A stretch of 64,000 bases of DNA from Chloroflexota bacterium (GTDB taxonomy: Bacteria; Chloroflexota; Dehalococcoidia; JACQUD01). The stretch covers positions 20,800 to 84,799 of the forward strand of contig JACQUD010000059.1 in NCBI GenBank assembly GCA_016210485.1, given 5' to 3'. The translations under genes and the position numbers were made by a program. Below, piece after piece: positions 1 through 64,000 of this stretch. Below the pieces are notes generated by a model, which had not been told where the DNA came from, did not search any database, and saw nothing but the letters and a program-made list of their open reading frames with translations. How positions within the stretch are numbered: the stretch's first letter is position 1; each line of letters begins with the position of its first letter.

Positions 1-1994
1 GGTGGCAGGCGATGGCTGAAGCCTTCAGCCTGAAAGTCCACGGCCACCCCCGCCGCCTCCAGATGGGCCTGGGTGTAGGAGCGGATGGCAGCCACCAGCC
101 CCAGGTCATCGAGAATGGTAGAACGGAGGTCTTGCATCAGCCGGCGCAGGTCCTCCAGGAGGCCCACAGCGATGATCCTGGCGTGGGCCAGCTTATTCCT
201 AATCTGGGTCTCGGAGGGCGACGCTATGTTCTCTGCGGACTCGATGCCCATGATTAGGCCGGTCAGGGCTTGCCCAGCTCCATCGTGGAGCTCTCGGGAA
301 AGCCGTCGTCGCTCCTCTTCCTGGGCGCTGATGATGGCGTTGAGGAGCTGTCCCCTAATCTCTTCCTCTTTCTTGGTCTCCCGATAGAGCAAGGAGTTCT
401 CCACAGCCAGACCCACTTGCCGCCCGATGGAGTCCAGGAGCCGGAACTCGACCTCAGTGAAGGAGGCCCCTCCTGAACAAGCCACGTTCATGACACCCAG
501 AGCCTTCTCCTTAGATCTGATGGGCACACAGGCGAAGCAGACCTCGCGCCCCAAGGCCTCTACCTTCTCTCTGAGCACCGGGCACTGGGAGATGTCATTC
601 ACCACCTGGGGATGGCCCAGGCTCAACACCTGATGGCAAGCACAAGTAGCCTCTGCCACACCAGCCTGGGGGCACTGGAAAAGGTCGGGATAGCCCGCCC
701 AGCTAGCCAATCTGAGCCTCTTGCTTCCCTCGTCAGCGATGAAGATGCCGCCGGCTTCGTCCCCGGTCACTTCCAGCACCTTCTCCAGAGCCATCCCCAG
801 TACCTCTTCCAGCTCCAGGGACTGGCTCACCGCTGTGGCAACCGAGTTGAGGGCAAGGAGCTCCTGGTTACGGGCCACCAGCTCTTTCTGAACTTTAGCC
901 AGGTCCTGGGCCATGTTGGCGAAAGCATTGCTGAGCTGTCCTATCTCATCCCGACGCCGGAGTCTGGGCACAGCATCGAAGCTCCCCGCCGCCACCCTGA
1001 CCGAAGCGGCCGTAAGCACTTTGATAGGTCTGACCACTCCCTGCATCACAAGCCATATCATCAGGAAGACGCTGGCCACCACTATGCCTCCCAGGAGGAT
1101 AAGCCTCAGCCTCAACTGTGCGATGAGGGCGAAGGCCTCCTCTTCCGATTGGCGAACGGCTATTCCCCAGGGAGCTCGCTCTAAAGGGGCGAAGGCGAGC
1201 ACATCTTTGCGCCTTTGTGGAGAGCTCGCTGGCCCATGGCATCGATAGCATGTCCTGACGGCAGCTGTGTGTTGCGCCACAAGATTGGCAAAGTGCTCCG
1301 CGCGGTCGGTGGTCTCCAGTGCTTGGGGAGGGCGCTCCGGTTCCGTCCGGGCCATGACTACGCCGTTGCTATCTACGAGCTCGGTATAACCCGTCTCGCC
1401 CAGGGTTATTGGCTTGATGAATCCGCCGATGGCGGATTGGCCTATATCAATGGCCACGCTGAGGGCACCTATCATTTGACCTGAAGCATCGAAGACAGGC
1501 ACTGTGGCGAAAACCTCGGGCGTCCCAACTGTGGGTAACTCGATCATGCTAGATATACTGGCTCCCCTTTCCTCCAGGCTGGAGGCGATGTCTCCAAACT
1601 TCGGGAAAACAACTCCCAAGGCCTCGGGGTGTTCCGATTCCACTTGGAGAACCAAGCCCGTTCTATCGAGGAGATAGACGCCGGTAGTAGCGATGCCTGA
1701 CTCGGCTAGCACCATCCTCAACGATAAGGCCCGCTCTCGGAATTCTGCTGGCGCAGGTAATTTCCCATGGAAGTCAGCGTTGCCCCGAATGTGGATTAGA
1801 AGATGATTCAGCGTCTCATCCAGATGGCTGGCTACAGTTCTGGCCATGGTTAAGCGCTCTTCCAGGATGCGCTGGGTGCTATCGCTCATGGACTGGAGGC
1901 CGAGCCAGCTGAACAGGCCAAGGCCCAGGGCCAAGCCCAGGAAGACCAGCAGCCCAATCCTTTGCTGCAGCGTTAAATTGGATAAGAACCTCAT
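1..1994 (-). CDS. Sensor histidine kinase, 5' part only (C-terminus runs off the window start). TM helix, periplasmic Cache-like sensor, HAMP, GAF, HisKA_3 (NarL-type) dimerisation/phosphoacceptor domain.
   Basis: Manual translation of the minus strand from ATG at 1994..1992. It gives a continuous ORF to position 1: MRFLSNLTLQQRIGLLVFLGLALGL (TM) ... HAMP-like VRPIKVLTAASVRVAAGSFDAVPRLRRRDEIGQLSNAFANMAQDLAKVQKEL ... GAF ... RRRLSRELHDGAGQALTGL (HisKA_3 H-box). Not in the ORF track because no stop lies inside the window. Confidence 0.75.
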   Translation of the reverse strand, partial: MRFLSNLTLQQRIGLLVFLGLALGLGLFSWLGLQSMSDSTQRILEERLTMARTVASHLDETLNHLLIHIRGNADFHGKLPAPAEFRERALSLRMVLAESGIATTGVYLLDRTGLVLQVESEHPEALGVVFPKFGDIASSLEERGASISSMIELPTVGTPEVFATVPVFDASGQMIGALSVAIDIGQSAIGGFIKPITLGETGYTELVDSNGVVMARTEPERPPQALETTDRAEHFANLVAQHTAAVRTCYRCHGPASSPQRRKDVLAFAPLERAPWGIAVRQSEEEAFALIAQLRLRLILLGGIVVASVFLMIWLVMQGVVRPIKVLTAASVRVAAGSFDAVPRLRRRDEIGQLSNAFANMAQDLAKVQKELVARNQELLALNSVATAVSQSLELEEVLGMALEKVLEVTGDEAGGIFIADEGSKRLRLASWAGYPDLFQCPQAGVAEATCACHQVLSLGHPQVVNDISQCPVLREKVEALGREVCFACVPIRSKEKALGVMNVACSGGASFTEVEFRLLDSIGRQVGLAVENSLLYRETKKEEEIRGQLLNAIISAQEEERRRLSRELHDGAGQALTGLIMGIESAENIASPSETQIRNKLAHARIIAVGLLEDLRRLMQDLRSTILDDLGLVAAIRSYTQAHLEAAGVAVDFQAEGFSHRLP

Positions 1995-2263
1995 CCCAGC
2001 CTCACCAGCAGGGTCATTACCTATAATTATACTAGTTCGTGAAACAAAATTCCTGGCAGAGTCTGCCAAGAGATTCTTGTCCCAGATATGCTTCGGGGAG
2101 AAGCACCAGTGTTAGTAAACGGCCCTATTTCTAGTGCCTTGTCTCACACTGTGTCTAGGAACTATACTGGACTTTAGCAGGTCCCTGGAACACCATGCTG
2201 CTTATCCCATTGAGGAGGGGCCGTGTCTCCAGGATTGCCCTATAATCAAGAGGGAGGAAAGAA

Positions 2264-4048
2264 TTGCGCCTGAGCCATCTCCTGGGGCGAACGGAGCGCC
2301 AGGTTCCAGCCGAGGCTGAGACAGTGAGCCACCAGTTCCTGCTCAAGGCAGGCCTCATCCACCAGGTGGCATCAGGAGTATATGCCTATTTGCCTCTGGC
2401 CTGGCGCAGCCTCCAGAAGATAGCCAAAATCATGCGGGAGGAGATGGATGCCGCCGGCGGCCAGGAGATGATGATGCCCACCCTCCAGCCCCGTGAGATG
2501 TGGGAGGAATCGGGCCGAGCCCAGGCCTTCGGCCAGGCCCTGTTCGCCGTAACCGACCGCCGGGGCCGCCCCTTAATCCTGGCTCCCACCCACGAGGAGG
2601 TGGTGACAGACCTGGCCCGGAGATTGGTGCGCTCCTATCGTGACCTCCCCATCAGGCTCTATCACATCCAGACCAAGTTTCGGGACGAGCCCCGACCCCG
2701 GGGCGGTCTCATAAGGGTTCGAGAGTTCCACATGAAGGACCTCTACAGCCTGGACGCCGACGAGGCCGGCCTGGACCAGAGCTACCAGGCCATGGTCAGG
2801 GCTTACCGCAACATCTTCATCCGCTGCGGCCTGGAGGCTATCATGGTAGAGGCCGACTCCGGGGCCATCGGAGGCAAGGAGTCCCACGAGTTCATGCTCA
2901 TCGCCGATTCCGGGGAGGACGAGGTGCTGAGATGCCCCCAATGCGACTACGCCGCCAACGCTGAGCGAGCCTCTTTTTACAAAGAGGCCATGCCATCGGA
3001 AGACCCTCTGCCTCCGATGGAAGTGGCCACCCCAGGGGTGAAGACCATCTCCGAGCTGGCCGCTTTTTTGGGCATGCCTCAGTCTCGCACCCTCAAGGCC
3101 GTGTTCTACTCCGCCGACGGCCAAGTGGTGCTGGCCCTTATCCGGGGCGATTACGACGTCAACGAGGTCAAGCTCAAGAACCTCTTGAAGTGCGCCGACC
3201 TGCGCCTGGCGGAGGACAGCCAGGCCCGGGCTGCGGGCCTGGTCCCGGGGTCAGCCTCGGCGGTGGGCCTCTCCTTCGACTCTGCTCTCCGAGCACGGAG
3301 TCCGCTCCGTTCCGAGAGTCCGCCGAGCGGACAGGGCGGACAGGGCAGGTCCCTGAAAGTGGTGGCCGACGATTCCATCGCCCTGGGGGCTAACTTTGTG
3401 GCCGGGGCCAATAAGCCCGATTTCCACCTGAGGAACGTGAATTACCCCAGGGACTTCCGCGTGGACACCCTGGCGGACATAGCGCAGGCCAAAGACAGCT
3501 ACCCCTGCCCCCGATGCCGAACGCCCATGACCTCGGTCAGGGGCATCGAGGTGGGCCACGTCTTCAAGCTGGGCGATGTCTTCAGCCAACGCTGGGGCGC
3601 TGGCTATCTGGACCGGGATGGCGTCCAGAGGCCTATCGTTATGGGGTGCTACGGCATCGGCCTGGGCCGGCTCCTGGCCGCCGCCATAGAGCAACACCAT
3701 GATGAGAGGGGCATCATCTGGCCCGTCGCCATAGCCCCGTATCACATCTATCTCTGCGCCCTGGGCATGGACAACCCTCAGGTGGCCCAGGCCGCCGAGG
3801 ACACCTACCATAAGCTCACGGCCCAGGGCCTGGAGGTCCTATACGACGACCGCCAGGAGCCGCCGGGGGTCAAGTTCAATGACGCAGACCTTCTGGGCCT
3901 GCCCATCCGCGTCGTCCTCAGCCCTCGCACCCTCAAGGAGAGCCAGGCTGAGGTGAAGAAGCGATGGGAGGACAAAACCACCCTGACACCTCTGGAGAAG
4001 CTGCCCCGCCGGCTGAAGGCAATGGTAGCCTCAGCCAAAAAGACCTAA
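2264..4048 (+). CDS. proS: Proline--tRNA ligase (bacterial type with editing domain)
   Basis: 594-aa ORF. Class II aaRS motifs and typical ProS N-terminus MRLSHLLGRTERQVPAEAETVSHQFLLKAGLIHQVASGVYAYLP. TTG start preceded by RBS agagggaggaaaga. Confidence 0.93.
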   Translation: MRLSHLLGRTERQVPAEAETVSHQFLLKAGLIHQVASGVYAYLPLAWRSLQKIAKIMREEMDAAGGQEMMMPTLQPREMWEESGRAQAFGQALFAVTDRRGRPLILAPTHEEVVTDLARRLVRSYRDLPIRLYHIQTKFRDEPRPRGGLIRVREFHMKDLYSLDADEAGLDQSYQAMVRAYRNIFIRCGLEAIMVEADSGAIGGKESHEFMLIADSGEDEVLRCPQCDYAANAERASFYKEAMPSEDPLPPMEVATPGVKTISELAAFLGMPQSRTLKAVFYSADGQVVLALIRGDYDVNEVKLKNLLKCADLRLAEDSQARAAGLVPGSASAVGLSFDSALRARSPLRSESPPSGQGGQGRSLKVVADDSIALGANFVAGANKPDFHLRNVNYPRDFRVDTLADIAQAKDSYPCPRCRTPMTSVRGIEVGHVFKLGDVFSQRWGAGYLDRDGVQRPIVMGCYGIGLGRLLAAAIEQHHDERGIIWPVAIAPYHIYLCALGMDNPQVAQAAEDTYHKLTAQGLEVLYDDRQEPPGVKFNDADLLGLPIRVVLSPRTLKESQAEVKKRWEDKTTLTPLEKLPRRLKAMVASAKKT

Positions 4049-4111
4049 TCGCCAGCTCCCTTTGAGCGTTTTGGAGCCGAAGCCCAAGCTCTGCTATAAT
4101 TAACTCCGCTT

Positions 4112-4201
<90 letters not shown>

Positions 4202-4222
4202 GACCCCCGGGGAGCAAGGAAG

Positions 4223-4711
4223 ATGAGCGGCAAAATCGCAGGGCGCAAATCGGCCAGGGAGAAGCTGCTGGAGAGCAAGGGGCTGCCCAGGGTGGAGGTA
4301 ATCACCGATAAAATGAGCAAGCGTTGGGGCACAGGGACTATGGTCATCCCGGCGCCATTAGAAGTGAATGAGCTGATGAGGACCGTGCCCAGGGGCAAGC
4401 TCACCACTATAAATGACATCCGCGCTGCCTTGGCACGCAAGCACGGGGCCACCATCGGCTGCCCTATAACCACGGGCATCTTCGCCTGGATAGCTGCCCT
4501 AGCTGCTGAGGAGGCGGCGAAGGCGGGGGAGACGGACATCACCCCCTACTGGCGGACGCTGAAGTCCGGAGGCAAGATTAATGAGAAGTATCCGGGGGGC
4601 ACAGAATACCAGGCGGCACGATTGACGGAAGAAGGGCACACCATCGAGGCCGGGATGGGCAAGGGGCCGCCCCGGGTGCTGGATTTCGAGAGGCACATGG
4701 CAAGGCTGTAG
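4223..4711 (+). CDS. Alkyltransferase-like / MGMT DNA-binding-domain-like protein (ATL/YbaZ-like; catalytic Cys absent) - tentative
   Basis: ATG at 4223 preceded by RBS ggagcaagga. The track ORF 4118..4711 reads through the tRNA and is an artefact. Architecture resembles COG3695 (E. coli YbaZ): ...TPYWRTLKSGGKIN...QAARLTEEGHTIE, with no PCHR cysteine. Confidence 0.5.
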   Translation: MSGKIAGRKSAREKLLESKGLPRVEVITDKMSKRWGTGTMVIPAPLEVNELMRTVPRGKLTTINDIRAALARKHGATIGCPITTGIFAWIAALAAEEAAKAGETDITPYWRTLKSGGKINEKYPGGTEYQAARLTEEGHTIEAGMGKGPPRVLDFERHMARL

Positions 4712-4728
4712 CCCAGACCAGGCAGAGC

Positions 4729-4818
4729 GGAGAGGTGCTGGAGTGGCCGAACAGGCACGCCTGGAGAGCGTGTAGGGGGGTAACCCCCTCGTGGGTTCGA
4801 ATCCCACCCTCTCCGCCA
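4729..4818 (+). tRNA. tRNA-Ser (anticodon GGA), long variable arm, encoded CCA
   Basis: Acceptor GGAGAGG/CCTCTCC, anticodon stem CACGC/GCGTG with loop CTGGAGA, extra arm GGGGGGTAACCCCCTC, T-arm identical to the other tRNA-Ser, G + CCA. Confidence 0.85.
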
Positions 4819-4928
4819 CTTTTTGAAGACGCTCTTGTTTCTGTAGCCAGCGCTGAGTTGCTTCCTGATGACTATGCTTTATTTTCAAACAAGTTCTATT
4901 GTAATATAGATTAATAAGAAGGGCTTCC

Positions 4929-5447
4929 ATGAAGAGATTGTCCATCCTATCTCCGGCCTTGCTCGTCCTACTATCCCTAGCTTTAGCATCCGGCTGTCAG
5001 AGGCCCGGCACTTCTCCCAGCCCAACGGCAACGCCGACTCCACAAACAGCTTTGACGCCAAGGACTACACCAGCTGGGACGCCCAGCCCAACTCCAACGT
5101 CGACCCCAAAGGCCGCGCTAGCCGGAACGCCTAGCCCAACTCCAGTGCCGACGCCGATAGCGACGACTGTGCTCCCAAGCCCGACTCCAACACCACTCCC
5201 TTTGTTTCTCACCATTATGGAACCGGCAGATGGGAGCGTTGTTGAAGCAAGCTCCATTACCATACGGGGACAGACACTCCACGGAGTTGTCGTTAGCGTG
5301 AATGGCGAGCTGGTAGATGTGGACTCCAATGGTAACTTCTCCTGGCAGGTCGCCCTGGACGAAGGCTCCAATATCATTGACATAATTGCTAGCGACGAAG
5401 CTGGTAATGAAGTGACGGCCCAGCTCGTCGTGTCTTTTGCGCCGTAG
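4929..5447 (+). CDS. Secreted lipoprotein: signal peptide with lipobox LASGC, Pro/Thr-rich linker, C-terminal Ig-like/beta-rich domain
   Basis: MKRLSILSPALLVLLSLALASGC... followed by a long PT-rich tract and a non-repetitive C-terminal domain. Confidence 0.7.
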   Translation: MKRLSILSPALLVLLSLALASGCQRPGTSPSPTATPTPQTALTPRTTPAGTPSPTPTSTPKAALAGTPSPTPVPTPIATTVLPSPTPTPLPLFLTIMEPADGSVVEASSITIRGQTLHGVVVSVNGELVDVDSNGNFSWQVALDEGSNIIDIIASDEAGNEVTAQLVVSFAP

Positions 5448-5563
5448 TAGCGCCCCAACCAAACACCTCTATCGGCGTTATATATATAGAAGGGATGAAG
5501 AAGGGATACAGGAGGCTAGCATTCTGGTGTCCCTGGTGCGTCCAAGCCTAAAGGAGGTACAAA

Positions 5564-6367
5564 ATGAGACCCTTGATGAGAACTGCTTTGATGTTGGCCT
5601 TAGTGGCGGTGTTCGCTTTAGTCAGTGTGGGCGCTGCCCTGGCTCAAACGCCTGCCCCAAACCTCGAGGTGAAGGGGGCGATAAGTGCCATAGACAAGAC
5701 GGTGACGCCACCCACCGTGACTATCACGCCAAAGGAAGGCTCGCCCGTCACTCTGAAGATAGTAGCGAGCACCATAATCATAAAGGCTGGCTTGGGCAAA
5801 GCTAGCCTAGATGACTTGGCAGTGAACGATCGCGCTGTAGCTACCTATAACCAGACTAGCATGGAAGCAAGCAGGCTCGCAGTCAGTCAACCCATAGCGA
5901 AACACCACACCTTTGTGGGCACTATTAAGAGCAAGGCATCTGCCAGCTTCGTCGTAACCACGAAGCAGGGCGATGCGACTGTTAACGTCAATGCCCAGAC
6001 AAAATACAATGTCCCCGGGGTAAAGAACGCCACCTTGGCCAATTTCAAGGAAGGGGACAAGGTCGCTGTGCTGGCGGTGGAGACCTCTAGCGGCAACCTG
6101 GTGCTCCACGTTGTTCTAATCCCCGGCAAGCCAACTTTCATTCACCGCGTGGGGACTGTTGATGCCTACGTAGCAGGCACGAGCATTACGCTCAAGGATA
6201 AGAAAGGCGAGCTCTCCACTTTCATAGTAACCGCCGACACCAAGATAGTTTTGAAGAGGGGAGCTACGGCGGTGAGCATCGGTGAGCAAGCCATCGTCGT
6301 TGCCAGGCGGAACCCAGCGACCGACCAGTTCACTGCAATGTCCATCTTGGTCTTTGGCGCCAAATAG
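5564..6367 (+). CDS. Secreted hypothetical protein with signal peptide and three internal repeats (DUF5666-like)
   Basis: MRPLMRTALMLALVAVFALVSVGAALAQ signal peptide. Repeated ~60-aa units (…KAGLGKASLDDLAVNDRAVATY / …ATLANFKEGDKVAVLAV / …GATAVSIGEQAIVVARR). RBS aaaggagg. Confidence 0.7.
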   Translation: MRPLMRTALMLALVAVFALVSVGAALAQTPAPNLEVKGAISAIDKTVTPPTVTITPKEGSPVTLKIVASTIIIKAGLGKASLDDLAVNDRAVATYNQTSMEASRLAVSQPIAKHHTFVGTIKSKASASFVVTTKQGDATVNVNAQTKYNVPGVKNATLANFKEGDKVAVLAVETSSGNLVLHVVLIPGKPTFIHRVGTVDAYVAGTSITLKDKKGELSTFIVTADTKIVLKRGATAVSIGEQAIVVARRNPATDQFTAMSILVFGAK

Positions 6368-6390
6368 CTGAAATTCCAGAAGGAGCCTAA

Positions 6391-6425
6391 AAGTCAGGCT
6401 GGGCTAATATGGCCCAGCCTGACTT
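6391..6425 (+). terminator. Intrinsic-terminator-like hairpin after the secreted-protein gene
   Basis: Perfect 14-bp stem aagtcaggctgggc / gcccagcctgactt with loop taatat. The downstream tail is only weakly U-rich. Confidence 0.45.
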
Positions 6426-6494
6426 AACATCTGAGACTTTTCATCTAGATAATCCATGACCCGTCTCACATATAATAGATAGAAACTTTCCCCT

Positions 6495-6522
6495 TTGAAT
6501 TTATCTCGGCCTCTGCTATACT
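6495..6522 (+). promoter_or_regulatory. Candidate sigma-70-type promoter of purA (TTGAAT - 16 nt - TATACT)
   Basis: Hexamers read directly; located about 35 nt upstream of the purA ATG in an AT-rich stretch. Confidence 0.35.
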
Positions 6523-6554
6523 TCTTGGGGTTTTCAGATAAACAGGAGGATAGG

Positions 6555-7838
6555 ATGCCCGTAGTAGCGATTGTCGGCGGGCAGTGGGGGGATGAAGGTA
6601 AGGGTAAGGTTGTAGACCTCCTGGCGGAGCGGGCTCACATGGTGGTGCGCTACTCCGGAGGCAGCAACGCCGGCCACACCATCGTCAACGACCTGGGCAC
6701 CTTCCGTCTCCACCTCATTCCTTCGGGCATCTTCCACCCCAAGGTATCCTGCCTCATCGGCAACGGAGTGGCCCTGGATCCCGCAGTTCTCTTGAGGGAG
6801 ATAGAGGAGCTGACGGGCTGTGGCGTCAAAATGGGCCGGCTCTACATCAGCGACCGCGCCCACCTAGTGATGCCATATCACACTCTCATCGACAAGCTGG
6901 AGGAGGAGGCCAGGGGCGGCGGGGCCATCGGCACCACCCTGCGAGGGATAGGCCCTGCCTACGCCGATAAGATAGCTCGCCAGGGGCTGCGCACCTGCGA
7001 CCTCTTGAGCGAGAACGATCTCCGGCAGCAGCTGCGCCCAATCCTGGAGCAGAAGAACCGGCTTCTGGCCCGGCTCTACGAGGCGAATCCCCTGGACCTG
7101 GACGAGATAGCACAGCTCTATATCGAGTATGGCCACAAGCTGGCCCCCTACATCCGGGACACTGGGGAAATGGCGCGGCAGGCCGTGGCCTCGGGCCAGC
7201 GGATAGTGCTGGAGGGCGCTCAGGGTACCATGCTAGATGTTGACTTCGGCACCTACCCTTACGTCACCTCATGCTCACCCTCAATAGGTGGCGCCCTGAC
7301 CGGGCTGGGGCTGGCCCCATCCGCCATTGCCGAGGTCGTGGCGGTGTTCAAGGCCTATACCACCCGGGTGGGCAGTGGCCCCCTGCCCACGGAGCTGGCC
7401 GATGAGACGGGCCAGCTCATCCGGGAGCATGCCCAGGAGTTCGGGGCCACCACAGGTCGGCCCCGGCGCTGCGGCTGGTTCGATGCCGTGGTTGCCCGCT
7501 ACGCCGCCCAGGTCAACGGCTGCACCGCATTCGCCATAACCCGGCTGGATGTTCTGGATATCCTGCCCAAAATTAAGGTCTGCGTGAGTTATGAGGCGGA
7601 GGGCAAAAGGCTATCCCGACCCCCCGCCTCCACAGCCCTCATGGAGAGGTGCACCCCCATCTACGAGGAGATGGAGGGCTGGCGGGAGCCTATCACGGAC
7701 ATTCGCCGCTTCGCAGACCTGCCCAGGGCCGCCCAGGCCTACGTCCGCCGTCTGGAGGAGCTAACAGGCTGCCCCGCAGCCATTATCTCGGTGGGGCCGC
7801 GTCGGGAGGAGACAATAGAGGTCAGACCTCTGTTCTGA
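6555..7838 (+). CDS. purA: Adenylosuccinate synthetase
   Basis: MPVVAIVGGQWGDEGKGKVVDLL... P-loop and GHTIV motif. RBS aggagga before ATG at 6555. The track ORF started upstream at 6495. Confidence 0.95.
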   Translation: MPVVAIVGGQWGDEGKGKVVDLLAERAHMVVRYSGGSNAGHTIVNDLGTFRLHLIPSGIFHPKVSCLIGNGVALDPAVLLREIEELTGCGVKMGRLYISDRAHLVMPYHTLIDKLEEEARGGGAIGTTLRGIGPAYADKIARQGLRTCDLLSENDLRQQLRPILEQKNRLLARLYEANPLDLDEIAQLYIEYGHKLAPYIRDTGEMARQAVASGQRIVLEGAQGTMLDVDFGTYPYVTSCSPSIGGALTGLGLAPSAIAEVVAVFKAYTTRVGSGPLPTELADETGQLIREHAQEFGATTGRPRRCGWFDAVVARYAAQVNGCTAFAITRLDVLDILPKIKVCVSYEAEGKRLSRPPASTALMERCTPIYEEMEGWREPITDIRRFADLPRAAQAYVRRLEELTGCPAAIISVGPRREETIEVRPLF

Positions 7839-7910
7839 GTGAGGTCGTCCCTCTCATTTTTCAGTCGCTGCGCTTCCTCAGAATGGCAAAAACGAAGCGC
7901 CTGCTAGAAG

Positions 7911-8675
7911 CTAGAGCACCAACTCCCCCAGCTCAAAAACAGGGCCTTCTTTGCAGACGCGCTTCAGGCCATGGCGAGTGAGAAGGCTGCAACCCAGGCA
8001 CAGCCCCACCCCACACCCCATCCTCTCCTCCGTGGACATCTGGGCCGAGGCCATGACGGGATGCTTTGCCATCAGGCCCTGGAGGCTTCGATACATCTCT
8101 AATGGGCCGCAGGCGAAGACCTGACTATGTCCATCCAAGAGTCGGGGCAGGACATCGGTGACTCGACCCTTCTCCCCAGCGGAGCCATCGTCGGTGGCCA
8201 GGACGAGGTTCACCCCGGTGGGGATGAGGGAGGAGGGATAGAGGAGATTGGCGGCCCTGGCCCCCAGGAGCAAGGTCACCCTCAGATTTTGGGACAGGGC
8301 AGATTCGGCCAGGGCCAGGAGGGGAGCGATGCCCAGGCCGCCGGCGGCGGCCAAGATGGGGCCCACCGACCTAAGCTCGAACCCTCGGCCCAGGGGGCCC
8401 AGGACATCCAACCTATCTCCAACTTGCCGTTCCGCCAACCATCTCGTCCCTTTCCCCATCACCTGAAAAAGCAGAGCCACCTGGCCAGCCCTCCCCCCCC
8501 TGCCCAGACGATGCAAACTCAACGGGCGGCGCAAGAGCATCTCCGAGCCGCAACTCACCATGAAAAACTGGCCAGGCTGCGCAGCCGAAGCCAACTCTGG
8601 GGCCTCTAGCCAAAGGAGGTAGACCTGGGGCATGACCTGGGATATTTCGGTTATGGCACAGGCTTTACGGAGCAA
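7911..8675 (-). CDS. pyrK: Dihydroorotate dehydrogenase electron-transfer subunit (FAD/NAD-binding, 2Fe-2S)
   Basis: FNR-like fold. C-terminal cysteine cluster CGVGLCLGC. Sits immediately downstream of carB in the pyr operon. Confidence 0.88.
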   Translation of the reverse strand: MLRKACAITEISQVMPQVYLLWLEAPELASAAQPGQFFMVSCGSEMLLRRPLSLHRLGRGGRAGQVALLFQVMGKGTRWLAERQVGDRLDVLGPLGRGFELRSVGPILAAAGGLGIAPLLALAESALSQNLRVTLLLGARAANLLYPSSLIPTGVNLVLATDDGSAGEKGRVTDVLPRLLDGHSQVFACGPLEMYRSLQGLMAKHPVMASAQMSTEERMGCGVGLCLGCSLLTRHGLKRVCKEGPVFELGELVL

Positions 8676-8694
8676 GCTACCTCCTTATGAAGGG

Positions 8695-11600
8695 CTACCT
8701 TTGCTCTTCCAAAGGTGCTAGATATTGCGGCAGGGGCAGCACCGAGTAGTTCAAGGATGCGTTCTTCAGACATTCCACCACCACTCGGACTGTGTCCAGG
8801 GAAGTGAAGCAGGGAATTCGCATCTCCACGGCTGTTCGTCGGATCTCGAAGCCATCCTGCAAGGGGGTTCGTCCCCCGGTGAGGGTGTTGACCACCCCCT
8901 GGACTGTGCCATCTCGGATAATATCCACCACGTTGGGGCTGACCCCGGAGAGCCTCTTGCTGACCATGATGACAGGCAGGTTCAAGGCCTGGATCATAGC
9001 CGCCGTGCCCTCCGTGGCATAGAGGCGGTAGCCCACGGAGGCCAGGCCCTTGATGAGGGGGATGGCCTCGGGCTTATCCCGGTCGGCAATGCTAAGGAGG
9101 ATGCCGCCCTGGGGAGGCAGCATCAGCCCGGCGGCCAAGAGGGCCTTGGCCAGGGCAGGGGGATAGGAGTAGTCTATGCCCATAACCTCGCCGGTGGACT
9201 TCATCTCCGGCCCCAGATAAGTGTCCACCCCGGTGAGCTTGGACATGGAGAAGACGGGGGCCTTCATGGCCACCAGCTTCTGTTGCGGCCAGAGCCCGCC
9301 GATATACCCCTGCTCTTTGAGGCTTCGTCCCAGCATCACTTGGGTGGCTACTCGAACGATGGGAACCCCGGTGGCCTTGGACAGGAAGGGGACGGTGCGG
9401 CTGGCCCTGGGGTTGACCTCCAGCACATATACAGAGGAGCCCCGCCCATCCCCATTGACCATGATGACCATCTGGACGTTCATCAATCCCTTCACCTGAA
9501 GGGCCAAGCCGATGCGGGTGGTGTAGTCCACGATGGTGTCTGCCTCCTCGGCGGTGAGGCTCAGGCCGGGATAGACGGCGATGGAGTCGCCGGAGTGCAC
9601 CCCAGCCCGCTCGATGTGCTCCATGATGCCGGGGATGAGGACCAGCTCGCCGTCGGCGATGGCGTCCACTTCCACCTCCCTACCCTGGAGGTATTTATCC
9701 ACCAGGATGGCCCGGCCTCCCCCGGCCTCCGCAGCCATCTCCAGATAGCGGATAAGCTCCGAGGCATTATACACAATCTCCATGGCCCGCCCTCCCAGGA
9801 CATAGCTAGGGCGCACCAGGACGGGGTAGCCGATGGCCTGGGCCACCTGGAGGGCCTCGTCCACGGTGTTCACCACCCCTCCGGGGGGTTGGGGTATGCC
9901 CAGCCGAGCGGCGAAGTCCTCGAAGCGGCCCCGGTCCGAGGCGATGTCTATGGCCTCAGCGCTGGAGCCCAGGATGGCTAGGCCGGCCCGGGCCAGGGGC
10001 AGGGCCAGGTCTATGGCCGTCTGCCCCCCGAACTGGACGATGGTCGGGGGAGAGCCACCCTCTCCCGCCTCGTTCTCCAGGATGTCCCGCAGGCTCTCTT
10101 CGTCCAGAGGCTCGAAGTAGAGGCGGTCTGAGGTATCGAAGTCCGTGGACACCGTCTCTGGGTTGGAGTTGACCATGATGGCCTTGTGGCCTGCCGACTG
10201 CAAGGCCCAGGCGGAGTGGACGCTGCAGTAATCGAACTCTATCCCCTGGCCGATGCGGATAGGCCCCGACCCTACCACCACCGCCTTGGCGCCCTCCAGG
10301 GGCAGGGCCTCGTTCTCCTGCTCATAGGTGCTGTAGAAATAGGGGGTCAGGGCCTCAAACTCGGCGGCGCAGGTGTCCACCATCTTGTAAACTGGGCGTA
10401 TCCCCCAGCCCTGGCGGGATGCGCGCACCTGCTCGGGGAGGCGATCGGCCAGGGTGCCTATCTGGACATCGGAGAAGCCCAGCCGCTTGGCCTGCCTCAG
10501 AAGGTCGGGGGTAAGCGGCTCGGAGAGGAGGCGTTTCTCCATTTGGACTATTCCCAGGAACTGGGTCGGAAACCAGGGGTCGATGCCGGTGCGTCCGGCC
10601 AGGGACAGCGGCTCGGCCCCCCGACGCAGCGCCGCCATGAGTGCCCAGAGGCGAATATCGTTGGCCTCCAGAGGGAGAGCATCCGTCCCTTTCTCCCGCC
10701 ATTCGCGGTCCTCCCACAGGAGGGAGCGCCGCCCGAACTCCAGGGAGCGCACCGCCTTTTGCATAGCAGCGGAGAAGCATCGGTCTATGGCCATGGTCTC
10801 CCCCGTGGACTTCATCTGGGTGCCCAGGTCGCGCTCCCCCAGGCTGAACTTATCGAAGGGCCAGCGGGGTATTTTGACCACACAATAGTCCAGGGCCGGC
10901 TCGAAGGCAGCCCGAGTCTTGCCGGTGACGGCGTTAGGAATCTGGTCCAGGGTCTTGCCCACGGCGATCTTGGCCGCTACCCGGGCGATGGGGTAGCCCG
11001 TGGCCTTGGAGGCCAGGGCCGAGGAGCGGCTCAGCCGGGGGTTGACCTCGATGACGTGGTAGGGAGCGGGGCCGCTCCAGGCCGGCACGTCGAAGGCTCT
11101 GGCCACCTCCGGGTGGGGGGCCAGGGCGAACTGAATGTTGCATCCGCCCTCGATGCCCAGGGCCCGGATGATCTTCAGTGAGGCGCTGCGCAGCATCTGG
11201 TACTCCTTGTCGGAGAGGGTCTGGCTGGGAGCCACCACGATGCTATCCCCGGTATGGATGCCCATAGGGTCCAGGTTCTCCATGTTGCACACGGTGATGC
11301 AGTTGTCGGCGCCATCCCGCATCACCTCGTACTCCACCTCTTTCCAGCCCTGGAGGTATCGCTCCAGGAGGACCTGATGGATGGGGCTGGCCGAAAGCCC
11401 CCCGGCCACCACTTCCTCCAACTCCTCCCAGGTGCGGGCGATGCCTCCCCCCGTCCCCCCCAGGGTGTAGGCGGGGCGCACCACCAGGGGCAGGCCCAGG
11501 CTCTTAGCCACGGACCGAGCCTCCTCCAGGGAGGTAACCGTCCGGCTCTCGGGCACCGGCTCGCCTATCTCCTGAAGGAGGTCCTTGAAAAGCTGGCGGT

Positions 11601-11973
11601 CCTCGGCCTTCCTTATGGACTCGATGGGGGTGCCCAGGGAGCGGACGCCATATTTGTCCAGGACGCCGGCCTGGGCCAGGGCCACGGCCATGTTCAGGCC
11701 CGTCTGGCCACCCATGGTGGGGAGCAGGCCATCGGGCCGCTCCCGCTCTATGATGCGGGCCACCGCCTCCACGGTGAGAGGCTCGACGTAAACGATGTCG
11801 GCGATGCCCTGGTCGGTCATGATGGTGGCCGGGTTGGAGTTGACCAGGACGGAGATGACTCCCTCCTCGCGGAGGGCCTTGCAGGCCTGGGTGCCGGCGT
11901 AGTCGAACTCCGCCGCCTGCCCGATGATTATCGGGCCGGAGCCGATGACCAGGACCTTGGGGGGCTTAGGCAT
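8695..11973 (-). CDS. carB: Carbamoyl-phosphate synthase large subunit
   Basis: 1092-aa [41 protein letters not shown]..., duplicated ATP-grasp halves, MGS-like C-terminus. Confidence 0.97.
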
Positions 11974-11981
11974 GTTTTCTT

Positions 11982-12506
11982 TTAATCATTCGGCCTCTCC
12001 CGCACGATGGCCGCCTCATAGACCAGGGGGTTGCACCGGCGATAGTCTATCTCCCCTTTGTGGTTCAGCACCGACTCCTCGGCGTGGACCGCTACCACCT
12101 CGGCGATGAAGAGCAGGTGGGAGCGCAGGTCGATAGTGTGAGTGAGGCGGCACTCGATGTTGATGGGGCAGGCGGCCACCAGGGGGGCCTTCACTTTGGC
12201 TGCCGGGGATAGGGCCAGGCCGGTCCGAGCCACCTTATCAGTGTCCCGGCCGGTGGTCGTCCCTATCAGGTGGATGGCGCTGAGCAGGGCCGGCGTGGGC
12301 AAATTTACGGTGAACTCCCCGCCCTCCTGGATGAGGCCCATCGAGTAGCGGCCCCGGCGCAGGGACATGGCGACCTGGGGCGGCTCGGCAGCTACGGAGG
12401 CGATGCGGTTGACAGCCAGGAGGTTGGGCTTCTCCAGGGTGCCGCAGACTACGATGACCAGGGGCACCGGATAGAGCACTGTGTTGGGTTCCAGAAGCCT
12501 TTTCAA
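11982..12506 (-). CDS. Flavin reductase-like domain protein (NADH:FMN oxidoreductase family)
   Basis: 174 aa, [11 protein letters not shown]... flavin-reductase fold. TTG start with strong RBS ggaggggtgaggtga. Only 8 nt upstream of carB. Confidence 0.75.
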
Positions 12507-12654
12507 ATCACCTCACCCCTCCGAAAGCTTTCAGCTTTGCGGAGTCCGATGAGTGCGACGTCATCGGACCTCGGTCCCCCTCTCCTGGAAAGAGAGGGGG
12601 AGGAGAAAAAGCTGGGGACACCCCCAGGCCCCCGACTGAGAAGTTCCCGTCCTC

Positions 12655-13521
12655 TTACTTCTCTCTGCAATAGATTTCCCCTGTCTTCGAAGCAAGCGAA
12701 ACCCTGTCAAGCAGCAGCTCTTCAAGACTGTGTCTTCCCTCCAGTACCAACACGATGTCTTGACCATCCAAGAGTATGATTTTTTGTTCCTTGCCCTCTT
12801 TCAGCGCTTCAACTGCACCCGTGGAATAGCCATTAACCGAAATAAAGAACCCACTTGCGATATGGAACTTTCCTTCGACTTTACCTCGAAACTCATACAA
12901 TGGAGCCGTCGAAACAGGCTTGTCTGTCCAAGTAGCCTCAACCAAGAAGATGTTACTACCAAGCCAGAAGCTGCCATCGATCTGTTCACCCCTCGTATTG
13001 AAAGGCGCGCCCATCTTCAGCCCAAACGCACTCCAAAGCTCCTGCAAGAAATCCTGGAAGCGATAGCCTCGCTTCTGATGATCAGATTCCGCGATAATGC
13101 TTCTAAATGAATCATTCAGTTGAGCAAATTGGGCGGCCGTCTCTACTGCCTTGTCTTTGTCACTAGCCTTACCTGGCTGTCCCTTGCTTTCTGTCACCTT
13201 CTCCCGCACCAGCACATCCAAATTGGTAGCTACGCGACTGCTCTCATTCAGCCATTTATGCATTGCAACCACGCAACGTGTGTTTCCCGTGTTTACGAGG
13301 TCTCGCAACACTCCGTCGACCACAGCGCGCTTGGAAGGTCCATAAACCCATGCCAAGCCCTTCTTTTGAGAAACGGGATACCGAGCGATAATATTGGCTG
13401 GGACACCACAATCCCGGAAAAATGTTCTTAATTCACGGTGCGATAGCTGGACAAGCTGTGTGCTCAAAAATTGAATCAGTTGATATTCCTGGTCCGTGAG
13501 CATTCTAGCCTGCTTGTCCAT
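12655..13521 (-). CDS. Restriction-endonuclease-like protein: N-terminal domain of unknown function fused to C-terminal Mrr-cat (PD-(D/E)xK) nuclease domain
   Basis: C-terminal ~150 aa match the Mrr catalytic domain layout (…EQIDGSFWLGSNIFLVEATWTDKP… ILLDGQDIVLVLEG). GC is clearly lower than flanks. Start taken at MDKQ (13521) with RBS ggagagggaagg; the track ORF extends into the carA-derived repeat. Confidence 0.65.
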   Translation of the reverse strand: MDKQARMLTDQEYQLIQFLSTQLVQLSHRELRTFFRDCGVPANIIARYPVSQKKGLAWVYGPSKRAVVDGVLRDLVNTGNTRCVVAMHKWLNESSRVATNLDVLVREKVTESKGQPGKASDKDKAVETAAQFAQLNDSFRSIIAESDHQKRGYRFQDFLQELWSAFGLKMGAPFNTRGEQIDGSFWLGSNIFLVEATWTDKPVSTAPLYEFRGKVEGKFHIASGFFISVNGYSTGAVEALKEGKEQKIILLDGQDIVLVLEGRHSLEELLLDRVSLASKTGEIYCREK

Positions 13522-13532
13522 GACCTTCCCTC

Positions 13533-13585
13533 TCCACAAACCTCTGGAGCACATACACATTGTCCAGGGGGCCAGGGGAGGCCTC
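13533..13585. repeat. Direct repeat copy 1 (degenerate duplicate of the carA 3' end), left boundary of the VapBC cassette
   Basis: ctccacaaacctctggagcacatacacattgtccagggggccaggggaggcctc versus 14251..14303, about 4 mismatches in 53 bp. Confidence 0.75.
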
Positions 13586-13598
13586 CATCCGCTCCATG

Positions 13599-13988
13599 TC
13601 AGGCACTCTCCGCCCCGTGCAGCTTCACGCCCGGGATAGTCTGGAAGTGGCGATCCAAGGCAAATATGGTGCCGTCATTCTCTATGGCCAGGGCAGCCAC
13701 CAGCAGGTCTGTGAGCGGTATCAGGCGACCCCGGTTGCGTAGATGAAAAGCCATCTCCCCAGCCCTGGCCCAGGTATCCTGAGTTGCCTCCATATAGGGT
13801 AAGGCCCGCAGCACGCCCTCCAGCCGCAACCTTTCTCCCTCAGTGCGCGCACCTTGGAGCACCTCCGCCAGAACCACCCCCACCATTGAAACCTCCCCTT
13901 GCCTCAAAAGGTTGCCCACCGCCTGGCCCTCTGGCGAATCCGGCGATCTGAGAAAAGGGACCCAGGCTGAGGTGTCGACGATTACCAC
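13599..13988 (-). CDS. vapC: PIN-domain ribonuclease toxin VapC
   Basis: MVIVDTSAWVPFL... PIN acidic residues. Overlaps the upstream antitoxin by 7 nt. Confidence 0.85.
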   Translation of the reverse strand: MVIVDTSAWVPFLRSPDSPEGQAVGNLLRQGEVSMVGVVLAEVLQGARTEGERLRLEGVLRALPYMEATQDTWARAGEMAFHLRNRGRLIPLTDLLVAALAIENDGTIFALDRHFQTIPGVKLHGAESA

Positions 13989-14194
13989 TGCATCTCCTTG
14001 AGCTCCAACTCCTCCAGCTCTCTCCAGTTATCCACCAGGTCAACCTTGCCGGCCATACTGAAGAGCTCGTCGATCTTTTTGTTACGGAGATACTCCTCCA
14101 GAGCCTTGTTCACCGCCTTGCTCTTGCTCTTCTCCTTGGTGAGCTTGGTAACCTCTTCAACGAGCCTCTCATCCAACTCCAGAGTTGTGCGCAT
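13982..14194 (-). CDS. vapB: Type II antitoxin VapB (Rv0623/COG4423-like)
   Basis: MRTTLELDERLVEEVTKLTKEKSKSKAVNKALEEYLR... typical antitoxin N-terminus, 70 aa, coupled to vapC. Confidence 0.8.
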   Translation of the reverse strand: MRTTLELDERLVEEVTKLTKEKSKSKAVNKALEEYLRNKKIDELFSMAGKVDLVDNWRELEELELKEMQW

Positions 14195-14225
14195 TATTAT
14201 CCTCCATCAATTTGTCGCATCACTA

Positions 14226-15314
14226 TTATACATCATTCTTGCGCACCATATCCACAAACCTCTCGAACACATACACGTTGTCCAGGGGGCCAGGGGAGGC
14301 CTCGGAGTGGTACTGGATGGCGAGGATGGGCAACTCCCGGTGCCTCAGGCCCTCCACGGTGCCGTCGTTGAGGTTGATGTGGCTCACCTCTACCTGGGGG
14401 GGCAGGCTATCGCCGTCCACGGCGTAGCCGTGATTCTGAGCGGTGATGTAGACCCGGCCCGTCTGGAGGTCTTTGACGGGGTGATTTCCCCCCCGGTGGC
14501 CGAACTTGAGCTTGAAGGTCCGACCGCCGAAGGCCCTCCCCAGCATCTGATGCCCCAGGCATATCCCCAGGATAGGCACCTTCCCGATGAGGCCCTTCAC
14601 CGTCTGCTCCATGTAGCCCAGGAGGGCGGGGTCGCCGGGGCCGGGGGAGAGCACCACCCCTCTCGGCTCCAGGGCCAGGACATCCTCCGCCGAGGCCGTG
14701 GCCGGGACCACGGTGATGGCACAGCCCAGGCCCGACAGGAGGCGCAGGATGTTGAGCTTGAGGCCGCAATCGATAGCCACGATGTGCGGGCCATCGGGCG
14801 GCCCCTCCCAGCGATATAGCGAAAGAGTGGTCACTTGAGGAACGAAGTCTATGAAGTCGTAGCGAGGGACGACTTTGAGGCGCTCCAGGGCCTGCGCCGG
14901 CGACTCGTCCGAGGTGATGGTGCCCATCATGACGCCTTTGGTGCGTAGCTTGCGAGTAAGAGCACGGGTGTCCACACCACAGATGCCAGGGATGCCCTGG
15001 GACTTCAGGTAGTCGTCCAGCGTCCCCTGGCTCTGCCAGTGGCTGGGGATGAGGCAGGCCTCCCGCACCACCAGCCCCGCCGCCTGGATGTGCCGCGACT
15101 CTACAGCCTGATCGTTGATGCCGTAGTTGCCGATGAGGGGATAGGTGAGGGTCAGGATCTGTCCCCGGTACGAGGGGTCGGTGAGCATCTCCTGGTAGCC
15201 GGTCATGGAGGTGTTGAAGACGACCTCTCCCTGGGCCCGGCCCGCGGCGCCGAGGGAAAGCCCCTCGAAGACCGAGCCGTCCTCCAGGACAAGGAGGGCG
15301 CTAATGGGTGTCAT
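14226..15314 (-). CDS. carA: Carbamoyl-phosphate synthase small (glutamine amidotransferase) subunit
   Basis: MTPISALLVLEDGSVFEG... GATase triad region LGICLGHQ. Confidence 0.95.
   Translation of the reverse strand: MTPISALLVLEDGSVFEGLSLGAAGRAQGEVVFNTSMTGYQEMLTDPSYRGQILTLTYPLIGNYGINDQAVESRHIQAAGLVVREACLIPSHWQSQGTLDDYLKSQGIPGICGVDTRALTRKLRTKGVMMGTITSDESPAQALERLKVVPRYDFIDFVPQVTTLSLYRWEGPPDGPHIVAIDCGLKLNILRLLSGLGCAITVVPATASAEDVLALEPRGVVLSPGPGDPALLGYMEQTVKGLIGKVPILGICLGHQMLGRAFGGRTFKLKFGHRGGNHPVKDLQTGRVYITAQNHGYAVDGDSLPPQVEVSHINLNDGTVEGLRHRELPILAIQYHSEASPGPLDNVYVFERFVDMVRKNDV
14251..14303. repeat. Direct repeat copy 2 (inside the authentic 3' end of carA)
   Basis: atccacaaacctctcgaacacatacacgttgtccagggggccaggggaggcctc. 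Encodes the carA C-terminus …PLDNVYVFERFV. Confidence 0.75.
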
Positions 15315-15810
15315 GTTCGCCCCTGAGACGCACCAATCCTAACTCCGTTGCCCGTTGCTTGACCATCTTGTCTGCCTCAATAAAGTGATCCCATATCCTT
15401 ATTAACTCTGCCCTGCCGCTGGCATATAGCGAGGCAGCGTTTGTGAGGCCGATAAAGGGCGAAACTCCAGGCAGCCCATCCTCAAGAAAGAGAGCATTGT
15501 GGTCATACCAGTCCCTTGCTTCCTCGGCGAGTCGCTTTAAATCTACATTTTCTGCTGAGTCCGGCTGCTGCGGGTTAGCACGGCTAATAGCAACGTTGAG
15601 CTTCATTAACCAGGCGTAGGCTTGTTGCACACCAGTCAGTCGCTTCTCGAATAAGGTTCGTTTGTACCACTCCTGGTAGTCGTCACGCCGTTCAGTGGCC
15701 CTTTGCTGCTGGTCAGCCTTTCTGGCGCGGTCATTGAACCAAAGATTGATCAACGAGCCCAGCAATACTATGAAGCCACCGATCAAGGCGCCTTGTGCTG
15801 TCTCGTTCAT
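15301..15810 (-). CDS. Hypothetical single-pass membrane protein (169 aa) inserted between pyrC and carA
   Basis: Start MNETAQGALIGGFIVLLGSLINLWF (TM helix) at ATG 15810..15808, forming an ATGA overlap with the pyrC stop. 3' end overlaps the carA start by 14 nt. Lower GC than flanks. No recognisable domain. Confidence 0.55.
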   Translation of the reverse strand: MNETAQGALIGGFIVLLGSLINLWFNDRARKADQQQRATERRDDYQEWYKRTLFEKRLTGVQQAYAWLMKLNVAISRANPQQPDSAENVDLKRLAEEARDWYDHNALFLEDGLPGVSPFIGLTNAASLYASGRAELIRIWDHFIEADKMVKQRATELGLVRLRGEHDTH

Positions 15811-17127
15811 CCCTGGAACACCACCTTTCCCCCGTAGATGGTAGCCATGGCCTTGCCCCGGAGCACAGCCCCGGCCAGGAGGGTGTTCCTCCCCTTGGAG
15901 GCGAAGGCCTCCGGCTCCACCGTCCACTCCGCATCGGGGTCGAAGACAGTAACATCGGCGGGGGCGCCCGCCTGCAATGTGCCCAGGCCGGGGATGCCCG
16001 CCGCCTTGAGGATTCGAGCCGGGCCTGAAGTCAGGAGGGCGATGAGGTCGGGCAGCCCTATCTCCCCCCGGTGCACCAGGCCCAGGAGGAGGCCCAGGGC
16101 CGTCTCCAGCCCGCTGATGCCTGAAGCCGCCAGGTCGTACTCGCACTCCTTGTCCACCCGGGTATGAGGCGCGTGGTCGGTGGCGATGGCGTCGATGATG
16201 CCATCCTTCAGCCCCTGAATAAGGGCTGCCACGTCCTCTTTACTGCGCAGAGGCGGGTTGACCTTAGTCCGGGTATCGTAAGGGTGAAGGCCGGGGAAAT
16301 CCGGCGACTTGCCCAGGACCAGCTCGTGGGTCAGGGCCAGATGGTGGGGGGTGACCTCAGCGGTGATGGGCAGCCCCTTCTCCTTGGCCAGGCGCACCAG
16401 CTCCACCGAGCCGGCGGTGGATAGGTGCTGAAGGTGCACCCAGCCTCCTGTAAGCTCGGCCAGGAGGATGTCTCGGGCCACGGCCACCTCCTCAGCGGCG
16501 GAGGGCATCCCCTTGAGGCCCAGGCGGGTGGCCACCCAGCCCTCGTGCATGACGCCGCCCTGGGAGAGGCTGACATCCTGAGGGTGATCCATGATGGGCA
16601 GGCCCAGGGGGAGAGCATACTCCAGGGCGTGGCGCATAAGCCTGGTCGAGGCCACGGGGTCTCCGTCGTCGCTGAAAGCCACCGCCCCGGCTCCGGCCAG
16701 CTCCGCCATCTCCGCCAGCTCCTGGCCCTTTCGGCCCTGGCTAACACAGGCCACGGGCAGGACCCGGACAGCCCCCAACTCCGCCGCTCTCCGCAGCACG
16801 AACTCCACCGATGCCAGATTATCGAGGGGAGGATTGGTGTTGGCCATGCAGCAGACGGTGGTGAAACCGCCCCGGGCTGCAGCCAGCGTCCCCGTGGCGA
16901 TGGTCTCCTTCTCCTCGAAGCCCGGCTCCCGCAGGTGACAGTGGAGGTCGATGAACCCTGGACAGACCACGAGCCCTTTGGCGGGAAGAATTTGAGCAGG
17001 CTTCTGGGGAGGCGGCTCCCCGGGCTTGCCGACCCAGGCTACCTTACCCTCTGCCAGAAGGATGTCGCCAGGGGCATCCAGGCCCTGGGAGGGGTCTATG
17101 AGATGCCCGCCCCGGATGAGAAGGGCG

Positions 17128-17141
<14 letters not shown>
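15807..17141 (-). CDS. pyrC: Dihydroorotase
   Basis: MPRTDALLIRGGHLIDP... metal-binding DLHCHLREPG. Start chosen at M18 of the track ORF (17141); overlaps the pyrB stop. Confidence 0.9.
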
Positions 17142-18770
<1,629 letters not shown>

Positions 18771-18799
18771 AAAAGGTTGCCTATTGACTTGTTGACCTA

Positions 18800-18828
18800 A
18801 TTATACCATGCCCCCCTACCCATGACAA
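18800..18828 (-). promoter_or_regulatory. Candidate pyr operon promoter (TTGTCA - 17 nt - TATAAT on the minus strand)
   Basis: Minus-strand reading ...cTTGTCAtgggtaggggggcatggTATAATtagg. Lies upstream of the PyrR-binding loop. Confidence 0.45.
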
Positions 18829-18889
18829 GAGCCAAGAGCGAGATTACCATGGGTAGCTAATAGGAACAAGCCCTCGGGCCGACGGCAGC

Positions 18890-19501
18890 CTACTCCTCCA
18901 GTCCGAAGGGAGGGTAGCGGTCCGTCATCAGAGCTGCATAGGCCATCACCCGGTAGCCCCACCGGTTTATGCCCAGGACAAGCTCAAAGATGTCCCTGGG
19001 GTATTTGCCGGTGAACAGCAGCGCCACGCCGGCGAAGAGAACGAGCACAACCACCAGACCTCCGTAGCCGACCACCAGTCCGCCCTGCAAGAGGCCTACA
19101 ACGATATAGTGAGGCAGAGCCAGCAGCCACCATTTCACCAGCACCAGCCCCCGGGATAGCCTCTCCGGATACTCCGCCTCCAGGTCAGCAGGGTAGCCGC
19201 CAGCCTTGAGGGTAAAGGGGGGATACTTGTCCACCCCCAGGGCCTGATAGCTATAAAATCCCACCCGCCACGACCAGCGCAGCACCCCGACATTGAAGTC
19301 GAACAGGCCCCGGGGATACCGCCTGGTGAACAGTATGGCCAGGAGAGCGATGATCCAGGCCAACAAAAAGGCCAGCCAAAGGAAGGCCAAGACGATGAAA
19401 TGGGGGATGAGCAGGAACCACTTCACCAGCCACAGCCCTTGGGAGAGAGGCTCCATGAGCTCCCCCTTGATCGAGACCGGATAAGCCGTCGCCTGAGACA
19501 T
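18890..19501 (-). CDS. DUF4389-like membrane protein (tandem duplicated domain)
   Basis: Two repeats of (L/W)LVKW(F/W)LL(I/A)PH(F/Y)IV… RYP(R/G)…F(D/E)…RW(S/G)(W/Y)RV. Confidence 0.65.
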   Translation of the reverse strand: MSQATAYPVSIKGELMEPLSQGLWLVKWFLLIPHFIVLAFLWLAFLLAWIIALLAILFTRRYPRGLFDFNVGVLRWSWRVGFYSYQALGVDKYPPFTLKAGGYPADLEAEYPERLSRGLVLVKWWLLALPHYIVVGLLQGGLVVGYGGLVVVLVLFAGVALLFTGKYPRDIFELVLGINRWGYRVMAYAALMTDRYPPFGLEE

Positions 19502-19606
19502 GGCTCACCTCCTGCTCTCATCCCTTTGAGCGAGCCAATTGTAGACTGGCCGGAGACTGCTGTCAAGGCGATAGAGGGACGGTCCCACCGCGGTGGCATC
19601 TTTGCC

Positions 19607-20833
19607 CTACTTAGCCTGTCCCTCCACTCCTTTTCCCGCCGATCGCCCCAGCAACCCCCAGCCATAGGAAGCCAAGCTAACGAGGCCCGCCCGACTGGAC
19701 TTGTCACGCACCAGCACCAGCGCCGCCAGGAACAGGTAGAGGCCAGCGAAGGCGTAACGCACCGCCGGGACGGGGATGAGTAGTTGCGCGCTGAACAGCA
19801 AGAACAAAAGCAGGGCCTCTCTGACTGAGATGGACAGGCTGGCCAGCACCGCCACGGCGAAGGCCGACTGCGCCGAGGTCAGGAAAAGCTCCTCCATCTG
19901 GCGACCATCCAAGGGCAGACCGGAGAGTCTGCCCAGGGAGATGGAATAGACGATGGGCAAGGTGCCCACCAGCAGCGTCCACTGGTTCACCTTGGAGGAG
20001 ATGAGGGTGCCCATGCCGGCCGCAGCATGGCCCTTGAGAGTGAAGAGGATGACTACCACCACCTCGGGGGCCTCCGAGGCCAAAGGGGCAACCCACTGCA
20101 CCAGGAGGAACTCGCTGATGCCAAAAGCCTTCCCAGTGGCCACCAGGCCCTCGGCGAAAGGCTCGGCGGAGGCCAGGATGACGGCCCCGGCGAAGAGAAA
20201 GAGGAAAAGAGTCACCAGTCGTCGCCAGGCCACAGGCAGCGCGGCCACGGCTAGGGCCGGCCCCACCAGCTCCGGCTCCTCGTGCTCCGCCTTGGAAGCC
20301 GCCCAGAGATAGAGGACGAAGAGGCCCACCAGGACGGCGGCATCCCAAATAGCGATATAACCCTTGAAAGGTATGGTGAAGGAATACAACGTTGCCAGGG
20401 TCAGGAAGAGAAGCTCGGTGCGATGGCTGGGCTCCAGATGGAGGATGCGGTGGCGGGTCTTGAACCAAAAGAGGAAGACCACCAGGGACCATCCCACCCC
20501 TATGAGGAGCCGGTTGCCGCCGGTCATGTTGGCCGTGGCGTAGGCGATGTGGTCAGGCTTATACGCCGCCGTCCAGGCGAAGTAGAGGTCCACCGAGTAC
20601 TCCGGCAGCACGGCGATGAGCGCCAGGAGGGCCAGGGCCAGCGCCTGGGAGATGTCCATCTCGGCGACCTCCGCCGCCCAGGCAAGGAGGAAGGCCGCCC
20701 CCAGGATGCCCAGGCCAGAGATAGCCGACTGCAAAAGGGGCGAGACCTCTATGCCTCCCAAACGCAGGATCAGAGCAGGCAGCGTGCTCAGGAAGGCAGC
20801 TGCGAGCCAGAGCCACTTCCTGTTTTTAATCAA
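19607..20833 (-). CDS. CaCA-family cation/proton antiporter (ChaA/Na+-Ca2+ exchanger-like)
   Basis: Polytopic membrane protein with alpha-repeat signatures (…AAEVAEM…; …GISEFLLVQWVAPLASEAPE…). Confidence 0.75.
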   Translation of the reverse strand: MIKNRKWLWLAAAFLSTLPALILRLGGIEVSPLLQSAISGLGILGAAFLLAWAAEVAEMDISQALALALLALIAVLPEYSVDLYFAWTAAYKPDHIAYATANMTGGNRLLIGVGWSLVVFLFWFKTRHRILHLEPSHRTELLFLTLATLYSFTIPFKGYIAIWDAAVLVGLFVLYLWAASKAEHEEPELVGPALAVAALPVAWRRLVTLFLFLFAGAVILASAEPFAEGLVATGKAFGISEFLLVQWVAPLASEAPEVVVVILFTLKGHAAAGMGTLISSKVNQWTLLVGTLPIVYSISLGRLSGLPLDGRQMEELFLTSAQSAFAVAVLASLSISVREALLLFLLFSAQLLIPVPAVRYAFAGLYLFLAALVLVRDKSSRAGLVSLASYGWGLLGRSAGKGVEGQAK

Positions 20834-20852
20834 AGAGAGCCCTTGAGAGATT

Positions 20853-21983
20853 TCACTTCAGCATGGCTAGAAGGACTCCACCGGCTATGGCCGAGCCGAT
20901 GACCCCGGCCACGTTGGGCCCCATGGCATGCATCAGGATGTAGTTGGTGGGGTCCACCTCATGGGCCACCCTCTGGGCCACCCTGGCCGACATGGGCACC
21001 GCCGAGACCCCCGCAGCCCCTATAAGGGGGTTTATCTTCCTACCGGAGAGCCGATACATGACCTTCCCGAAGAGGACTCCACCCGCTGTGGCCGAGGCGA
21101 AGGCAATCAGGCCGAGTGTCAGGATACCTAGCGTCTTCCAGGTCAAAAATGTGGCCGCTACCATGGTAGAGCCCACTGTGGACGACAGGAAGATAGTGAC
21201 AATGTTCATCAGCTCGTTCTGGGCGGTGTTGGATAGCCGTTCCACGACCCCGGAGACACGGAGCAAATTGCCGAACATGAAGACTCCTACCAGGGGGATG
21301 GCCTTGGGCGTGACCAGGGCGGTGATACCCATGACGACCAGGGGGAAGATAATAAGCGTTAGCCTGGATACCGGGCGAGGGTTGTAGGCCATTCTAGTCA
21401 AACGCTCTTCCTTAGTCGTCAGAAGCCTCATGATGGGAGGCTGGATGAGAGGGACCATAGCCATATAAGAGTAGGCCGCTACAGCGACCGAACCAACCAA
21501 ATGCGGGGCTAGCTGTGTAGATACGTATATGGTGGTAGGGCCGTCGGCGGAACCGATAATACCGATGGCCCCAGCTTCTTTAATACTGAACCCGATGAGT
21601 ATGGCGACGAGCATAGCGAAGTAGATGCCGAACTGGGCCGCAGCCCCTAGCAGGAAGGTTATCGGGTTGGCAATAAGCGGGCTGAAGTCGGTCAAGGCGC
21701 CCAGCCCCAGGAAAATGAGGATGGGGAAGACCTCCGTATTCAGTCCCACCTCCTTGAAATACCAATACAGCCCTCCGACATTCCCATCCGATGGCGCATC
21801 GGTCAACCCCGTGGCCGGGAAGTTAGCCAGCAGCGTGCCTATGCCCATAGGAAGAAGGATTAGAGGCTCGAACTTAAATCTGAGGGCCAGGAAGATGAGG
21901 ACGCAACCCACCCCTAACATGGCCACCTGTTTGAGCTCCAGGCTGGTGAAGCCGGAGACCAGAGGTGAAAAGTCTATGTTCAA
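20853..21983 (-). CDS. Na+-translocating decarboxylase beta subunit (OadB/MmdB/GcdB family)
   Basis: 376-aa polytopic protein. Conserved central and C-terminal OadB-like regions (…GLGALTDFSPLIANP…, …IGAAGVSAVPMSARV…). Confidence 0.85.
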   Translation of the reverse strand: MNIDFSPLVSGFTSLELKQVAMLGVGCVLIFLALRFKFEPLILLPMGIGTLLANFPATGLTDAPSDGNVGGLYWYFKEVGLNTEVFPILIFLGLGALTDFSPLIANPITFLLGAAAQFGIYFAMLVAILIGFSIKEAGAIGIIGSADGPTTIYVSTQLAPHLVGSVAVAAYSYMAMVPLIQPPIMRLLTTKEERLTRMAYNPRPVSRLTLIIFPLVVMGITALVTPKAIPLVGVFMFGNLLRVSGVVERLSNTAQNELMNIVTIFLSSTVGSTMVAATFLTWKTLGILTLGLIAFASATAGGVLFGKVMYRLSGRKINPLIGAAGVSAVPMSARVAQRVAHEVDPTNYILMHAMGPNVAGVIGSAIAGGVLLAMLK

Positions 21984-22408
21984 GCCAGCTCCACCAGTGC
22001 CTGGCCGTGGGAGACGTTCTGCCCGGGACTCACAGATATGGCCTTAACCACACCTACGTAGGGGCTTTTGATGCTCTGCTCCATCTTCATGGCTTCCAGG
22101 ACACAGACCTCGTCGCCGTATTTCACCTGGTCCCCCACCTTTACCGTGATGGACAGCACCTTCCCCGGCAGTGGAGCCGTCACCTTACCTCCGCTGACCG
22201 AGGCGGAGACAGGAGCCACGGGGTTTGATCCCGCTCTTTCCGAAGGCGGACTCGCTACAGGAGCCGGTTGAGGCGGCACCGAGGCTGAATTTTGGGTTTC
22301 TACAACATAGCTTCGCCCATTGACAATCAGCCGAAGGGGCTTGGCCCAGGGGTCCTCTATCTCCACTCTATAAGGCTTGCCATCGATGACTAGGTTGAAG
22401 ACCTTCAT
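21980..22408 (-). CDS. Biotin carboxyl-carrier (biotinyl-domain) subunit of the decarboxylase
   Basis: C-terminal biotinyl domain with EAMKM. Pro/Ala-rich linker. 4-nt overlap with the beta subunit. Confidence 0.8.
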   Translation of the reverse strand: MKVFNLVIDGKPYRVEIEDPWAKPLRLIVNGRSYVVETQNSASVPPQPAPVASPPSERAGSNPVAPVSASVSGGKVTAPLPGKVLSITVKVGDQVKYGDEVCVLEAMKMEQSIKSPYVGVVKAISVSPGQNVSHGQALVELA

Positions 22409-22411
22409 ATA

Positions 22412-22729
22412 TTAAGCGTCTCTATCCCAAAAAGGTGCCCCGACCATTCGCACCACGGCCCTCCACGGGCTTAAAGGCCGTCGCGGCGGGGAGGGCGCCG
22501 AGCCGCCCTGCTGCGCCTGGAGCAAAGCCGCAGCCAGGGCTGCCACATCCTCCTCCCGGGCCTGGGCAGGCTGCGGCCCCACTTCGGAGGTTTTCGTGGC
22601 GGACTTCTCGGCGAGGGGCCGGGCAGGCAAGCGGCTCAGCGCAGCCATGGCCAACCACATAGCGGTCAGGGCCACATAGACCACCGCCATGCCGATGCCT
22701 GTGATGATCAGACCACGGCCTATCTCCAT
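22412..22729 (-). CDS. Decarboxylase gamma/delta membrane-anchor subunit (OadG-like)
   Basis: MEIGRGLIITGIGMAVVYVALTAMWLAMAAL single TM helix then Ala/Pro-rich tail. Start taken at internal M (22729) of track ORF 22412..22771. Confidence 0.55.
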   Translation of the reverse strand: MEIGRGLIITGIGMAVVYVALTAMWLAMAALSRLPARPLAEKSATKTSEVGPQPAQAREEDVAALAAALLQAQQGGSAPSPPRRPLSPWRAVVRMVGAPFWDRDA

Positions 22730-22893
22730 AGGCTTGTCCCCTCCCTCGGGCGCTTCAGAATCCCTCGCCAAAACCCCATTATATCAAAAATTTCCCACTA
22801 GTGTCCGACATCTGAAAGAGGTTGCGCCAGGGCTGCCTTTCTTTTATTATGAGACGTGCCAGGACAGAGAGCGAGCGTGAAGGAGGTCAGACA

Positions 22894-24387
22894 GTGGAGA
22901 TAAGGGTAGAGGCCGGTGATGTCACCCAGGTGGCCGCCGGGGCGGTGGTGGTGAACTTGTTTGAAGGGTCGTCTCATCCCGAGGGCGCTACCGCCGCCGT
23001 GGACCGGGCCCTGGACGGGGCCATTTCCCGCCTCATGGCTGACGACGAGATCAAAGGCAAGCTCTACGAGGCTACCCTCATCCACACCCTGGGGAAGATG
23101 CCCGCAGCCCGAGTCCTGGTCATGGGCCTAGGGAAGAGGGAGGAACTCACCCAGGAGCGGGTGCGCGGGGTGATGGGGGAGGCCTGCCGTGCCATGAGGA
23201 AGGCTGGTGTAGCCAGGGCCGCCACCATAGCCCACGGGGCAGGCATCGGGGGCATGGAATCTCAGGCTGCTGCCCAGGCCGTGGCCGAGGGAGCCATCCT
23301 GGGCCTCTACACCTTCCGCCGCTACCTGACCCGGCCATATGAGTTAAAGGATATGGAGGAGATCCTGGTGGTGGAGCGAGAGAACAATAAGCTCCCGGCC
23401 CTGGAGCGGGGGGTGGAGATGGGGCGCATCATGTCTCATGCCACCTACCTGGCCCGGGACATGGTCAACGAGCCTGCCAACCACATGACCCCCACCCACA
23501 TGGCCGAGGCGGCGCGGAAGGTGGCCGAGGAGCACGGCCTCTCCCTCACTATCCTGGAGAGGGAGCAAATGCAGGAGCTGGGGATGGGGGCGCTCCTGGG
23601 AGTAGCCCAGGGCAGCCAGCAGCCACCCAAGCTCATCGTCCTGGAGTACAAGGGCGGGGGCAACCGGACCCCCCTGGGGCTTTTGGGCAAAGGTCTCACC
23701 TTCGACTCCGGCGGCATCTCCATCAAGCCCTCCGAGGGCATGCAGGAGATGAAGGAGGATATGGCCGGCGGGGCCGCCGTCATCGCCGCCCTGGGGGCCA
23801 TCGCCCAGCTCCACCCTCCTGTAAACGTCACCGGCATCATCCCGGCCACCGAGAATCTGCCCTCAGGCACGGCCTATAAACCCGGAGACGTGCTCAAAAC
23901 CATGGGAGGCAAGACCATTGAGGTCATCAGCACCGACGCCGAGGGCCGCCTCATCCTGGCCGATGCCCTGTGCTATGCTCGACGCCGTGGCCTCTCCCCC
24001 CTAGTGGACGCCGCCACTCTCACCGGAGCCTGCATAGTAGCCCTGGGGGACATCTGTAGCGGCGCTTTCTCCAACAACCAGGAGTTCCTGAGCCAGGTGC
24101 TCAAGGCCGCCGAAACGGCCGGGGAGCGGGCCTGGCCCATGCCCATGTTCCCCGACTACAAGGAGCAGAACAAGAGCGACGTGGCCGACATCAAGAACAC
24201 CGGAGGGCGCAACGCCGGGGCCATCACCGCCGCCCAGTTCCTGGCCGAGTTCGCCGAGACCACCCCCTGGGTGCACCTGGATATAGCAGGGACAGTCCGC
24301 GCTGACAAAGATAAAGGCTATCAGGTCAAGGGCGCTACTGGGGTCCCGGCCCGGACCTTCGTGCAACTAGCCCTGGCCCTGGCCTGA
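22894..24387 (+). CDS. pepA: Leucyl aminopeptidase (M17 family)
   Basis: (V)EIRVEAGDVTQVAAGAVVVNLFEG... M17 active-site region NTDAEGRL. GTG start at 22894 after RBS gaaggagg. Confidence 0.88.
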   Translation: MEIRVEAGDVTQVAAGAVVVNLFEGSSHPEGATAAVDRALDGAISRLMADDEIKGKLYEATLIHTLGKMPAARVLVMGLGKREELTQERVRGVMGEACRAMRKAGVARAATIAHGAGIGGMESQAAAQAVAEGAILGLYTFRRYLTRPYELKDMEEILVVERENNKLPALERGVEMGRIMSHATYLARDMVNEPANHMTPTHMAEAARKVAEEHGLSLTILEREQMQELGMGALLGVAQGSQQPPKLIVLEYKGGGNRTPLGLLGKGLTFDSGGISIKPSEGMQEMKEDMAGGAAVIAALGAIAQLHPPVNVTGIIPATENLPSGTAYKPGDVLKTMGGKTIEVISTDAEGRLILADALCYARRRGLSPLVDAATLTGACIVALGDICSGAFSNNQEFLSQVLKAAETAGERAWPMPMFPDYKEQNKSDVADIKNTGGRNAGAITAAQFLAEFAETTPWVHLDIAGTVRADKDKGYQVKGATGVPARTFVQLALALA

Positions 24388-24415
24388 GACAAAAAACAAG
24401 GAGGGAAAGGTCGCA

Positions 24416-24763
24416 ATGACGAAGATGACTGTTAACCAAAAAGTTGCCGCATTACCGAACAGTATAAAGAAGCAACTCATCCAATTAGCGTATGATGGCG
24501 AGTCAATTACTAGTATGGCTGACAGGTTTAAACTGGACTATGGTGTGGTGCAAACGCATTTGTGGCAGTCTGGCACTCTCCCGTGGCGAGGGGCCAAAGT
24601 TATCATAGCTCGCCGACTACGGTCGTTGAGGAGTGCGACAAAGCGGGATGAGCGGGATCGGTTGGTTAATGAGATCGCGGAGCAAGTCGATTACCTGTAC
24701 TACGCTGCAAGGCAGCTAGGAGACCAACTGGCTAGAGTAAAGAAACTATTACCATCGCCTTAG
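24416..24763 (+). CDS. Hypothetical protein, possible HTH; low-GC (~48%) gene
   Basis: Strong RBS aaggagggaaagg. 115 aa. N-terminal IKKQLIQLAYDGESITSMADRFKLDYGVVQTHL resembles an HTH. GC much lower than the surroundings. Confidence 0.45.
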   Translation: MTKMTVNQKVAALPNSIKKQLIQLAYDGESITSMADRFKLDYGVVQTHLWQSGTLPWRGAKVIIARRLRSLRSATKRDERDRLVNEIAEQVDYLYYAARQLGDQLARVKKLLPSP

Positions 24764-24828
24764 GTAGTCCAGGAGCCTGACCCCTGGCAGTAGCCACCAA
24801 TAAATTCTGGAGAGGAGGTCAAACCAGT

Positions 24829-25482
24829 ATGAAAGTCAAATGGCTGGGGCACGCAAGTTTCCTCCTCACCGCCGAATCGGGGAGCTGCATCATCACCGAC
24901 CCCTACCAGCCGGGGGCCTTCGGCACTATCAACTATGGCCCCATTGAGGAGCCGGCCGACATCGTAACGGTGAGCCATGACCACGGCGACCACAACGACG
25001 CCAAGAGCATCAAAGGCAACCCCCAGATCGTGAATACCCCGGGGGAGCGCCAGGTTTCTGGCATCCGCATCAAGGGCATCCCGGCCCACCACGATACCTC
25101 TGGGGGAAGGGAGCGGGGCAGCAACATCATCTTCTGCTTCACCCTGGATGGGATGAACGTGTGCCACGCGGGCGACCTGGGCCACCAGCCCACCGCGGGG
25201 CAGCTATCTCAGATAGGACAAGTAGATGTGCTTCTGGTGCCCGTGGGCGGCAAGTTCACCCTGGACGCCAAGGGGGCCAACGACCTGGTGGAGACGCTGA
25301 AGACCAAGGTGGTCATCCCCATGCACTTCAAGACGCCCAAGTGCGACCTGCCCCTAGCCGGGGTGGACGACTTCCTGAAGATGAGAAAAGATGTGAAGCG
25401 CCTCAAGGCCTCTGAGGTGAGCCTGAAGAAGGAGGCCCTCCCCTCGGCAACGGAGACCCTGGTGCTGGAGCCAGCACTGTAA
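24829..25482 (+). CDS. Metallo-beta-lactamase-fold metal-dependent hydrolase (UPF0173-like)
   Basis: MKVKWLGHASFLL... HxHxDH motif (SHDHGDHND). Confidence 0.85.
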   Translation: MKVKWLGHASFLLTAESGSCIITDPYQPGAFGTINYGPIEEPADIVTVSHDHGDHNDAKSIKGNPQIVNTPGERQVSGIRIKGIPAHHDTSGGRERGSNIIFCFTLDGMNVCHAGDLGHQPTAGQLSQIGQVDVLLVPVGGKFTLDAKGANDLVETLKTKVVIPMHFKTPKCDLPLAGVDDFLKMRKDVKRLKASEVSLKKEALPSATETLVLEPAL

Positions 25483-25497
25483 GCTGAAAGGAGGAGC

Positions 25498-25806
25498 ATG
25501 CCTTACGTTACCCAGGAGCAGGTCTTCCAGGCCCTGCGCCGCTGCTACGACCCGGAGATACCGTTGAACATCATGGACCTGGGCCTGGTCTATGAGGTTA
25601 AAGTTGAGGGCGACCAGGTCAACATCACAATGACCCTCACCGCTCCGGGCTGTCCCCTCCACGCCACCATCGCCCGCAACGTCCAGCGCGAGGTGGAGAA
25701 GGTAGCCGGGGTGAAGCAAGCCCAAGTGGAGATAGTATGGCAGCCACCCTGGACGCCGGAGCGCATGAGCGCCGAGGCCAAAAAGAAGCTAGGCCTTCTT
25801 AAGTGA
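25498..25806 (+). CDS. DUF59/MIP18-family Fe-S cluster assembly protein (SufT-like)
   Basis: …CYDPEIPLNIMDLGLVY…TLTAPGCPL…. Confidence 0.85.
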   Translation: MPYVTQEQVFQALRRCYDPEIPLNIMDLGLVYEVKVEGDQVNITMTLTAPGCPLHATIARNVQREVEKVAGVKQAQVEIVWQPPWTPERMSAEAKKKLGLLK

Positions 25807-26919
25807 TCGGGCCATCATCCAGGCGAAGGCCACAACGGCTGCCGCCACCAACAGGCCAGAGATGCCCAGCGCCTTCTCCGTGCCCGAGATGTTGAGTATA
25901 TCCAGCGCCACCCGGAGCAAGTTGCCCACCGTCAGCAGCCCCAATGGCACCAGGCTCAGCCTCTGCGCATCTATCCTCCACCAGGGGAAGATGGCCGGGG
26001 CGATGACCGGGGCATGGGCCAATATCATAGTGCCCACAAATCCCACCGCCAGGGAGTGGCTGGAGGCATCGCGCAGGGCCCCGCTATCCTGGCTTGCAGC
26101 AAAAGCTATGGCCAGGGCCAGCCCCAGAAAGAACCAGAGATAAGCCACTACGAGATGCCTCCCCAGGTAGCGGTGCAGGCGCTCCGGGGAGGCCTCTCCC
26201 GCCCGGATCAGGGCCAACTCCGAGGCCAGCAGGGGCAACGTCGCCAGGCCCAGCAGCCCCGCCCAGATGGCCACCAGATAGTCCCCATCCCCCACCAGCA
26301 ACAGCAGGAAGGCTATCCCCGCCGCCAGCAGGCTCCCTTCCGCCCGGCGGTAGGTAGCGGGCGAGAGGAACCGGCTCAGCTCCACCCTCTCCCCCAGGAT
26401 GGTGAGGATGGGGAATCCCAGCAGAAAGAGGGTGAAGTTCATATTCCCCACCGGGGCGCCCCTCAGCGAGAAAATCGCGCCCGCCAGCAGGAAAAAGGCG
26501 GCCAGGGCCATGAAGCGAAAGGGTAAGGTGCGGGCGCTCTGCCGGCCCAGTTCCAGGAGCATGTAGAGATAGATGACCAGCCCAGCCCCCAGCAACGCCA
26601 CCCCTGCAGCATTCAGCGCATCTACCTCGGCCAGCCTGCCCACCACCTTGAGCACCGCGCCCACGGCCACCAGGAAGGGCATCAAATGCACAATCCGATT
26701 CAACCTGAAAGGCAGAGAGCCGAGGTAACGTTCGGTGACAATGAGCACCGCCAGGAAGCCAAAGACCATGATCTCGCCGTGGAAGGGGAAAGCCTGGGCC
26801 AGAGGCGGCTGCCCCCCATCCAGCATGCCCCCAATGGTGAGCAGGCGGAGCACACCCACCGCCAGGGCCAGGAGCATCAGCAGCACCGCCACGGGCACTG
26901 CCAGGAGCTGAGGCCTCAT
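25789..26919 (-). CDS. Polytopic integral membrane protein (function unknown; possibly NnrS-like)
   Basis: 376 aa, about 10-12 hydrophobic helices. The competing overlapping ORF 26084..26926 is Pro/Gly/Arg-rich and looks like a wrong-frame artefact. Confidence 0.6.
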   Translation of the reverse strand: MRPQLLAVPVAVLLMLLALAVGVLRLLTIGGMLDGGQPPLAQAFPFHGEIMVFGFLAVLIVTERYLGSLPFRLNRIVHLMPFLVAVGAVLKVVGRLAEVDALNAAGVALLGAGLVIYLYMLLELGRQSARTLPFRFMALAAFFLLAGAIFSLRGAPVGNMNFTLFLLGFPILTILGERVELSRFLSPATYRRAEGSLLAAGIAFLLLLVGDGDYLVAIWAGLLGLATLPLLASELALIRAGEASPERLHRYLGRHLVVAYLWFFLGLALAIAFAASQDSGALRDASSHSLAVGFVGTMILAHAPVIAPAIFPWWRIDAQRLSLVPLGLLTVGNLLRVALDILNISGTEKALGISGLLVAAAVVAFAWMMARSLKKA

Positions 26920-26941
26920 CTCGCACCTCCGGCTTCAGGCT

Positions 26942-27559
26942 CTATTTGTGGGAACCTTGCTGGGTATCCTCCCTCAGATGACAGGTATCGTTGAACAGGG
27001 CGAGCCGGAGCCCCTGGGGCACGAACTCCAGAATGCTCACGCTGGCCGGCTCCATTCGCATCGAGCCCCAGCGCCCCAGGTCCAGGCCCAGGGCACGATA
27101 GAGAACGGCGATGATGGCCAGGGTATGGCTGACGGCCAACACTGTTCCTCCAGGATGTCGAGCTCGGATATCCTCCACAGCCCCCCAACCCCGCTCCTGC
27201 ACTTCGCGGAGGCTCTCACCGCCGGGGAAGCGCACATCGGCCCCCTGCCTCAGGATATAGCCGTAGCGCTCCCGGAACTCGGGGCTTAAAAGCCCCTCTC
27301 CATCGCCGCTGTCCATCTCCTGAAGGCCCTGTATTACCTGCACCTCCAAAGGATGAAACTGAGCAATGGCTCGCGCCGTATCCAGGGCACGGCTCAATGG
27401 GCTGGAATATATGGCCTCCAGAGGCTTCTCCTTTAAGGAGCGAGCCAGGGCCCGGGCCTGTCGCCGGCCCTCCTCGTTGAGGTGGATATCCATCAGGCCC
27501 AGGATGCGCTGATCCCGGTTCCAGTCCGTCTGGCCGTGGCGAGCCAAGATAAGCTTCAT
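26942..27559 (-). CDS. Histidine phosphatase family protein (phosphoglycerate-mutase-like)
   Basis: MKLILARHGQTDWN… RHG catalytic motif. Confidence 0.85.
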   Translation of the reverse strand: MKLILARHGQTDWNRDQRILGLMDIHLNEEGRRQARALARSLKEKPLEAIYSSPLSRALDTARAIAQFHPLEVQVIQGLQEMDSGDGEGLLSPEFRERYGYILRQGADVRFPGGESLREVQERGWGAVEDIRARHPGGTVLAVSHTLAIIAVLYRALGLDLGRWGSMRMEPASVSILEFVPQGLRLALFNDTCHLREDTQQGSHK

Positions 27560-27653
27560 CCCATCCTAATCCTTAGCCGAAGGAGCAATATCGAAGCCCT
27601 TCAAGCTTTTGACCATCGGGGCATGCCCATTCTTGAGTTACCTTAAATGACAA

Positions 27654-27690
27654 TAGGGGCAGCCGCTATAGCGGCTGCCCCTCTCTTTTT
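27654..27690. terminator. GC-rich hairpin with flanking T/A tracts (possibly a bidirectional terminator)
   Basis: aggggcagccgc-tata-gcggctgcccct, followed by ctctttttg on plus and preceded by A-rich sequence on minus. Lies between two minus-strand genes. Confidence 0.4.
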
Positions 27691-27705
27691 GCTACCTGCT
27701 ATACT

Positions 27706-28011
27706 TTAGCGCTCGCCTGAGGTAGACCTTACCTTGGCGAAGCATTCGTCGCAGTATACCGGCCGGCCCTGCCTCGGCTGGAAGGGAACCTGAGTCTCTT
27801 TGCCACAAGAAGCGCACACCGCCGGGTACATCTCCCGAGAGCCATAGCCACCACCGGAGCCCCGCCGATCCCGACGGGCCTGCCGGCAGTTGGGGCACCG
27901 CTTGGGCTGATTGACATAGCCCTTGGAGGCGAGGAACTCTTGCTCAGCGACGGTAAATACGAACTCCTGCCCGCACTCCACACATTGGAGCGTCTTGTCT
28001 GCCGGACTCAT
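27706..28011 (-). CDS. Double zinc-ribbon (2x CxxC…CxxC) small protein
   Basis: MSPADKTLQCVECGQEF…RCPNCRQ… and …VCASCGK…YCDECF. Start at internal ATG 28011 with RBS aggagg; the track ORF extended to 28134. Confidence 0.6.
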   Translation of the reverse strand: MSPADKTLQCVECGQEFVFTVAEQEFLASKGYVNQPKRCPNCRQARRDRRGSGGGYGSREMYPAVCASCGKETQVPFQPRQGRPVYCDECFAKVRSTSGER

Positions 28012-28285
28012 GGATGACCTCCTGTTTTGTATATTGGTTCCAACTCCGTCATCCATAGCCTGGGTTATCCGAGCAAAGAAGCTCTCAGGTCTTGGACTGA
28101 CCGCGACTGGTAACCTTGTAGGATTATGAGGCATGATAAAAGCTATGTCAAGCAGCTTTATGACAGGCTACTTGAAAAACGCCCCTTTCGGAAGTATCGA
28201 GCTATGCAGGTGGGAAAAGGGAAGCATGGCTAAACAATCCCCTAATAAGAGTTGCCATCGCACAGAGAACTGCTAATATAGAATT

Positions 28286-29137
28286 ATGAAGACCCGTCTT
28301 CCACCCTGGCTCAAGGTCCCTTTCCCTGGAGGCCAAAACTTCCTCCAGGTCTCTCGCCTCCTGAGGGAGAAGGAACTGCATACAGTGTGCCAGGAGGCCC
28401 GCTGCCCCAATATCGGGGAGTGCTTCGAGGCCAAGACGGCCACCTTCCTCATCCTGGGAGATGTTTGCACCCGAAGCTGCCGCTTCTGCGCTGTGGCCCC
28501 GGGCCACCCCAGCCCACCCGACCTCGGTGAGGCGCAGCGGGTAGCCCAGGCGGCGGCCGCTCTGGGGCTTAGATACGTGGTAGTTACCTCAGTAACCAGA
28601 GATGACCTCCCCGACGGCGGCGCTGGCCTCTTCGCCACCACCATCGCCGCCATCCGAGAGTCCAGCCCTGGAACCCAGGTGGAGGTTCTCATCCCCGACT
28701 TCGGTGGCTCGACGGAGCCCCTGGAAACGGTGATGGCGGCCCATCCCACTGTCCTGAGCCATAACGTAGAGACGGTGCCTCGCCTTTACCCTCGGGTCCG
28801 CCCCAGAGCCTCTTACCATCGCTCCCTGGAATTGCTGGGGCGGGCAGCGGGAGGGGGCATGACCGCCAAGTCCGGCCTCATGCTGGGGCTGGGGGAGGAG
28901 AAAGAAGAGGTCTTCCAGACCATGGCCGACCTGAGGGAACAAGGGTGCCACATCCTCACCTTGGGCCAGTATCTGCGCCCATCCCCTTCTCACCTCCCAG
29001 TGGAGAGGTTCTATACTCCGGAGGAGTTCCAAGGGCTGGGCCATCTGGCCCAGGGGATGGGCTTCATCCACGTGGAATCGGGGCCCCTGGTGCGCAGCTC
29101 ATACCACGCTCACCTCCAGGCCATATGCTTGCCTTAG
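28286..29137 (+). CDS. lipA: Lipoyl synthase
   Basis: …CQEARCPNIGEC… and radical-SAM CTRSCRFC cluster motifs. Confidence 0.95.
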   Translation: MKTRLPPWLKVPFPGGQNFLQVSRLLREKELHTVCQEARCPNIGECFEAKTATFLILGDVCTRSCRFCAVAPGHPSPPDLGEAQRVAQAAAALGLRYVVVTSVTRDDLPDGGAGLFATTIAAIRESSPGTQVEVLIPDFGGSTEPLETVMAAHPTVLSHNVETVPRLYPRVRPRASYHRSLELLGRAAGGGMTAKSGLMLGLGEEKEEVFQTMADLREQGCHILTLGQYLRPSPSHLPVERFYTPEEFQGLGHLAQGMGFIHVESGPLVRSSYHAHLQAICLP

Positions 29138-29159
29138 TCCGCTGACGTGAGAGGCCACT

Positions 29160-30515
29160 ATGAAGAGTTCGACATTGCCCCTGGAGGATGGAGCCAGGAT
29201 AGCCATCGTAGGAGGCGGCCCGGCGGGTTGCTTCTTCGCCCATTTCGCTCTGAAGCTGGCGAGGGAGAAGGGCCTCAAGCTGGAGGTAGCCATCTTCGAC
29301 GGCAAGGACTTCCACAGGCTTGGCCCTCCCGGATGCAACATGTGCGCCGGGGTGCTGGCGGCCAACTTCGTCCAGGATATGAAGGAGGCAGGGTTCCATA
29401 TCCACCCGGAGGTAGTGCAGCGCTATATTGAGGGCTACTGCCTGGAGACCAGGGCAGGCAACCTCTACCTGCATCCTCCCCCCGGCACTAGCCCTATATG
29501 CACCGTGTATCGGGGCAGCGGCCCCCGGGGCTCTGTGCCCCAACGAAATGTCAGCTTCGATGATTTTCTTCTGGAGCACGTCCGGTCAGAGGGAGCAACC
29601 ATAGTCCCTCGATACGTCCAAGACATCATCCTCCCTCAAAGGCCCCAGGAGCCTGCTCGCCTGATCACAGGGCCGCCGGAGGATGCCCGAACCTATGAAG
29701 CGGAGCTGATTGTGGGGGCCTTCGGCCTCCATACCCGGCTGACCCAGAGGATGGCCCAGTTGGACTTCGGCTACCGTCCACCCGATGCTATGCCCTGCGT
29801 GCAGGCCGAGGTCTGGCTGGGGGCCGAGCACATCCAGTCCGCCTGGGGCAACTACATCTATGTCTATGAGCTTAAGACGCCCCGCGTGAAGTTCGCCGCC
29901 ATCACCCCCAAGCGAGATTTCCTCACGGTGACCCTGATAGGCCCGGAGGTCACTGCGGAGGATGTGGATATGCTGTTCAACCATCCCGAGGTGCGCCGTC
30001 GCCTGCCCCGAGGCTGGGAGATGGCCTCGGGCTACTGCCACTGCCGCCCCAGCGTGGCCGCCTCTCCTTGCCGAAGGCCCTTCACCGACCGCCTGGTCAT
30101 CGTGGGCGACGCCAGCAACTCCCGGCTATATAAGAACGGCCTGGAGTCCTCCTACTTCACCGGAAAAGCGGCGGCGGAGTCTGCTTTGAACCACGGCGTC
30201 TCGGCCAAGGACTTCCAGAAGCACTACTATCCCACATGCCGCTCCATAGCCCGCGATGCCTTTTACGGCCGGCTGCTCTTCCTCCTCCACGACTACCTGT
30301 TCAGCGGCCAGAGGCTGACCGCAGCCTTCCTGGAGGCCGCTAGGGCCGAGGGAGGCTCCAAGGGCAGCCAGAGGATCCGGGAACTGGGCTGGAGTATGCT
30401 CACCGGCGACCGGCCTTACGGGCAGATCCTGCGCCATATGCTATCTCCCTCCCCTTACTTGAGCCTGGCCCGCGCCGCCTGGGCCACGTCCAGAAAGGAA
30501 GAGGACAGGGGATAG
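29160..30515 (+). CDS. FAD-dependent oxidoreductase (NAD(P)/FAD-binding; geranylgeranyl-reductase-like)
   Basis: N-terminal dinucleotide fold IAIVGGGPAGCFFA. Confidence 0.75.
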   Translation: MKSSTLPLEDGARIAIVGGGPAGCFFAHFALKLAREKGLKLEVAIFDGKDFHRLGPPGCNMCAGVLAANFVQDMKEAGFHIHPEVVQRYIEGYCLETRAGNLYLHPPPGTSPICTVYRGSGPRGSVPQRNVSFDDFLLEHVRSEGATIVPRYVQDIILPQRPQEPARLITGPPEDARTYEAELIVGAFGLHTRLTQRMAQLDFGYRPPDAMPCVQAEVWLGAEHIQSAWGNYIYVYELKTPRVKFAAITPKRDFLTVTLIGPEVTAEDVDMLFNHPEVRRRLPRGWEMASGYCHCRPSVAASPCRRPFTDRLVIVGDASNSRLYKNGLESSYFTGKAAAESALNHGVSAKDFQKHYYPTCRSIARDAFYGRLLFLLHDYLFSGQRLTAAFLEAARAEGGSKGSQRIRELGWSMLTGDRPYGQILRHMLSPSPYLSLARAAWATSRKEEDRG

Positions 30516-30526
30516 GAGCCGTCAGG

Positions 30527-32056
30527 TTGCGCTGTAAAGTGGATGCCCTCCTTTACAATGCCCGCATCATCACCTTAGACCCAGCTCGCCCCAGCGCCGA
30601 GGCCGTGGCAGTGGAGCAAGGGCGCATCCTCTGGGTGGGTGAAAACGCAGATATAGTAGGCCTGGAGGCAGAGCAGCACCTGGACTGCCAGGGCCTGACC
30701 CTCCTACCCGGCTTCCACGATGCACACCTTCACTTCTTCGCCTTCGCCTCCAGCGTCTCGGAGCTGGATTTGAGCGACGCCTCCTCCCTGACCAACCTTC
30801 TGGCCCTGGTTCAAGGGAGAGCCCAGACCACCCCGCCGGGGCGCTGGGTCCTGGGCCAGGGATATCACGAGTTTCACCTCAAGGAGAAGCGCCACCCCAC
30901 CCGACGGGAGCTGGACCAAGTTGCCCCCGGCCACCCCATACGCCTGGCCCACAGCACCCACCACGCCTGGGTTCTGAACAGCCAAGCCCTGGCCCTGGCC
31001 GGCATCTCCCAGGATTACGAGCCTCCCGACGTGGGCCATGTGGAGCGGGATGAGGCCGGCGAGCCCACCGGCCTCATCCTGGAGCCCCACATACATGCGG
31101 AGGCCCTGACACCTCTGAGCGCTGCAGAGCAGAAAGACATGGCGAGGGAAGCCACCCAACTCCTGCTGGGCAGGGGGATTACCTCTTTCCAGGATGCCAC
31201 GGCCGGCAACGGCCTGGCCCATTGGCGTGAGTTCCAGAGGCTGAAAGCCGAGGGGGAGATGCCCTGCCGGGCCACTGTAATGATGGGCTGGGAGGCTTTG
31301 GATGAGCTGCTGTCTCAGGGCCTACAGCCTAGGGCAGAGGAAGGGGGGCTGCGCCTGGGCCCCATAAAGATAATGCAGGACGAAGCTAGCCCAACCCTCC
31401 AGCCCCCTCAGGCGGAGCTAGATGCGATAGTCCTGGCGACCCATCGGGCCGGCTTCCAGATAGCCATCCACGCTGTGGAGGAGCCGGCCGTGGCCGCCGC
31501 TGTATCCGCCCTGGGAAAAGCACAAAAGGCCTATCCGCGCCCCGACCCCCGACACCGCATCGAGCACGCCTCCCAGTGCCCCCCTCACCTCCAGGAGCGC
31601 CTCCACCGCCTGGGGGCAGTAGTGGTCTCCCAACCCCCCTTCCTCTATGCCAGCGGCGATAGATACCTGGAGACGGTCCCGCCGGAGGGACAGCCCTGGC
31701 TCTATCCCTTCGGCTCCCTGCTCAAAGCAGGCGTGACCCTAGCCGCTAGCTCCGACGCCCCAATAGCCCCACCCAACCCATTCCTCGGCATTTACTCCGC
31801 AGCAACCCGCCACTCCAGGATGGGCCAATCTTTGAGCCTTCAGGAAAGAATATCACCACAGCAGGCCCTGAGCATGTATACCCTGGGGGCTGCCCACTCC
31901 ATCTTTCGAGAGTCCGAGCTGGGCTCCCTGACCCCGGGCAAGTTGGCCGACTTCATCCTGGTGGACCGAGACCCCACAGAGACACCTTCGGAGGAGCTGA
32001 AAGACATCCGGGTGATGAAAACCTTCATCGGAGGAAAACTGGCCTGGGAAGCCTAG
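30527..32056 (+). CDS. Amidohydrolase-family (amidohydrolase_3 / YtcJ-like) metal-dependent hydrolase
   Basis: …LLPGFHDAHLHF… metal ligands. 509 aa. Confidence 0.85.
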   Translation: MRCKVDALLYNARIITLDPARPSAEAVAVEQGRILWVGENADIVGLEAEQHLDCQGLTLLPGFHDAHLHFFAFASSVSELDLSDASSLTNLLALVQGRAQTTPPGRWVLGQGYHEFHLKEKRHPTRRELDQVAPGHPIRLAHSTHHAWVLNSQALALAGISQDYEPPDVGHVERDEAGEPTGLILEPHIHAEALTPLSAAEQKDMAREATQLLLGRGITSFQDATAGNGLAHWREFQRLKAEGEMPCRATVMMGWEALDELLSQGLQPRAEEGGLRLGPIKIMQDEASPTLQPPQAELDAIVLATHRAGFQIAIHAVEEPAVAAAVSALGKAQKAYPRPDPRHRIEHASQCPPHLQERLHRLGAVVVSQPPFLYASGDRYLETVPPEGQPWLYPFGSLLKAGVTLAASSDAPIAPPNPFLGIYSAATRHSRMGQSLSLQERISPQQALSMYTLGAAHSIFRESELGSLTPGKLADFILVDRDPTETPSEELKDIRVMKTFIGGKLAWEA

Positions 32057-32135
32057 CAGGTTAGTGGAAAAAGGGAGTCCAGAGAGGCGGAGCCCCTTTG
32101 GCAAGAGCCTGGGGGATACCCCATAGATACAAATT

Positions 32136-32163
32136 GTCCCCCTTCCTGGCCAGGAAGGGGGAC
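32136..32163. terminator. Perfect palindromic hairpin between convergent genes (bidirectional terminator candidate)
   Basis: gtcccccttcct-ggcc-aggaagggggac, preceded by acaaatt (i.e. AAUUUGU on the minus strand). Confidence 0.45.
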
Positions 32164-32194
32164 AAGGGGATGGTCGAAGGAGCTCTTCACCCTG

Positions 32195-32449
32195 CTAGGT
32201 CAGGCGCGAGGCCACCTGTCCGATGACCTGGAGCAGGATTATGGCCACTATAGGCGTAATGTCGAACGCCCCCATCATGGGAATGATGCGGCGCAGCGGG
32301 GCCAGCACCGGCTCGGTGATCTCGAAGACGAACCTGCCTATGAAGTTATCCGAGCCACCCGGAAACCAGGACAGGATGGCGCGCCCGAAGATAGCGAAGG
32401 TGAGGACCTGGATGAGGGCGAAGATGAAGTTGACAACCGCGTTGCTCAT
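32195..32449 (-). CDS. yggT: YggT-family membrane protein
   Basis: 84 aa, two TM segments, YggT-like sequence. In the conserved yggS-proC-yggT neighbourhood. Confidence 0.8.
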   Translation of the reverse strand: MSNAVVNFIFALIQVLTFAIFGRAILSWFPGGSDNFIGRFVFEITEPVLAPLRRIIPMMGAFDITPIVAIILLQVIGQVASRLT

Positions 32450-33258
32450 TTATTATCCGCACTACCCAAGAGCTTCGCTTTTTCATAGGCAGCGATGACG
32501 GCCTGGGCCAAGATGGCCCGGACCCCCCCTTCCTCCAGCTTCAGCAGTCCCTCGGCGGTGGTCCCCCCCGGCGAGGTAACCTGGTTCCTCAGCTCCGCCA
32601 GGGACTTGCCCGAGGCCTGGGCCAGCAAGGCCGAGCCGGCCACCGTCTGAATCGCCATCTCCCGGGCCATGGCCCAGGGCAGCCCCAGATAGACAGCCCC
32701 CTCGATGAGAGCCTCCAGGATCATGAAGACATAGGCCGGGCCGCTGCCGCTCAGAGCGGTAGCGATGTTCAGGTAGTCCTCTTTCTCGGCGTAAAACTCC
32801 ACCCCCAACACGGAGAGGAGGCGACGGGTTATCTCTTTCTGCTCCACCGATACCGCCTCCGTGGCAGTCCAGACCGTCACCCCTTGTCCTATTTGACCCG
32901 GCGTGTTGGGCATGGTCCTAACCACAACGCTGTGCCCCAAGCCCACGGTCAGGGTGGAAAGAGTAGCCCCGGCCACGATGGATATCACCATCTGCTCTCT
33001 TTTAAGCCTGCCATTGAGGTCGGCCATGACCTCGGCCAGGCTTTGGGGCTTCACAGCCAGCACTATCGCCTCCGCGCTGGAGGCCGCCTCCAGGTTATCG
33101 CCCAGGGCAGAGACCCTGTATTCCTTCGACAGGTAGGCCCGCCGAGCCCGGTCTATATCGCTGACGGCGATGTCAGAAGGCAAGGCCAGGCCCCGGCCCA
33201 GTATGCCCTTTACGAAGGCCTCGGCCATGACACCGCCTCCCATGAAAGCTAGCTTCAT
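32446..33258 (-). CDS. proC: Pyrroline-5-carboxylate reductase
   Basis: [15 protein letters not shown]… Rossmann fold and P5CR C-terminal dimerisation region. Confidence 0.93.
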
Positions 33259-33269
33259 CCTTTTCCCTC

Positions 33270-33926
33270 CTACGGGCCGAAGATGGCCCGGCCCAGACGC
33301 ACCATTGTGGCCCCCTCCTCCACCGCCACCTCAAAGTCATCGGTCATTCCCATGGAGAGGTTGCGCAGGCCCAGGGAATCTCGCAGTTCCCGGAGCCGGC
33401 GGAAGACGGGACGCACTTTCTCAGGGTCGTCCACCTGTGGCGCAATGGTCATCAATCCGACCAGCTCCAAGCCAGAAAGAGCTGTGATCTGGGCCGCCAC
33501 CCCTGCCACAGCCTCCGGCGGCAGGCCCATCTTGGAAGCCTCTCCCGAAACATTCACCTGGAGCAAGATGCTCAGTCTCCCTGTCGCCCTCTGGCTCAAG
33601 GATTGAGCCAACTTGAGGGAATCGACGCTGTGTATTATACCAAAGAGGCCGAGCGCCATCTTCACCTTATTGGTCTGAAGATGTCCCACCATATGCCAGG
33701 TGGCTTCGGGCATATCTGGAAGAAGGGCGAGCAGCTTATCCGCCGCCTCCTGCACACGATTCTCTCCGAAGTGGCGAGCCCCAGCCCGATAGGCCTCCAG
33801 GATGGCCGGGGGCGCTACCCCCTTTGTTATGGCCACCAGGGTTATATCTTCAGAGGAGCGCCCGGCGCGCTGGCAGGCGGCGGAGATGCGCTGCCTCACC
33901 ATACCCAACCTTTCCCCCACGGTCAA
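33270..33926 (-). CDS. yggS: YggS-family pyridoxal-phosphate homeostasis protein
   Basis: …[10 protein letters not shown]… ; …[12 protein letters not shown]… alanine-racemase-fold N-terminal domain. Confidence 0.9.
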
Positions 33927-35476
33927 CGGAGCACCTCCTCAGGCATCTTGGCTGACCCCGCACTCAGGAAGGCCCAGGGCTGCTCCGCCAGAGCCAGCTC
34001 CCGGTGGAGCCATGAGGTATCCATCCCTTCCAAAGTCTTCCTCCAAGCCGACAGTTTGTTAGCCGCCAGACGAGCCAGGGCTAGGCCCAGGCGGGCGTCC
34101 CCCCGAGCCAGGAGACCCTGGATCAGGCTCCAGGAGGCTCCCTCTCCCCTTATGTCAACTCCAGCCTTGGCCAGGAGGCTGCGAGCCAGGCGCAGACGCC
34201 CCTTTAGGACCTGAAGCTGGGCCATGGGGAGGGCCTGGAAGGGCGTCCCAGCCTTGGGCACGAAGGGGTTGATATTGGCCACTATTCGGGTTGGAGCGCT
34301 TAAGCGCTCCAACTCCTTCTTCCCCTGAAGAATGAGTCGGGCTATCTCCCAAATGTCCTCGTCATTCTCACCGGGCAGCCCCACTAGGAAGTAGAGCTTC
34401 AGCTCGGGGAAGCCCAGCGCCCCTACCCGGCGGATGGCCCTGAGGATGACCTCAGTAGAGATGGGCTTGCCAATGGCCCGGCGCAGAGCCTCTGATCCCG
34501 CCTCCGGGGCCAGGGTTACCATGCGGGTGCCGCTCTCGGCCAGCGCCTGAAGCAGACCCTGGGGCAAAGCATCCACCCGGAGGGAGCTGACAGAGATTTG
34601 AGCGCCCCGGGCTCGCAGCCGAGTGGCCAGTTCCCCGATATCGGGATGGTCCGATACCGAAGCCCCCACCAACCCCAGCCTCCTCCCTCGGGCCAGCCCG
34701 GCCTCGCCCTGGGCCAGGAGATTCGCCAGGGAACGAGTTCGCAATGGCTTGAAGTGATGTCCCGCCATACAGAAGCGACATCCCCGGGCGCAGCCCCGGG
34801 CCACCTCCATAAGGAACATATCGCCCAGCTCAGTATCGGGAGTGAGCACCACCGAGGTAGTGGCGAAGGAGTCCAGGTCAAGTGCCCACTGCCGGCTTAC
34901 TCTCGTTCGGGCATCCAAGGCTGGGACATAGAGGCCCGGCACTGAAGCGATGGCCTGGAACAGCTCTGAGCGAGAGCCACTCTCTCCCTCTCTCAGAACA
35001 TCCAGGAAAGGGGGCAAAATGGCCTCGGCCTCCCCTATGGCCAGGGCATCGAAGAAGGGAGAGAGGGGAAGAGGGTTGGCAGTTATACACGGCCCCCCGG
35101 CTATCACCAGGGGATGTCGCTCATCCCGGTCCTGGGCCAACACAGGGATGCCAGCCGACTTGAGGACTTGAAGGACGTTGAAATAGTCCAACTCGTAGGA
35201 GATAGAGAAGGCAAGGAGGGAGAAATGGTCCAGGGGTCGCCCTGACTCCAGAGCCAGGGGCCGCCCTTCACCTTCCCAGAAGAAGCGCTCGCAGACTATG
35301 CTGCCTTGGGCATTGAGCAAACCATATATAGTTTGGAATCCCAAGTTGGACATGCCTAGATAGTAGGAGTTGGGGTATATGAGAGCGATGGGGAAACGGC
35401 CACCCCAGTCCTTGATGATGGCGCCGTCCTCCCTGCGTAGCTTCTGGCGCGTCCGCCTGCTTAACTCCCCGCCCAT
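33923..35476 (-). CDS. Radical SAM protein, TIGR03960-like uncharacterised family
   Basis: …IALIYPNSYYLGMSNLGFQTIY… and CxxxCxxC in …GCARGCRFCMAGH. Confidence 0.8.
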   Translation of the reverse strand: MGGELSRRTRQKLRREDGAIIKDWGGRFPIALIYPNSYYLGMSNLGFQTIYGLLNAQGSIVCERFFWEGEGRPLALESGRPLDHFSLLAFSISYELDYFNVLQVLKSAGIPVLAQDRDERHPLVIAGGPCITANPLPLSPFFDALAIGEAEAILPPFLDVLREGESGSRSELFQAIASVPGLYVPALDARTRVSRQWALDLDSFATTSVVLTPDTELGDMFLMEVARGCARGCRFCMAGHHFKPLRTRSLANLLAQGEAGLARGRRLGLVGASVSDHPDIGELATRLRARGAQISVSSLRVDALPQGLLQALAESGTRMVTLAPEAGSEALRRAIGKPISTEVILRAIRRVGALGFPELKLYFLVGLPGENDEDIWEIARLILQGKKELERLSAPTRIVANINPFVPKAGTPFQALPMAQLQVLKGRLRLARSLLAKAGVDIRGEGASWSLIQGLLARGDARLGLALARLAANKLSAWRKTLEGMDTSWLHRELALAEQPWAFLSAGSAKMPEEVLR

Positions 35477-35513
35477 AAGTTCAATTATAGCCCAGCCCGG
35501 CCCTACTATCGAG

Positions 35514-35783
35514 CTAAAGCTCCACCCGCCTCATCTCGAAGACCACCGGATTCTCAGCATCGGGGCAGGCAATGCCAGGGTACACTTCAGGGTCTTTGAC
35601 CCAGGGGAAGGTGCCCCCAAATTGGAGGACACGGAGGGTTGGATAAAGGGCGGCGAAGGCGGAAAGGCACATCCCCCCCGGGGTTTTACTGGTTATAAAG
35701 AACTCATCGCCCACCTTGTGCTCTGCCGCGCAGTGCCCCACCTGTTTGACCACCTTGACCTTGACATTGTAGCGTTTAGCCAT
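35514..35783 (-). CDS. TIGR04076-family small cysteine-containing protein
   Basis: MAKRYNVKVKVVKQVGHCAAEHKVGDEF…GGTFPWVKDPEVYPGIACPDAENPVVFEMRRV. Start at internal ATG 35783. Confidence 0.55.
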   Translation of the reverse strand: MAKRYNVKVKVVKQVGHCAAEHKVGDEFFITSKTPGGMCLSAFAALYPTLRVLQFGGTFPWVKDPEVYPGIACPDAENPVVFEMRRVEL

Positions 35784-35942
35784 GGCATCTCCTTTCAGCA
35801 AGTCTTCACCTAGCATTGGTCTCTGCTTCTGCAGTCTGCGGTCATTATACATGATAAAGCAAGATAAGCCAAGAGTATTTTGGCTACTACCAGGAGCTCC
35901 ACCCATCCACCACAAGTTGAAGCCAGCTTTAGTCTCTTACAC

Positions 35943-37442
35943 CTAGGCCGAGGACTTCCCAGGCCGGTTGGCCTTGCCCACGAAGCCAGGGCCGATCCCA
36001 GCCTCATGGGCGGCCCAGGCCCCCGCCACCCTGCCGCTGAGGAGCGAAGGCCCCACCCCCGTTCCCCCCAGGCCAACCTTGCCTTGGATATGTCCTCCGG
36101 CTGCCCCCGCCACCTCTCCGGCGGCGAAAAGCCCTGGGATAGGCTCGTACCACTTGTTCAATACACGACAACGAAGGTCTGCCTTGACGCCGCCGAGGGT
36201 CGCCCGTGCCAGGGGGAAGAAATGAAAAGCGAAGTAAGGGGGCCACTTTATGGGACGCATCCCCGGGAGCAGGCGCCCGAAATCTGGATCACGATCCAGC
36301 CCACGCTCCAGATAGGAGTTGTAGGTGCTTACTGTCTCTGCCAGTGCTGTGGCTGGCAGCCCGGCCCGCTGGGCCAGGTCCTCGAGGCTGTTCGCCGATA
36401 AGACATGGGGCGACGTTACCAGGAATATGGAGACTTTATCCTCGTCCGGCTCGTCCGTCCCCGGCTGCCAGTAATAAGGGTCCACCACGGTGACTCCTTC
36501 AACCATGTCGCTGTCTATGATAGCCCAATACTCCGCAGGCTCCTGGCCGAGCACCACGGACGTGCCCGACACCGCGCCGGGGAAGGGCTCGTCGCGGAAG
36601 CGCCGGCCCTGACTGTTGACCCAGATGGCGCGGGGGAGCCCCCATATCACCAGCCCCCGCCTTCCCGTCGGGTCCAGGTGGTCCGGCACGGCGTGGATGT
36701 AGAGCGCCAGCTCGTTCATATGAGTGAGCGCTGCCCCCGTCCCTGCCGCCATCAGGTGACCCTCTCCCCTGGCGCCGATGTGGGATCCCTCCAGGATGCG
36801 GCGGCCCCGAAACTGCGGACAATGCTCGTAGATCATGTCGATGTTGGAGGCGAAGCCGCCCGAGGCCAGGACAATAGCGCTCGCTCTAAACTCAAGGTCT
36901 TCGCCGGTGTCGACTTTGTGGGCACGCACCCCTACAGCGCGGCCACCCTCCATGAGTATCTCAGTGGCCGCTGTGCCAGGCAGCCAGATGCGGGCGCCCC
37001 GGGCCAACGCTGTCTCATACAGCGCCTTCCACAGCCCCGGCCCTCCGTTCTCGGGCCCGTGCATGCGAGGGACGCTGTTGCCCTCATAGGGGAGCAGGCC
37101 CACCCAGCGGACGCCGCGCTCTTGGGCCCATTCGAACAACTCATGGAGCGTGTGGTCGATATAGAATCGGGCCCACTCCTCATTGGCAGCGCCTCTCCCC
37201 ACATGGATCCAGTCCTGAAAGGCCAGGTCGGGCGAGTCCTGGAGCCCAATCTCCCTTTGCAGAGGGGTATCCACCAGGCAGCAGAAGCCGGTGGAGCTGT
37301 TGGAAGCGCCGCCCAGCTCGGCCTCTCGCTCCAGCACTATGGCGCTGGCACCTTGCTCCGCCACCTCGACGGCCGCGGCCACGGCAGCGCCGCCGGAGCC
37401 AACGATCACCACATCCGCTCGTTGCATCTTTACGGTAGGCAT
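35943..37442 (-). CDS. FAD-binding dehydrogenase (fumarate reductase/succinate dehydrogenase flavoprotein-like, soluble)
   Basis: ADVVIVGSGGAAVAAAVEVAEQGASAIVLE dinucleotide fold. FrdA/KstD-like C-terminal region …AAGEVAGAAGGHIQG…. Confidence 0.85.
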   Translation of the reverse strand: MPTVKMQRADVVIVGSGGAAVAAAVEVAEQGASAIVLEREAELGGASNSSTGFCCLVDTPLQREIGLQDSPDLAFQDWIHVGRGAANEEWARFYIDHTLHELFEWAQERGVRWVGLLPYEGNSVPRMHGPENGGPGLWKALYETALARGARIWLPGTAATEILMEGGRAVGVRAHKVDTGEDLEFRASAIVLASGGFASNIDMIYEHCPQFRGRRILEGSHIGARGEGHLMAAGTGAALTHMNELALYIHAVPDHLDPTGRRGLVIWGLPRAIWVNSQGRRFRDEPFPGAVSGTSVVLGQEPAEYWAIIDSDMVEGVTVVDPYYWQPGTDEPDEDKVSIFLVTSPHVLSANSLEDLAQRAGLPATALAETVSTYNSYLERGLDRDPDFGRLLPGMRPIKWPPYFAFHFFPLARATLGGVKADLRCRVLNKWYEPIPGLFAAGEVAGAAGGHIQGKVGLGGTGVGPSLLSGRVAGAWAAHEAGIGPGFVGKANRPGKSSA

Positions 37443-37561
37443 CGCTTTCTCCCTTCCATTTCCAAACCTTGCCCGAACCTTGGATAGAGCTTATTATATC
37501 ACTCCAAAGGTGCGTTCCACTCCAGCCTTCACCTAATGGGAAAGCCGAGGGAAGTGGGCCT

Positions 37562-37640
37562 CAGGCCCCCAGCGCTGTCTCAGCCTCCCCCGCACCCAGC
37601 CCGAAGCTGCCGGAGAGCATCATGTCGCCGTTGGGGAGCG
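37562..37640 (-). pseudogene. Decayed 3' fragment of a DUF1786-like gene (paralog remnant of the gene at 43837..44925)
   Basis: Minus strand encodes …SLPNGDMMLSGSFGLGAGEAETALGA*. Intact gene encodes …AIPHGDMMLSGSFGLVRAF…VVLGA*. About 30-nt near-identical DNA core (gagagcatcatgtcgccg). Confidence 0.35.
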
Positions 37641-37699
37641 AATTTTGATTGGCTTTGATACAATCAGGACAGCTAGTTAGAGTATCGAATGGATAGTTT

Positions 37700-38737
37700 A
37701 TGCGGACAGCTGCTATGACATCGATGGAACCAGGCTACATTGCCTTATATCGCTCGGGGGAGCTGGAGCGTCGGGCGCGAGCGCTGGAAGCCCGATTGGC
37801 CTCCTGCGATGTTTGCCCCAGGGAGTGCCGGTGCAACCGGTTAGAGAATGAGCTGGGTTATTGCCATTCAGGGCTTCTGCCCATAGTCTCGGCGGTCTGC
37901 GCTCATCTCGGAGAGGAGCCGGCTATTTCAGGAACCAGAGGGTCGGGGACAGTTTTCTTCGGCAATTGTAACCTGAGATGTGTCTACTGCCAGAATCACC
38001 AGATAAGCCAAGATCGGAGAAGGCAGCGGTCAAAGCAGATGGACTGCCATACCCTGGCTGAAGAGATGTTGTACCTCCAGAACGAGCTGGGCTGCCACAA
38101 CATTAACTTCGTCTCGCCATCCCATTTTGTGCCTCAGCTCCTCCGAGCGGTGCTGGAAGCGGTGCCTATGGGACTCAGAGTGCCTCTAGTATATAACACC
38201 AGCAGCTATGATTCTGTAGCATCCCTGAGAGAACTTGACGGAGTGATAAGTATTTACCTGCCTGATTTAAGATATGCCTCTGATGAGTGGGCCAAGAAGC
38301 TGTCAGGCGTGTCTGATTATGTGGAGCGAGCTCGTGAGGCTATCGCAGAGATGTATAGACAGGTGGGAGACCTATCGGTGGATAAAGCTGGCCTGGCGCA
38401 AAAGGGGCTGATCGTGCGCCACCTTGTGCTCCCCAACGGCCTGGCTGGCAGTGAGGAGTCGCTGACCTGGCTGGCCCGCCAGCTTTCCCCTACCGTGTCG
38501 GTCAGCTTGATGTCTCAATACAGGCCAGTGCACCGGGCGCTACGAATGCCGCTGCTGTCCAGGACGATCTCCTTCGGTGAATATGGAGCGGCCCTCCGGC
38601 TGCTAGCCGACTTGGGGCTAGAGAATGGCTGGGTGCAAGAGATGGGGGCATCGGAGGAATATCTCCCCGATTTTGAACGAGAGGGCCACCCTTTTCCCTC
38701 CATCCTTGAGACAACGGAGGAGCCTATACCTACGTGA
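37700..38737 (+). CDS. Radical SAM protein, PflX-like (pyruvate-formate-lyase-activating-enzyme homolog, COG1313)
   Basis: Two Cys clusters …CDVCPRECRCNRL… and …GNCNLRCVYCQN…. Confidence 0.82.
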   Translation: MRTAAMTSMEPGYIALYRSGELERRARALEARLASCDVCPRECRCNRLENELGYCHSGLLPIVSAVCAHLGEEPAISGTRGSGTVFFGNCNLRCVYCQNHQISQDRRRQRSKQMDCHTLAEEMLYLQNELGCHNINFVSPSHFVPQLLRAVLEAVPMGLRVPLVYNTSSYDSVASLRELDGVISIYLPDLRYASDEWAKKLSGVSDYVERAREAIAEMYRQVGDLSVDKAGLAQKGLIVRHLVLPNGLAGSEESLTWLARQLSPTVSVSLMSQYRPVHRALRMPLLSRTISFGEYGAALRLLADLGLENGWVQEMGASEEYLPDFEREGHPFPSILETTEEPIPT

Positions 38738-40062
38738 CCGATAAGCGTGTCATCGTGATCGGCGCCGGGGCCAGCGGCATGATAGCCGCTGGCCGGGCTG
38801 CCGAGCTGGGCGCCAACGTCCTTCTGCTGGAAAGAACCGAGCACCCAGGCCAGAAGATGCTCATCAGCGGCAAGACACGTTGCAACCTGACCAACGCCAA
38901 GGAACTCGACAACTTTATCTCCATGTATGGCCCTAACGGTCGTTTCCTTTATAGCGCTTTTCACCGCTTCTTTCGCGATGATTTGCTCGCCTTGTTGAAG
39001 CGCTACGGCGTGGAAACCAAGGCCGAGCGCGGCGGGCGAGTCTTCCCTGCCTCCGACGATGCCCGCGATGTAGTTAAAGCCTTGGAGCAGTACATGGCCG
39101 ACCACGGTGTCCAGCTACGCACCGATATCAGAGTAACTGGGATACAGGTCGATAGGGGGCGAGCGGTCGGCGTGCAAACGGAGACAGGGTCGCTCCCCGC
39201 AGCGGCAGTAGTTCTAGCTACCGGCGGCGCCTCATATCCCCAGACCGGCTCCACGGGCGATGGCTACCGGTTTGCCGCCACCCTCGGCCATACCATCACC
39301 AGGCTGCGCCCGGCTCTGGTTCCCCTGGTCGTCCATGAAGTCCAGCGGGTCAAAAGTATGCAGGGCGTCAGCCTGCGCAATGTGCGCCTGACGGCATATC
39401 AGTGCCCCGCCGATGACATCAACCCTTCTCTGGCCCCGGCCAGCGACTGGGGGCGCGGCATGAGCGGCAAGCAACCGCCCTGGCCTATCATCGAAAGCCG
39501 CATGGGGGAGATGATGATAACCCATTTCGGCATCGGCGGGCCTGTAACTTTGCTCATGAGCTTGGCGATAGTAGACGCCCTGGAGAATGGGCCGGTCAGC
39601 GTGTCTATCGACCTGAAACCCGCCCTGGACGAAAAGCAACTGCGCCAACGGCTGCAGCGGGACTTCGATAGCTATGCCAAGCGGAGCTACAGGAACGTCC
39701 TTAAGGGACTATTGCCGCAAAAGATGATTGACCCTTTCGTCGAGGCTACCGCCATCCCGCCGGACAAGCCCGGCCATCAGATAAGCTCCGAGGAGCGCGA
39801 GCGCCTGTTATGCCAGCTCAAATCGCTGCGCTTCAACATCGTGGGGCCGTTGCCGATGGCCTCCGCCATGGTGACCGCTGGCGGCGTCTCCCTCAGGGAA
39901 ATCGACCCCCGCACCATGGCCTCCCACCTAGTCGAGGGACTCTATTGTTGCGGCGAGGTGCTGGACGTAGATGGCGACACCGGCGGCTACAACCTGCAGG
40001 CTGCCTTCTCTACAGGATATGTGGCTGGCGAGGAGGGCGCCGTTAGAAGCTTAGGCCGGTGA
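38734..40062 (+). CDS. HI0933/BaiN-family NAD(P)/FAD-dependent flavoprotein
   Basis: MTDKRVIVIGAGASGMIAAGRAAELG… and characteristic C-terminal …GGYNLQAAFSTGYVAG. ATGA overlap with the upstream gene. Confidence 0.88.
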   Translation: MTDKRVIVIGAGASGMIAAGRAAELGANVLLLERTEHPGQKMLISGKTRCNLTNAKELDNFISMYGPNGRFLYSAFHRFFRDDLLALLKRYGVETKAERGGRVFPASDDARDVVKALEQYMADHGVQLRTDIRVTGIQVDRGRAVGVQTETGSLPAAAVVLATGGASYPQTGSTGDGYRFAATLGHTITRLRPALVPLVVHEVQRVKSMQGVSLRNVRLTAYQCPADDINPSLAPASDWGRGMSGKQPPWPIIESRMGEMMITHFGIGGPVTLLMSLAIVDALENGPVSVSIDLKPALDEKQLRQRLQRDFDSYAKRSYRNVLKGLLPQKMIDPFVEATAIPPDKPGHQISSEERERLLCQLKSLRFNIVGPLPMASAMVTAGGVSLREIDPRTMASHLVEGLYCCGEVLDVDGDTGGYNLQAAFSTGYVAGEEGAVRSLGR

Positions 40063-40153
40063 TTACTTAGGGATATATGAACGCCGAAGGATTGGGGGGT
40101 CTTTCCATATATCTAACCCCTGGGCGATGGCCCTACCTATTTGGGAATGTTAA

Positions 40154-41668
40154 CTAGCTGTCGTTTCTTTTCTCAAAGTTTCGCAGGGTTTTATCCAGTT
40201 TATCTGAAGAAACATCCTCTTCTTCTGCATCAGCAGATTCTTTGGGTACGAACGAATCGCTGGAAACGCGCCGCAATCCGGGGTTAAGTTGCGTAGCAAA
40301 CGTAAGGCTACCGGACGATACAACTTTGCGGTATTTCCCAAGCTCACCTGTAATTACTGTAAGATGAACAGGCTTGCCTGTCTCCTTGAATTTTCTCTCC
40401 ACAATCTCAGCCACGGCATCGAACAAAGGTATTGACGGATGCTCATAACCCCATTCTGTTAGGGCAAATTTGCCTTTGACACCAATCCAAACCATGCCGT
40501 GCTGCTCGCGGCTCAGCACAGCGTGAATGTTACGTTCGGAGGACGGGTCATCCGGAAACATTGAATTGTAAACTAAGGAAATCTCTGAATAGTGCGCTGG
40601 TCTCCCGATGTGTCGAAGTACGGTATATACTTTTTGGGCCTTAGTTACGCGACTCCATACGGGTTGAGTTGCACTCTCAGCAAGAGTCTTAACGTCATTG
40701 GCCAGAAGGCACAGATTGCCTTTGGAATCTAAAAACTTCGCTATTGACTCTGGGTCAACTTCGTGCGGGTGCCATTCCCAAGGTCCGAGTTCCTGGACAT
40801 CCTTTGACGAAGCCCCTAAGATCACGATTTTTAGCTCGGGTAGCTCCGCAATGGGAATGCCCGCGCATTTGGCGGCGAATCTCCTGAGAGATGCCTGCAA
40901 AGAATCAGTGACGACAACAAGACTACCCTCTGCGCGCATAACATCACATAAGAATGCGCGGAGAAACACCCTGCGATTGTAACGCTGTATGAACCTTTTT
41001 CGCGCCTTATCCTCTAATTGGCGAACTCTCTCTCTGGTAACTCCAAGCCAACTACCAATCTCTTCAAGAGTCATTCTTCTCTCTACGCCGAAGCCTTCTC
41101 TAGCTAGCACAACTTGAACAAGTCTCCGTTCGAGTTTGGAAAGCGCTTCTCCGAGTGCTTCCTCTAACGGCTGGTTCAAGGCAGTAGCACGTACTTCAAT
41201 GTCTGCCAAGCTTTTCAGCAACTTGGTGGCATCTTCAAGGGCGAACAGTGATAAGTAGGAGAGAATATGTGCCAAGGGAAAGCAGTATTGGGCGGGTGTC
41301 CAAGCAGGGCCTACAAATCCGAAGCGCTCCCCAAAGTGCAAAGCCTCCTTCGAGAAAAATTCCCAACGACCAGTGGGGCGCAGGGAATTCATGAGACGCG
41401 TTAACTCACGTTCCGTCAGCCTTGCTTTGTGCGCCTGTGCCATTCTAATGTTCAGGCTGACAAACCACAGAAAGAGAGTTTTCTCTGGGACGAACCAATC
41501 CTCCTTCTCTCGACACAACGAAATATACCGAGAATCGTTAGCGAGAGCGCGTCGCACTGTCTCAGTGTCGATGTCTGATTGTGTGTAGTCAACAACTTCC
41601 GAAACGCTCAAGGCGTACGGCCGTGATGCGAAGGTTTCCAGAGTCTGAGCAATATGCTGCGTATCCAT
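40154..41668 (-). CDS. Sigma-70 region-4 HTH protein with C-terminal HARE-HTH-like winged helix (504 aa); island-1 component
   Basis: Central RRMTLEEIGSWLGVTRERVRQLEDKARKRF is a classic sigma-70 r4 HTH. C-terminal …KVYTVLRHIGRPAHYSEISLVYNSMFPDD…MVWIGVKGKFALTEWGY fits the HARE-HTH pattern. Low GC (~45-50%). Confidence 0.65.
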   Translation of the reverse strand: MDTQHIAQTLETFASRPYALSVSEVVDYTQSDIDTETVRRALANDSRYISLCREKEDWFVPEKTLFLWFVSLNIRMAQAHKARLTERELTRLMNSLRPTGRWEFFSKEALHFGERFGFVGPAWTPAQYCFPLAHILSYLSLFALEDATKLLKSLADIEVRATALNQPLEEALGEALSKLERRLVQVVLAREGFGVERRMTLEEIGSWLGVTRERVRQLEDKARKRFIQRYNRRVFLRAFLCDVMRAEGSLVVVTDSLQASLRRFAAKCAGIPIAELPELKIVILGASSKDVQELGPWEWHPHEVDPESIAKFLDSKGNLCLLANDVKTLAESATQPVWSRVTKAQKVYTVLRHIGRPAHYSEISLVYNSMFPDDPSSERNIHAVLSREQHGMVWIGVKGKFALTEWGYEHPSIPLFDAVAEIVERKFKETGKPVHLTVITGELGKYRKVVSSGSLTFATQLNPGLRRVSSDSFVPKESADAEEEDVSSDKLDKTLRNFEKRNDS

Positions 41669-41681
41669 AGTAGCAGATCGG

Positions 41682-42164
41682 TTAGACGGGAAAATCGCCC
41701 TTCAAGAGCCTTTCAGCAACCTTGCGCGTCCCCTTTTCGCAACGCCCCCAGTTTAATGAGGAGGGGATGAGTTCTTCTTTTACTAAATAGCGACGCAAGA
41801 TAACCACCTTCTCGAGCCATTTTCGCTTTACACCCAGGTCTCGAACTAGATGGTCGTAAAACCCGTCTATCTGAAGTGATATATGTTCTAGGTTGTCTCT
41901 TAGCCCAAACATAGTATCTCCGAGCTGCCAGATCTTTCTGGCAGGCGTAGGCGTATGATTCTTCCTAAACGCCTGTATCTCCGCTAACAACAGACGCATT
42001 GTTCTAATAGAGCGCGAATACGAATCAGCAGCGTTTTGCAAAACAGAACTTGGATCACTTTCCATTGAGATGATCCCATCAATAGAGAGAAACGCCATGA
42101 ATACTCCATCTCTAGGTTCAAAACACACAAAGGTCAGCTTGGGCGAGGTCACCTTTTCCCCCAA
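41682..42164 (-). CDS. Small partner protein (160 aa) of GHKL ATPase copy 1; paralog of 54573..55043
   Basis: Overlaps the GHKL gene by 16 nt. Alignable to the copy-2 partner (…IWQLGDTMFGLRDNLEH…LVRDLGVKRKWLEKVVILRRYL… vs …IYWLAGDEILSFLRRMDDLG…LARDVGVHESLLKRVISFRRRF…). Possible C-terminal HTH. Confidence 0.6.
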   Translation of the reverse strand: MGEKVTSPKLTFVCFEPRDGVFMAFLSIDGIISMESDPSSVLQNAADSYSRSIRTMRLLLAEIQAFRKNHTPTPARKIWQLGDTMFGLRDNLEHISLQIDGFYDHLVRDLGVKRKWLEKVVILRRYLVKEELIPSSLNWGRCEKGTRKVAERLLKGDFPV

Positions 42165-43675
42165 GCAGCCATCATTTTATCTAGGAACATAAGGTCTTGG
42201 GCCTCGCCCTCGCCAGCTAAGAATCTCTGGATGGCACTTCCTATGGCAAAAAGACTGTGGAGCCTTCTTGCTGTGCTATCGGTTCGAGCTTTCACATAGG
42301 ACGGATGCCCACTATTGATAACTACGCTATTGCCGTCCACCCAGGCTAAGTCCACTCTGGTAGGAGCTTCGGCGAAGGCGATTTTGGGACCTCGGCGTCC
42401 TGTTCGGCTGATGGGGGCAGCCGTCTCGTTTCCCTTCTCTTGATTTTGAACAAGCGCTTCGCCAGGCTCATTTCCTACATCGACAGGACTTGGGCCGTCT
42501 CCTCCGTTGCCTTCCCCGATGGGGAAAGTCTCCTCGGTCCCTTCTTGGATATCGGCTTTGATTGGGCCGCTATCGTTAGCTTGGAGAACGTCCTTCTTGG
42601 CGCGAAACCCAAAGAAATCTGCTAGCTCCGGAACATCTTTCACGAGCTTCTTAAGCTCCCGTTCTAGCTTCTCCGCTTCATCCGTACCTCCAATATCCAA
42701 AGACTGGATGCCCAGTGCTGCTAGCCAATTCTTGAACTCCACTCGAACAGGGTTATATAGACTTTCGAATTCTCTATGTTTCCCACGGCCACGGATAAAG
42801 TCCGTCTTAGCCGTGGTCAAGAAGTTAACAAATTTGGGAATCTCCACCAATCCGAAGATCCTCGGCCCAAGACTTCCCGGAAATTGATTAAAGAGGTCTG
42901 CTTTAATGACCTTGCCATAGGTGCACAGCAAAACACCACAAACATCTCCCCCGGCCGGGTACTCGGACGCAGCCAGGCCGAGAACGCCATAGCCTATCCT
43001 TTTGCCAACTCTAGTAGGGAAGAATTTCTTAACCATATCGAGGCTGAAGTCCCTCTCTATGTTACTAGGTATGACGGCCTGTCCGTTGACAGTGAATCTG
43101 AGATCGCTGGGGTAGTAGCCCATGCTCTTGTACAAGTCTAGGAACTGCATATCCAGAAGGGGAAGGTAGTGGTGGCGCAATAGTTTGATTAAGTCCTCAG
43201 ATGAAGAATACGAGACTCTTGTTTCTGCCCCAAATCTCACTTCTACCCTCGTGCCAGTTCCTGATAGATGCGTAGGTTGGATATCCTCCCATAACAGTTT
43301 TCTCTTCGACTCCAAATGCCAATTAGAACCACTAGAAAACATTTCACTGCGGGTCTCAGTGATCACCCTGTCCGAAATATTGAAGCTAATCTTTGCACCA
43401 ACACCGGCAAAGCCTATGCCTGTTCCTCGGGTCTTAAGACCAGCGGCGAAATCGTGGTACTCCTTGAACTGCGAATCGGTCATACCCTTGCCGTTATCGG
43501 CTACAACAAGGACTCTGTGATCAGTGTCATAAGAGATAGAAATACGTGATGCTCTAGCATCCAGAGCATTAGCCACGAGTTCCACAAACACTATCTCAGC
43601 TACTTCAAACGGGTACATTTCGGCTAAATCCCGAATCAGATTTTGGAAGTTCACGCTACTTTCGTGTGTACCCAT
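42149..43675 (-). CDS. GHKL (Bergerat-fold) ATPase of the MORC/MutL/Hsp90 class, copy 1 (508 aa)
   Basis: Motif I ELVANALDA, G1 DNGKGM, G2 GTGIGFAGVGAK, MutL/Hsp90-like GTGTRVEV. C-terminal acidic/Gly linker then …VVINSGHPSYVKA…. Start at internal ATG 43675 (RBS gagga), consistent with promoter TTGACT-18-TATACT at 43741..43770; the track ORF extended upstream. Confidence 0.75.
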   Translation of the reverse strand: MGTHESSVNFQNLIRDLAEMYPFEVAEIVFVELVANALDARASRISISYDTDHRVLVVADNGKGMTDSQFKEYHDFAAGLKTRGTGIGFAGVGAKISFNISDRVITETRSEMFSSGSNWHLESKRKLLWEDIQPTHLSGTGTRVEVRFGAETRVSYSSSEDLIKLLRHHYLPLLDMQFLDLYKSMGYYPSDLRFTVNGQAVIPSNIERDFSLDMVKKFFPTRVGKRIGYGVLGLAASEYPAGGDVCGVLLCTYGKVIKADLFNQFPGSLGPRIFGLVEIPKFVNFLTTAKTDFIRGRGKHREFESLYNPVRVEFKNWLAALGIQSLDIGGTDEAEKLERELKKLVKDVPELADFFGFRAKKDVLQANDSGPIKADIQEGTEETFPIGEGNGGDGPSPVDVGNEPGEALVQNQEKGNETAAPISRTGRRGPKIAFAEAPTRVDLAWVDGNSVVINSGHPSYVKARTDSTARRLHSLFAIGSAIQRFLAGEGEAQDLMFLDKMMAAWGKR

Positions 43676-43740
43676 GTTATCCTCGTTTAGATAATTCAAA
43701 ATATGACAATTTAAACCGTCGGACACCCGCTCCCGGGGCC

Positions 43741-43770
43741 AGTATAAGCCCGCCCCGAAAGCAGAGTCAA
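43741..43770 (-). promoter_or_regulatory. Candidate promoter of GHKL module 1 (TTGACT - 18 nt - TATACT, minus strand)
   Basis: Hexamers read on the minus strand about 65 nt upstream of the GHKL ATG. Confidence 0.4.
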
Positions 43771-43836
43771 TTGTTTGCGATGAGGGTTGGAATGGGATAT
43801 ATCCCAAAATGCCCTGACGGGCGCAAAATGGGGAGA

Positions 43837-44925
43837 CTATGCTCCCAGCACCACCTGTATCTCCTCCCGCCAGGCCTCCACTTTCAGGGCGAAGGCCCGC
43901 ACCAGGCCGAAGCTCCCGGAGAGCATCATGTCGCCGTGGGGGATGGCGAAATAAGGCTTCAGAATCGATTCCGCCATCAGCGCTCGCCTGGGCCCGGTGA
44001 CGGCCAGGAATGGCTTGCTATCCCTTTTCTCCAGGATGAGGCAGCCGTGGCCATGGTCGTCGAAGACCTCCTGAGAGGAGAGCTCCCCGGAGAGGAACCT
44101 GCTCAGGTAGCCGTCCAGCTTCTGGGTGGTGAGCTGGCCGGTGTGATGCTCGAAGAGTCCCAGGATGGCGTCGCCCCGCAAGCGGCAGGCCATGGTGTGC
44201 ATGTTCCCCAGGTTGACCACCAGCCGCTCCCGGCGTCGCCTCACCTCCCCATCTTCCAGCGCGCCCAGAGCGCCCAGCGGGGCAGTGTCCATGAGGAGGA
44301 GGGGGACATCCAGGCCGGGCAGGCTGTCCGCCACCGCCCTCATCCGGGTGAGGAAGTCCGGCACCTCCGAGGCCAGGAAAATGAAACTGGAGAAGTCGTT
44401 CCTCTGCCTCATCGCCTTGGCTAGATAGTCGAAGCGGAAGCGGCGGTCGCTCACCTCGGGCGGGGCGGCTCCGTGGTCTAGAACGCCTATGCTAAGAGCA
44501 TCGAAGTCTAACCTCACGCCGAAGCTAGAGAAGGCCTGCCCCAGGGCTTTCAAATCAACGTCCCGCAACTCAATGACTTCCGCCCCTTTAATTTGGCGGG
44601 CCTCGTCCTCGGAGACCAGCTTCACCCCCAGGGCCTCCACCTGGGAGAGGTCATCGTCGAAGGAGCGGGCGGCATCGGGGGTGGCGTAGGCGGGCAGGCC
44701 GGCCCTGATGTGGTCTTTGACAGCCCCCTGGTTGGGGCCACCGCCCATGGTGAAGCCGGTGAGGACGATGGGCTGCCCCCTTCGCGTTGCCACCTCAATT
44801 CGCCGGGCCACGATGTGGGTGGGCGAGGGCATGACCATCTTGAGGCAGTTCTCGATGGGCACCGAGCTATCGAAGAGGAGGATGTCCTGGGTGCCGCCAC
44901 CGATGTCTATGGCCAGGATGCGCAT
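43837..44925 (-). CDS. ASKHA-fold (actin/sugar-kinase-like) protein, DUF1786-like (tentative)
   Basis: MRILAIDIGGGTQDILLFD… N-terminal phosphate-1 motif of the acetate/sugar kinase/Hsp70/actin superfamily. 362 aa. High GC (core genome). Confidence 0.7.
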   Translation of the reverse strand: MRILAIDIGGGTQDILLFDSSVPIENCLKMVMPSPTHIVARRIEVATRRGQPIVLTGFTMGGGPNQGAVKDHIRAGLPAYATPDAARSFDDDLSQVEALGVKLVSEDEARQIKGAEVIELRDVDLKALGQAFSSFGVRLDFDALSIGVLDHGAAPPEVSDRRFRFDYLAKAMRQRNDFSSFIFLASEVPDFLTRMRAVADSLPGLDVPLLLMDTAPLGALGALEDGEVRRRRERLVVNLGNMHTMACRLRGDAILGLFEHHTGQLTTQKLDGYLSRFLSGELSSQEVFDDHGHGCLILEKRDSKPFLAVTGPRRALMAESILKPYFAIPHGDMMLSGSFGLVRAFALKVEAWREEIQVVLGA

Positions 44926-44937
44926 TTCGTCCTCGGC

Positions 44938-45651
44938 TCAGGACAGCTGGATATCGGATTCGTCTTTGGCCCTCTGGAGGAACTCGGTGAGGATACCCGT
45001 CTTCATTTCATTCCTCTCCCGGTAGGGAGAGACGAACTTCCCTTTGAGCCACAGATGCTGGGGCTCGATGTGGATCTGGGTGCGCGATTTCTCCTGGGCC
45101 TCCTTGAGGAAATCGGGATAGCCATCTCGAAAGGCCACCTGGGCTTCCGCGACGTATTTGGAGTCTGCCTGGCTAATGATGTCCTCCAGGAGGTGGCAGG
45201 CCTTGGCTACATCGCTTTTGGGGGTCAGAGGTATCCTGACCTCGTCGAAGATATAATCGCACTGGACCCTAGAGCTCCCCTTGATATACTCCTTGGAGTA
45301 GTTGAGGACAGGCTGGTCCAGGACGATGAGGTTGGGGATGTGGAGAAGCCTCCCCGTCAGCTCCCCGCCCAGCTTCTCATCCTCTCCCACCTCCTCCAGG
45401 ATGAAGTGGAAGAGGCCCACTTGCCGGACATCCCCTTTTATGTTGCCTATCCTGACCCGGTCGCCCACATCAAAGACCCGGGAGAAGGTGATAAGCAGGT
45501 AGCTGGCTATGCTGGCCACATATTTTTGCAGGGCCAGGGCCAGGGCCACGGCGATGAGGGGCATGTAAATGCTGACCCCTTTGAAGAAAAGGGGAGAGGC
45601 GGCAAAGAAGGCCACCACAAGAAAGAGGATTATGAGGATGGCGTATCTCAT
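44938..45651 (-). CDS. Small-conductance mechanosensitive channel (MscS family)
   Basis: …FDVGDRVRIGNIKGDVRQVGLF… MscS beta-domain signature. Confidence 0.85.
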   Translation of the reverse strand: MRYAILIILFLVVAFFAASPLFFKGVSIYMPLIAVALALALQKYVASIASYLLITFSRVFDVGDRVRIGNIKGDVRQVGLFHFILEEVGEDEKLGGELTGRLLHIPNLIVLDQPVLNYSKEYIKGSSRVQCDYIFDEVRIPLTPKSDVAKACHLLEDIISQADSKYVAEAQVAFRDGYPDFLKEAQEKSRTQIHIEPQHLWLKGKFVSPYRERNEMKTGILTEFLQRAKDESDIQLS

Positions 45652-46931
45652 TTAGCTCGGATGACCTCCAGCCCAACCATATAGGGCCGCAGCACCTGTG
45701 GGACGACTACCGAGCCATCGGCCTGCTGGTAGTTCTCCAGGATGGCGATGACCACCCGGGGCAGGGCCAGGCCGGAGCCATTCAGGGTGTGGACGAACTG
45801 GGGCCGCGTCCCCGCCGAGGGACGGTAGCGGACATTGGCCCGGCGGGCCTGGAAATCCAGGCAGTTGGAGCAGGAGGAGACCTCCAGCCACTCCCCGCAG
45901 CCGGGGGCCCACATCTCCAGGTCGTAGGACTTGGTGGCGGCGAAGCCCAACTCCCCGCTGCAAAGCTGGACCACCCGGTAGGGAAGCTCAAGGCGTCGGC
46001 ACAGGTCCTCGGCGTCGGCTGTCAGTTTCTCCATCTCGGCGTCAGAGTCCTGGGGCTCGGTGAACTTGTAAAGCTCCACCTTGTCGAACTGATGCCCCCG
46101 CTTTATCCCTCGGATGTCCTTCCCGGCGCTCATCTTCTCCCTGCGGAAACAGGGGGTGTAGGCCACGTAGTGGAGGGGGAGGGAGCCGGGGGGGAGTATC
46201 TCATCCCGATGCAGGTTGGTGAGGGGGACCTCGGCGGTGGGCACCAGCCACAGGTCCTCCTCAATGTCTCGATAGAGATTGTCGCTGAACTTGGGCAGGC
46301 TGCCCGTGCCCTCCAGGCAGTAGCCCTTGACCAGGAAGGGTGGATAGATCTCGGCATAGCCGTGCTCCTGGACATGAGTGTCCAACATCCATTGAATGAG
46401 GGCACGCTGGAGCCTGGCGCCGGCCCCCACCATGACATAGAAGCGGGAGCCGGAGAGCTTTACCCCTCGCTCGAAGTCCAGGATGCCGAGCTTCTCCCCA
46501 ATCTCCCAGTGGGGGCGGGGTGTGAAGGAGAAAGCATTAGGCTCGCCCCATCGGCGCACCACCACGTTATTCTCCTCACCTAGGCCCTCGGGGACGGAGG
46601 CGTCCACCAGGTTAGGGATAGTAAGGAGCAGGCCCCGGAGCTCGGCCTCCAGACGTTTCTGCTCGGCCTCCAGGGCCTCCAGGCGCTCCCCCAGGCTGCG
46701 CATCTCCTGCGTATGCCTGTGCATCAGTTCGTGGGGCCTTTCCTTCATGGTAGCCATTTTCTTATTGGCCTCGTTGCGCTGGGCGCGGAGGGACTCGGCC
46801 TCGTAGAGGAGGTGGCGGTGCTGGGCATCCAGCTCCAGGGCCTGATGGGCCAAGGCTGGGGACTCGCCCCGCTTGCCCAAGGATTCGACTACCAGGTCGG
46901 TGTTTTCCCGAATGAGCTGAAGGCTGAGCAT
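45648..46931 (-). CDS. serS: Serine--tRNA ligase
   Basis: MLSLQLIRENTDL… coiled-coil N-arm and class II core. Start at ATG 46931 with RBS taggagagct located inside the lysS 3' end. Confidence 0.95.
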   Translation of the reverse strand: MLSLQLIRENTDLVVESLGKRGESPALAHQALELDAQHRHLLYEAESLRAQRNEANKKMATMKERPHELMHRHTQEMRSLGERLEALEAEQKRLEAELRGLLLTIPNLVDASVPEGLGEENNVVVRRWGEPNAFSFTPRPHWEIGEKLGILDFERGVKLSGSRFYVMVGAGARLQRALIQWMLDTHVQEHGYAEIYPPFLVKGYCLEGTGSLPKFSDNLYRDIEEDLWLVPTAEVPLTNLHRDEILPPGSLPLHYVAYTPCFRREKMSAGKDIRGIKRGHQFDKVELYKFTEPQDSDAEMEKLTADAEDLCRRLELPYRVVQLCSGELGFAATKSYDLEMWAPGCGEWLEVSSCSNCLDFQARRANVRYRPSAGTRPQFVHTLNGSGLALPRVVIAILENYQQADGSVVVPQVLRPYMVGLEVIRAK

Positions 46932-46938
46932 AGCTCTC

Positions 46939-48450
46939 CTAATCCCGCATTTGCGGGAACAGTATAACATCCCGGATGGAGGGGCTATCGGTCAGCAGCA
47001 TGGCCAGGCGGTCTATACCCACCCCCAGCCCCCCGCAGGGGGGCATGCCATATTCCATCGCCTGAAGGAAGTCCTCATCGGGCAGGTCTGCCTCCTCATC
47101 CCCGGCCTGGCGCAGCCGGGCTTGCTGGGCGAAGCGCTCCCGCTGCTCCACAGGGTCGTTGAGCTCGGTGAAGGCATTTGCTATCTCCATCCCGCCGATG
47201 AAGGCCTCGAAGCGTTCCACCAGGGAAGGGTCCTGGGGCTTGGCCTTGGCCAGGGGTGAGAGCTCTGTGGGGTAGTCCAGGAGGAAGATGGGCTGGATGA
47301 GGTTCGGTTCCACCTTCTCCGAGAGGAGTCGGTCAATGAGCTTGCCCCGGCCCATTGCTTTGTCAACCTGGATGTCCAGGGAGGCCACCTTAGCTCGCAG
47401 GGCGTCGGCGTCCCGATACTCCTGAAAGTCGATGCCGGTGCGCTGGAGGATGGCCTCCCGCAGGGCGAGGCGGGGCCAGGGGGGGGTCAGGTCTATCTCC
47501 TGGCCGTTGTAGCTGATTTTAGCAACCCCAAGGACATCCCCGGCTACCGCAGCCACCATCTCCTCCACCATAGCCATGACGTCCCGGTAATCGGCGTAGG
47601 CCTGATAGCTCTCCAGGGTGGTGAACTCCGGATTGTGGCGGCTGTCGATGCCCTCGTTGCGGAAGATGCGGCCTATCTCATACACTTTGTCGAGGCCGCC
47701 GATAATGAGGCGCTTGAGATGGAGCTCCGTGGCGATGCGCAGGTAGAGGTCTCGATCTAAGGCGTTATGGTGGGTGATGAAGGGGCGAGCCATGGCCCCC
47801 CCGGCTTTGCTCTGGAGCACCGGCGTCTCCACCTCCAGAAACCCTCGACTGTCCAGGAAGCATCGGATGGCGGCGATGACCCGGCTCCGCACTTGAAAAG
47901 CCGACTTCACCTCCTGGTTGGCGATGAGGTCCAGGTAGCGCTGTCGATAGCGGGCCTCGGTATCAGTGAGGCCATGCCACTTCTCGGGTAGGGGGTGGAG
48001 GGCCTTGCTCAGGAGGACGATGTCCTTGGCCTCCAGGGAGACCTCGCCGGTGCGGGTGCGCAACATCTTCCCCTGGGCACCCACGTGGTCACCGATGTCC
48101 AGGTCTTGAAGGAGAAGCTGGGCTTCTGGGGACAGGTTGCGGGTGGATAAATAGAGTTGGACCTTGCCCGAGCTATCCCGCAGGTCCAGGAAAGTCAGCT
48201 TGCCCATGCCCCGCCGGGCCACGATGCGCCCGGTCAGGGACACATCCGGCAAAGGGAGAGAACCCGACCGCTCCGCCTCTTCAAAAAGGGACGCTGCCTC
48301 CTGAGCGGTATGGCTTCGATGGCAGCTCCTGGGATAGGGGTCTATGCCCCGCTCTCTCAGCCGACGCAGCTTGAGCCGCCGCTGCTCCTGTAAGGTTTCC
48401 TTCCCTCCGGACATCTTGGATTGCTCGCTACCAGCCTCATCGCCTCTCAC
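46939..48450 (-). CDS. lysS: Lysine--tRNA ligase (class II)
   Basis: OB-fold anticodon-binding N-domain plus class II catalytic core. 4-nt overlap with greA. Confidence 0.95.
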   Translation of the reverse strand: MRGDEAGSEQSKMSGGKETLQEQRRLKLRRLRERGIDPYPRSCHRSHTAQEAASLFEEAERSGSLPLPDVSLTGRIVARRGMGKLTFLDLRDSSGKVQLYLSTRNLSPEAQLLLQDLDIGDHVGAQGKMLRTRTGEVSLEAKDIVLLSKALHPLPEKWHGLTDTEARYRQRYLDLIANQEVKSAFQVRSRVIAAIRCFLDSRGFLEVETPVLQSKAGGAMARPFITHHNALDRDLYLRIATELHLKRLIIGGLDKVYEIGRIFRNEGIDSRHNPEFTTLESYQAYADYRDVMAMVEEMVAAVAGDVLGVAKISYNGQEIDLTPPWPRLALREAILQRTGIDFQEYRDADALRAKVASLDIQVDKAMGRGKLIDRLLSEKVEPNLIQPIFLLDYPTELSPLAKAKPQDPSLVERFEAFIGGMEIANAFTELNDPVEQRERFAQQARLRQAGDEEADLPDEDFLQAMEYGMPPCGGLGVGIDRLAMLLTDSPSIRDVILFPQMRD

Positions 48451-48920
48451 TCTATAGCGACGATAGTCATGACTACCGGTCCCGCAGGCACCATCACGGC
48501 GATCTCATCCCCCACCCTGCGGCCCAGCAGGGAACGGCCTACAGGCGACTCGTTGGAGATTTTTCCGTCGCCAGGGCTAGCCTCGGCACTCCCCACGATG
48601 ATGTAATGCTGCTCCTTCCCTCCCTGAGGGCGCACCGTAACCTTGGACCCCAGAGTGACGAAGGGCGGATGGGCCTCCTCAGAAGAGATGAGGACTGCGT
48701 TCTGAATCATGCCTTCCAGCGTCAGGACGCGCCCCTCCACAAAGGCCTGAAGATTCTTGGCATCCTCATACTCTGCGTTGTTCACCGTCCCCCCCATCTC
48801 CTTGGCACGCTGGAGTACCTCCGCCACCTCATGGCGGCGAACGGTGCGCAGATACTCCAACTCTTCCTGGAGCTTGGCCAAACCTTCGGGAGTCAGGTAA
48901 ACATCTTTGTGGGCCATCAT
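48447..48920 (-). CDS. greA: Transcription elongation factor GreA
   Basis: MMAHKDVYLTPEGLAKLQEELEYL… coiled-coil plus FKBP-like domain. Confidence 0.93.
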   Translation of the reverse strand: MMAHKDVYLTPEGLAKLQEELEYLRTVRRHEVAEVLQRAKEMGGTVNNAEYEDAKNLQAFVEGRVLTLEGMIQNAVLISSEEAHPPFVTLGSKVTVRPQGGKEQHYIIVGSAEASPGDGKISNESPVGRSLLGRRVGDEIAVMVPAGPVVMTIVAIE

Positions 48921-48933
48921 CCTATCTCCAATG

Positions 48934-48968
48934 AAAAAAGACTGAGGCGAATACTAAATCGCCCTCAG
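48934..48968 (-). terminator. Intrinsic terminator inside the greA 5' leader (GraL-like leader attenuator)
   Basis: Minus strand reads CUGAGGGCGAU-UUAGUAU-UCGCCUCAG followed by UCUUUUUU, about 12 nt upstream of the greA RBS GGAGAUAGG. Confidence 0.55.
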
Positions 48969-49207
48969 TTGACCCCATTATAAGTACCTTGTGGGGTATT
49001 GTAAAGGCCTGGGTAGAGAGTCCTGGACAACATCTGCCGTTCACACTCACCTGAAATTGAGACCATAAAGCTTTGCCCCCGGCCCTAATGTTTGGAGTGG
49101 AGGCCTCAAAAGCATGGCTGTGAGGGAAGAAAAACCCCTCTGATGACTCTATATGGGACAAAAGTGATACCAGCCTGGGTGATGTCAAGAGAAAGGGAGA
49201 AGGCTTA

Positions 49208-49585
49208 ATGTATATAGAGAAACTGCTCAGGCTATCAAATATAGCTACGGAAGTGGATAAACATCAGGAGTCTGAGGTGGCAGGTAAAAAATTGCTAGTC
49301 AGCGACCCTAACCGGCAGCTTGTCATCCTGTATATTTTTATACGCTGCCCCTTCGAACGCTACGATAGTAGTAGGTGCTATAACGCAATGAACAGCCTGG
49401 AGATACCCGGTGTTGCCCCTGCCACAGCTTTGAGCGAAGCCCACGTTGCCATCATCAGGGTTCAGCTTTGTTGCCGGGCATACTCGGGAGATCAATCTAG
49501 ACAGACCTTGCTTCAAAGGCCAGCAGCTCGATTTGATCCTGATATGATGAGAGTCTTCCTTCGCTTTCTGGAGTCTCGAGGTTAA
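49208..49585 (+). CDS. Questionable 125-aa ORF in the low-GC spacer (possibly non-coding)
   Basis: Good RBS aagggagaagg-5nt-ATG, but the product is Cys/Arg-rich with no recognisable features. Confidence 0.2.
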   Translation: MYIEKLLRLSNIATEVDKHQESEVAGKKLLVSDPNRQLVILYIFIRCPFERYDSSRCYNAMNSLEIPGVAPATALSEAHVAIIRVQLCCRAYSGDQSRQTLLQRPAARFDPDMMRVFLRFLESRG

Positions 49586-49625
49586 AGCTCCCACGAGAGC
49601 ATTTCCTTGACCCTCCCCCCCTCCG

Positions 49626-50105
49626 GTGCTATCATGGCGGCGAGGAGTTGCCTTGTTCCCCTGGAGAGTGAATGTTTATGTAGCTGATAGCTTCCAGGGC
49701 CTGGTGAAGGCAGCCCGGCTGCGGAAGGTAGCGGCTAAAACTTTGGAGGCCTATGGTGGTGGGAGGCCGGGGAAGACGAGCCTGGCCATCGTAGGGGACG
49801 AGGAAATGCGTCGGATGAGCAAAGCTAGCCGGGGCCTGGACGAGGTAACCGATGTCCTTTCTTTTTCTTTTGAGGCGGGGGATTTCCCCCGCCGACCTCG
49901 CTCCCTGCCTCTCCTGGGCGAGGTAGTGCTTTGCTATCCCCAAGCGGAGCGCCAGGCACGAGAGATGGGACATCCAGTGGAGCGCGAGCTTTCTGTCCTG
50001 GTCATCCATGGCGTCCTCCATCTGCTGGGCTACGACCATGAAAAAGAGGCTGATGCGGAGTCTATGACGCAGGCCGAGGCCCATGCCCTGGCCCTCTTGA
50101 GTTAA
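49626..50105 (+). CDS. ybeY: rRNA maturation endoribonuclease YbeY
   Basis: C-terminal HGVLHLLGYDHEKE zinc-binding motif. Exact start uncertain (GTG 49626 or downstream). Confidence 0.82.
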   Translation: MLSWRRGVALFPWRVNVYVADSFQGLVKAARLRKVAAKTLEAYGGGRPGKTSLAIVGDEEMRRMSKASRGLDEVTDVLSFSFEAGDFPRRPRSLPLLGEVVLCYPQAERQAREMGHPVERELSVLVIHGVLHLLGYDHEKEADAESMTQAEAHALALLS

Positions 50106-50119
50106 GCTGGAACCAGACG

Positions 50120-51739
50120 ATGAGCGAAGTCCTCTACCGCAAATGGCGCCCCCAGGCCCTGGCCGAGGTGGTAGGGCAGGAGGCTGTCACTAAAACCCTG
50201 GGCAATGCCCTGGCCTCGGGCAAGGTGGCCCACGCCTACCTATTCGCTGGACCCCGGGGGACGGGGAAGACCAGCACCGCCCGCATCCTGGCTCGCGCTG
50301 TGAACTGCCTCCGGGAGGATGGCCAGAAGCCCTGCCAAGAGTGCCCCATGTGCCGAGCCTTCGCCCAGGGCCAGGCCCTGGACCTCATCGAGATCGATGC
50401 CGCCTCTAACCGGGGCATAGACGAGATTCGCGACCTCCGGGAGAAGGTGAACTTCGCCCCGAACCTGGCCCGATACAAGGTCTACATCATAGACGAGGCC
50501 CACCAGCTCACCGCCGACGCCTTCAGCGCCCTGCTCAAGACACTGGAAGAGCCTCCGCCCCATGCCATCTTCGTCCTGGCCACCACCGAGCCTCACAGGG
50601 TACCCCTCACCATTCTGTCTCGATGTCAGCGCTTCGACTTCCGCCGCATCTCCTCCTCGGCCATGGTTGCCAGGCTGGAGCAAATTTGTACCGGGGAGGG
50701 CATTCGGGCCGAGGCCGAGGCCCTGGCCCTCATCGCTCGCGCCGCCGGGGGCAGTCTTCGAGATGCCCTGAACCTGCTGGAGAAGGCGGTAACCTATTAT
50801 GGGTCTGATATCGGCCTCCGCCAGGTGCAGGAGGCCCTGGGCCTGGTGGATAGCGCCCGACTCAGGGAGCTGGCGAGCCACCTTTTGGGTCGAAACCTGG
50901 CGGCGGGCCTGGCTGCCATAAGCGACGCCGGCAACAACGGCGTAGACCTGCGCCAGCTTCAGCGCGGGCTGATGGATTATCTGCGTAACGTGCTCCTGGT
51001 CAAGGCCGGAGCGGGAGATGGGGTGGATGTGGGGCCGGAGGACAAGGCCGAGCTTATCAAGCTGGCGGCGACCACCTCGGCGGAGGAGGTCATGCGCGCC
51101 CTTCGTTTGCTGTCCCAAGAGGTGAGGGTGGAAGGACAGCCTGCCCTCTCCCTGGAGCTGGCCCTGGCTGAGCTCTGTCTATCCCGGGAGGAGCCATCGC
51201 CTCCGCCTTCCCAGCCCCGTGTGACGGCCCCCAGGGCCGAGGCCAACTTCCCTAGATCCAACCCACTCCCTCGGCCCGCCCCTGCTCCTCCCCAGCCCCG
51301 GCCCGCCCCCAAGGTCGAAGCTCCCAGAGCTGAGGCCCCCAAGCCCGCCCCCCGGGAGAGGGGCCCCATGCCCATCGAGCCGGCGGCTCGGCTGGAGTTC
51401 CTCCGGGCCAACTGGCGGCGGCTCCTAGGGGAGGCTCCTCCCCCGCTCCGCAGCAGCAATGGGGTGGCTTTCCTGCGCAGCAGCCAGCCAGTCTCTCTGG
51501 AGAACAACATCGTGGTGATAGAGTTCCGCCATGAATTCCACTGCCGGGAGCTGGAGAAGGCGGAGAATAAGCACCAAGCCGAGGAGTTTCTGAGCCAGTT
51601 GCTGGGATCGCCTTGCCGGCTCCGCTGCGTGGTCTCGCAGGCCCTGACCCAGGCGGCCTCGGACCCGCTGGTGCAAGAGGCCATGCGCTGGGGAGGCAGG
51701 ATAGTGAATGTAGAGACGGAGGGTCACGTAGATGAATAG
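50120..51739 (+). CDS. dnaX: DNA polymerase III subunit gamma/tau
   Basis: MSEVLYRKWRPQALAEVVGQEAV…GPRGTGKTS… AAA+ clamp-loader motifs and zinc module CxxC. Confidence 0.95.
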   Translation: MSEVLYRKWRPQALAEVVGQEAVTKTLGNALASGKVAHAYLFAGPRGTGKTSTARILARAVNCLREDGQKPCQECPMCRAFAQGQALDLIEIDAASNRGIDEIRDLREKVNFAPNLARYKVYIIDEAHQLTADAFSALLKTLEEPPPHAIFVLATTEPHRVPLTILSRCQRFDFRRISSSAMVARLEQICTGEGIRAEAEALALIARAAGGSLRDALNLLEKAVTYYGSDIGLRQVQEALGLVDSARLRELASHLLGRNLAAGLAAISDAGNNGVDLRQLQRGLMDYLRNVLLVKAGAGDGVDVGPEDKAELIKLAATTSAEEVMRALRLLSQEVRVEGQPALSLELALAELCLSREEPSPPPSQPRVTAPRAEANFPRSNPLPRPAPAPPQPRPAPKVEAPRAEAPKPAPRERGPMPIEPAARLEFLRANWRRLLGEAPPPLRSSNGVAFLRSSQPVSLENNIVVIEFRHEFHCRELEKAENKHQAEEFLSQLLGSPCRLRCVVSQALTQAASDPLVQEAMRWGGRIVNVETEGHVDE

Positions 51740-52037
51740 GGATATGCTGCGCCAGGCGCAGAAGCTTCAGGCCCGCCTGACCCAGGCCCAGGCCGAGCTG
51801 GAGTCGGCCACGGTGGAGGGCAGCGCCGGGGGCGGCGCCATCACCGTGACCGTGACGGGACAACAGAAGGTTACCGCGGTGAAAGTCTCGCCCGAAGCCC
51901 TGGAGGGTGCCGACAGGGAGATGCTGGAGGACCTCATCTTGGCGGCGGTGAACGATGCCCTGGATAAGGCTCGGGACCTGGCCGCCCAGCGCCTGGGGGC
52001 CATCACCGGCGGCCTCAACATACCCGGCCTGATGTAG
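51732..52037 (+). CDS. ybaB: Nucleoid-associated protein YbaB/EbfC
   Basis: MNRDMLRQAQKLQARL…VTGQQKVTAVKV… ; overlaps the dnaX stop. Confidence 0.92.
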   Translation: MNRDMLRQAQKLQARLTQAQAELESATVEGSAGGGAITVTVTGQQKVTAVKVSPEALEGADREMLEDLILAAVNDALDKARDLAAQRLGAITGGLNIPGLM

Positions 52038-52045
52038 GGGCGCAG

Positions 52046-52651
52046 GTGGAGAAGGGCGGCGCGGCACCTCCCATCGCCCGGCTCATGGCGGAGCTGACCA
52101 GGCTGCCAGGCATCGGCCCCAAGACCGCCGCCCGGCTCACCTATCACCTCCTGCGCCGACCCAAGGAGGAGGCCCAAGCCCTGGCCGAGGCCATCGTCGC
52201 CCTTAAGGAGCAGACCGTCCTCTGCTCCCGCTGCCAGAACCTATCCCAGGCCGACCCCTGCCCCCTGTGCTCTAGCCCGGAGCGGGACGGAGGCCTCATC
52301 TGCGTGGTGGAGGAGCCTCTGGATATCCTGGCCCTGGAGCGCACCGGTCGCTACAAGGGCCTGTATCACGTCCTCCACGGGGTGCTGTCGCCCCTGAACG
52401 GCGTCGGCCCCGACGACCTGAAGGTTCAGGAGCTTGTGGAGCGTTTGAAGGGGGGTGGGGTGAGGGAGGTCATCCTGGCCACCAACCCCAACGTGGAGGG
52501 CGAGACCACCGCCCTCTACCTGCACCGGCTTCTCCTGCCCCTGGGGGTGCGGCTGACCCGCCTGGCCCGGGGCCTGCCCATGGGGGCCGACCTGGAATAC
52601 GCCGACGACGTTACCCTGACCCAGGCGTTAGAGGGGAGACGGGAGTTTTAG
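52046..52651 (+). CDS. recR: Recombination protein RecR
   Basis: …LPGIGPKTAARL… HhH, Cys4 zinc finger CSRCQN…CPLC, Toprim. Confidence 0.95.
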   Translation: MEKGGAAPPIARLMAELTRLPGIGPKTAARLTYHLLRRPKEEAQALAEAIVALKEQTVLCSRCQNLSQADPCPLCSSPERDGGLICVVEEPLDILALERTGRYKGLYHVLHGVLSPLNGVGPDDLKVQELVERLKGGGVREVILATNPNVEGETTALYLHRLLLPLGVRLTRLARGLPMGADLEYADDVTLTQALEGRREF

Positions 52652-52693
52652 GAGAAGAAGTCTCGGATGTTGGTCGGAAGAGTCTCACGCCCC

Positions 52694-52921
52694 TTATTTT
52701 AACCTGACGAAGACCTTCTCCCCTTTGGTCATAACTCGAATTTCCTTGCCCAAATTCTTAGCAACCTTGCGATAGAGATGGGATACTTTTCTCGGGGTAT
52801 CTCGGCCCGTAGGTGTTACCTCTATGGCATTATCAGAGCTTAACTGGTTAAGAAATTGTTCTGCTTCACGCTCTCCCGGTCTCTTCTTTAGCTCAGAAAG
52901 AGCAACGATACGTGTCCTCAT
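52694..52921 (-). CDS. Small basic hypothetical protein (75 aa), divergent from GHKL module 2
   Basis: ATG at 52921 with strong RBS aggagg-5nt. Lys/Arg-rich; possible DNA-binding regulator. Low GC. Confidence 0.5.
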   Translation of the reverse strand: MRTRIVALSELKKRPGEREAEQFLNQLSSDNAIEVTPTGRDTPRKVSHLYRKVAKNLGKEIRVMTKGEKVFVRLK

Positions 52922-52934
52922 TGTGTCCTCCTAT

Positions 52935-52963
52935 TTGACATTCGTATGTCTCCATGTTAGCAT
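52935..52963 (+). promoter_or_regulatory. Candidate promoter of GHKL module 2 (TTGACA - 17 nt - TAGCAT)
   Basis: Hexamers read directly, about 90 nt upstream of ATG 53053. Confidence 0.4.
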
Positions 52964-53052
52964 CTTTTTTGTAAGTAATCAAGGGTATTTTGGAGCTTAT
53001 AGAGATAAGCTTAAGGGCATTGCCCATAGAGGTAGTTGAGTGTAGGTGTCTT

Positions 53053-54585
53053 ATGGGTGAAACTCGGGTAAACCTGAAGCATCTTCTGGAGAACTTAAGG
53101 GACTCATATCCATTGCCTTTAGAAGAGGCCATCGTTACCGAGTTAGTAGCTAATGCCCTTGATTCCAAAGCTTCGAGGATTGGCTTTACTGTAGATTCAG
53201 GTGAGTGCTCATTGTCAATTGTGGATAATGGCGCGGGGATGAAACGCGAAGAGTTCGAGAAGTATCACGATATTGCTGAGACCACTAAGGAAAAAGGACG
53301 AGGGATAGGATTTGCCGGCCAGGGTGCCAAGTTGTCTTTGTTGGCAGTAAGGTCGGTGCAGACGGAAACGAAGACAAGTGAGGGGTCCTTTTCCACTGCG
53401 TGGCATCTTGAAGATGACTATCATGCCCCTTGGGATTTTATTCCTCCTTTGGGCCTTGTTGGTACACAGACAGGGACAGCAATCAAAGTTCTTCTGAGAG
53501 AAAAACAAAGCGATCTGGCAAATTCGACTTTCGTGATTAGGACTATTCAGAAATGGTTTGCTTCCCTCTTAGAAAAGGATTTCATGCCCAAAGCCCTTAG
53601 AGAAGTGTACCCAAGCGGAGTCTTTTTCGGCGTAAATGGGAGGATGGTGGAGCTATCCCAAAGTTCGGTGTTTCATGACTTTGCCACTGGCTATAAGCTC
53701 AGGCCTTTTGAAGTGCGACTTAAAAGGAAGCAGGTAGGAATTGGATTCCTTGGAAGAAGTATCCGCTCTTTGAAAGAGGAGGAAAGGGGCCTGGCGATAT
53801 CTGTGTTGGGTAAGGTCGTAAAGCGGGGTTGGGAGTGGGTGGATGTTTCTCCGAAAGACCGCAAGTTCATATGGGGCATGGTTGAAGTCCCCGCTCTCTC
53901 CACAATTCTTGCGACAAACAAATGCGACTTCTTGTCCGACGTGTCGAGCAAGACAAAGTATTACCAGTATCGCAAGGCTATTGTTGTGGCCATACAGCCC
54001 ATCCTACGTGCCATGGGCGAGTTGCCTGAGGCTGAGCCTGAAGCGCTACCGCAAGCGTTGGCAAAAGAAATCCGAATGGTCCTTGAGGAACTTCTGCCCG
54101 ATTTCCCTGAGCTGGAACCACTTTTGGATAAGCAGGGACGAGGGGAAAAGGTTAGCACGGTTCTGCCCGACCCTGCTGCCGATCCGGCAGGGGGCGTGGA
54201 GCAAGGGGTGGCTAGTGTAACTGGAGACCAGGGAGGGGTTGGGCAAGGAGCGGGAGTTGATGTTGGGCCAGGCACGGGGCCTGGTGAAAGGATTTCCCCA
54301 GAAGCTCCGCTTACAGAACCAGGTAGGCAGCATGAGGGAAGGCGCAGGCTTCCTGGGCTTATGATCCGCTATGAAGACAAACTAGAGGAAGAACTAGGGC
54401 GATTGGAAGGAATTACCATATTCATAAATAAGGGGCATCCTGCTTACAGAAAAGTTGCCGACTCAAAAAGCCTGGAGAATTACCATACTTTTCTAACGAT
54501 AGCTTGGGTGTTGTCAAAAAACCTTGCTGATGGAAGGTCTCCCCAGGGATTCATAAATCAGTTCCTTAGGATTTGGGGGGGTTAA
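53053..54585 (+). CDS. GHKL (Bergerat-fold) ATPase of the MORC/MutL/Hsp90 class, copy 2 (paralog of 42149..43675)
   Basis: ELVANALDS, DNGAGM, GRGIGFAGQGAK, GTAIKV. Gly/Pro/acidic linker then …ITIFINKGHPAYRKV…. Collinear with copy 1 over the full length at roughly 25-30% identity by eye. Alternative TTG start at 52990. Confidence 0.75.
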   Translation: MGETRVNLKHLLENLRDSYPLPLEEAIVTELVANALDSKASRIGFTVDSGECSLSIVDNGAGMKREEFEKYHDIAETTKEKGRGIGFAGQGAKLSLLAVRSVQTETKTSEGSFSTAWHLEDDYHAPWDFIPPLGLVGTQTGTAIKVLLREKQSDLANSTFVIRTIQKWFASLLEKDFMPKALREVYPSGVFFGVNGRMVELSQSSVFHDFATGYKLRPFEVRLKRKQVGIGFLGRSIRSLKEEERGLAISVLGKVVKRGWEWVDVSPKDRKFIWGMVEVPALSTILATNKCDFLSDVSSKTKYYQYRKAIVVAIQPILRAMGELPEAEPEALPQALAKEIRMVLEELLPDFPELEPLLDKQGRGEKVSTVLPDPAADPAGGVEQGVASVTGDQGGVGQGAGVDVGPGTGPGERISPEAPLTEPGRQHEGRRRLPGLMIRYEDKLEEELGRLEGITIFINKGHPAYRKVADSKSLENYHTFLTIAWVLSKNLADGRSPQGFINQFLRIWGG

Positions 54586-55043
54586 TCATGGGGGATAAGT
54601 TTCCGCTCATCGTATCGCCAGAAAAAGATTCCAAGGGTGAGTTCAAGGTTGCAACCTCTTTTCAAACTCTGCTGGACGCATCTCGAAGCGTGCGCAAGGA
54701 CTTAGAATATGTTGAACAAGACTATGCGCTTTTGATAAGTAACCTTCGCTGTTTGCTCATTAGAAGTGGCACGAGTGGAAGGCGAGACCCGCGTATTTAC
54801 TGGCTTGCCGGAGATGAAATATTAAGCTTCCTTCGACGTATGGATGATTTGGGCTTTTTTCTACATCAACAGAATAAAACGCTGGCAAGAGATGTGGGAG
54901 TACATGAAAGCTTGCTCAAAAGGGTTATCTCATTTCGCAGGCGCTTTCCGCTTCTTTCTCAGGTTGACCCTTCTATCTTGTGGACTAGATACAGGAGCAA
55001 TGCAGTCCCGCTACCCGGGAGCGAAAAAGATCAAGGTGTTTAG
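54573..55043 (+). CDS. Small partner protein (156 aa) of GHKL ATPase copy 2; paralog of 41682..42164
   Basis: Overlaps the GHKL gene by 13 nt. Alignable to the copy-1 partner. Ends at the recO start. Confidence 0.6.
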   Translation: MGGLIMGDKFPLIVSPEKDSKGEFKVATSFQTLLDASRSVRKDLEYVEQDYALLISNLRCLLIRSGTSGRRDPRIYWLAGDEILSFLRRMDDLGFFLHQQNKTLARDVGVHESLLKRVISFRRRFPLLSQVDPSILWTRYRSNAVPLPGSEKDQGV

Positions 55044-55852
55044 TGCCCCGCCCCCGCACCTATAAGACCGAGGCCATCGTGCTGAAGGCCGCCCGCCTGG
55101 GGGAGGCCGACAGGCTCCTCACTATGTTCACCCCCTCCCTGGGCAAGGTGCGGGCCGTGGCCCGGGGCGCCCTCCGCCCCAAAAGTAAGCTGGCCGGCCA
55201 CCTGGAGCCTTTCACCCGCGCTTCCCTCATGCTGGCCCAGGGCCGCACCCTGGACGTGGTCGCCGGCGCCCAGGCCCTGGAGGCCTTCCCCACACTCCGC
55301 GCCGACCTGGAGCGGACGGGCCTGGCCTTCTACCTGGCCGAGCTGGTGGACCGCTTCACTGCCGAGGGCCAGGAGAGCTATCCCATATACGCTTTGCTTC
55401 TGGAGGCCCTGGGCTGGCTGGACAAGGCTCAGAAGGTGGGCCTGGCCCGCCCAGCCTTCGAGCTTCAAGTGCTCCGGCTCTCGGGGCATGGCCCCCAGCT
55501 ATCCCATTGCCTGAAGTGCCGAGCCGAGATAAAGGGCGCTGCCGCCTTCTCGTCGGCCTCCGGCGGGGCGCTCTGCCCTATCTGTGAGAGAGATGCCCCC
55601 GATGCCCGCCCCCTCTCCATCGCCGCTCGCCGGGCCATGGTCTATCTCCAGGGCAGCGCCTTCTCCCGGGGGGCCAGGGTCAAGGTGCCCACAGCAGTGG
55701 AGCGGGAGATGGAGGGGCTGCTCCAGGGATACATAGCCTACGTGCTGGAGCAGAGCGTCAAATCGGCGATCTTTTTGGAGCGGCTGAGGCGGGAGGACGT
55801 CAGCGCTGCCGCTGCACCGAATAGTCGGCCATATCCAGAAGGGCCTGCCTGA
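55043..55852 (+). CDS. recO: DNA repair protein RecO
   Basis: (GTG) PRPRTYKTEAIVLKAARLGEADRLLTMFTPSLGKVRAVARG… OB-fold plus zinc-binding CLKC…CPIC. Confidence 0.88.
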   Translation: MPRPRTYKTEAIVLKAARLGEADRLLTMFTPSLGKVRAVARGALRPKSKLAGHLEPFTRASLMLAQGRTLDVVAGAQALEAFPTLRADLERTGLAFYLAELVDRFTAEGQESYPIYALLLEALGWLDKAQKVGLARPAFELQVLRLSGHGPQLSHCLKCRAEIKGAAAFSSASGGALCPICERDAPDARPLSIAARRAMVYLQGSAFSRGARVKVPTAVEREMEGLLQGYIAYVLEQSVKSAIFLERLRREDVSAAAAPNSRPYPEGPA

Positions 55853-56783
55853 AGGGACTGTCCGCCAGCACCTGGAGGGACTGGCAGGCCTGGGCCTGGA
55901 AGCCTTGGGCCACGGCGTAGCACTCCTCGATGATGGAGGAGTCTCGAATCAGGGCGATGGCCTTCTCCAAATTCGCCTCGGCGTCCTGGCCCTGGAAGAG
56001 GGCGGCCACTGGTCCCCCACCGGGGCAGCGCTCCACCAGGAGTAGGGCGGGGAGGGTGAGGGTGCCCTGAAGGAGGTCGGAGCCTACCGGCTTCCCCATC
56101 TCCCGCTCCTCCCCTACGAAGTCCAGGATATCGTCCACCACCTGGAAGGCCATGCCCAGGTGGTGTCCGTAATTCTTCATAGCTTGCACGGACCCGGCGG
56201 GGGCCTGGCTCAGAAGGGCCGCCGCCTCCGTGGCGGCGGAGAAGAGGGAGGCAGTCTTCAGGTCGATGCAGCTGAAATACTGCTCTCGGGTTACATCTAT
56301 CCGATGGGAGAAGCTCTTCTCTTGCAGCTCACCATTGCACACGTTCATCAAGGTGGCGGCGAAGAGCTTTATCACCTCCATGTTGCCAGTATTGGCGGCC
56401 AGCTCCGCGGCCAGGGAGAAGAGGTAGTCCCCCACCAGGACCGAGGTCGTCCGGTCCCAGAGGACGTTCAGGGTAGCCTTGCCCCGGCGCAGGGGCGAGT
56501 CGTCCACGGCGTCGTCATGGACCAGGGTGGCCGTGTGCAGGAGCTCGACGGCCACGGCCATGGGGACATGAAGGTGAGCACGGTAGCCCAGGCACTTGCC
56601 AATGAGGAGGCTCAGGGTAGGGCGGAGCATCTTCCCTCCACCCTCCCCCAGCACGTGCCCCAGGAGCTGGCTCAGCCACGGATATGGCGTTCTCTGGGGG
56701 AAGCTTATCAGCATATCCCTCACCTGGCTGAGCTCTTGGGCTGTCGGCTGGTAGAAAGAGGGGCTAATCTGGCCTTGGCTCAT
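55800..56783 (-). CDS. Polyprenyl diphosphate synthase (trans-isoprenyl diphosphate synthase family)
   Basis: Two DDxxD motifs (LVHDDAVDDS; VVDDILD). Start at internal ATG 56783, forming an ATGA overlap with the upstream MMPL gene. Confidence 0.85.
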   Translation of the reverse strand: MSQGQISPSFYQPTAQELSQVRDMLISFPQRTPYPWLSQLLGHVLGEGGGKMLRPTLSLLIGKCLGYRAHLHVPMAVAVELLHTATLVHDDAVDDSPLRRGKATLNVLWDRTTSVLVGDYLFSLAAELAANTGNMEVIKLFAATLMNVCNGELQEKSFSHRIDVTREQYFSCIDLKTASLFSAATEAAALLSQAPAGSVQAMKNYGHHLGMAFQVVDDILDFVGEEREMGKPVGSDLLQGTLTLPALLLVERCPGGGPVAALFQGQDAEANLEKAIALIRDSSIIEECYAVAQGFQAQACQSLQVLADSPFRQALLDMADYSVQRQR

Positions 56784-59107
56784 GGGCGAGCGATCTCCCG
56801 AGCCCGCCGCCGGCGCTCCTGCCACCGGTCGAGCCATACGATGAGCGGAGGCAGGACTACCAGGCTGCTCACCAGGGCAAAGAAGATGTTGAGCATGGTA
56901 ACTATGCCGAAGTCGCGCAGTATGAGGAACTGAGTGGCGCTAAGTAGGGCAGCGAACCCGGCGAAGGTGGTCAGCCCCGAGGCGACGATGGCCCGCCCTA
57001 TCCGAGTCATGGCCTCTATCATGGATGCCTCCGGGGCGCTACCCTTTCCACGCTCTTCATAATAACGCATCATGAGCAGAATTGTGAACTCCGTCCCTAT
57101 GCCCAGGATGAGGGCCCCCAGGGTGGCGGTCATGGGGGTGAACTTTATGCCCAGAAGATACATCACCCCGCTGGACCAGCCCAAGACAAGGGCGATGGGC
57201 AGCGTAGCCACGAAAGCCTTCATCGCATTGAGTCTGAAAACAATGAGCAGCACCAGGAAAATGAGACCCATTCCCAGGAACGTCATCTGTCGGCGACCCT
57301 GGGTGAGGGCGTTGAACAGCTCCAGCCAGATCGTGGGCGCGCCGGTCAGGCTGGCATGAATCCCTGGAGGCAACTCCCTTATCTCTGCCTTCAGGGATGG
57401 CACCAGCCTCTGGACATCGTCGATATTGATTCGGCCCAGCTCTACCACTATGTTGGCCGATGTGTAGTCTGGGCTGAGGAAATTCCTTCTGACCTGTGCC
57501 GATATTTGCTCCAGGGTTGATCTCACGGTCGCCGCATCCTCGGGCAGCTTGTCACCGTTGGTCTGGGCCACCAGATCGGCTACGCTGCGCACCCTGGCCA
57601 CCTCGTTCTTATAGTTGGACTCGATCCTCGCCTGGAGGCGGAGCATCCAGCCCAGCACAGCGGGGTCGCTGACGTCCTGGGCCTCCACCAGCACGCTGAG
57701 GGAGCTGGCACTGCCGACGATTTTCTCCAGAGCATTGAGGGCTTTGATAGGCTCCAGCTCTTGGGATATGAACTTGTTCTGGTCGGTCTCTACACCCACC
57801 TTGGTATCCAGAAACAGGCCGGCCCCGGTGAGCACGAGGGCGATAGGTAAGATGAGCGCGGGCCTAGCGATGACCGCTCGAGCCAGCCTGGCCAGGCCGG
57901 CTTGCACCCATTCCAAAGCCCTGGGCTGACCATATGGCTCGCTCTGTGTCCCAGGTTGAGTAGCGTTAGCCTTGATGGCGTTATTCTGGGAGCGCCGCCC
58001 TCGCCAGTAGAGCAGGGCCAACACCAGGAAGACAGCAGCCACAAAAGCTGTCGCCAGACCAATGATGAGCATGATGGCGAAGTCCCGCACCATGGGGAGC
58101 GGAGAGATGAGCAAGGAGGCAAAGCCCAGGCTGGTGGCTATCAGGGCCACCGTCACCGCTGGCCCGATGTGAGGCAGGGTCTCGTGGACGGCCTCGGCAG
58201 CAGTGGGGCGACGGCTGAACTCCTCATCGTAGCGATTGTGGAGCTGTATGCCATAGTCCACGCCCAAGCCGATGAGGATGGGGAAGACCGCTATAGTAGC
58301 CATGGACATGGAGATGCCCAGGGCACCCATAATGCCGAAGGTATATACGATGGTCACCACCACCACGCCCAGGGAGAGCCAGCGCCAGGGGAAAAGGCCG
58401 CGCACCCGAAAAATGACAGCTAGGATGACCAGCATGAGGAGCACAGAAATGATGAGCATGGTGCGCAGGCTGGAGGTCATCAGGTCGTTTATCACGGCGC
58501 TTATTGTCCCGGCGCCCGTGGGGGTGGCCTCTATGCCTTGCCAGGGGAGTCCCTTCACAATGTCAGTTATCTTGGCGGAAGTTGCCTGCTCCTCATCCAG
58601 GCTGAGGTCGCTCCGCAGCATTATCACGATGAGGCCATGCTGCCCGTCGGGGAGAACAGAGCGGAACTCCGGTTTAACCTCGCCGTCGCTGGCGAATACC
58701 AAGCTACGGATGGCCTGAGAGTCTGAGGGGAGCTCTGGCCCTCCCCCCTGACGGGCCGACATTTGCTTCACCAGCACCGCTGGGCCCACCACGGAGATGA
58801 CCGCTGGGTCGTCGACGACCTGGGACTCCAGGCTCTCCTCGGCCCTAAGGTTCTCAGGGAGCACTATCTGGTCCAGGCTATTGCCCGTGAGCAACACCAC
58901 CATGTTGTTGCCGCTGAAGTTCTGGCTGAACCGCTGGAAGTCCTGGTAGGTCTGCGAACGGGGCGAGATGAAGGTCTCTATGCCGCTGGACATGGTCAAG
59001 CCTCGAGCGCCGAGGAACGAGAGGATGGCCAGGGCCAGGCCTGCCCCCAGGATAGTGGCCGGCCGGGCAGCGATGAACTCAGCTAGCTTCTGAAAGGCTC
59101 GGCTCAT
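56780..59107 (-). CDS. MMPL/RND-superfamily membrane exporter (HpnN/MmpL-like)
   Basis: 775 aa. Two 6-TM bundles each preceded by a large periplasmic loop, MMPL-type organisation. Confidence 0.85.
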   Translation of the reverse strand: MSRAFQKLAEFIAARPATILGAGLALAILSFLGARGLTMSSGIETFISPRSQTYQDFQRFSQNFSGNNMVVLLTGNSLDQIVLPENLRAEESLESQVVDDPAVISVVGPAVLVKQMSARQGGGPELPSDSQAIRSLVFASDGEVKPEFRSVLPDGQHGLIVIMLRSDLSLDEEQATSAKITDIVKGLPWQGIEATPTGAGTISAVINDLMTSSLRTMLIISVLLMLVILAVIFRVRGLFPWRWLSLGVVVVTIVYTFGIMGALGISMSMATIAVFPILIGLGVDYGIQLHNRYDEEFSRRPTAAEAVHETLPHIGPAVTVALIATSLGFASLLISPLPMVRDFAIMLIIGLATAFVAAVFLVLALLYWRGRRSQNNAIKANATQPGTQSEPYGQPRALEWVQAGLARLARAVIARPALILPIALVLTGAGLFLDTKVGVETDQNKFISQELEPIKALNALEKIVGSASSLSVLVEAQDVSDPAVLGWMLRLQARIESNYKNEVARVRSVADLVAQTNGDKLPEDAATVRSTLEQISAQVRRNFLSPDYTSANIVVELGRINIDDVQRLVPSLKAEIRELPPGIHASLTGAPTIWLELFNALTQGRRQMTFLGMGLIFLVLLIVFRLNAMKAFVATLPIALVLGWSSGVMYLLGIKFTPMTATLGALILGIGTEFTILLMMRYYEERGKGSAPEASMIEAMTRIGRAIVASGLTTFAGFAALLSATQFLILRDFGIVTMLNIFFALVSSLVVLPPLIVWLDRWQERRRRAREIARP

Positions 59108-59125
59108 AGATGTCTCATATCGCGG

Positions 59126-60787
59126 CTAGCGGGGCTGGCCCAGCCGGGCCACCTCCGCCTCCAGGTCGGATTCCTCCAGCTTGACGAAGAGGGGCTGAGG
59201 GGCGGGCAGCCTCTGGCCTGCCTGGGGGACCTGCCACTCCCACCGGTCACCAGCTCCGGGGAAGCCCAACATGAGATGCAGCTTCTCGGAGCTGAAAGGG
59301 AGGAACGGGTAAAGCATGGTCTTGAGCCCAGCGATAACGCCCAGGGCGGTGTGCATGGCTGTGGCAGCCATCTCCGGGTCTTGCTTTATGTTCTTCCAGG
59401 GGGATTTCTCTTCCAGGTAGCGATTGGACTCCCCGGCCAGGGCCATGGCGGCCCTGATGGCCTCCCGAAAGCGACACCTGGAGAGGAGTCGGTCAACCTC
59501 GTCCAGGGTGGACTGGGCCCTCTGGAGGAGAGCCTGACTGGAGGTGTCGGCCTCCCCAGGATGGGGCACCTGACCGTTGAACTGGCGCTGAGTGAAGGTG
59601 AGCACCCGGTGCACCAGATTGCCGTAGGTCGCCACCAGCTCGTCGTTGTTGCGGCGGTAGAACTCCCGCCAGGAGAAGTCGGTGTCCGAGGTCTCGGGCA
59701 TGTTGATGGAGAGGTAGTAGCGCAGGGGGTCAGGGGCGTAGCGCTCCAGATAGTCCGGTAGCCATACCGCCCAGTTGCGACTGGTGGAGAATTTCTGCCC
59801 TTCGAAGGTGAGGAACTCGTTGGCAGGCACGTCGTAGGGCAAGGGCAGGACTCCATAGCCCAGGAGCATAGCTGGCCAGATGAGGGTGTGGAAGGGGATG
59901 TTATCCTTACCGATGAAGTAGTAGCTCTTGACACCCTCCTGCCAGAAGGGAAGCCAGGCATCTTTTTGTCCTTGGCCCTGGGCCCATTCCTGGGAGGCCG
60001 ACAGGTAGCCTATCACCGCCTCGAACCAGACGTAGATGCGCTTGTCCTCGAAGCCCGATAGAGGAACAGGCACCCCCCAGGCCAGGTCCCGGGTGATGGC
60101 CCGGTCTTTCAGGCCCTCTTCGATGTAGCGCCGGGTGAAGTTGAGCACATTGGACCGCCAATGGCTTTGCCTCCCCACCCATTCAGCTAGGGGCTTGGCG
60201 AAGGCGGAAAGGCGGAAGAAGAGGTGCTCCGAGTCCCTCATGATTGGCTGGCTGCCGCAGAGCTTACAGCGCGGGGACAGCAGGTCTGCGGGGTTAAGCG
60301 TCTTGCCGCACTTGTCGCACTGGTCGCCCCGGGCGTCGGGGGAGGCGCAGTGGGGGCAGGTGCCCTCCACGTAGCGGTCGGGGAGGAAGCGGCGGCAGGA
60401 GGGGCAGTAGGGGAGGGGCATGGTGCCCTGGTAAATGTAGCCCTTCTCCTTGAGGCGCAGGAACATATCGTGCACCGCCCGGGCGTGGTTGGGGGTGCCG
60501 GTAGTGGTGAAGAGGTTAAAGGTGATGCCCATGCGCTGCCAGCAGCCCAGGAACTCCTGGTGGAACCGAGCCACCACCTCCTGAGGAGAGTGGCCCTCCT
60601 GCTCCGCCCGCACGGTGATGGGGGTGCCGTGCTGGTCCGAGCCGGAGACCATGAGCACAGTGTTGCCCTTCATCCGATGGTAGCGAGCGAAGATGTCAGC
60701 GGGCAGGTAGGCCCCGGCGAGGTGACCTAGATGGAGGGAGCCGTTGGCGTAGGGCCATGCCACCCCAATGAAGATTCTCTCTATCAT
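59126..60787 (-). CDS. metG: Methionine--tRNA ligase
   Basis: …WPYANGSLHLGHLAGAY… HIGH motif, KMSKS-region, zinc knuckles CPHC/CDKC. Start ambiguous: 60787 (MIERIFIG…) or 60817. Confidence 0.93.
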   Translation of the reverse strand: MIERIFIGVAWPYANGSLHLGHLAGAYLPADIFARYHRMKGNTVLMVSGSDQHGTPITVRAEQEGHSPQEVVARFHQEFLGCWQRMGITFNLFTTTGTPNHARAVHDMFLRLKEKGYIYQGTMPLPYCPSCRRFLPDRYVEGTCPHCASPDARGDQCDKCGKTLNPADLLSPRCKLCGSQPIMRDSEHLFFRLSAFAKPLAEWVGRQSHWRSNVLNFTRRYIEEGLKDRAITRDLAWGVPVPLSGFEDKRIYVWFEAVIGYLSASQEWAQGQGQKDAWLPFWQEGVKSYYFIGKDNIPFHTLIWPAMLLGYGVLPLPYDVPANEFLTFEGQKFSTSRNWAVWLPDYLERYAPDPLRYYLSINMPETSDTDFSWREFYRRNNDELVATYGNLVHRVLTFTQRQFNGQVPHPGEADTSSQALLQRAQSTLDEVDRLLSRCRFREAIRAAMALAGESNRYLEEKSPWKNIKQDPEMAATAMHTALGVIAGLKTMLYPFLPFSSEKLHLMLGFPGAGDRWEWQVPQAGQRLPAPQPLFVKLEESDLEAEVARLGQPR

Positions 60788-60954
60788 AGCATTCAATGCT
60801 GGACTCCATATTAGCACAGATTGGGGGGATAGGGAAACCTAAAGGGGGGCGAGGCCCCAGGCTCGAGCCAGGGGTATATCCAACAAGGCTAATGGGCCAA
60901 TGCATCGACCCGCGGGCAGTGGGTTAGAAACCAACAAGAGAGGGTTAAGGCTCG

Positions 60955-61785
60955 TCAGAGAACTTGCCCCAGCTTCAGCCAGGCTCGGTAGAGCTCCCGG
61001 CGAGGCAGGCCGGTGGCTTGAGCAAGCTGGGACAGGGCCTCCCGGGCCGGCAGTCCCTTTTTCTTCAGACGGCGCATCTCCGCCGTTAGTTTGGGTGAGA
61101 GGCCAGGGAGTGTCTTCTCCTTCTCGCGCCCCTCAATGACCAGGGTGCACTCGCCCCGGGGCTGCTGAAAGTGCTCCAGGGCCTGGCTGACCCGGCCCCG
61201 AAACACCTCCTCGTGGAGCTTGGTGAGCTCTCGGCAGACGGCGATCCTTCTATCTCCCAATGTTTCCAGGATATCGGTCAGGGAATCCCGAAGGCGGTGG
61301 GGGGCCTCGAAGGCCACCAGAGTTCGCCCCTCTTCAGCCAGAGAGGACAGGAGCTTTCGCCTCTCTCCCTTCCGCCGAGGCAGGAACCCGAGATATAGAA
61401 ACTGGTTTGTTGGCAGCCCCGAGACAGAGAGGGCGCTCAGCACCGCCGAGGGGCCTGGGATGGGGACAATGGGGATGCCCTTCTCCAGTGCGGCGGCCAC
61501 CAGCTCATAGCCGGGGTCGCTGATGCCGGGGGTGCCCGCCTCGGAGACCAGGGCGACATCTTTTCCTTCCCCCAGGGCTCCAAGGAGCTGGGGCAACCTG
61601 GCCCTCTGGTTCCCCTGGTGGAAGCTGAGGAGCCGGCCATGCAGCCCATGGGCCGAGAGGAGCTGGCGTGCGGTGCGGGTGTCCTCGGCGGCGATAAGGT
61701 CCACCTCCCCCAATATCTTCAGAGCCCGGAGGGTAATGTCCTCCAGGTAGCCGATGGGTGTAGATACCAGATAGAGGGCGGACAC
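60955..61785 (-). CDS. rsmI: 16S rRNA (cytidine1402-2'-O)-methyltransferase
   Basis: MSALYLVSTPIGYLEDITLRALKILGEVDLIAAEDTR… tetrapyrrole-methylase fold. Confidence 0.92.
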   Translation of the reverse strand: MSALYLVSTPIGYLEDITLRALKILGEVDLIAAEDTRTARQLLSAHGLHGRLLSFHQGNQRARLPQLLGALGEGKDVALVSEAGTPGISDPGYELVAAALEKGIPIVPIPGPSAVLSALSVSGLPTNQFLYLGFLPRRKGERRKLLSSLAEEGRTLVAFEAPHRLRDSLTDILETLGDRRIAVCRELTKLHEEVFRGRVSQALEHFQQPRGECTLVIEGREKEKTLPGLSPKLTAEMRRLKKKGLPAREALSQLAQATGLPRRELYRAWLKLGQVL

Positions 61786-61914
61786 AACGTTCTCTCAGGC
61801 AATCTATTGTATCCTGAGGGGTGGCGGATGTCCAAAAGAGTCCCTTGTTATATTTGTGCTAGAATAATCGGAAAAAGCTGGCATAGCCAGAACATAAGGA
61901 TAAAGGATATTCGT

Positions 61915-62829
61915 ATGCTGGATGTTTTTCTCAATGTAATCCTGCCCACTTTCCTGGTGGCCGCCATTGCAGCGGCGTTTCAGCGATGGCGGAAGGTGTC
62001 AATCGCTCCGTTGAACCAGGTGATGCTATACATCCTTGCTCCGGCCCTCATCTTCACGTCCCTAGTGCAGCAGGAGATGCCTGCCTCGGTATCGGGGCGG
62101 ATAGTAGCTGCCATGCTGCTGGCCACGGCCTTTGTCTTGGTAGCCAGCACCATCATCAGCCGGTGGCTGCGGCATGACCGGGCCATGAGGAGCGCCTTCA
62201 TGCTGTCTACAGGATTCCCCAACTCAGGGAACATGGCACTGCCCATCCTGCTGCTGGCCTTCGGCCAGCCGGGGCTAACAGTGGGCATCATCGTTTTTGT
62301 GACCCAGGCCATCACCGGGCAGTCCCTGGGTATTTTCATAGCCGCCAGGAGCCAGATGAGCGGCCTAGCGCCGCTAAGACAGGTCTTCAGACTACCCGCT
62401 ATCTACGCTATTTCAGCAGCGCTCCTGGTCAGGCTGCTGGGTATTGATCTGCCCTTTACAATCTCCCGCCCTGTAGAGATGTTATCTCAGGCAGCTATTC
62501 CAGCGATGCTGGTGGTTCTGGGATTGCAGCTCGGGACTGGCTTCGGGTTGGACAGCCCCCCAAGCCTGGTGGCGGCGCTCACTGTTCGGCTGCTGCTTTC
62601 GGCTCCTTTGGCTTATCTGGCCACGGTGCTGGTGGGATTGAGTGGCCTTTCCCAGAGCGTGGTCATCATAGTGTCGGCTATGCCGGTGGCCGTTTTCACC
62701 ACCATCCTCGCCGCCGAGTTCAAGGCAGGCCCCAAGTTTGTCACCAGCGTCGTTATAGCCAGCACTTTCTTAAGCGTATTCACCTTGACGGTCATCATTT
62801 CGGCGGTGAAGGCTTTCATCGGTGTATAG
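61915..62829 (+). CDS. AEC-family (auxin efflux carrier / malate permease-like) transporter
   Basis: MLDVFLNVILPTFLVAAIA… 10-TM inverted-repeat AEC architecture. Start at internal ATG 61915; the track ORF extends antisense into rsmI. Confidence 0.82.
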   Translation: MLDVFLNVILPTFLVAAIAAAFQRWRKVSIAPLNQVMLYILAPALIFTSLVQQEMPASVSGRIVAAMLLATAFVLVASTIISRWLRHDRAMRSAFMLSTGFPNSGNMALPILLLAFGQPGLTVGIIVFVTQAITGQSLGIFIAARSQMSGLAPLRQVFRLPAIYAISAALLVRLLGIDLPFTISRPVEMLSQAAIPAMLVVLGLQLGTGFGLDSPPSLVAALTVRLLLSAPLAYLATVLVGLSGLSQSVVIIVSAMPVAVFTTILAAEFKAGPKFVTSVVIASTFLSVFTLTVIISAVKAFIGV

Positions 62830-62899
62830 CTAGAGCCTTTACAGGGGGCTGCTTATCTTGTATCCTGGCTTCGAAATCACTGTCTGAGGAGTCATTTCG

Positions 62900-64000
62900 A
62901 TGTATCGAGCACCCCGGGGCACTCAGGACATCCTGCCCCAGGAACAGCCCTACTGGAGATACATAGAGGCCAGGGCCAAGGCCCTATGCCAGCTCTATGG
63001 CTATGAGCGCATAGACACTCCTATTTTTGAGGAGGCGGGCCTCTTCGTCCGCTCCATCGGCTCCGGCACCGACATCGTGGAGAAGGAGATGTACACCTTC
63101 CCCGACCGCAGCGGCGACTCTATGACCCTGCGGCCCGAGGGCACGGCCCCGGTGTGCCGGGTCTACCTGGAGCATGGCATGGGCTCCCGCCCCCAACCCG
63201 TGCGCCTCTACTACGTCTCCCCCATCTTCCGCTATGACCGACCTCAGAAGGGCAGATACCGTCAGCACCATCAGTTCGGGGTGGAGGCTCTGGGAGAGGC
63301 GGACCCTCTCCTGGATGCCGAGGTCATGGAGATGGCCTGGCGCTTCTTCACCGACCTGGGCATCTCGGATTTCTCCATCCTTCTCAATAGCATCGGCTGC
63401 CCACAGTGTCGACCTGCCTATCTGGAGAAGCTCAAGGACTACTACTCCCGGCTGGCCCCCCGGCTCTGCCCGGACTGCCGAAGGCGGCTGGAGCAGAATC
63501 CCCTGCGTCTGCTGGACTGCAAGCAGGCCTCCTGCCTTCCGTTGGGAGAGGATGCGCCTCGCAGCGCCGAGCACCTCTGCTCCGAATGTACAAGCCACTT
63601 TCAACGTCTCCGGAGCTATCTGGACGCCCTGGGCCTGCCCTACCGGCTGGACCACCGCCTGGTTCGAGGCCTGGACTACTATACCCGCACGGTATTCGAG
63701 GTCCAGCCCTCGGAGGAGGGCGCCCAGAGCGCCCTGGGTGGCGGGGGCCGCTACGATGGCCTCATTCAGGAGCTAGGGGGCCGGCCCACTCCGGGCGTGG
63801 GCTTCGCCGCGGGCATAGAGAGAGCCGTCCTGGCCCTGAAGCACCTGGGGACGCCGGTCCCACCTCTGCCCCGACCCCAGGTTTGTCTGGCCTATCTGGG
63901 AGATGGCCTGGAGGCGGCCAGGCTGGCCTCGGCGCTACGCCAGAAGGGAATACCCGTCCTTATGGCCACGGGGAGTCGTAGCCTCAGGGCCCAGCTCAGG
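62900..64000 (+). CDS. hisS: Histidine--tRNA ligase, 5' portion (continues beyond window end)
   Basis: Manual translation from ATG 62900: MYRAPRGTQDILPQEQPYWRYIEARAKALCQLYGYERIDTPIFEE…RPEGTAPVCRVY…GGGRYDGL… (class II motifs 1-3 region). Not in the ORF track because no stop lies in the window. Confidence 0.9.
   Translation, partial: MYRAPRGTQDILPQEQPYWRYIEARAKALCQLYGYERIDTPIFEEAGLFVRSIGSGTDIVEKEMYTFPDRSGDSMTLRPEGTAPVCRVYLEHGMGSRPQPVRLYYVSPIFRYDRPQKGRYRQHHQFGVEALGEADPLLDAEVMEMAWRFFTDLGISDFSILLNSIGCPQCRPAYLEKLKDYYSRLAPRLCPDCRRRLEQNPLRLLDCKQASCLPLGEDAPRSAEHLCSECTSHFQRLRSYLDALGLPYRLDHRLVRGLDYYTRTVFEVQPSEEGAQSALGGGGRYDGLIQELGGRPTPGVGFAAGIERAVLALKHLGTPVPPLPRPQVCLAYLGDGLEAARLASALRQKGIPVLMATGSRSLRAQLR

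What the first reader, a model, noticed from the sequence alone, without database searches (positions are those of the whole stretch)
12655..13521. Low-GC Mrr-cat restriction-endonuclease-like fusion protein next to VapBC
The C-terminal ~150 aa fit the Mrr catalytic (PD-(D/E)xK) domain, including the characteristic C-terminal I-L-L-D-G-x-D-I segment. The N-terminal ~140 aa have no obvious homolog and may be a sensing or modified-DNA-recognition domain. GC is visibly lower than the neighbours. This is a solitary type IV-like restriction enzyme or a nuclease effector, adjacent to a TA module: a small defence islet inside the pyr operon.
Basis: partly seen in the sequence, partly recalled or inferred. 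Interest (0 to 1): 0.55.

Follow-up and report, generated by a model that had tools for sequence, protein, structure and literature searches.

The report
Mrr-like nuclease gene inside pyr operon
The gene is real and encodes a two-domain protein with an Mrr-type nuclease fold, but this copy lacks the catalytic lysine, and its closest relatives sit in the same place, between the two carbamoyl-phosphate synthetase genes, in five other related genomes.

Summary
The ORF at 12655-13521 (- strand, 288 aa) is real. It has a good ribosome-binding site and is annotated only as hypothetical in a Chloroflexi MAG. Its C-terminal half passes Pfam Mrr_cat (32 bits, cut-off 21). A family profile aligns it to EcoKMrr: D182=D203, E195=Q219, T197=K221. 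So the motif III lysine is threonine here. Among 177 relatives that position is K 149, R 25, Q 2, T 1. The equivalent K94A mutant of LlaGI has no nuclease activity.

The N-terminal ~100 aa match no Pfam family. They are nonetheless a conserved domain with an invariant Lys64 (hhalign 97% to N-termini of other family members).

The family has about 2,000 50%-identity clusters and is uncharacterised. Its nuclease module is also fused to retron RT, OLD-TOPRIM, TIR and LRR-Roc-COR. Members sit inside type I R-M operons and on 17 viral contigs.

All five closest full-length relatives lie beside carA or carB, often with overlapping start and stop codons. Each has much lower GC3 than its flanks. VapBC is shared with a relative that lacks the gene.

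Verdict: a defence-type Mrr-like nuclease family member, probably catalytically impaired here. It is a long-term passenger of a variable carA-carB slot, not a type IV enzyme.

The parts
12655..13521 (-). Gene X: 288-aa two-domain protein (stop codon 12655-12657)
   Evidence: ORF list; RBS GGAGAGGGAAGG before the ATG; identical to NCBI MAG protein HY676_04560
13222..13521 (-). N-terminal helical domain (aa 1-~100) with a beta-hairpin and invariant Lys64 ('GPSKR')
   Evidence: AF2 pLDDT 72-88 over aa 11-100; no Pfam hit; K64 invariant in A3; hhalign 97.1%, E 6e-11, to N-termini of other family members
13087..13221 (-). Linker: end of a long helix, a low-confidence loop (aa 100-115) and a second long helix (aa 121-143)
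   Evidence: AF2 secondary structure and pLDDT
12658..13086 (-). Mrr-type PD-(D/E)xK nuclease domain (aa 146-288)
   Evidence: Pfam Mrr_cat 32 bits, GA 21; alpha-beta-beta-beta-alpha-beta order in the AF2 model, pLDDT >90; best Foldseek hits MspJI and AspBHI; family profile aligns to EcoKMrr 202-287
12976..12978 (-). Codon GAT = Asp182, motif II catalytic Asp (EcoKMrr D203)
   Evidence: Invariant in 177/177 relatives; alignment to EcoKMrr
12931..12939 (-). Codons GAG GCT ACT = Glu195-Ala196-Thr197: motif III with Thr in place of the catalytic Lys (EcoKMrr Q219-A-K221)
   Evidence: Sequence; K 149, R 25, Q 2, T 1 among 177 relatives (175 matched by regex); LlaGI K94A has no nuclease activity (PMC2790908)
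13528..13585 (-). 58-nt remnant copy of the carA 3' end, directly upstream of X's RBS
   Evidence: Direct repeat with 14246-14303, 53/58 identical. It is closer to the window's own carA than to carA of four related genomes, which match 39-44/58
13599..13988 (-). vapC (PIN toxin), 129 aa
   Evidence: Pfam PIN 46 bits; NCBIfam VapC equivalog 83.1 bits, cut-off 80
13982..14194 (-). vapB antitoxin, 70 aa, overlaps vapC by 7 nt
   Evidence: Pfam VapB_antitoxin 46 bits; syntenic ortholog in L003, 64% aa identity
14226..15314 (-). carA, upstream flank of the variable slot
   Evidence: ORF and translation; 65-68% aa identity to carA of L003 and L073
12507..12654 (-). Structured 148-nt spacer after X, including a terminator-like hairpin at 12612-12633 followed by a U-run
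   Evidence: Terminator scan, not above shuffle expectation; RNA fold z = -2.3
11982..12506 (-). Flavin reductase-like gene between X and carB, with host-like GC
   Evidence: Pfam Flavin_Reduct 99 bits; 82% aa ortholog in L003
8695..11973 (-). carB, downstream flank of the slot
   Evidence: ORF; 74-79% aa identity to carB of L003, L073, L077 and L078
18679..18779 (-). PyrR binding site (attenuator) in the operon leader
   Evidence: Rfam RF00515, 57.3 bits, gathering 54

Best explanation
Gene X encodes a member of a large, uncharacterised family of ~300-aa proteins. They consist of a conserved N-terminal helical domain (invariant Lys64), two long linker helices, and a C-terminal Mrr-clade PD-(D/E)xK nuclease domain. 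Across the family the nuclease module behaves like an immune effector: it is swapped onto retron RT, OLD-TOPRIM, TIR and LRR-Roc-COR proteins and sits in type I R-M operons and on viral contigs. By inference, the N-domain senses or recognises a target and the linker helices mediate oligomerisation, as in EcoKMrr or MspJI. The nuclease would then cut nucleic acid with one Asp (motif II), one Glu and one Lys (motif III). In this Chloroflexi lineage one clade of the family is a long-term occupant of the gap between carA and carB. It is positioned to be co-transcribed with the PyrR-controlled pyr operon, and in four relatives its start or stop codon abuts or overlaps carA or carB. The slot is variable and is remodelled by recombination anchored on the conserved flanks. 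The window's copy carries Thr at the catalytic Lys and Gln at motif I. It is therefore most likely inactive or strongly attenuated as a nuclease: either a decaying passenger or a binding-only remnant. Shown here: the fold family, the motif states, the family architectures, the synteny and the composition. Inferred: the defence role, the roles of the N-domain and linker, loss of activity, and co-transcription.
For: Fold and family: Pfam Mrr_cat is above the gathering score. The AF2 core has pLDDT >90 with the expected strand and helix order. The best Foldseek PDB hits are MspJI, AspBHI, Cdn1, Cap4 and AF1548. A profile of 177 relatives aligns to EcoKMrr (26.8 bits) with D182=D203, E195=Q219 and T197=K221.

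Motif states: motif III is K 149, R 25, Q 2, T 1, with T only in the window; D182 is 177/177; E195 is 176/177. LlaGI D78A and K94A mutants are completely inactive (PMC2790908).

Family size: 1,994 representatives at E<=1e-3.

Defence-type architectures: retron RT (PADLOC RT-Protease_XI/RT-TIR_XII models, E 1e-131), OLD-like TOPRIM, TIR_2 and LRR-Roc-COR. Members lie in hsdM-hsdS-hsdR operons in 3 of 25 unrelated loci examined. There are 17 IMG/VR contigs with members.

N-domain: conserved across the family (hhalign 97.1%).

Synteny: P0030 follows carA directly (TAA then ATG). P0031 has a carA TGA overlapping the X ATG. P0032 lies in carA-vapB-[vapC remnant]-X-carB. P0071 and P0033 overlap the carB start.

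Divergence and composition: X is 30-44% identical between these genomes, against 74-79% for carB. GC3 of X is 0.36-0.68 against 0.75-0.94 for its flanks in all six genomes.

Variable slot: L003 has carA-vapBC-[two low-GC TM ORFs]-flavin reductase-carB and no trace of X. The window carries a 58-nt carA 3' scar next to X.

Regulation: a PyrR site lies in the operon leader.
Against: No member of this family has been tested, so the defence role rests on domain fusions and neighbourhoods. The PADLOC hit is weak (PDC-S02, E 1.4e-4). Foldseek E-values to solved Mrr-like nucleases are only 1e-3 to 1e-1, and no solved structure matches by sequence. Defence genes are not usually syntenic across genomes this divergent. 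Persistently low GC3 at a fixed position is not what simple vertical descent predicts. Some PD-(D/E)xK enzymes tolerate a non-Lys residue at this position (Asp or Glu in some type II enzymes, PMC2790908), and 25 relatives carry Arg, so loss of activity is not proven. Thr197 comes from a single MAG contig and could be an assembly or population variant. A terminator-like hairpin after X leaves the transcription pattern uncertain.
Confidence: 0.5

Rival explanations
1. One reading: an active, solitary type IV (modification-dependent) restriction enzyme. Its N-terminal domain reads modified DNA, and together with VapBC it forms a recently inserted defence islet.
For: Mrr_cat membership by HMM. The best structural neighbours are the type IV enzymes MspJI and AspBHI. 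The layout, an N-terminal non-catalytic domain followed by a C-terminal Mrr nuclease, resembles EcoKMrr. The gene has low GC.
Against: The catalytic Lys is Thr and motif I Glu is Gln. The N-domain has no similarity to Mrr_N or SRA readers and gives no significant fold hit. VapBC is conserved with L003, which lacks X, so the two did not arrive together. X relatives hold the same slot in five other genomes.
Confidence: 0.08
2. A free-standing homing-endonuclease-like selfish gene. The clade recognises the conserved carA/carB junction of X-less genomes, cuts it, and is copied in by repair from the conserved flanks. After fixation the nuclease decays, and the window's copy is at that stage.
For: The same slot between two highly conserved essential genes is occupied in six genomes, with abutting or overlapping start and stop codons. 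X has foreign-looking GC3 in every host. X is absent from a related genome. The catalytic motif is eroding within the clade: EAK x3, EAR, AAR, EAT. A recent carA 3' recombination scar abuts X. N-domain type appears to go with location, on a limited sample. From general knowledge, PD-(D/E)xK is one of the known homing-endonuclease folds.
Against: No target site has been identified and no cleavage data exist. The wider family sits in R-M operons and immune-type fusions, not in homing contexts. The roughly equal pairwise distances of X between genomes fit vertical descent with fast evolution. The sample is small.
Confidence: 0.12
3. A domesticated, non-catalytic nucleic-acid-binding or regulatory protein kept in the pyr operon for a role linked to pyrimidine or carbamoyl-phosphate metabolism.
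For: The position between carA and carB is conserved, with overlaps that suggest translational coupling. The operon is under a PyrR attenuator. All six clade members have Gln at motif I, and three of six lack the canonical EAK.
Against: Three of six keep a full D/E/K set. X is missing in L003, where the operon is otherwise intact. Low GC3 and 30-44% identity point to an accessory gene rather than a housekeeping partner. Gln at motif I also occurs in 29/177 relatives outside this context.
Confidence: 0.1
4. The third gene of the VapBC module: a second toxin or effector held in check by VapB.
For: The order vapB-vapC-X is seen in the window. L073 keeps an intact vapB-like gene and X, while its vapC is reduced to a 28-codon remnant.
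Against: L071 and L076 have X directly after carA with no vapB. L003 has vapBC without X. The window and L073 VapB proteins are only 29% identical. A 58-nt carA remnant separates vapC from X in the window.
Confidence: 0.06

Closest known systems
EcoKMrr (E. coli type IV restriction enzyme; Pfam Mrr_cat PF04471)
   Same: C-terminal nuclease domain of the same Pfam family. The family profile aligns to Mrr 202-287, with motif II IDG and motif III (Q/E)-A-K-W in register, followed by a 'GxFIS/T...S' strand and 'L(V/L)DG'. Both have a non-catalytic N-terminal domain before the nuclease.
   Different: The N-domain is unrelated to Mrr_N (no Pfam hit). Motif II is GEQIDG rather than DGGIDG. The window copy has Thr in place of K221 and Gln in place of E172. 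There is no evidence of modification dependence.
MspJI / AspBHI (modification-dependent REases, PDB 4f0p, 4oc8)
   Same: Best structural matches to the AF2 model; the Mrr-like catalytic core is C-terminal.
   Different: The matches are weak (E 1.6e-3 to 4.7e-3, TM 0.3). Their N-terminal SRA-like reader has no counterpart here.
Mrr-like REase effector modules of NTP-dependent conflict systems, retrons and STAND/Avs-type proteins (Kaur et al. 2020, PMC7159879)
   Same: The same nuclease subfamily is found fused to retron-type RT, TIR, OLD-TOPRIM and LRR-Roc-COR. This is the modular effector behaviour described for Mrr-like REases.
   Different: The window protein is stand-alone. It has no NTPase or sensor partner nearby, and its N-domain is not one of the Pfam effector-associated domains.
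PADLOC candidate PDC-S02
   Same: A single-gene candidate of ~330 aa whose model aligns to linker plus nuclease (aa 114-259 against model positions 161-305 of 334).
   Different: Only 19 bits, E 1.4e-4, and only 2 of 22 family members match. PDC-S02 has no established function; the papers listed were not opened.
Free-standing homing endonucleases of phages (intronless homing; from general knowledge)
   Same: A nuclease gene wedged between conserved essential genes, patchy presence, foreign composition, decaying active sites.
   Different: No target site or mobility has been shown. The gene is chromosomal and bacterial. Its family is otherwise tied to defence contexts.

Membership tests
Pfam Mrr_cat / Mrr-clade PD-(D/E)xK nuclease | Profile HMM score above the curated gathering threshold | tested here: met
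   32.1 bits against 21, aa 152-257; 20 of 22 relatives also match
Pfam Mrr_cat / Mrr-clade PD-(D/E)xK nuclease | alpha-beta-beta-beta-alpha-beta restriction-endonuclease core fold | tested here: met
   AF2: H148-165, E170-177, E180-187, E190-197, H205-217, E221-228, pLDDT >90. Best PDB hits are Mrr-like nucleases, but with weak E-values. This is a prediction, not a solved structure.
Pfam Mrr_cat / Mrr-clade PD-(D/E)xK nuclease | Motif II catalytic Asp (EcoKMrr D203, LlaGI D78) | tested here: met
   D182, invariant in 177/177 relatives
Pfam Mrr_cat / Mrr-clade PD-(D/E)xK nuclease | Motif III (Q/E)-x-K with the catalytic Lys (EcoKMrr K221, LlaGI K94) | tested here: not met
   E195 is present but K is T197. 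Relatives: K 149, R 25, Q 2, T 1. LlaGI K94A is inactive.
Pfam Mrr_cat / Mrr-clade PD-(D/E)xK nuclease | Motif I Glu on the first helix (EcoKMrr E172, LlaGI E38) | tested here: not met
   Q156. Relatives: E 146, Q 29 of 177. LlaGI E38A keeps partial activity.
Type IV modification-dependent restriction enzyme | A recognised modified-DNA reader domain (Mrr_N winged helix, SRA-like, etc.) | tested here: not met
   No Pfam hit for the N-domain at E<=10. Foldseek against PDB and BFVD gave nothing below E=1.
Type IV modification-dependent restriction enzyme | Cleavage that depends on DNA modification | not testable with these tools
   Needs biochemistry or in vivo restriction assays
Type II toxin-antitoxin VapBC (the neighbours, not X) | Adjacent antitoxin and PIN toxin genes, both matching curated models | tested here: met
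   VapB_antitoxin 46.3 bits; PIN 46.2 bits; NCBIfam VapC equivalog 83.1 bits, cut-off 80; the genes overlap by 7 nt
Type II toxin-antitoxin VapBC (X as a module member) | Consistent co-occurrence of X with vapB/vapC | tested here: not met
   X occurs without vapB in L071 and L076, and vapBC occurs without X in L003
PADLOC PDC-S02 candidate system | Significant full-length match to the PADLOC model | tested here: inconclusive
   19 bits, E 1.4e-4, partial
Free-standing homing endonuclease | Insertion between conserved genes, with patchy presence among relatives | tested here: met
   Six genomes carry X beside carA or carB, and L003 lacks it. The sample is small.
Free-standing homing endonuclease | Cleavage of the gene-less allele and copying by repair | not testable with these tools
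   Needs cleavage and co-conversion assays

The most novel reading that the evidence does not exclude
The clade to which this gene belongs is a chromosomal, free-standing homing-type nuclease, or more generally a selfish nuclease. It maintains itself specifically in the carA-carB junction of Chloroflexi pyr operons, re-invading through the conserved flanks and decaying after fixation. A milder variant of the same idea: the embedding is functional, and puts the effector's dose under PyrR control, that is, under the pyrimidine pool.
Probability: 0.12. Interest if true: 0.75.

Novelty: new variant of a known kind. Interest (0 to 1): 0.45.

Why it matters
Mrr-like nucleases are well known, so the fold itself is ordinary. 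Two things are not.

First, the gene belongs to a sizeable family (about 2,000 50%-identity clusters). The family has a conserved, unannotated N-terminal domain and no tested member. Its nuclease module recurs in retron, TOPRIM, TIR and ROCO architectures and in type I R-M operons. That makes it a reasonable candidate for a new single-gene defence family.

Second, one clade sits in the same slot inside an essential, PyrR-regulated biosynthetic operon in six genomes whose carB proteins are only about 75% identical. In every one the gene looks compositionally foreign. That combination is unusual for a defence gene. It raises a testable question: is the position kept by descent, by site-directed re-invasion, or for regulatory reasons?

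For this particular copy, the practical message is caution. It lacks the catalytic lysine and should not be annotated as an active restriction enzyme.

Tried and rejected
- Sequence search of PDB with the full-length family profile (A1) found nothing at E<=1. The nuclease-domain profile (A5) gave only E~0.7 hits: MJ1640 and Cdn1.
- Foldseek with the N-domain model against PDB and BFVD found nothing below E=1. The best PDB hit was the CENP-N pyrin-like domain (E 1.0, TM 0.51). I treat this as a lead towards a Death-like or adaptor fold, not as evidence.
- Pfam scans of ten N-domains at E<=10 gave no consistent family, so an effector-associated-domain (EAD) assignment recalled from memory could not be supported.
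- A word-seeded search with the N-domain profile returned only fragments of one subclade.
- NCBIfam and PHROGs gave no hit for X.
- A metagenome scan with the clade alignment returned 7 loci, none linked to carA or carB; all were C-terminal-only relatives.
- Exact-sequence lookup of X found no further contig.
- I first read the 58-nt repeat as a sign that vapBC was a recent insertion. I rejected this because vapB and vapC are syntenic in L003 at core-gene-like divergence, and L073 retains a vapC remnant. How the scar arose remains unresolved.
- The alternative 301-aa start at 13560 was rejected. It lies inside the carA remnant, and the NCBI model and the RBS favour 13521.
- Possible compensation of T197 by Lys201 was rejected, because a basic residue 2-4 positions after the Trp is common in relatives that also keep the Lys.
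Full report

Yes. An ORF runs from 13521 to 12655 on the minus strand. The ATG at 13521 is preceded by GGAGAGGGAAGG. The 288-aa product is identical to a protein that NCBI annotates only as 'hypothetical protein HY676_04560' in a Chloroflexi MAG. A longer 301-aa reading from 13560 starts inside a remnant of carA and has no support.

GC is 0.487 (GC3 0.52). For carA, vapC, the flavin reductase gene and carB it is 0.62-0.65 (GC3 0.70-0.85). This places the gene among roughly the lowest 5% of 600-bp windows in the 64 kb, although several other low-GC patches exist.

The vapB/vapC pair matches VapB_antitoxin at 46 bits and the NCBIfam VapC equivalog at 83 bits against a cut-off of 80. It lies within pyrR-pyrB-pyrC-carA-...-carB. 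A PyrR binding site (RF00515, 57 bits, gathering 54) sits in the operon leader at 18679-18779.

**2. Anatomy of the protein**

Pfam Mrr_cat matches aa 152-257 at 32 bits against a gathering score of 21. An AlphaFold2 model built from 22 aligned relatives has mean pLDDT 83.8. The C-terminal domain is above 90 and has the expected order of elements: helix 148-165, strands 170-177, 180-187 and 190-197, helix 205-217, strand 221-228.

Foldseek against PDB puts MspJI and AspBHI first, followed by Cdn1, Cap4 and AF1548. All have Mrr-like or related PD-(D/E)xK cores, but the E-values are only 1e-3 to 1e-1. No solved structure matches by sequence.

I fetched E. coli K-12 mrr and aligned it to an HMM built from the nuclease domains of 177 relatives. 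The alignment (26.8 bits) puts IDG on Mrr I202-D203-G204 and 'EAKW' on Mrr Q219-A-K221-R-W. Smith et al. define these as Mrr motifs II and III. They show that LlaGI D78A and K94A are completely inactive and that E38A (motif I) and Q92A are partly active (PMC2790908).

**3. The catalytic residues**

In the window protein D182 and E195 are present, but the motif III lysine is threonine (codon ACT, 12931-12933). Across the 177 relatives this position is K 149, R 25, Q 2 and T 1, and the single T is the window protein. D182 is 177/177 and E195 is 176/177.

Motif I Glu is Gln156. That is a common variant (29/177) and is shared by the whole subclade. A basic residue a few positions after the Trp (Lys201) is also common in relatives that keep the Lys, so it is not a specific compensation.

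That criterion is partly met: the fold assignment stands, and catalytic competence of this copy is doubtful. I cannot exclude residual activity, or an assembly variant in a single MAG contig.

**4. The N-terminal half**

No Pfam, NCBIfam, PHROG or PADLOC family covers aa 1-100. It is not an orphan, however. The ten closest full-length relatives share it, with the pattern H-x-E-L...GVP...GPSK(K/R)xVV and an invariant Lys64. A profile of it aligns to the N-termini of other family members, taken from metagenomic and IMG/VR loci, at hhalign probability 97.1%, E 6e-11.

**5. The family**

An exhaustive HMMER search finds 1,994 50%-identity representatives at E<=1e-3 and 994 at E<=1e-10. Most are ~300-aa proteins with the same layout. 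The nuclease module also appears in other architectures:

- N-terminal to OLD-like TOPRIM domains;
- C-terminal to a retron-type RT (best PADLOC models RT-Protease_XI and RT-TIR_XII);
- C-terminal to a TIR_2 domain;
- C-terminal to an LRR-Roc-COR GTPase.

In 3 of the 25 unrelated loci examined, the family member lies inside a type I R-M operon: hsdM-hsdS-hsdR-X, hsdM-hsdS-X-hsdR, and hsdR-X...hsdM. Seventeen IMG/VR contigs carry members.

This is the behaviour of an immune effector module, as described for Mrr-like REases in conflict systems (PMC7159879). No member appears to have been tested. The only PADLOC link is a weak match to the candidate PDC-S02.

**6. The surprise: where the closest relatives sit**

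All five closest full-length relatives lie beside carA or carB.

| Relative | Locus | Arrangement |
|---|---|---|
| P0030 | L071 | X starts immediately after the carA stop (TAA then ATG) |
| P0031 | L076, GCA_016210705.1 | X ATG overlaps the carA TGA |
| P0032 | L073 | pyrR-pyrB-pyrC-carA-vapB-like-[28-codon vapC remnant]-X-carB |
| P0071 | L077 | X overlaps the carB start |
| P0033 | L078, GCA_026389775.1 | X overlaps the carB start |

More distant full-length relatives are elsewhere. P0035 follows mutS, and P0027 and P0108 lie in other contexts.

Between these genomes carB is 74-79% identical, carA 65-70% and X 30-44%. In all six, X has far lower GC3 (0.36-0.68) than its carA or carB flank (0.75-0.94).

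A seventh genome, L003 (Chloroflexi MAG JACQUO01; flavin reductase 82% identical), has carA-vapB-vapC-[two small low-GC membrane ORFs]-flavin reductase-carB. It shows no trace of X.

Three conclusions follow. VapBC and X did not arrive together. VapBC predates the split of the window and L003 lineages. The interval between carA and carB is a long-lived variable slot in which X is the commonest occupant.

**7. A recombination scar**

Directly upstream of X's RBS lies a 58-nt copy of the carA 3' end (13528-13585 against 14246-14303, 53/58 identical). It reads EASPGPLDNVYVLQRFVER..., and its frame would terminate 20 nt into X. That recalls the carA|X junctions of L071 and L076.

The copy is much closer to the window's own carA than to carA of four related genomes, which match 39-44/58. 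The event is therefore recent and local.

It shows that the slot is remodelled by recombination using carA as an anchor. The exact history remains open. One possibility is that vapBC-bearing DNA recombined into a carA|X ancestor. Another is that a carA-3'+X fragment was inserted after vapC.

**8. How it most likely works**

Best explanation (confidence about 0.5): X is a member of a defence-type family in which an N-terminal domain controls or targets a C-terminal Mrr-clade nuclease, probably as an oligomer. In this lineage it rides in the pyr operon. It is positioned to be transcribed from the PyrR-controlled promoter, and its relatives have codon overlaps with carA or carB that suggest translational coupling. 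The window's copy has lost the motif III lysine and is probably inactive or attenuated.

Shown here: fold family, motif states, architectures, synteny, composition and the scar. Inferred: the defence function, the role of the N-domain, oligomerisation, loss of activity and co-transcription.

Rivals:

- An active type IV enzyme (0.08). There is no reader domain and no catalytic Lys.
- A homing-type selfish nuclease specific for the carA-carB junction (0.12). This fits the fixed slot, the foreign composition, the patchy presence, the decaying motifs and the scar, but no target or mobility is shown.
- A domesticated pyr-linked binding protein (0.10).
- A third component of VapBC (0.06). The co-occurrence is inconsistent.

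**9. Comparison, novelty and scores**

By HMM and predicted fold the protein is a member of Mrr_cat. It fails the motif III lysine test, so it should not be filed as an active Mrr-type endonuclease. It is not demonstrably a type IV enzyme.

The family, meaning the conserved N-domain plus this Mrr subclade, is undescribed as far as these libraries and the literature searches show. The conserved embedding between carA and carB is, to my knowledge, unreported.

I rate it a new variant of a known kind, with interest 0.45. The fold is ordinary and this copy is probably dead. The conserved operon position and the uncharacterised family are worth following up.

Noticed in passing
window 13528-13585 and 14246-14303: A 58-nt direct repeat. 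The carA 3' end is duplicated (53/58 identical) just upstream of gene X. The copy is closer to the window's own carA than to orthologues, so it marks a recent recombination event.
   Followed up: yes
window 15301-15750 (- strand): A 149-aa low-GC (0.52) ORF with an N-terminal hydrophobic helix, wedged between pyrC and carA. It is absent in L003 (61-bp spacer) and in L073 (pyrC and carA overlap). It has no Pfam, PADLOC or PHROG hit. This is a second lineage-specific insertion in the pyr operon.
   Followed up: partly
window 12507-12654 (- strand): The 148-nt spacer after gene X folds into three hairpins (z = -2.3). The first, at 12612-12633, is followed by a U-run and looks like a terminator inside the operon. 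There is no Rfam match.
   Followed up: partly
window 18679-18779 (- strand): PyrR binding site (RF00515, 57.3 bits, gathering 54) in the leader upstream of pyrR. The operon that carries the nuclease gene is therefore probably under pyrimidine-dependent attenuation.
   Followed up: partly
L003 7317-7976: In the related MAG, the slot held by gene X is occupied by two small predicted membrane ORFs (106 and 110 aa) with GC 0.46-0.49, against 0.70 for the flanks. They have no PHROG hit and no similarity to the window.
   Followed up: partly
L073 7905-7988: A 28-codon remnant of the vapC 3' end follows an intact vapB-like gene: a decayed toxin beside a surviving antitoxin, upstream of the X homologue P0032.
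   Followed up: partly
window 41682-43807 (- strand) and 52990-55043 (+ strand): Two low-GC patches each hold a ~530-550-aa GHKL ATPase (HATPase_c_3). The two are paralogous (28% identity, E 5e-50). Each is followed by an overlapping ~156-160-aa ORF with no Pfam hit. One ATPase has a weak PADLOC TmtA hit. A 504-aa sigma70_r4 protein (40154-41668) with a weak MzaA hit lies next to the first. These may be further defence-type modules.
   Followed up: partly
L081 3-5588, L097 1932-8767, L103 1741-10378: Relatives of gene X lie inside or beside type I R-M operons (hsdM, hsdS and hsdR confirmed by Pfam). This parallels mrr lying next to hsdR in E. coli K-12 (L079).
   Followed up: yes
window 11982-12506 (- strand): A flavin reductase-like gene with host-like GC sits between gene X and carB. 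It is shared with L003 (82% aa identity) but absent from L073, L077 and L078, where X abuts carB. This is another variable occupant of the carA-carB gap.
   Followed up: partly

What the first reader, a model, noticed from the sequence alone, without database searches (positions are those of the whole stretch)
13533..14303. VapBC cassette bracketed by a 53-bp imperfect direct repeat derived from the carA 3' end
Positions 13533..13585 and 14251..14303 share about 49/53 nt (…ccacaaacctctNgaNcacatacacNttgtccagggggccaggggaggcctc). Copy 2 encodes the real carA C-terminus (…PLDNVYVFERFV…). Copy 1 is a degenerate duplicate (…PLDNVYVLQRFV…) that now provides the RBS region and spurious N-terminal extension of the Mrr-like gene. 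The intervening 665 bp is exactly vapB-vapC. This looks like an att-like target duplication. The cassette apparently integrated into the 3' end of carA while regenerating a functional carA end, in the manner of integrative elements at tRNA 3' ends, yet no integrase is present.
Basis: seen in the sequence. Interest (0 to 1): 0.65.

Follow-up and report, generated by a model that had tools for sequence, protein, structure and literature searches.

The report
Repeated carA gene end flanking vapBC
The repeat is real: a leftover second copy of the last ~55 bases of the housekeeping gene carA sits after a toxin-antitoxin pair, and related Chloroflexota carry two to four such copies separating small toxin-antitoxin and defence genes, marking a gene-insertion hot spot with no integrase in view.

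Summary
Window 13533-13585 and 14251-14303 match at 50/53 nt (58 nt at 91%); no shuffle gives a second match. Two independent assemblies carry the identical arrangement. Copy 2 is the working carA end. Copy 1 is a decaying pseudo-end just upstream of an orphan, low-GC Mrr-like nuclease gene.

The att-like interpretation is partly supported. carA-vapBC adjacency is widespread in Chloroflexota. However, the window's VapB and VapC are far more diverged from those of its closest relative than CarA is, so the cassette has been exchanged. Four other genomes (L086, L088, L176, L177) have a carA-end copy after vapC. L177 has four copies separating hicAB, vapBC, hicB and abiJ cassettes. L028 brackets a different gene.

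Three things argue against a dedicated integrase or an integron:
- No recombinase domain was found in any ORF of 90 aa or more across the 64 kb.
- The repeat forms no hairpin.
- The left ends of the copies vary, and each copy keeps its own short tail and stop codon.

Copies differ from the resident carA mostly by synonymous changes, so they were recently working carA ends. I favour homology-driven additive recombination in the conserved carA end. A recombinase acting in trans is the main rival. Novelty: new variant of a known kind.

The parts
14226..15314 (-). carA, carbamoyl-phosphate synthase small subunit, 362 aa
   Evidence: Pfam CPSase_sm_chain plus GATase. 100% identical to an NCBI MAG Chloroflexi protein, P0001.
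14246..14303 (-). Repeat copy 2: the functional carA 3' segment, encoding EASPGPLDNVYVFERFVDM
   Evidence: It agrees with the carA ends of relatives.
14195..14254 (-). Last 8 carA codons (MVRKNDV*) plus a 31-nt spacer. This is the probable vapBC promoter/operator: TGGATA-18-TATAAT, with the -10 box overlapping the carA stop codon and TGATG repeats in the spacer.
   Evidence: Promoter scan gives the best site in the region, 10/12. The GTATAAT-plus-spacer sequence is conserved upstream of vapB in L083, L086, L088, L176, L177 and L093.
13982..14194 (-). vapB antitoxin, 70 aa
   Evidence: Pfam VapB_antitoxin, E = 4e-12.
13599..13988 (-). vapC toxin, PIN domain, 129 aa. It overlaps vapB by 7 nt.
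   Evidence: Pfam PIN, E = 8e-12. The acidic residues D5, E42, D94 and D112 are invariant or nearly so in the alignment.
13528..13585 (-). Repeat copy 1: a carA pseudo-3'-end (EASPGPLDNVYVLQRFVE..) that is decaying. Its 3' end supplies a Shine-Dalgarno-like GGAGAGGGAAGG for the Mrr-like gene.
13505..13597 (-). Open 30-codon frame through copy 1: MERMEASPGPLDNVYVLQRFVEREGHGQAG*. Its ATG lies 1 nt after the vapC stop. Its stop TAG is followed 1 nt later by an alternative Mrr start ATG at 13503.
   Evidence: Frame walk and direct reading. Whether it is translated is unknown.
12655..13521 (-). Mrr-like restriction endonuclease gene, 288 aa, about 49% GC. An orphan.
   Evidence: Pfam Mrr_cat, GC profile. 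The only homologue above 38% identity is itself, NCBI HY676_04560.
12604..12633 (-). Terminator-like hairpin CTGGGG-GTGT-CCCCAG followed by CTTTTTCT, downstream of the Mrr-like gene
   Evidence: Terminator scan.
11982..12506 (-). Flavin reductase-like gene of native GC content, lying between the cassettes and carB
   Evidence: Pfam Flavin_Reduct. Absent from this position in 80 relatives.
8695..11973 (-). carB, the distal conserved flank of the variable region
   Evidence: ORF and tblastn synteny.

Best explanation
Copy 1 is a recombination scar: a former or duplicated 3' end of carA left behind when DNA was added, rather than swapped, at the carA-carB junction. That junction is a hot spot for small accessory genes in this Chloroflexota lineage.

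The incoming unit begins inside the conserved last ~55 nt of carA. It carries its own short carA tail and stop codon, then its cargo. Here the cargo is vapBC, whose promoter -10 box overlaps the carA stop. Recombination within the conserved carA end joins the unit to the resident carA. This could be a single Campbell-type crossover with a circularised fragment, or a homologous anchor in carA with an illegitimate joint at the other end. The result is one working carA and, after the cargo, a second carA end with no job.

Repeating the process stacks units. Each unit is preceded by a carA-end copy, which gives the 2-4-copy arrays seen in relatives. Host homologous recombination is sufficient, so no element-encoded integrase is required.

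In the window the array is carA | vapBC | pseudo-end | Mrr-like nuclease. The two copies came from nearly identical carA genes, either the same species or the same chromosome. Copy 1 has since drifted.

Shown: the repeat, its recurrence in other genomes, its boundaries, the substitution pattern, the cassette replacement and the absence of a recombinase domain among ORFs of 90 aa or more in the window.

Inferred: the recombination route and the order of arrival.
For: 1. Recurrence. nhmmer with a profile of the repeat finds more than one copy in the window, L028, L086, L088, L176 and L177. L177 has four copies separating hicAB, vapBC, hicB and abiJ.

2. Boundaries. All copies stop being alignable just after ..GAG-NTG-GTG. 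Each then has its own 2-10-codon tail and stop codon (RS*, RK*, WR*, KDA*, GGKELG*). This mirrors the naturally variable ends of carA in 80 relatives. Left ends vary, at about -78, -73 and -54 to -69 relative to the end of the stop codon, and at -95 or further upstream in L028.

3. Substitutions. Copies versus the resident carA end show 29 synonymous and 10 non-synonymous differences, pN/pS 0.10, binomial p = 1e-11. L176 is 7:0 and L177 copy 4 is 5:0. Synonymous divergence (pS 0.36-0.54) is as large as between carA genes of different genomes. The copies were therefore working carA ends until recently.

4. Exchange between lineages. The L088 copy carries the L176 carA haplotype, and the L176 copy carries the L086/L088 carA haplotype.

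5. Cassette exchange in the window lineage. Window versus L083: CarA 81%, but VapC 56% and VapB 61%. In the L086/L088/L176 clade, CarA is 81-87%, VapC 82-87% and VapB 93-97%. Nucleotide identity between window and L083 drops from 75-89% to 57-69% at about 14211.

6. The mechanism is not specific to one target. L028 brackets a binding-protein gene with an 89-nt carA-end repeat that has different boundaries. The window itself holds a second case at a DUF1786 gene, 43902-43943 vs 37596-37637.

7. No recombinase. No integrase or transposase domain was found in any of the ORFs of 90 aa or more that were scanned across the window, nor in the called genes of L083, L086 and L178.

8. No structure. The repeat forms no hairpin on either strand (z of 0.2 or higher).
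Against: - No empty site and no circular intermediate has been seen.
- Only a handful of genomes carry the copies. L086, L088 and L176 are related to each other, so there may be only 3-4 independent events.
- In the window, L176 and probably L086, the copy starts at the same GAGGC. All copies end near the same GGTG. A site-specific enzyme would also explain this.
- A recombinase encoded elsewhere in the genome cannot be excluded from a 64-kb window of a MAG.
- Homologous recombination on 40-60 nt is inefficient.
- The synonymous bias could instead reflect selection on a translated micro-ORF, because an in-frame ATG precedes every copy that follows vapC.
- L083, L173, L174, L178, L011 and L053 have vapBC after carA without any copy.
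Confidence: 0.5

Rival explanations
1. Site-specific recombination by a recombinase acting in trans. The carA end would be an att site (attI- or attB-like). Each cassette would carry a matching site, and integrations would accrete in tandem. The integrase-less units would be mobilisable only with a helper, as with cis-mobilizable elements, tandem ssrA islands or Xer-dependent modules.
For: Direct repeats bracket the cassettes, and the target gene end is regenerated. L177 has a four-copy tandem array of one- and two-gene cassettes, mostly toxin-antitoxin or defence genes and all co-oriented. The repeat's right end lies within a few nucleotides of GGTG in six different cassettes, and its left end is at GAGGC in three genomes. 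Chloroflexota are known to build tandem islands at ssrA with a serine recombinase (PMC3146451).
Against: No recombinase domain was found in any ORF of 90 aa or more in the 64-kb window or in the related loci inspected. The left ends of the repeat vary, and L028 uses other boundaries. The right end coincides with where carA genes naturally stop being conserved, and each copy keeps its own tail and stop, so no fixed crossover point is needed. Wobble positions vary freely while the amino acids are kept, which is the opposite of what a protein-binding DNA site would show. The repeat has no palindrome or hairpin. The same kind of duplication occurs at an unrelated gene in the window. No match to the repeat was found in viral contigs.
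Confidence: 0.28
2. The carA-end copy after vapC is a functional element kept by selection. It could be a translated micro-protein that mimics the C-terminal helix of CarA, or a coupling leader that delivers ribosomes to the next gene. The duplication mechanism would then be secondary.
For: Every copy that follows vapC lies in an open frame with an in-frame ATG at or overlapping the vapC stop. This holds in the window, L086, L088, L176 and L177 copy 3, and the frames are 26-32 codons long. The frame ends at or next to the start of the downstream gene: ATGA overlap in L086, TAGAATG in the window. Comparisons among the L086, L088 and L176 copies show 16 synonymous and 2 non-synonymous differences.
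Against: The window's own copy has 2 synonymous and 5 non-synonymous differences, so it looks neutral. The 5' part of the L086 copy is frame-scrambled. Copies that follow hicB have only GTG or TTG starts. Many carA-vapBC genomes lack the copy. The haplotype sharing with foreign carA genes explains the synonymous bias without any function. The ATG in the L086 clade comes from the vapC codons for ..LYE.
Confidence: 0.1
3. The Mrr-like gene, not vapBC, is the newcomer. A fragment from a conspecific strain in which Mrr directly followed carA would have been joined illegitimately behind vapC, dragging along the last ~55 nt of the donor's carA. Recombinants that replaced vapBC would have been lost to toxin-antitoxin addiction.
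For: The Mrr-like gene is an orphan with about 49% GC and its own terminator, so it looks recently acquired. carA-vapBC is the widespread arrangement. The two repeat copies are lineage-identical apart from drift in copy 1.
Against: The vapBC pair itself is not vertically inherited relative to L083. The same left end, GAGGC, in L176 and the window would be a coincidence. No donor allele is known. This is a variant of the best explanation rather than a distinct mechanism.
Confidence: 0.1
4. Chance similarity or assembly artefact.
For: None beyond the GC-rich composition.
Against: No shuffle of 100 gave a second match. Two independent assemblies are identical across both copies. The repeat is in the reading frame of a conserved protein motif.
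Confidence: 0.01

Closest known systems
Tandem ssrA genomic islands of Dehalococcoides (PMC3146451)
   Same: Same phylum. Islands stack downstream of a single-copy essential gene, and each boundary is marked by a direct repeat of that gene's 3' end. Some units lack integration genes, and accretion has been proposed for them.
   Different: Those repeats are 20 bp of a tmRNA gene with a defined insertion point, and most islands carry a serine recombinase module (DsiB). Here the repeat is 40-60 nt of protein-coding sequence, the units are 0.5-1 kb with one or two genes, the array sits inside the pyrimidine operon, and no recombinase was found.
Cis-mobilizable elements and accretion at the 3' end of fda in Streptococcus thermophilus/salivarius (my own knowledge; the topic is covered in PMC7563491)
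   Same: Integration into the 3' end of a housekeeping protein gene, with that end regenerated. Units without an integrase are flanked by att repeats and arranged in tandem.
   Different: Those units derive from ICEs and use a known tyrosine integrase with a short att core of about 27 bp. No helper element or core site could be identified here.
Integrons and CALINs, clusters of attC sites lacking an integrase (PMC4889954)
   Same: Co-oriented arrays of small, mostly promoterless cassettes rich in toxin-antitoxin genes. A repeated element lies at every cassette boundary.
   Different: attC sites are structured imperfect palindromes, conserved in fold rather than sequence, and recombined by IntI. 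This repeat is unstructured coding sequence and no IntI was found.
Tycheposon-remodelled islands of Prochlorococcus (bioRxiv 10.1101/2020.12.28.424599)
   Same: Successive integrations at one site push older units inward. Partial copies of the target gene are scattered through the island.
   Different: The targets are tRNA genes, and the elements encode tyrosine recombinases and replication modules.
Acinetobacter dif modules (PMC6449649, PMC13141974)
   Same: Small modules, often toxin-antitoxin pairs, without their own recombinase, bounded by repeated recombination sites and shuffled between replicons.
   Different: Those modules are bounded by 28-bp XerC/XerD sites in alternating orientation on plasmids. 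No dif-like site is evident here, the repeats are direct, and they are derived from a gene.
Campbell-type single-crossover insertion, homology-facilitated illegitimate recombination, and Neisseria 'minimal mobile elements' (established knowledge)
   Same: Foreign DNA enters using homology to a conserved flanking gene, with no element-encoded enzyme. A single crossover duplicates the homologous segment. Hot spots lie between conserved genes.
   Different: These are described mainly from experiments or as straightforward replacements. I know of no description of natural multi-copy arrays of a gene's 3' end separating toxin-antitoxin and defence cassettes.

Membership tests
Type II toxin-antitoxin system VapBC | PIN-domain toxin with the conserved acidic residues | tested here: met
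   Pfam PIN, E = 8e-12. D5, E42, D94 and D112 are invariant or nearly invariant in the 16-sequence alignment.
Type II toxin-antitoxin system VapBC | Small antitoxin gene immediately upstream and overlapping, with its own promoter/operator | tested here: met
   VapB_antitoxin, E = 4e-12, with a 7-nt overlap with vapC. A sigma-70-like site and TGATG repeats lie upstream. Toxicity and neutralisation cannot be tested with these tools.
Integrase-mediated integrative element at a gene 3' end (att duplication) | Direct repeat of the target's 3' end at both borders, with the target gene regenerated | tested here: met
Integrase-mediated integrative element at a gene 3' end (att duplication) | Integrase or recombinase encoded in or next to the element | tested here: not met
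   No recombinase domain in any ORF of 90 aa or more in the 64 kb, nor in L083, L086 or L178. A recombinase elsewhere in the genome is not excluded.
Integrase-mediated integrative element at a gene 3' end (att duplication) | Unoccupied site in close relatives | tested here: inconclusive
   The closest relative has only 81% CarA identity and carries vapBC without the repeat. The Mrr-like gene is an orphan.
Integrase-mediated integrative element at a gene 3' end (att duplication) | One fixed crossover site shared by all events | tested here: inconclusive
   The right ends cluster at GGTG, but that is also where carA conservation naturally ends. Left ends vary, and L028 differs at both ends.
Integron / CALIN | attC sites: imperfect palindromes that fold as single strands | tested here: not met
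   DNA folding of four copies on the top strand and two on the bottom strand gives z-scores of 0.24 to 1.87, no better than shuffles.
Integron / CALIN | intI integrase next to attI | tested here: not met
   pyrC, a small hypothetical gene and carA lie upstream. No tyrosine recombinase was found in the window.
Transposon or insertion sequence with target-site duplication | Transposase, terminal inverted repeats and a short (2-15 bp) duplication | tested here: not met
   No transposase domain was found. No inverted repeats bound the 718-nt unit. The duplication is 53-58 nt.
Xer-dependent dif modules / IMEX | 28-bp XerC-spacer-XerD sites at module borders | tested here: inconclusive
   Inspected by eye only. 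GGTGCGCA at the repeat/tail junction resembles the first 8 nt of the E. coli dif XerC arm, but the spacing to TGTATA does not fit and no XerD arm is present (reading). The Chloroflexota dif consensus was not available.
Campbell-type or homology-facilitated insertion scar | The duplicated segment is the region of homology between the incoming DNA and the target. Copies carry donor or recipient haplotypes, and no specific site is needed. | tested here: met
   Haplotype sharing with foreign carA genes and a synonymous-only divergence pattern. Boundaries and targets vary. RecA dependence cannot be tested with these tools.

The most novel reading that the evidence does not exclude
The conserved last ~55 nt of carA may serve as the shared docking sequence of a recombinase-free cassette system, a 'pseudo-integron' run by host homologous recombination. 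Units made of a carA end plus a toxin-antitoxin or defence gene would loop out between two copies and re-enter any related genome through its own carA end. They would stack into arrays inside the pyrimidine operon, and the toxin-antitoxin cargo would penalise their loss. The swapped haplotypes in L088 and L176 would be footprints of such excision and re-entry cycles.
Probability: 0.22. Interest if true: 0.75.

Novelty: new variant of a known kind. Interest (0 to 1): 0.5.

Why it matters
If the recurrent arrays are real mobile units, they show how toxin-antitoxin and anti-phage genes can spread among uncultured Chloroflexota without carrying any integrase. The units would borrow the conserved end of an essential gene as their docking sequence, and they would sit inside a core biosynthetic operon.

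The finding also has practical value for annotation. The pseudo-end creates false N-terminal extensions; the 301-aa Mrr ORF is one example. Pseudo-3'-ends of this kind can also be used as markers to find insertion hot spots in MAGs. For this single window taken alone, the feature is a modest scar.

Tried and rejected
- **Empty site.** A genome-contig scan with CarA gave only relatives at 70% identity or less. The protein database gave one relative at 81% and the rest at 73% or less. The Mrr-like protein has no close homologue. No empty site could be obtained.
- **Metagenome scan with a VapC profile.** Only L093 was informative.
- **Third copy in the window.** Sensitive local alignments of the Mrr/flavin-reductase spacer, the flavin-reductase/carB junction and the pyrC/hyp/carA junctions scored no better than shuffles.
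- **attC-like structure.** Rejected.
- **Viral or plasmid-like carrier.** A degenerate pattern for the repeat found nothing in viral contigs. VapC relatives in viral contigs are at most 32% identical.
- **Apparent carA-tail repeats in L021 and L065.** These turned out to be palindromic REP-like elements, not gene-end copies.
- **Homology between the genes after the copies.** The Mrr-like gene and AbiJ are unrelated.
- **One ancient duplication kept similar only by gene conversion.** I considered this. It does not explain copies that match foreign carA haplotypes better than their own.
- **Literature.** Searches for carA as an integration site or for such arrays in Chloroflexi found nothing specific.
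Full report
**The observation**

The window carries a direct repeat at 13528-13585 and 14246-14303, 58 nt long and 91% identical, with 718-nt spacing. None of 100 dinucleotide-preserving shuffles produced a second match. Similarity ends abruptly on both sides.

All genes here are on the minus strand, in this order:

| Gene | Coordinates | Note |
|---|---|---|
| pyrR-like | 18126-18680 | |
| pyrB | 17128-18129 | |
| pyrC | 15807-17192 | |
| hypothetical | about 15301-15783 | low GC |
| carA | 14226-15314 | |
| vapB | 13982-14194 | |
| vapC | 13599-13988 | |
| Mrr-like nuclease | 12655-13521 | about 49% GC, against about 65% around it |
| flavin reductase-like | 11982-12506 | |
| carB | 8695-11973 | |

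Copy 2 encodes the genuine CarA C-terminus, EASPGPLDNVYVFERFVD, followed by MVRKNDV*. Copy 1 reads EASPGPLDNVYVLQRFVEREGHGQAG* in the same frame. Two independent Logan assemblies hold the whole arrangement at 100% identity, so it is not an assembly artefact.

**vapBC next to carA is common**

tblastn over 80 Chloroflexota loci found vapB-vapC homologues directly or closely after carA in L011, L031, L053, L047, L037 and L028. The carA-carB gap in general holds a changing set of small genes. They include:
- a GDPD gene;
- GNAT-like genes;
- signal peptidase genes;
- GIY-YIG-like genes;
- a UDG-like gene.

The closest relative available has 81% CarA identity (P0002, locus L083). It has carA, a 31-nt spacer, vapB and vapC in the same layout. 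Its DNA aligns colinearly with the window from carA through the spacer and into vapB. The last codons of carA, its stop codon and the spacer form the best sigma-70-like site of the region: TGGATA, 18 nt, TATAAT, with the -10 box overlapping the stop. This GTATAAT-plus-TGATG-repeat segment is conserved upstream of vapB wherever the pair occurs.

**The cassette has been exchanged**

In the L086/L088/L176 clade, CarA identities of 81-87% go with VapC at 82-87% and VapB at 93-97%. Between the window and L083, CarA is 81% but VapC is 56% and VapB 61%. Those values are no better than against distant lineages. Sliding nucleotide identity between the window and L083 stays at 75-89% through pyrB, pyrC and carA. 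It then falls to 57-69% from about position 14211 onward. At least one of the two lineages has replaced its vapBC, with the breakpoint at the carA end.

**The carA-end copy recurs in other genomes**

| Locus | Source | Arrangement and copy |
|---|---|---|
| L086 | GCA_016190485.1 | carA-vapBC, then a 53-nt carA-end copy immediately before an AbiJ-like gene |
| L088 | | a 54-nt copy |
| L176 | | a 62-nt copy reading EASPGPRDNVYIFDRFLELVRS* |
| L177 | same sample as the window, different genome | four copies: carA end, hicAB, copy, vapBC, copy, hicB, copy, abiJ |
| L028 | a sponge-associated Chloroflexi MAG | an 89-nt carA-end repeat (98%) brackets a periplasmic binding-protein gene; vapBC lies further downstream |

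A profile of the repeat finds more than one hit only in these loci and the window. L083, L173, L174, L178, L011 and L053 have vapBC without a copy.

**Anatomy of the copies**

In an alignment of 13 copies, all are alignable up to ..GAG-NTG-GTG. After that point each has its own short tail and stop codon: RS*, RK*, WR*, KDA*, GGKELG*, RKNDV*. Genuine carA genes of relatives also end 1-10 variable codons after ..EMV(R). The common right end therefore needs no fixed crossover point. Each copy simply looks like a complete natural carA end.

Left ends differ between copies: about -78 in the window, -73 in L088, -54 to -69 in L177, and at -95 or further upstream in L028. The repeat forms no hairpin on either strand.

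**Substitution pattern**

Copies compared with the resident carA end show 29 synonymous and 10 non-synonymous differences. This gives pN/pS of 0.10 and a binomial p of 1e-11. Synonymous divergence (pS 0.36-0.54) is as high as between carA genes of different genomes. L176 is 7:0, L177 copy 4 is 5:0 and L088 is 7:1.

The L088 copy shares a four-site synonymous haplotype with the carA of L176. The L176 copy shares its haplotype with the carA of L086 and L088. The copies were therefore working carA ends, often of another lineage, until recently.

The window's copy is the exception, at 2 synonymous to 5 non-synonymous. Its three core differences are all derived relative to L083. It otherwise shares lineage-specific bases with copy 2. 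It arose from the same or a nearly identical carA and has since drifted.

**Search for a recombinase**

I scanned every ORF of 90 aa or more in the window against Pfam. None has an integrase, resolvase or transposase domain. The called genes of L083, L086 and L178 have none either. No viral contig carries the repeat motif or a close VapC.

**Interpretation**

The data fit a hot spot where units of the form 'carA end + cargo' are added by recombination within the conserved carA end. Each event leaves a redundant carA end behind. Repeated events build arrays.

The variable left ends, the natural tails, the free wobble positions and the foreign haplotypes all favour host homologous recombination. 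So do the different boundaries in L028 and the second, unrelated case in this window. The route could be a Campbell-type single crossover or a homologous anchor with an illegitimate joint. I put this at about 0.5.

A recombinase acting in trans remains a serious rival, at about 0.28. The reasons are the clustered ends, the integron-like look of L177, and the precedent of tandem ssrA islands in Dehalococcoides (PMC3146451).

A functional micro-ORF is a minor possibility. Every copy that follows vapC lies in an open frame with an in-frame ATG at the vapC stop.

The order of arrival of vapBC and the Mrr-like gene cannot be settled. The array logic puts the newest unit next to carA. Against that, the Mrr-like gene looks the more foreign of the two.

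- The reading of the two copies is correct.
- The claim that the carA end is regenerated by the incoming unit is supported.
- 'No integrase' is confirmed for the ORFs of 90 aa or more across the whole window.
- The specific tRNA-style att mechanism is unproven and not favoured.
- vapBC is a long-standing tenant of this site that has been swapped, not a newcomer.

**Novelty**

Tandem accretion of integrase-less units at a gene's 3' end is known from several systems:
- ssrA islands;
- cis-mobilizable elements at fda;
- tycheposon islands;
- dif modules;
- CALINs.

I found no description of arrays of single toxin-antitoxin or defence genes separated by copies of the coding end of carA inside the pyrimidine operon. 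I class it as a new variant of a known kind, of moderate interest.

Noticed in passing
window 37596-37637 and 43902-43943 (segment between: 37638-43901): A second gene-end duplication. 42 nt (93%) from the 3' part of a DUF1786 gene (43837-44925, minus strand; reads ..HGDMMLSGSFGL..) recur 6.3 kb downstream as ..NGDMMLSGSFGLGAGEAETALGA*. The two copies bracket low-GC genes (a GHKL-type ATPase at 42149-43807, a 160-aa ORF, and a Sigma70_r4 protein at 40154-41668) together with a HI0933-like gene and a radical SAM gene.
   Followed up: partly
window 52990-55043: A low-GC pair (GC3 0.46-0.49), a HATPase_c_3 protein of 531 aa plus a 156-aa ORF, is wedged between recR (52046-52651) and recO (55043-55852). 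It is a paralogue-like twin of the pair at 41682-43807 and may be a defence module.
   Followed up: no
window 15301-15783 (minus strand): A low-GC gene with no Pfam match sits between pyrC and carA and overlaps the carA start. Homologues occupy the same position in L016, L069 and L074 (37-47% identity).
   Followed up: partly
L177 1-2529: A four-copy array of the carA end separates hicAB, vapBC, hicB and abiJ cassettes. It comes from the same sequencing run (SRR12113390) as a contig of the window organism. The contig is only 2.5 kb, so the distal end of the array is unknown.
   Followed up: yes
L178 11800-12240: After an intact vapBC next to carA there is a second vapB-like frame and a fragment of a vapC C-terminus (..EHFQRIPGLKLYEAGSA*). 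This is a decayed tandem vapBC, with no carA-end copy.
   Followed up: no
window 12577-12600; L021 about 9526-9563; L065 about 9218-9238: Palindromic elements of the form CCCCTCTCC-loop-GGAGAGGGG occur in the Mrr/flavin-reductase spacer and in or after carA tails of other Chloroflexota. In L021 and L065 they even extend the carA reading frame. They may be a REP-like repeat family.
   Followed up: no
L093 1-1600: A UDG-family gene reads through a remnant of the carA tail and vapBC promoter segment (..GATGTGATGTATAAT..) just upstream of vapB. An RNase_H_2-family gene follows vapC before carB, as in L083.
   Followed up: partly
L083 9810-10163: In the closest relative, VapB carries a 45-residue, low-complexity C-terminal extension. 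vapC starts 55 nt downstream instead of overlapping vapB.
   Followed up: no
window 13503-13521: The start of the Mrr-like gene is ambiguous. The NCBI record uses the ATG at 13521 (288 aa). An ATG at 13503 lies 1 nt after the stop of the frame that runs through copy 1 (TAGAATG), an arrangement typical of translational coupling.
   Followed up: partly

Follow-up and report, generated by a model that had tools for sequence, protein, structure and literature searches.

The locus analysed here raises the question of why three tightly packed genes of low GC content lie amid GC-richer neighbours, and whether, as an earlier note on this DNA proposed, they form a defence system with an ATPase and a partner as its core and a variable DNA-binding protein as its accessory. 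Within the window, the whole 64-kb stretch of Chloroflexota DNA that was analysed, the relevant features are as follows:

40063..43836, minus strand: low-GC islet containing the whole cassette (GC 0.49 versus 0.61 in the flanks; GC3 0.50 versus 0.75-0.85)
43770-43741, minus strand: promoter-like TTGACT-18-TATACT, 66 nt upstream of the gene A ATG
42149..43675, minus strand: gene A, 508-aa GHKL ATPase of the MutL/MORC/Hsp90 class, as judged from its motifs
43166..43600, minus strand: predicted Bergerat ATP-binding domain of A (aa ~26-170)
41682..42164, minus strand: gene B, partner of 156-160 aa whose translation is coupled to that of A
40154..41668, minus strand: gene C, 504-aa multi-winged-helix protein, predicted to bind DNA
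40934..41173, minus strand: sigma-70 region 4 (4.1 and 4.2) of C (aa ~166-245; PF04545, E 1e-9)
40448..40642, minus strand: putative HARE-HTH-type winged helix of C (aa ~343-407; from hhalign)
53053-55043, plus strand: copy 2 module, comprising A2 (53053-54585) and B2 (54573-55043), between recR and recO

The islet is delimited by the stop codons of an HI0933-like gene (40062) and a DUF1786 gene (43837), and the identities previously given to these flanking genes, an HI0933 flavoprotein and a DUF1786-like protein, were upheld by profile matches (HI0933_like, E 1.6e-86; DUF1786, E 1.5e-72). Its GC content per kb over 40-44 kb is 0.49-0.51, low as had been claimed, but the 6 kb on each side average about 0.61 rather than 0.65. 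The per-gene composition check suggested earlier gave GC3 values of 0.50-0.52 for genes A, B and C, against 0.75 for the HI0933-like gene and 0.85 for the DUF1786 gene. The three tightly packed minus-strand ORFs at 40154-43675 were likewise confirmed. The maximal ORF of gene A spans 42149..43807 on the minus strand, and its start was placed at the ATG at 43675, which has GAGGA upstream and yields a protein of 508 aa (homologues, 506-509 aa); it ends in TGA at 42151-42149. The reported 16-nt overlap between A and B holds if B starts at the TTG at 42164, but the GTG at 42152, giving a 4-nt GTGA overlap, is more probably the start because it fits homologues beginning MTS. Gene B stops at TAA (41684-41682), and the gap that separates it from the gene C ATG at 41668 is 13 nt, not 14.

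The promoter-like TTGACT-18-TATACT is indeed present, correctly placed and the best match of the region (10/12), but three such sites were observed against 3.4 expected from shuffles; since the count equals the shuffle expectation, the site is no evidence on its own. The 260 nt upstream are unrelated between loci, and neither a conserved operator nor element ends were found there. A 9-nt border repeat, GGGATATAT (40070-40078) and ATATATCCC (43797-43805), was considered as candidate element ends and rejected because its chance expectation is about 0.1 (an estimate) and 39 inverted pairs of similar size occur. No tRNA gene or Rfam element was found at the islet, and the cassette contains no transposase or integrase and has no conserved ends.

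By its sequence, gene A is a GHKL (Bergerat-fold) ATPase, as the earlier note had recognised, and all its catalytic motifs are intact. PF13589 (E 9e-13) and PF02518 (E 9e-8) both match above their gathering scores, and motif I (E32, N36, D39), motif II (D60, G62, G64), the lid at G84-K95 (GIGFAGxGAK, motif III) and motif IV (G141-T142) are invariant across the subfamilies represented by the cassette and by copy 2. Profile matches in the PDB (MutL, MORC2 and Hsp90) extend only over positions ~26-170, with MutL and MORC2 closest in sequence and a resemblance of the GHKL domain to sacsin as well as Hsp90. Homologues are numerous (n = 748, 60-77% identity), and mean identity reaches 66% across domains of life. 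Residues 170-508 gave no match in Pfam, NCBIfam, PADLOC or the PDB, and a truncated profile of this C-terminal part returned a best E of 0.79 against the PDB; DUF4263 was not matched in gene A at E<=10. This 340-aa portion could hide a catalytic site, its stretch 420-508 containing the invariant residues N454, H457, Y460 and K462, and its invariant G254-K255..K258 could represent the phosphate-sensing lysine. Gene B, translationally coupled to A in all loci, has a confidently predicted structure (~157 aa) consisting of a beta-hairpin and helices, for which no convincing structural match was obtained, the DNA-binding domain of ParB (ParB/Spo0J-type HTH) being among the folds compared, and nothing significant was found in Pfam, NCBIfam or PADLOC.

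The predicted structure of C consists of winged helices in series, with a C-terminal helix at 488-503, and no enzyme fold, nuclease included, was found in it. The sigma-70 region 4 claimed for this protein was detected by PF04545 in 34/34 family members and matches region 4 of SigA/RpoD proteins in the PDB (E 2.5e-18); against Thermus SigA region 4 (E 1e-11), GVTRERVRQLEDKA aligns with GVTRERIRQIENKA, and T211, E213, R216 and Q217 are invariant in the family. Judged from these alignments, C carries a region 4 of the primary-sigma type with a near-identical -35 recognition helix. Region 2 (PF04542) is absent from all 34 members, region 3 is matched marginally in one member, and the PDB matches are to region 4 only; a sigma-70 family sigma factor was ruled out for C, which has region 4 without region 2. 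The assignment of a C-terminal HARE-HTH fared less simply and is supported only indirectly. Direct Pfam scanning with PF05066 identified it in 0/34 C family members at E<=0.1, but hhalign of the C family against a family of sigma4+HARE-HTH proteins gave 99.8% probability (E 8e-30), with C residues ~345-406 aligned onto the stretch called PF05066 in these relatives (E 1e-11 to 3e-16), and the predicted model places a winged helix at residues 343-403. This putative HARE-HTH is the best-conserved part of C (mean pairwise identity 0.59-0.64). The N-terminal and middle segments gave nothing significant in Pfam, NCBIfam or PADLOC and are the most variable regions of the protein; this, together with a conservation gradient that runs from A (0.66) through B (0.58) down to C (0.41), is as expected for a sensing subunit. 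Some relatives of C swap in or add modules related to nucleic acids or RNA polymerase, including Mrr_N (P0062) and repeats of the RpoA C-terminal domain (P0026, P0068).

The gene order A-B-C, with genes that overlap or abut, is invariant in 28/28 distinct loci examined (24 + 4). These loci come from at least 10 phyla of bacteria and archaea, with hosts that include Dehalococcoidia, Nitrospiraceae, WOR-3, a delta-proteobacterium, Phycisphaerae, Armatimonadetes, Fermentithermobacillus, Atribacteria, Caldisericota, Bathyarchaeia and Methanospirareceae, all of them uncultured MAGs. Cassette GC lies below flank GC in 20/22 distinct loci, by up to 0.25. That the cassette is compositionally foreign and has spread horizontally is thus supported by the sequences, and it was absent from 50,697 phage genomes and 72,556 plasmids and effectively absent from IMG/VR.

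Copy 2 had been taken as evidence that C is a variable accessory to a core of ATPase and partner. A second module without C does exist, but A2 shares only 28% identity with A (full length, E 3e-50) and B2 22% with B (E 3e-5), and comparison of the sequences indicates that copy 2 belongs to a separate subfamily, a two-gene module everywhere sampled; its family was found in metagenomes by an alignment-based scan. Copy-2 alleles of differing composition occupy the recR/recO site, and among the copy-2-type loci a ResIII helicase follows the gene pair in L036 only. Within the three-gene subfamily C follows A-B in every complete locus; it is therefore obligatory, and the variable-accessory interpretation does not stand.

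The suggestion of a defence system finds support in part of the neighbourhoods. About one-third of the sampled loci adjoin R-M, GmrSD, AbiE, MADS or Gabija-like genes. L113 neighbours a type I R-M system, GmrSD, AbiEi/AbiEii and an integrase; L115, a patatin and GmrSD/Schlafen; L116, a type IIG Eco57I/MmeI enzyme and IS110; and L005, a tRNA, PIN, ParB and a methylase, while GTDB flanks include MADS or Gabija/OLD-like matches. Housekeeping genes surround the remaining loci, among them the one in the window, L001 and the majority of the GTDB loci, so that the defence-island signal is partial, and the unusually strong conservation of A for a defence protein is a further point against this reading. 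Nuclease, helicase and methylase genes are neither present in the cassette nor consistently beside it in the 28 loci, no TIR or other effector domain is recognisable in A, B or C, and PADLOC system models do not match the cassette. The trio is not described, named or assigned a function in the papers and libraries searched.

Taken together, we give an even chance to the reading that the islet is a mobile chromosomal cassette encoding an uncharacterised GHKL-centred, nucleic-acid-directed conflict system (anti-phage or anti-mobile-DNA), the defence component of which is made plausible by association with defence genes only. In such a system C would act as the targeting or sensing subunit, reading a -35-like sequence and, through a HARE-HTH, base modification (the domain has been proposed as a reader of modified DNA; PMC10853773, PMC11037411), and/or docking on RNA polymerase at the usual site of sigma region 4. 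A and B would form an ATP-driven dimerising clamp that is recruited or released by C. With no effector recognisable, whether nuclease, helicase, methylase, TIR or another, such a system would most likely clamp or compact its target DNA at the expense of ATP, or block transcription, rather than cleave DNA. A more specific proposal, which we consider distinctly unlikely, is that region 4 of C, a faithful copy of the domain with which the primary sigma factor binds promoter and flap, serves as a bait or docking device at RNA polymerase in a nuclease-free form of immunity guarding or exploiting the transcription machinery. As a bait, region 4 might be a decoy for phage proteins of the AsiA or G1 ORF67 type, which appropriate sigma or act as anti-sigma factors, and their binding might trigger the A-B ATPase; as a docking device, it might lodge in RNA polymerase or at -35 elements, with the GHKL clamp shutting off the transcription of invading DNA.

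The same protein architecture would also suit a non-immune transcription or nucleoid module, a mobile regulatory or chromatin unit at the service of the host or of an element, in which C would act at -35-like sites as a transcription factor of the sigma-region-4 type or as a nucleoid protein, under the control of A-B as an ATP-dependent remodeller or chaperone. C consists of DNA-binding modules only, its recognition helix resembles the one in primary sigma factors, its distant relatives are standalone sigma4+HARE-HTH proteins named RNA polymerase delta-like, and the strong conservation of A, the likeness of its GHKL domain to Hsp90 and sacsin, and the many loci among housekeeping genes all fit such a role. 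A core function is nevertheless difficult to reconcile with the patchy phyletic spread and foreign composition, defence genes recur beside about one-third of the loci, and the lack of conservation in the upstream regions leaves no common operator evident; we consider this explanation unlikely.

The compactness, self-containment and horizontal mobility of the islet, together with its tight translational coupling, also evoke a selfish addiction module of toxin-antitoxin type that harms cells losing the cassette, with no specific role against invaders, and TA or Abi genes adjoin the cassettes of L003, L005 and L113, while different copy-2 alleles occupy the same recR/recO position. The proteins of the cassette (508 and 504 aa for A and C) are large and complex, unlike typical TA pairs, and show no known toxin fold, and there is neither an internal transposase or integrase nor a pair of conserved ends, making this interpretation improbable. 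Highly improbable, in our view, is that the cassette controls an adjacent immune operon as CapK/CapS, CapW/BrxR or CapH/CapP do, as might be imagined from its combination of a GHKL protein with winged-helix proteins and from the R-M, GmrSD or Abi genes directly adjoining it in L113, L115 and L116. The adjacent systems vary by locus, solitary cassettes largely contradict this role, and 3.6 kb would be large for a regulator. What defines CapK/CapS is the presence of STAS domains alongside a GHKL kinase of the SpoIIAB-like type (PMC13373217); identity with this pair was rejected, given that A, B and C gave no STAS match, no SpoIIAB-like kinase was found and the model of B is a beta-hairpin with helices.

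Should the conflict-system reading be correct and the cassette prove to be immune, it would exemplify a type of immunity whose recognisable activities do not go beyond the hydrolysis of ATP by a clamp of the MutL/MORC class and the binding of DNA or RNA polymerase. Bacteria and archaea would then possess an equivalent of the MORC-style silencing of eukaryotes, distinct from cleavage-based restriction, and a defined task could be assigned both to the HARE-HTH and to a region 4 separated from the rest of sigma. Being small (3.6 kb), self-contained and highly conserved, the cassette is easy to synthesise and test, and B and the 340-aa C-terminal part of A constitute new structural targets.

Several known systems share one or more of these components. 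In VcSduA, a GHKL-fused Shedu whose anti-phage activity is validated, the GHKL domain serves for regulation or as a clamp, but VcSduA is a single-gene system with a C-terminal DUF4263 PD-(D/E)xK nuclease (PMC12137116), and the lack of DUF4263 in A ruled out Shedu as an identity for the cassette. Mza (MzaA, sigma-70-like, with a MutL-like ATPase; NF041931) likewise combines a region-4 protein and a GHKL ATPase in a defence setting, and MzaA is the best NCBIfam match for region 4 of C (E 2.4e-14; PADLOC, E 2.2e-8). This match reaches 53 bits where the cut-off is 800 and covers only the C-terminal 80 residues, no Mza ATPase model matches A, and the cassette has three genes only; it was not accepted as Mza. 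The standalone sigma4+HARE-HTH proteins (~350 aa, P0069-P0081) are homologous to C over residues 168-473, from region 4 through a linker and the HARE-HTH to the next winged helix, but lack the 165-aa N-terminal module of C. Some sources name these proteins RNA polymerase delta subunit; the genuine delta subunit (RpoE) combines a HARE-HTH at its N-terminus with a long acidic tail and lacks region 4. GHKL ATPases of the MORC/paraMORC type have been tied to R-M-like systems by comparative genomics (Iyer, Abhiman & Aravind 2008, PMC2292703), and resemble A in their N-terminal HATPase_c_3-type Bergerat domain with intact motifs, their family-specific conserved C-terminal extension, and their scattered occurrence and lateral mobility among bacteria and archaea. 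The S5-fold transducer that follows the GHKL domain in MORC/paraMORC proteins would lie in A beyond about residue 170, where no sequence match was obtained. In the MORC/paraMORC families the defining feature is a linked SF2 helicase, nuclease or DNA methylase, or a fused nuclease or TIR (PMC2292703), whereas the cassette dispenses with nuclease and helicase, and its only constant partners throughout the 28 loci are B and the sigma4/HARE-HTH protein C.

The three minus-strand open reading frames described in the earlier note are present in the window, and their order is maintained wherever it can be followed.

42149..43675, minus strand: gene A, GHKL ATPase
42151-42149, minus strand: TGA stop of A, overlapped by the start of B
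41682..42164, minus strand: gene B
40154..41668, minus strand: gene C

Each of the 24 distinct loci for which sequence suffices has the arrangement A-B-C, its genes overlapping or abutting, as do four more contigs. Its hosts are uncultured MAGs from at least 10 phyla, Bathyarchaeia and Methanospirareceae among them. The GC of the cassette varies between 0.31 and 0.64, partly following that of the host, and lies below the flanks in 20/22 distinct loci (by at least 0.04 in 14), indicating repeated transfers, many old enough for partial amelioration; we therefore infer that purifying selection, rather than recent spread, accounts for the mean identity of 66% in A. The cassette was not found in phage and plasmid collections and is effectively absent from IMG/VR.

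The maximal ORF of A reaches a TTG at 43807; an ATG at 43675 with GAGGA just upstream gives 508 aa, in agreement with several hundred homologues of 506-509 aa. The 16-nt A/B overlap reported previously holds if B starts at TTG 42164; the alternative GTG at 42152, in a GTGA overlap, suits the homologues because these open with MTS.... Between the B stop and the ATG of C (41668) we count 13 nt, not 14. Per-kb GC is 0.49-0.51 over 40-44 kb, bearing out a low-GC islet, but that of the flanks is ~0.61 rather than the ~65% claimed. GC3 of A, B, and C is 0.50-0.52, versus 0.75 and 0.85 in the adjoining HI0933-like and DUF1786 genes, which flank the islet as proposed. The promoter-like TTGACT-18-TATACT exists and is well positioned, but such sites are no commoner than in shuffled sequence, and none of the terminators, tRNAs, or Rfam elements searched for marks the islet. 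A 12-nt intergenic palindrome upstream of A (GGGATATATCCC, 43797-43808) and a half-site just downstream of C (TTAGGGATATAT, 40067-40078) place a 9-12-nt inverted repeat at both borders (~0.1 expected by chance); the other loci showed nothing comparable. Elsewhere in the window there are milder GC dips at 5000-7000, 13001-14000, and 49001-50000 (0.54-0.56 vs ~0.61), and two tRNA-Ser genes (4112-4199 and 4729-4818) separated by 530 nt.

A second A-B pair (copy 2) bears on the suggestion that C is a variable accessory.

53053-55043, plus strand: A2-B2 pair between recR and recO, without C

The copy 2 ATPase forms its own subfamily (36-52% identity to ~40 cluster representatives) within a superfamily of only 134 representatives at E<=1e-30 among 1.84 billion. 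Most complete loci of its nearest relatives (42-51% identity) carry an A-B pair, none has a C-like ORF, and the genes following such copy-2-type pairs are unrelated (RecO, ResIII helicase, TPR protein, ComEC). These pairs without C argue that A-B is the ancestral core and that C, contrary to that suggestion, is a constant member of the three-gene set in one subfamily. In the copy-2-type locus L036 (7967-10459), and similarly in L035, an 830-aa ResIII/SWI2-SNF2 SF2 helicase directly follows A-B with a 4-nt overlap, an arrangement recalling MORC-helicase linkage (Iyer et al. 2008). With regard to window 52046-55852, metagenome contig L032 (1155-11500) is syntenic with window 49.6-60.8 kb, at amino acid identities of 85% (dnaX), 83% (ybaB), 86% (recR), and 64% (recO). 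The A2-B2 pair at its recR/recO junction is only ~50% identical to that of the window and native in composition (GC 0.62-0.65, GC3 0.76-0.81, vs 0.47-0.50 and 0.46-0.49); because one site carries compositionally different alleles, the junction may be a hotspot with replacement, rather than a case of simple vertical descent. More distant A-like proteins (~528 aa) occur without B. On metagenome contigs L050-L111, the ATPases of a third A-like clade (~525-530 aa; identity to copy 2, 36-40%) are followed by neither a B-like nor a C-like ORF; L062, L064, L075, and L099 have in common a downstream run of ORFs of 193, 214, 201, and 240 aa.

Pfam places a HATPase_c_3 Bergerat domain in A, and solved-structure profiles match MutL, MORC2, and Hsp90, covering only positions ~26-170. 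Since Bergerat motifs I-IV are invariant even in the divergent copy 2, A is expected to bind and hydrolyse ATP. The other 340 residues are strongly conserved (mean pairwise identity 0.56-0.68), with zero matches in Pfam and PDB. In the complete genome of Candidatus Fermentithermobacillus carboniphilus (CP062796.1; L021, 8001-9533), A is broken into ORFs of 128 and 326 aa beside intact B and C, probably a pseudogene or sequencing frameshift.

The sigma-70 region 4 attributed to C is firmly supported by profile evidence: PF04545 was detected in 34/34 members, the family profile matches primary sigma factors (E 2.5e-18), a single-sequence alignment pairs GVTRERVRQLEDKA with GVTRERIRQIENKA of Thermus SigA, and T211, E213, R216, and Q217 are invariant. 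A sigma factor proper is ruled out, region 2 being absent. The proposed HARE-HTH escapes Pfam (0/34 members) but is supported indirectly by profile-profile alignment with ~350-aa sigma4+HARE-HTH proteins (99.8% probability, E 8e-30, 289 columns), residues ~345-406 falling on the stretch that Pfam scores there as PF05066. Conservation in C peaks in this block and the winged helix after it, and is lowest in residues 246-340 and the first 165 residues. Among relatives of C, P0062 has Mrr_N where the HARE-HTH region would be, P0026 and P0068 have 2-3 RpoA C-terminal-domain repeats before region 4, P0012 has zinc ribbons, and P0007 (721 aa) joins C to a GHKL N-terminal domain, possibly through an assembly artefact.

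We give a conflict or defence function for the cassette about an even chance, any single mechanistic step being much less probable than that reading as a whole. C, built of DNA-binding modules with the -35-reading helix intact, would target DNA and/or RNA polymerase; A-B would work as an ATP-gated clamp; and the output would be DNA clamping or transcription blocking, on the model of MutL/MORC-type clamps (PMC2292703) and of the modification-reading role proposed for HARE-HTH (PMC10853773, PMC11037411). The same DNA-binding make-up could belong to a non-immune transcription or nucleoid module, which we consider unlikely. No nuclease, helicase, methylase, or TIR domain is recognisable in the cassette. 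The starts and stops of A and B are coupled and the three genes are inherited together; that they form an addiction module is quite improbable.

Genes found with the cassette in individual loci
L113: classic defence island; type I R-M, GmrSD, AbiEi/AbiEii, integrase
L115: classic defence island; patatin, GmrSD/Schlafen
L116: classic defence island; type IIG enzyme, IS110
L005: classic defence island; tRNA end, PIN, ParB, methylase, M78 regulator
L114: phage-like genes

This association with defence genes, drawn from individual examples, is suggestive, and neighbourhoods are mixed: in most GTDB loci, as in L001 and the window itself, the cassette adjoins plain metabolic or translation genes. 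We give very little probability to a role in regulating adjacent immune genes, which is contradicted by the loci where the cassette is solitary and by the absence of STAS domains, the defining feature of CapK/CapS.

No PADLOC system model matches the cassette, no description of the A-B-C trio was found in the literature searched, and B and the C-terminal part of A have no assignable fold or family. Identity with GHKL-Shedu was rejected, as DUF4263 is absent. A MutL-like ATPase is common to the cassette and to paraMORC-type and Mza-type systems, and Mza also shares a protein with sigma region 4; however, the cassette lacks the helicase, nuclease, or methylase linkage of the paraMORC type, and MzaA matches C over only 80 residues, scoring 53 bits where the cut-off is 800, which places the cassette outside both. 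We class the cassette as a putative GHKL-centred conflict system.
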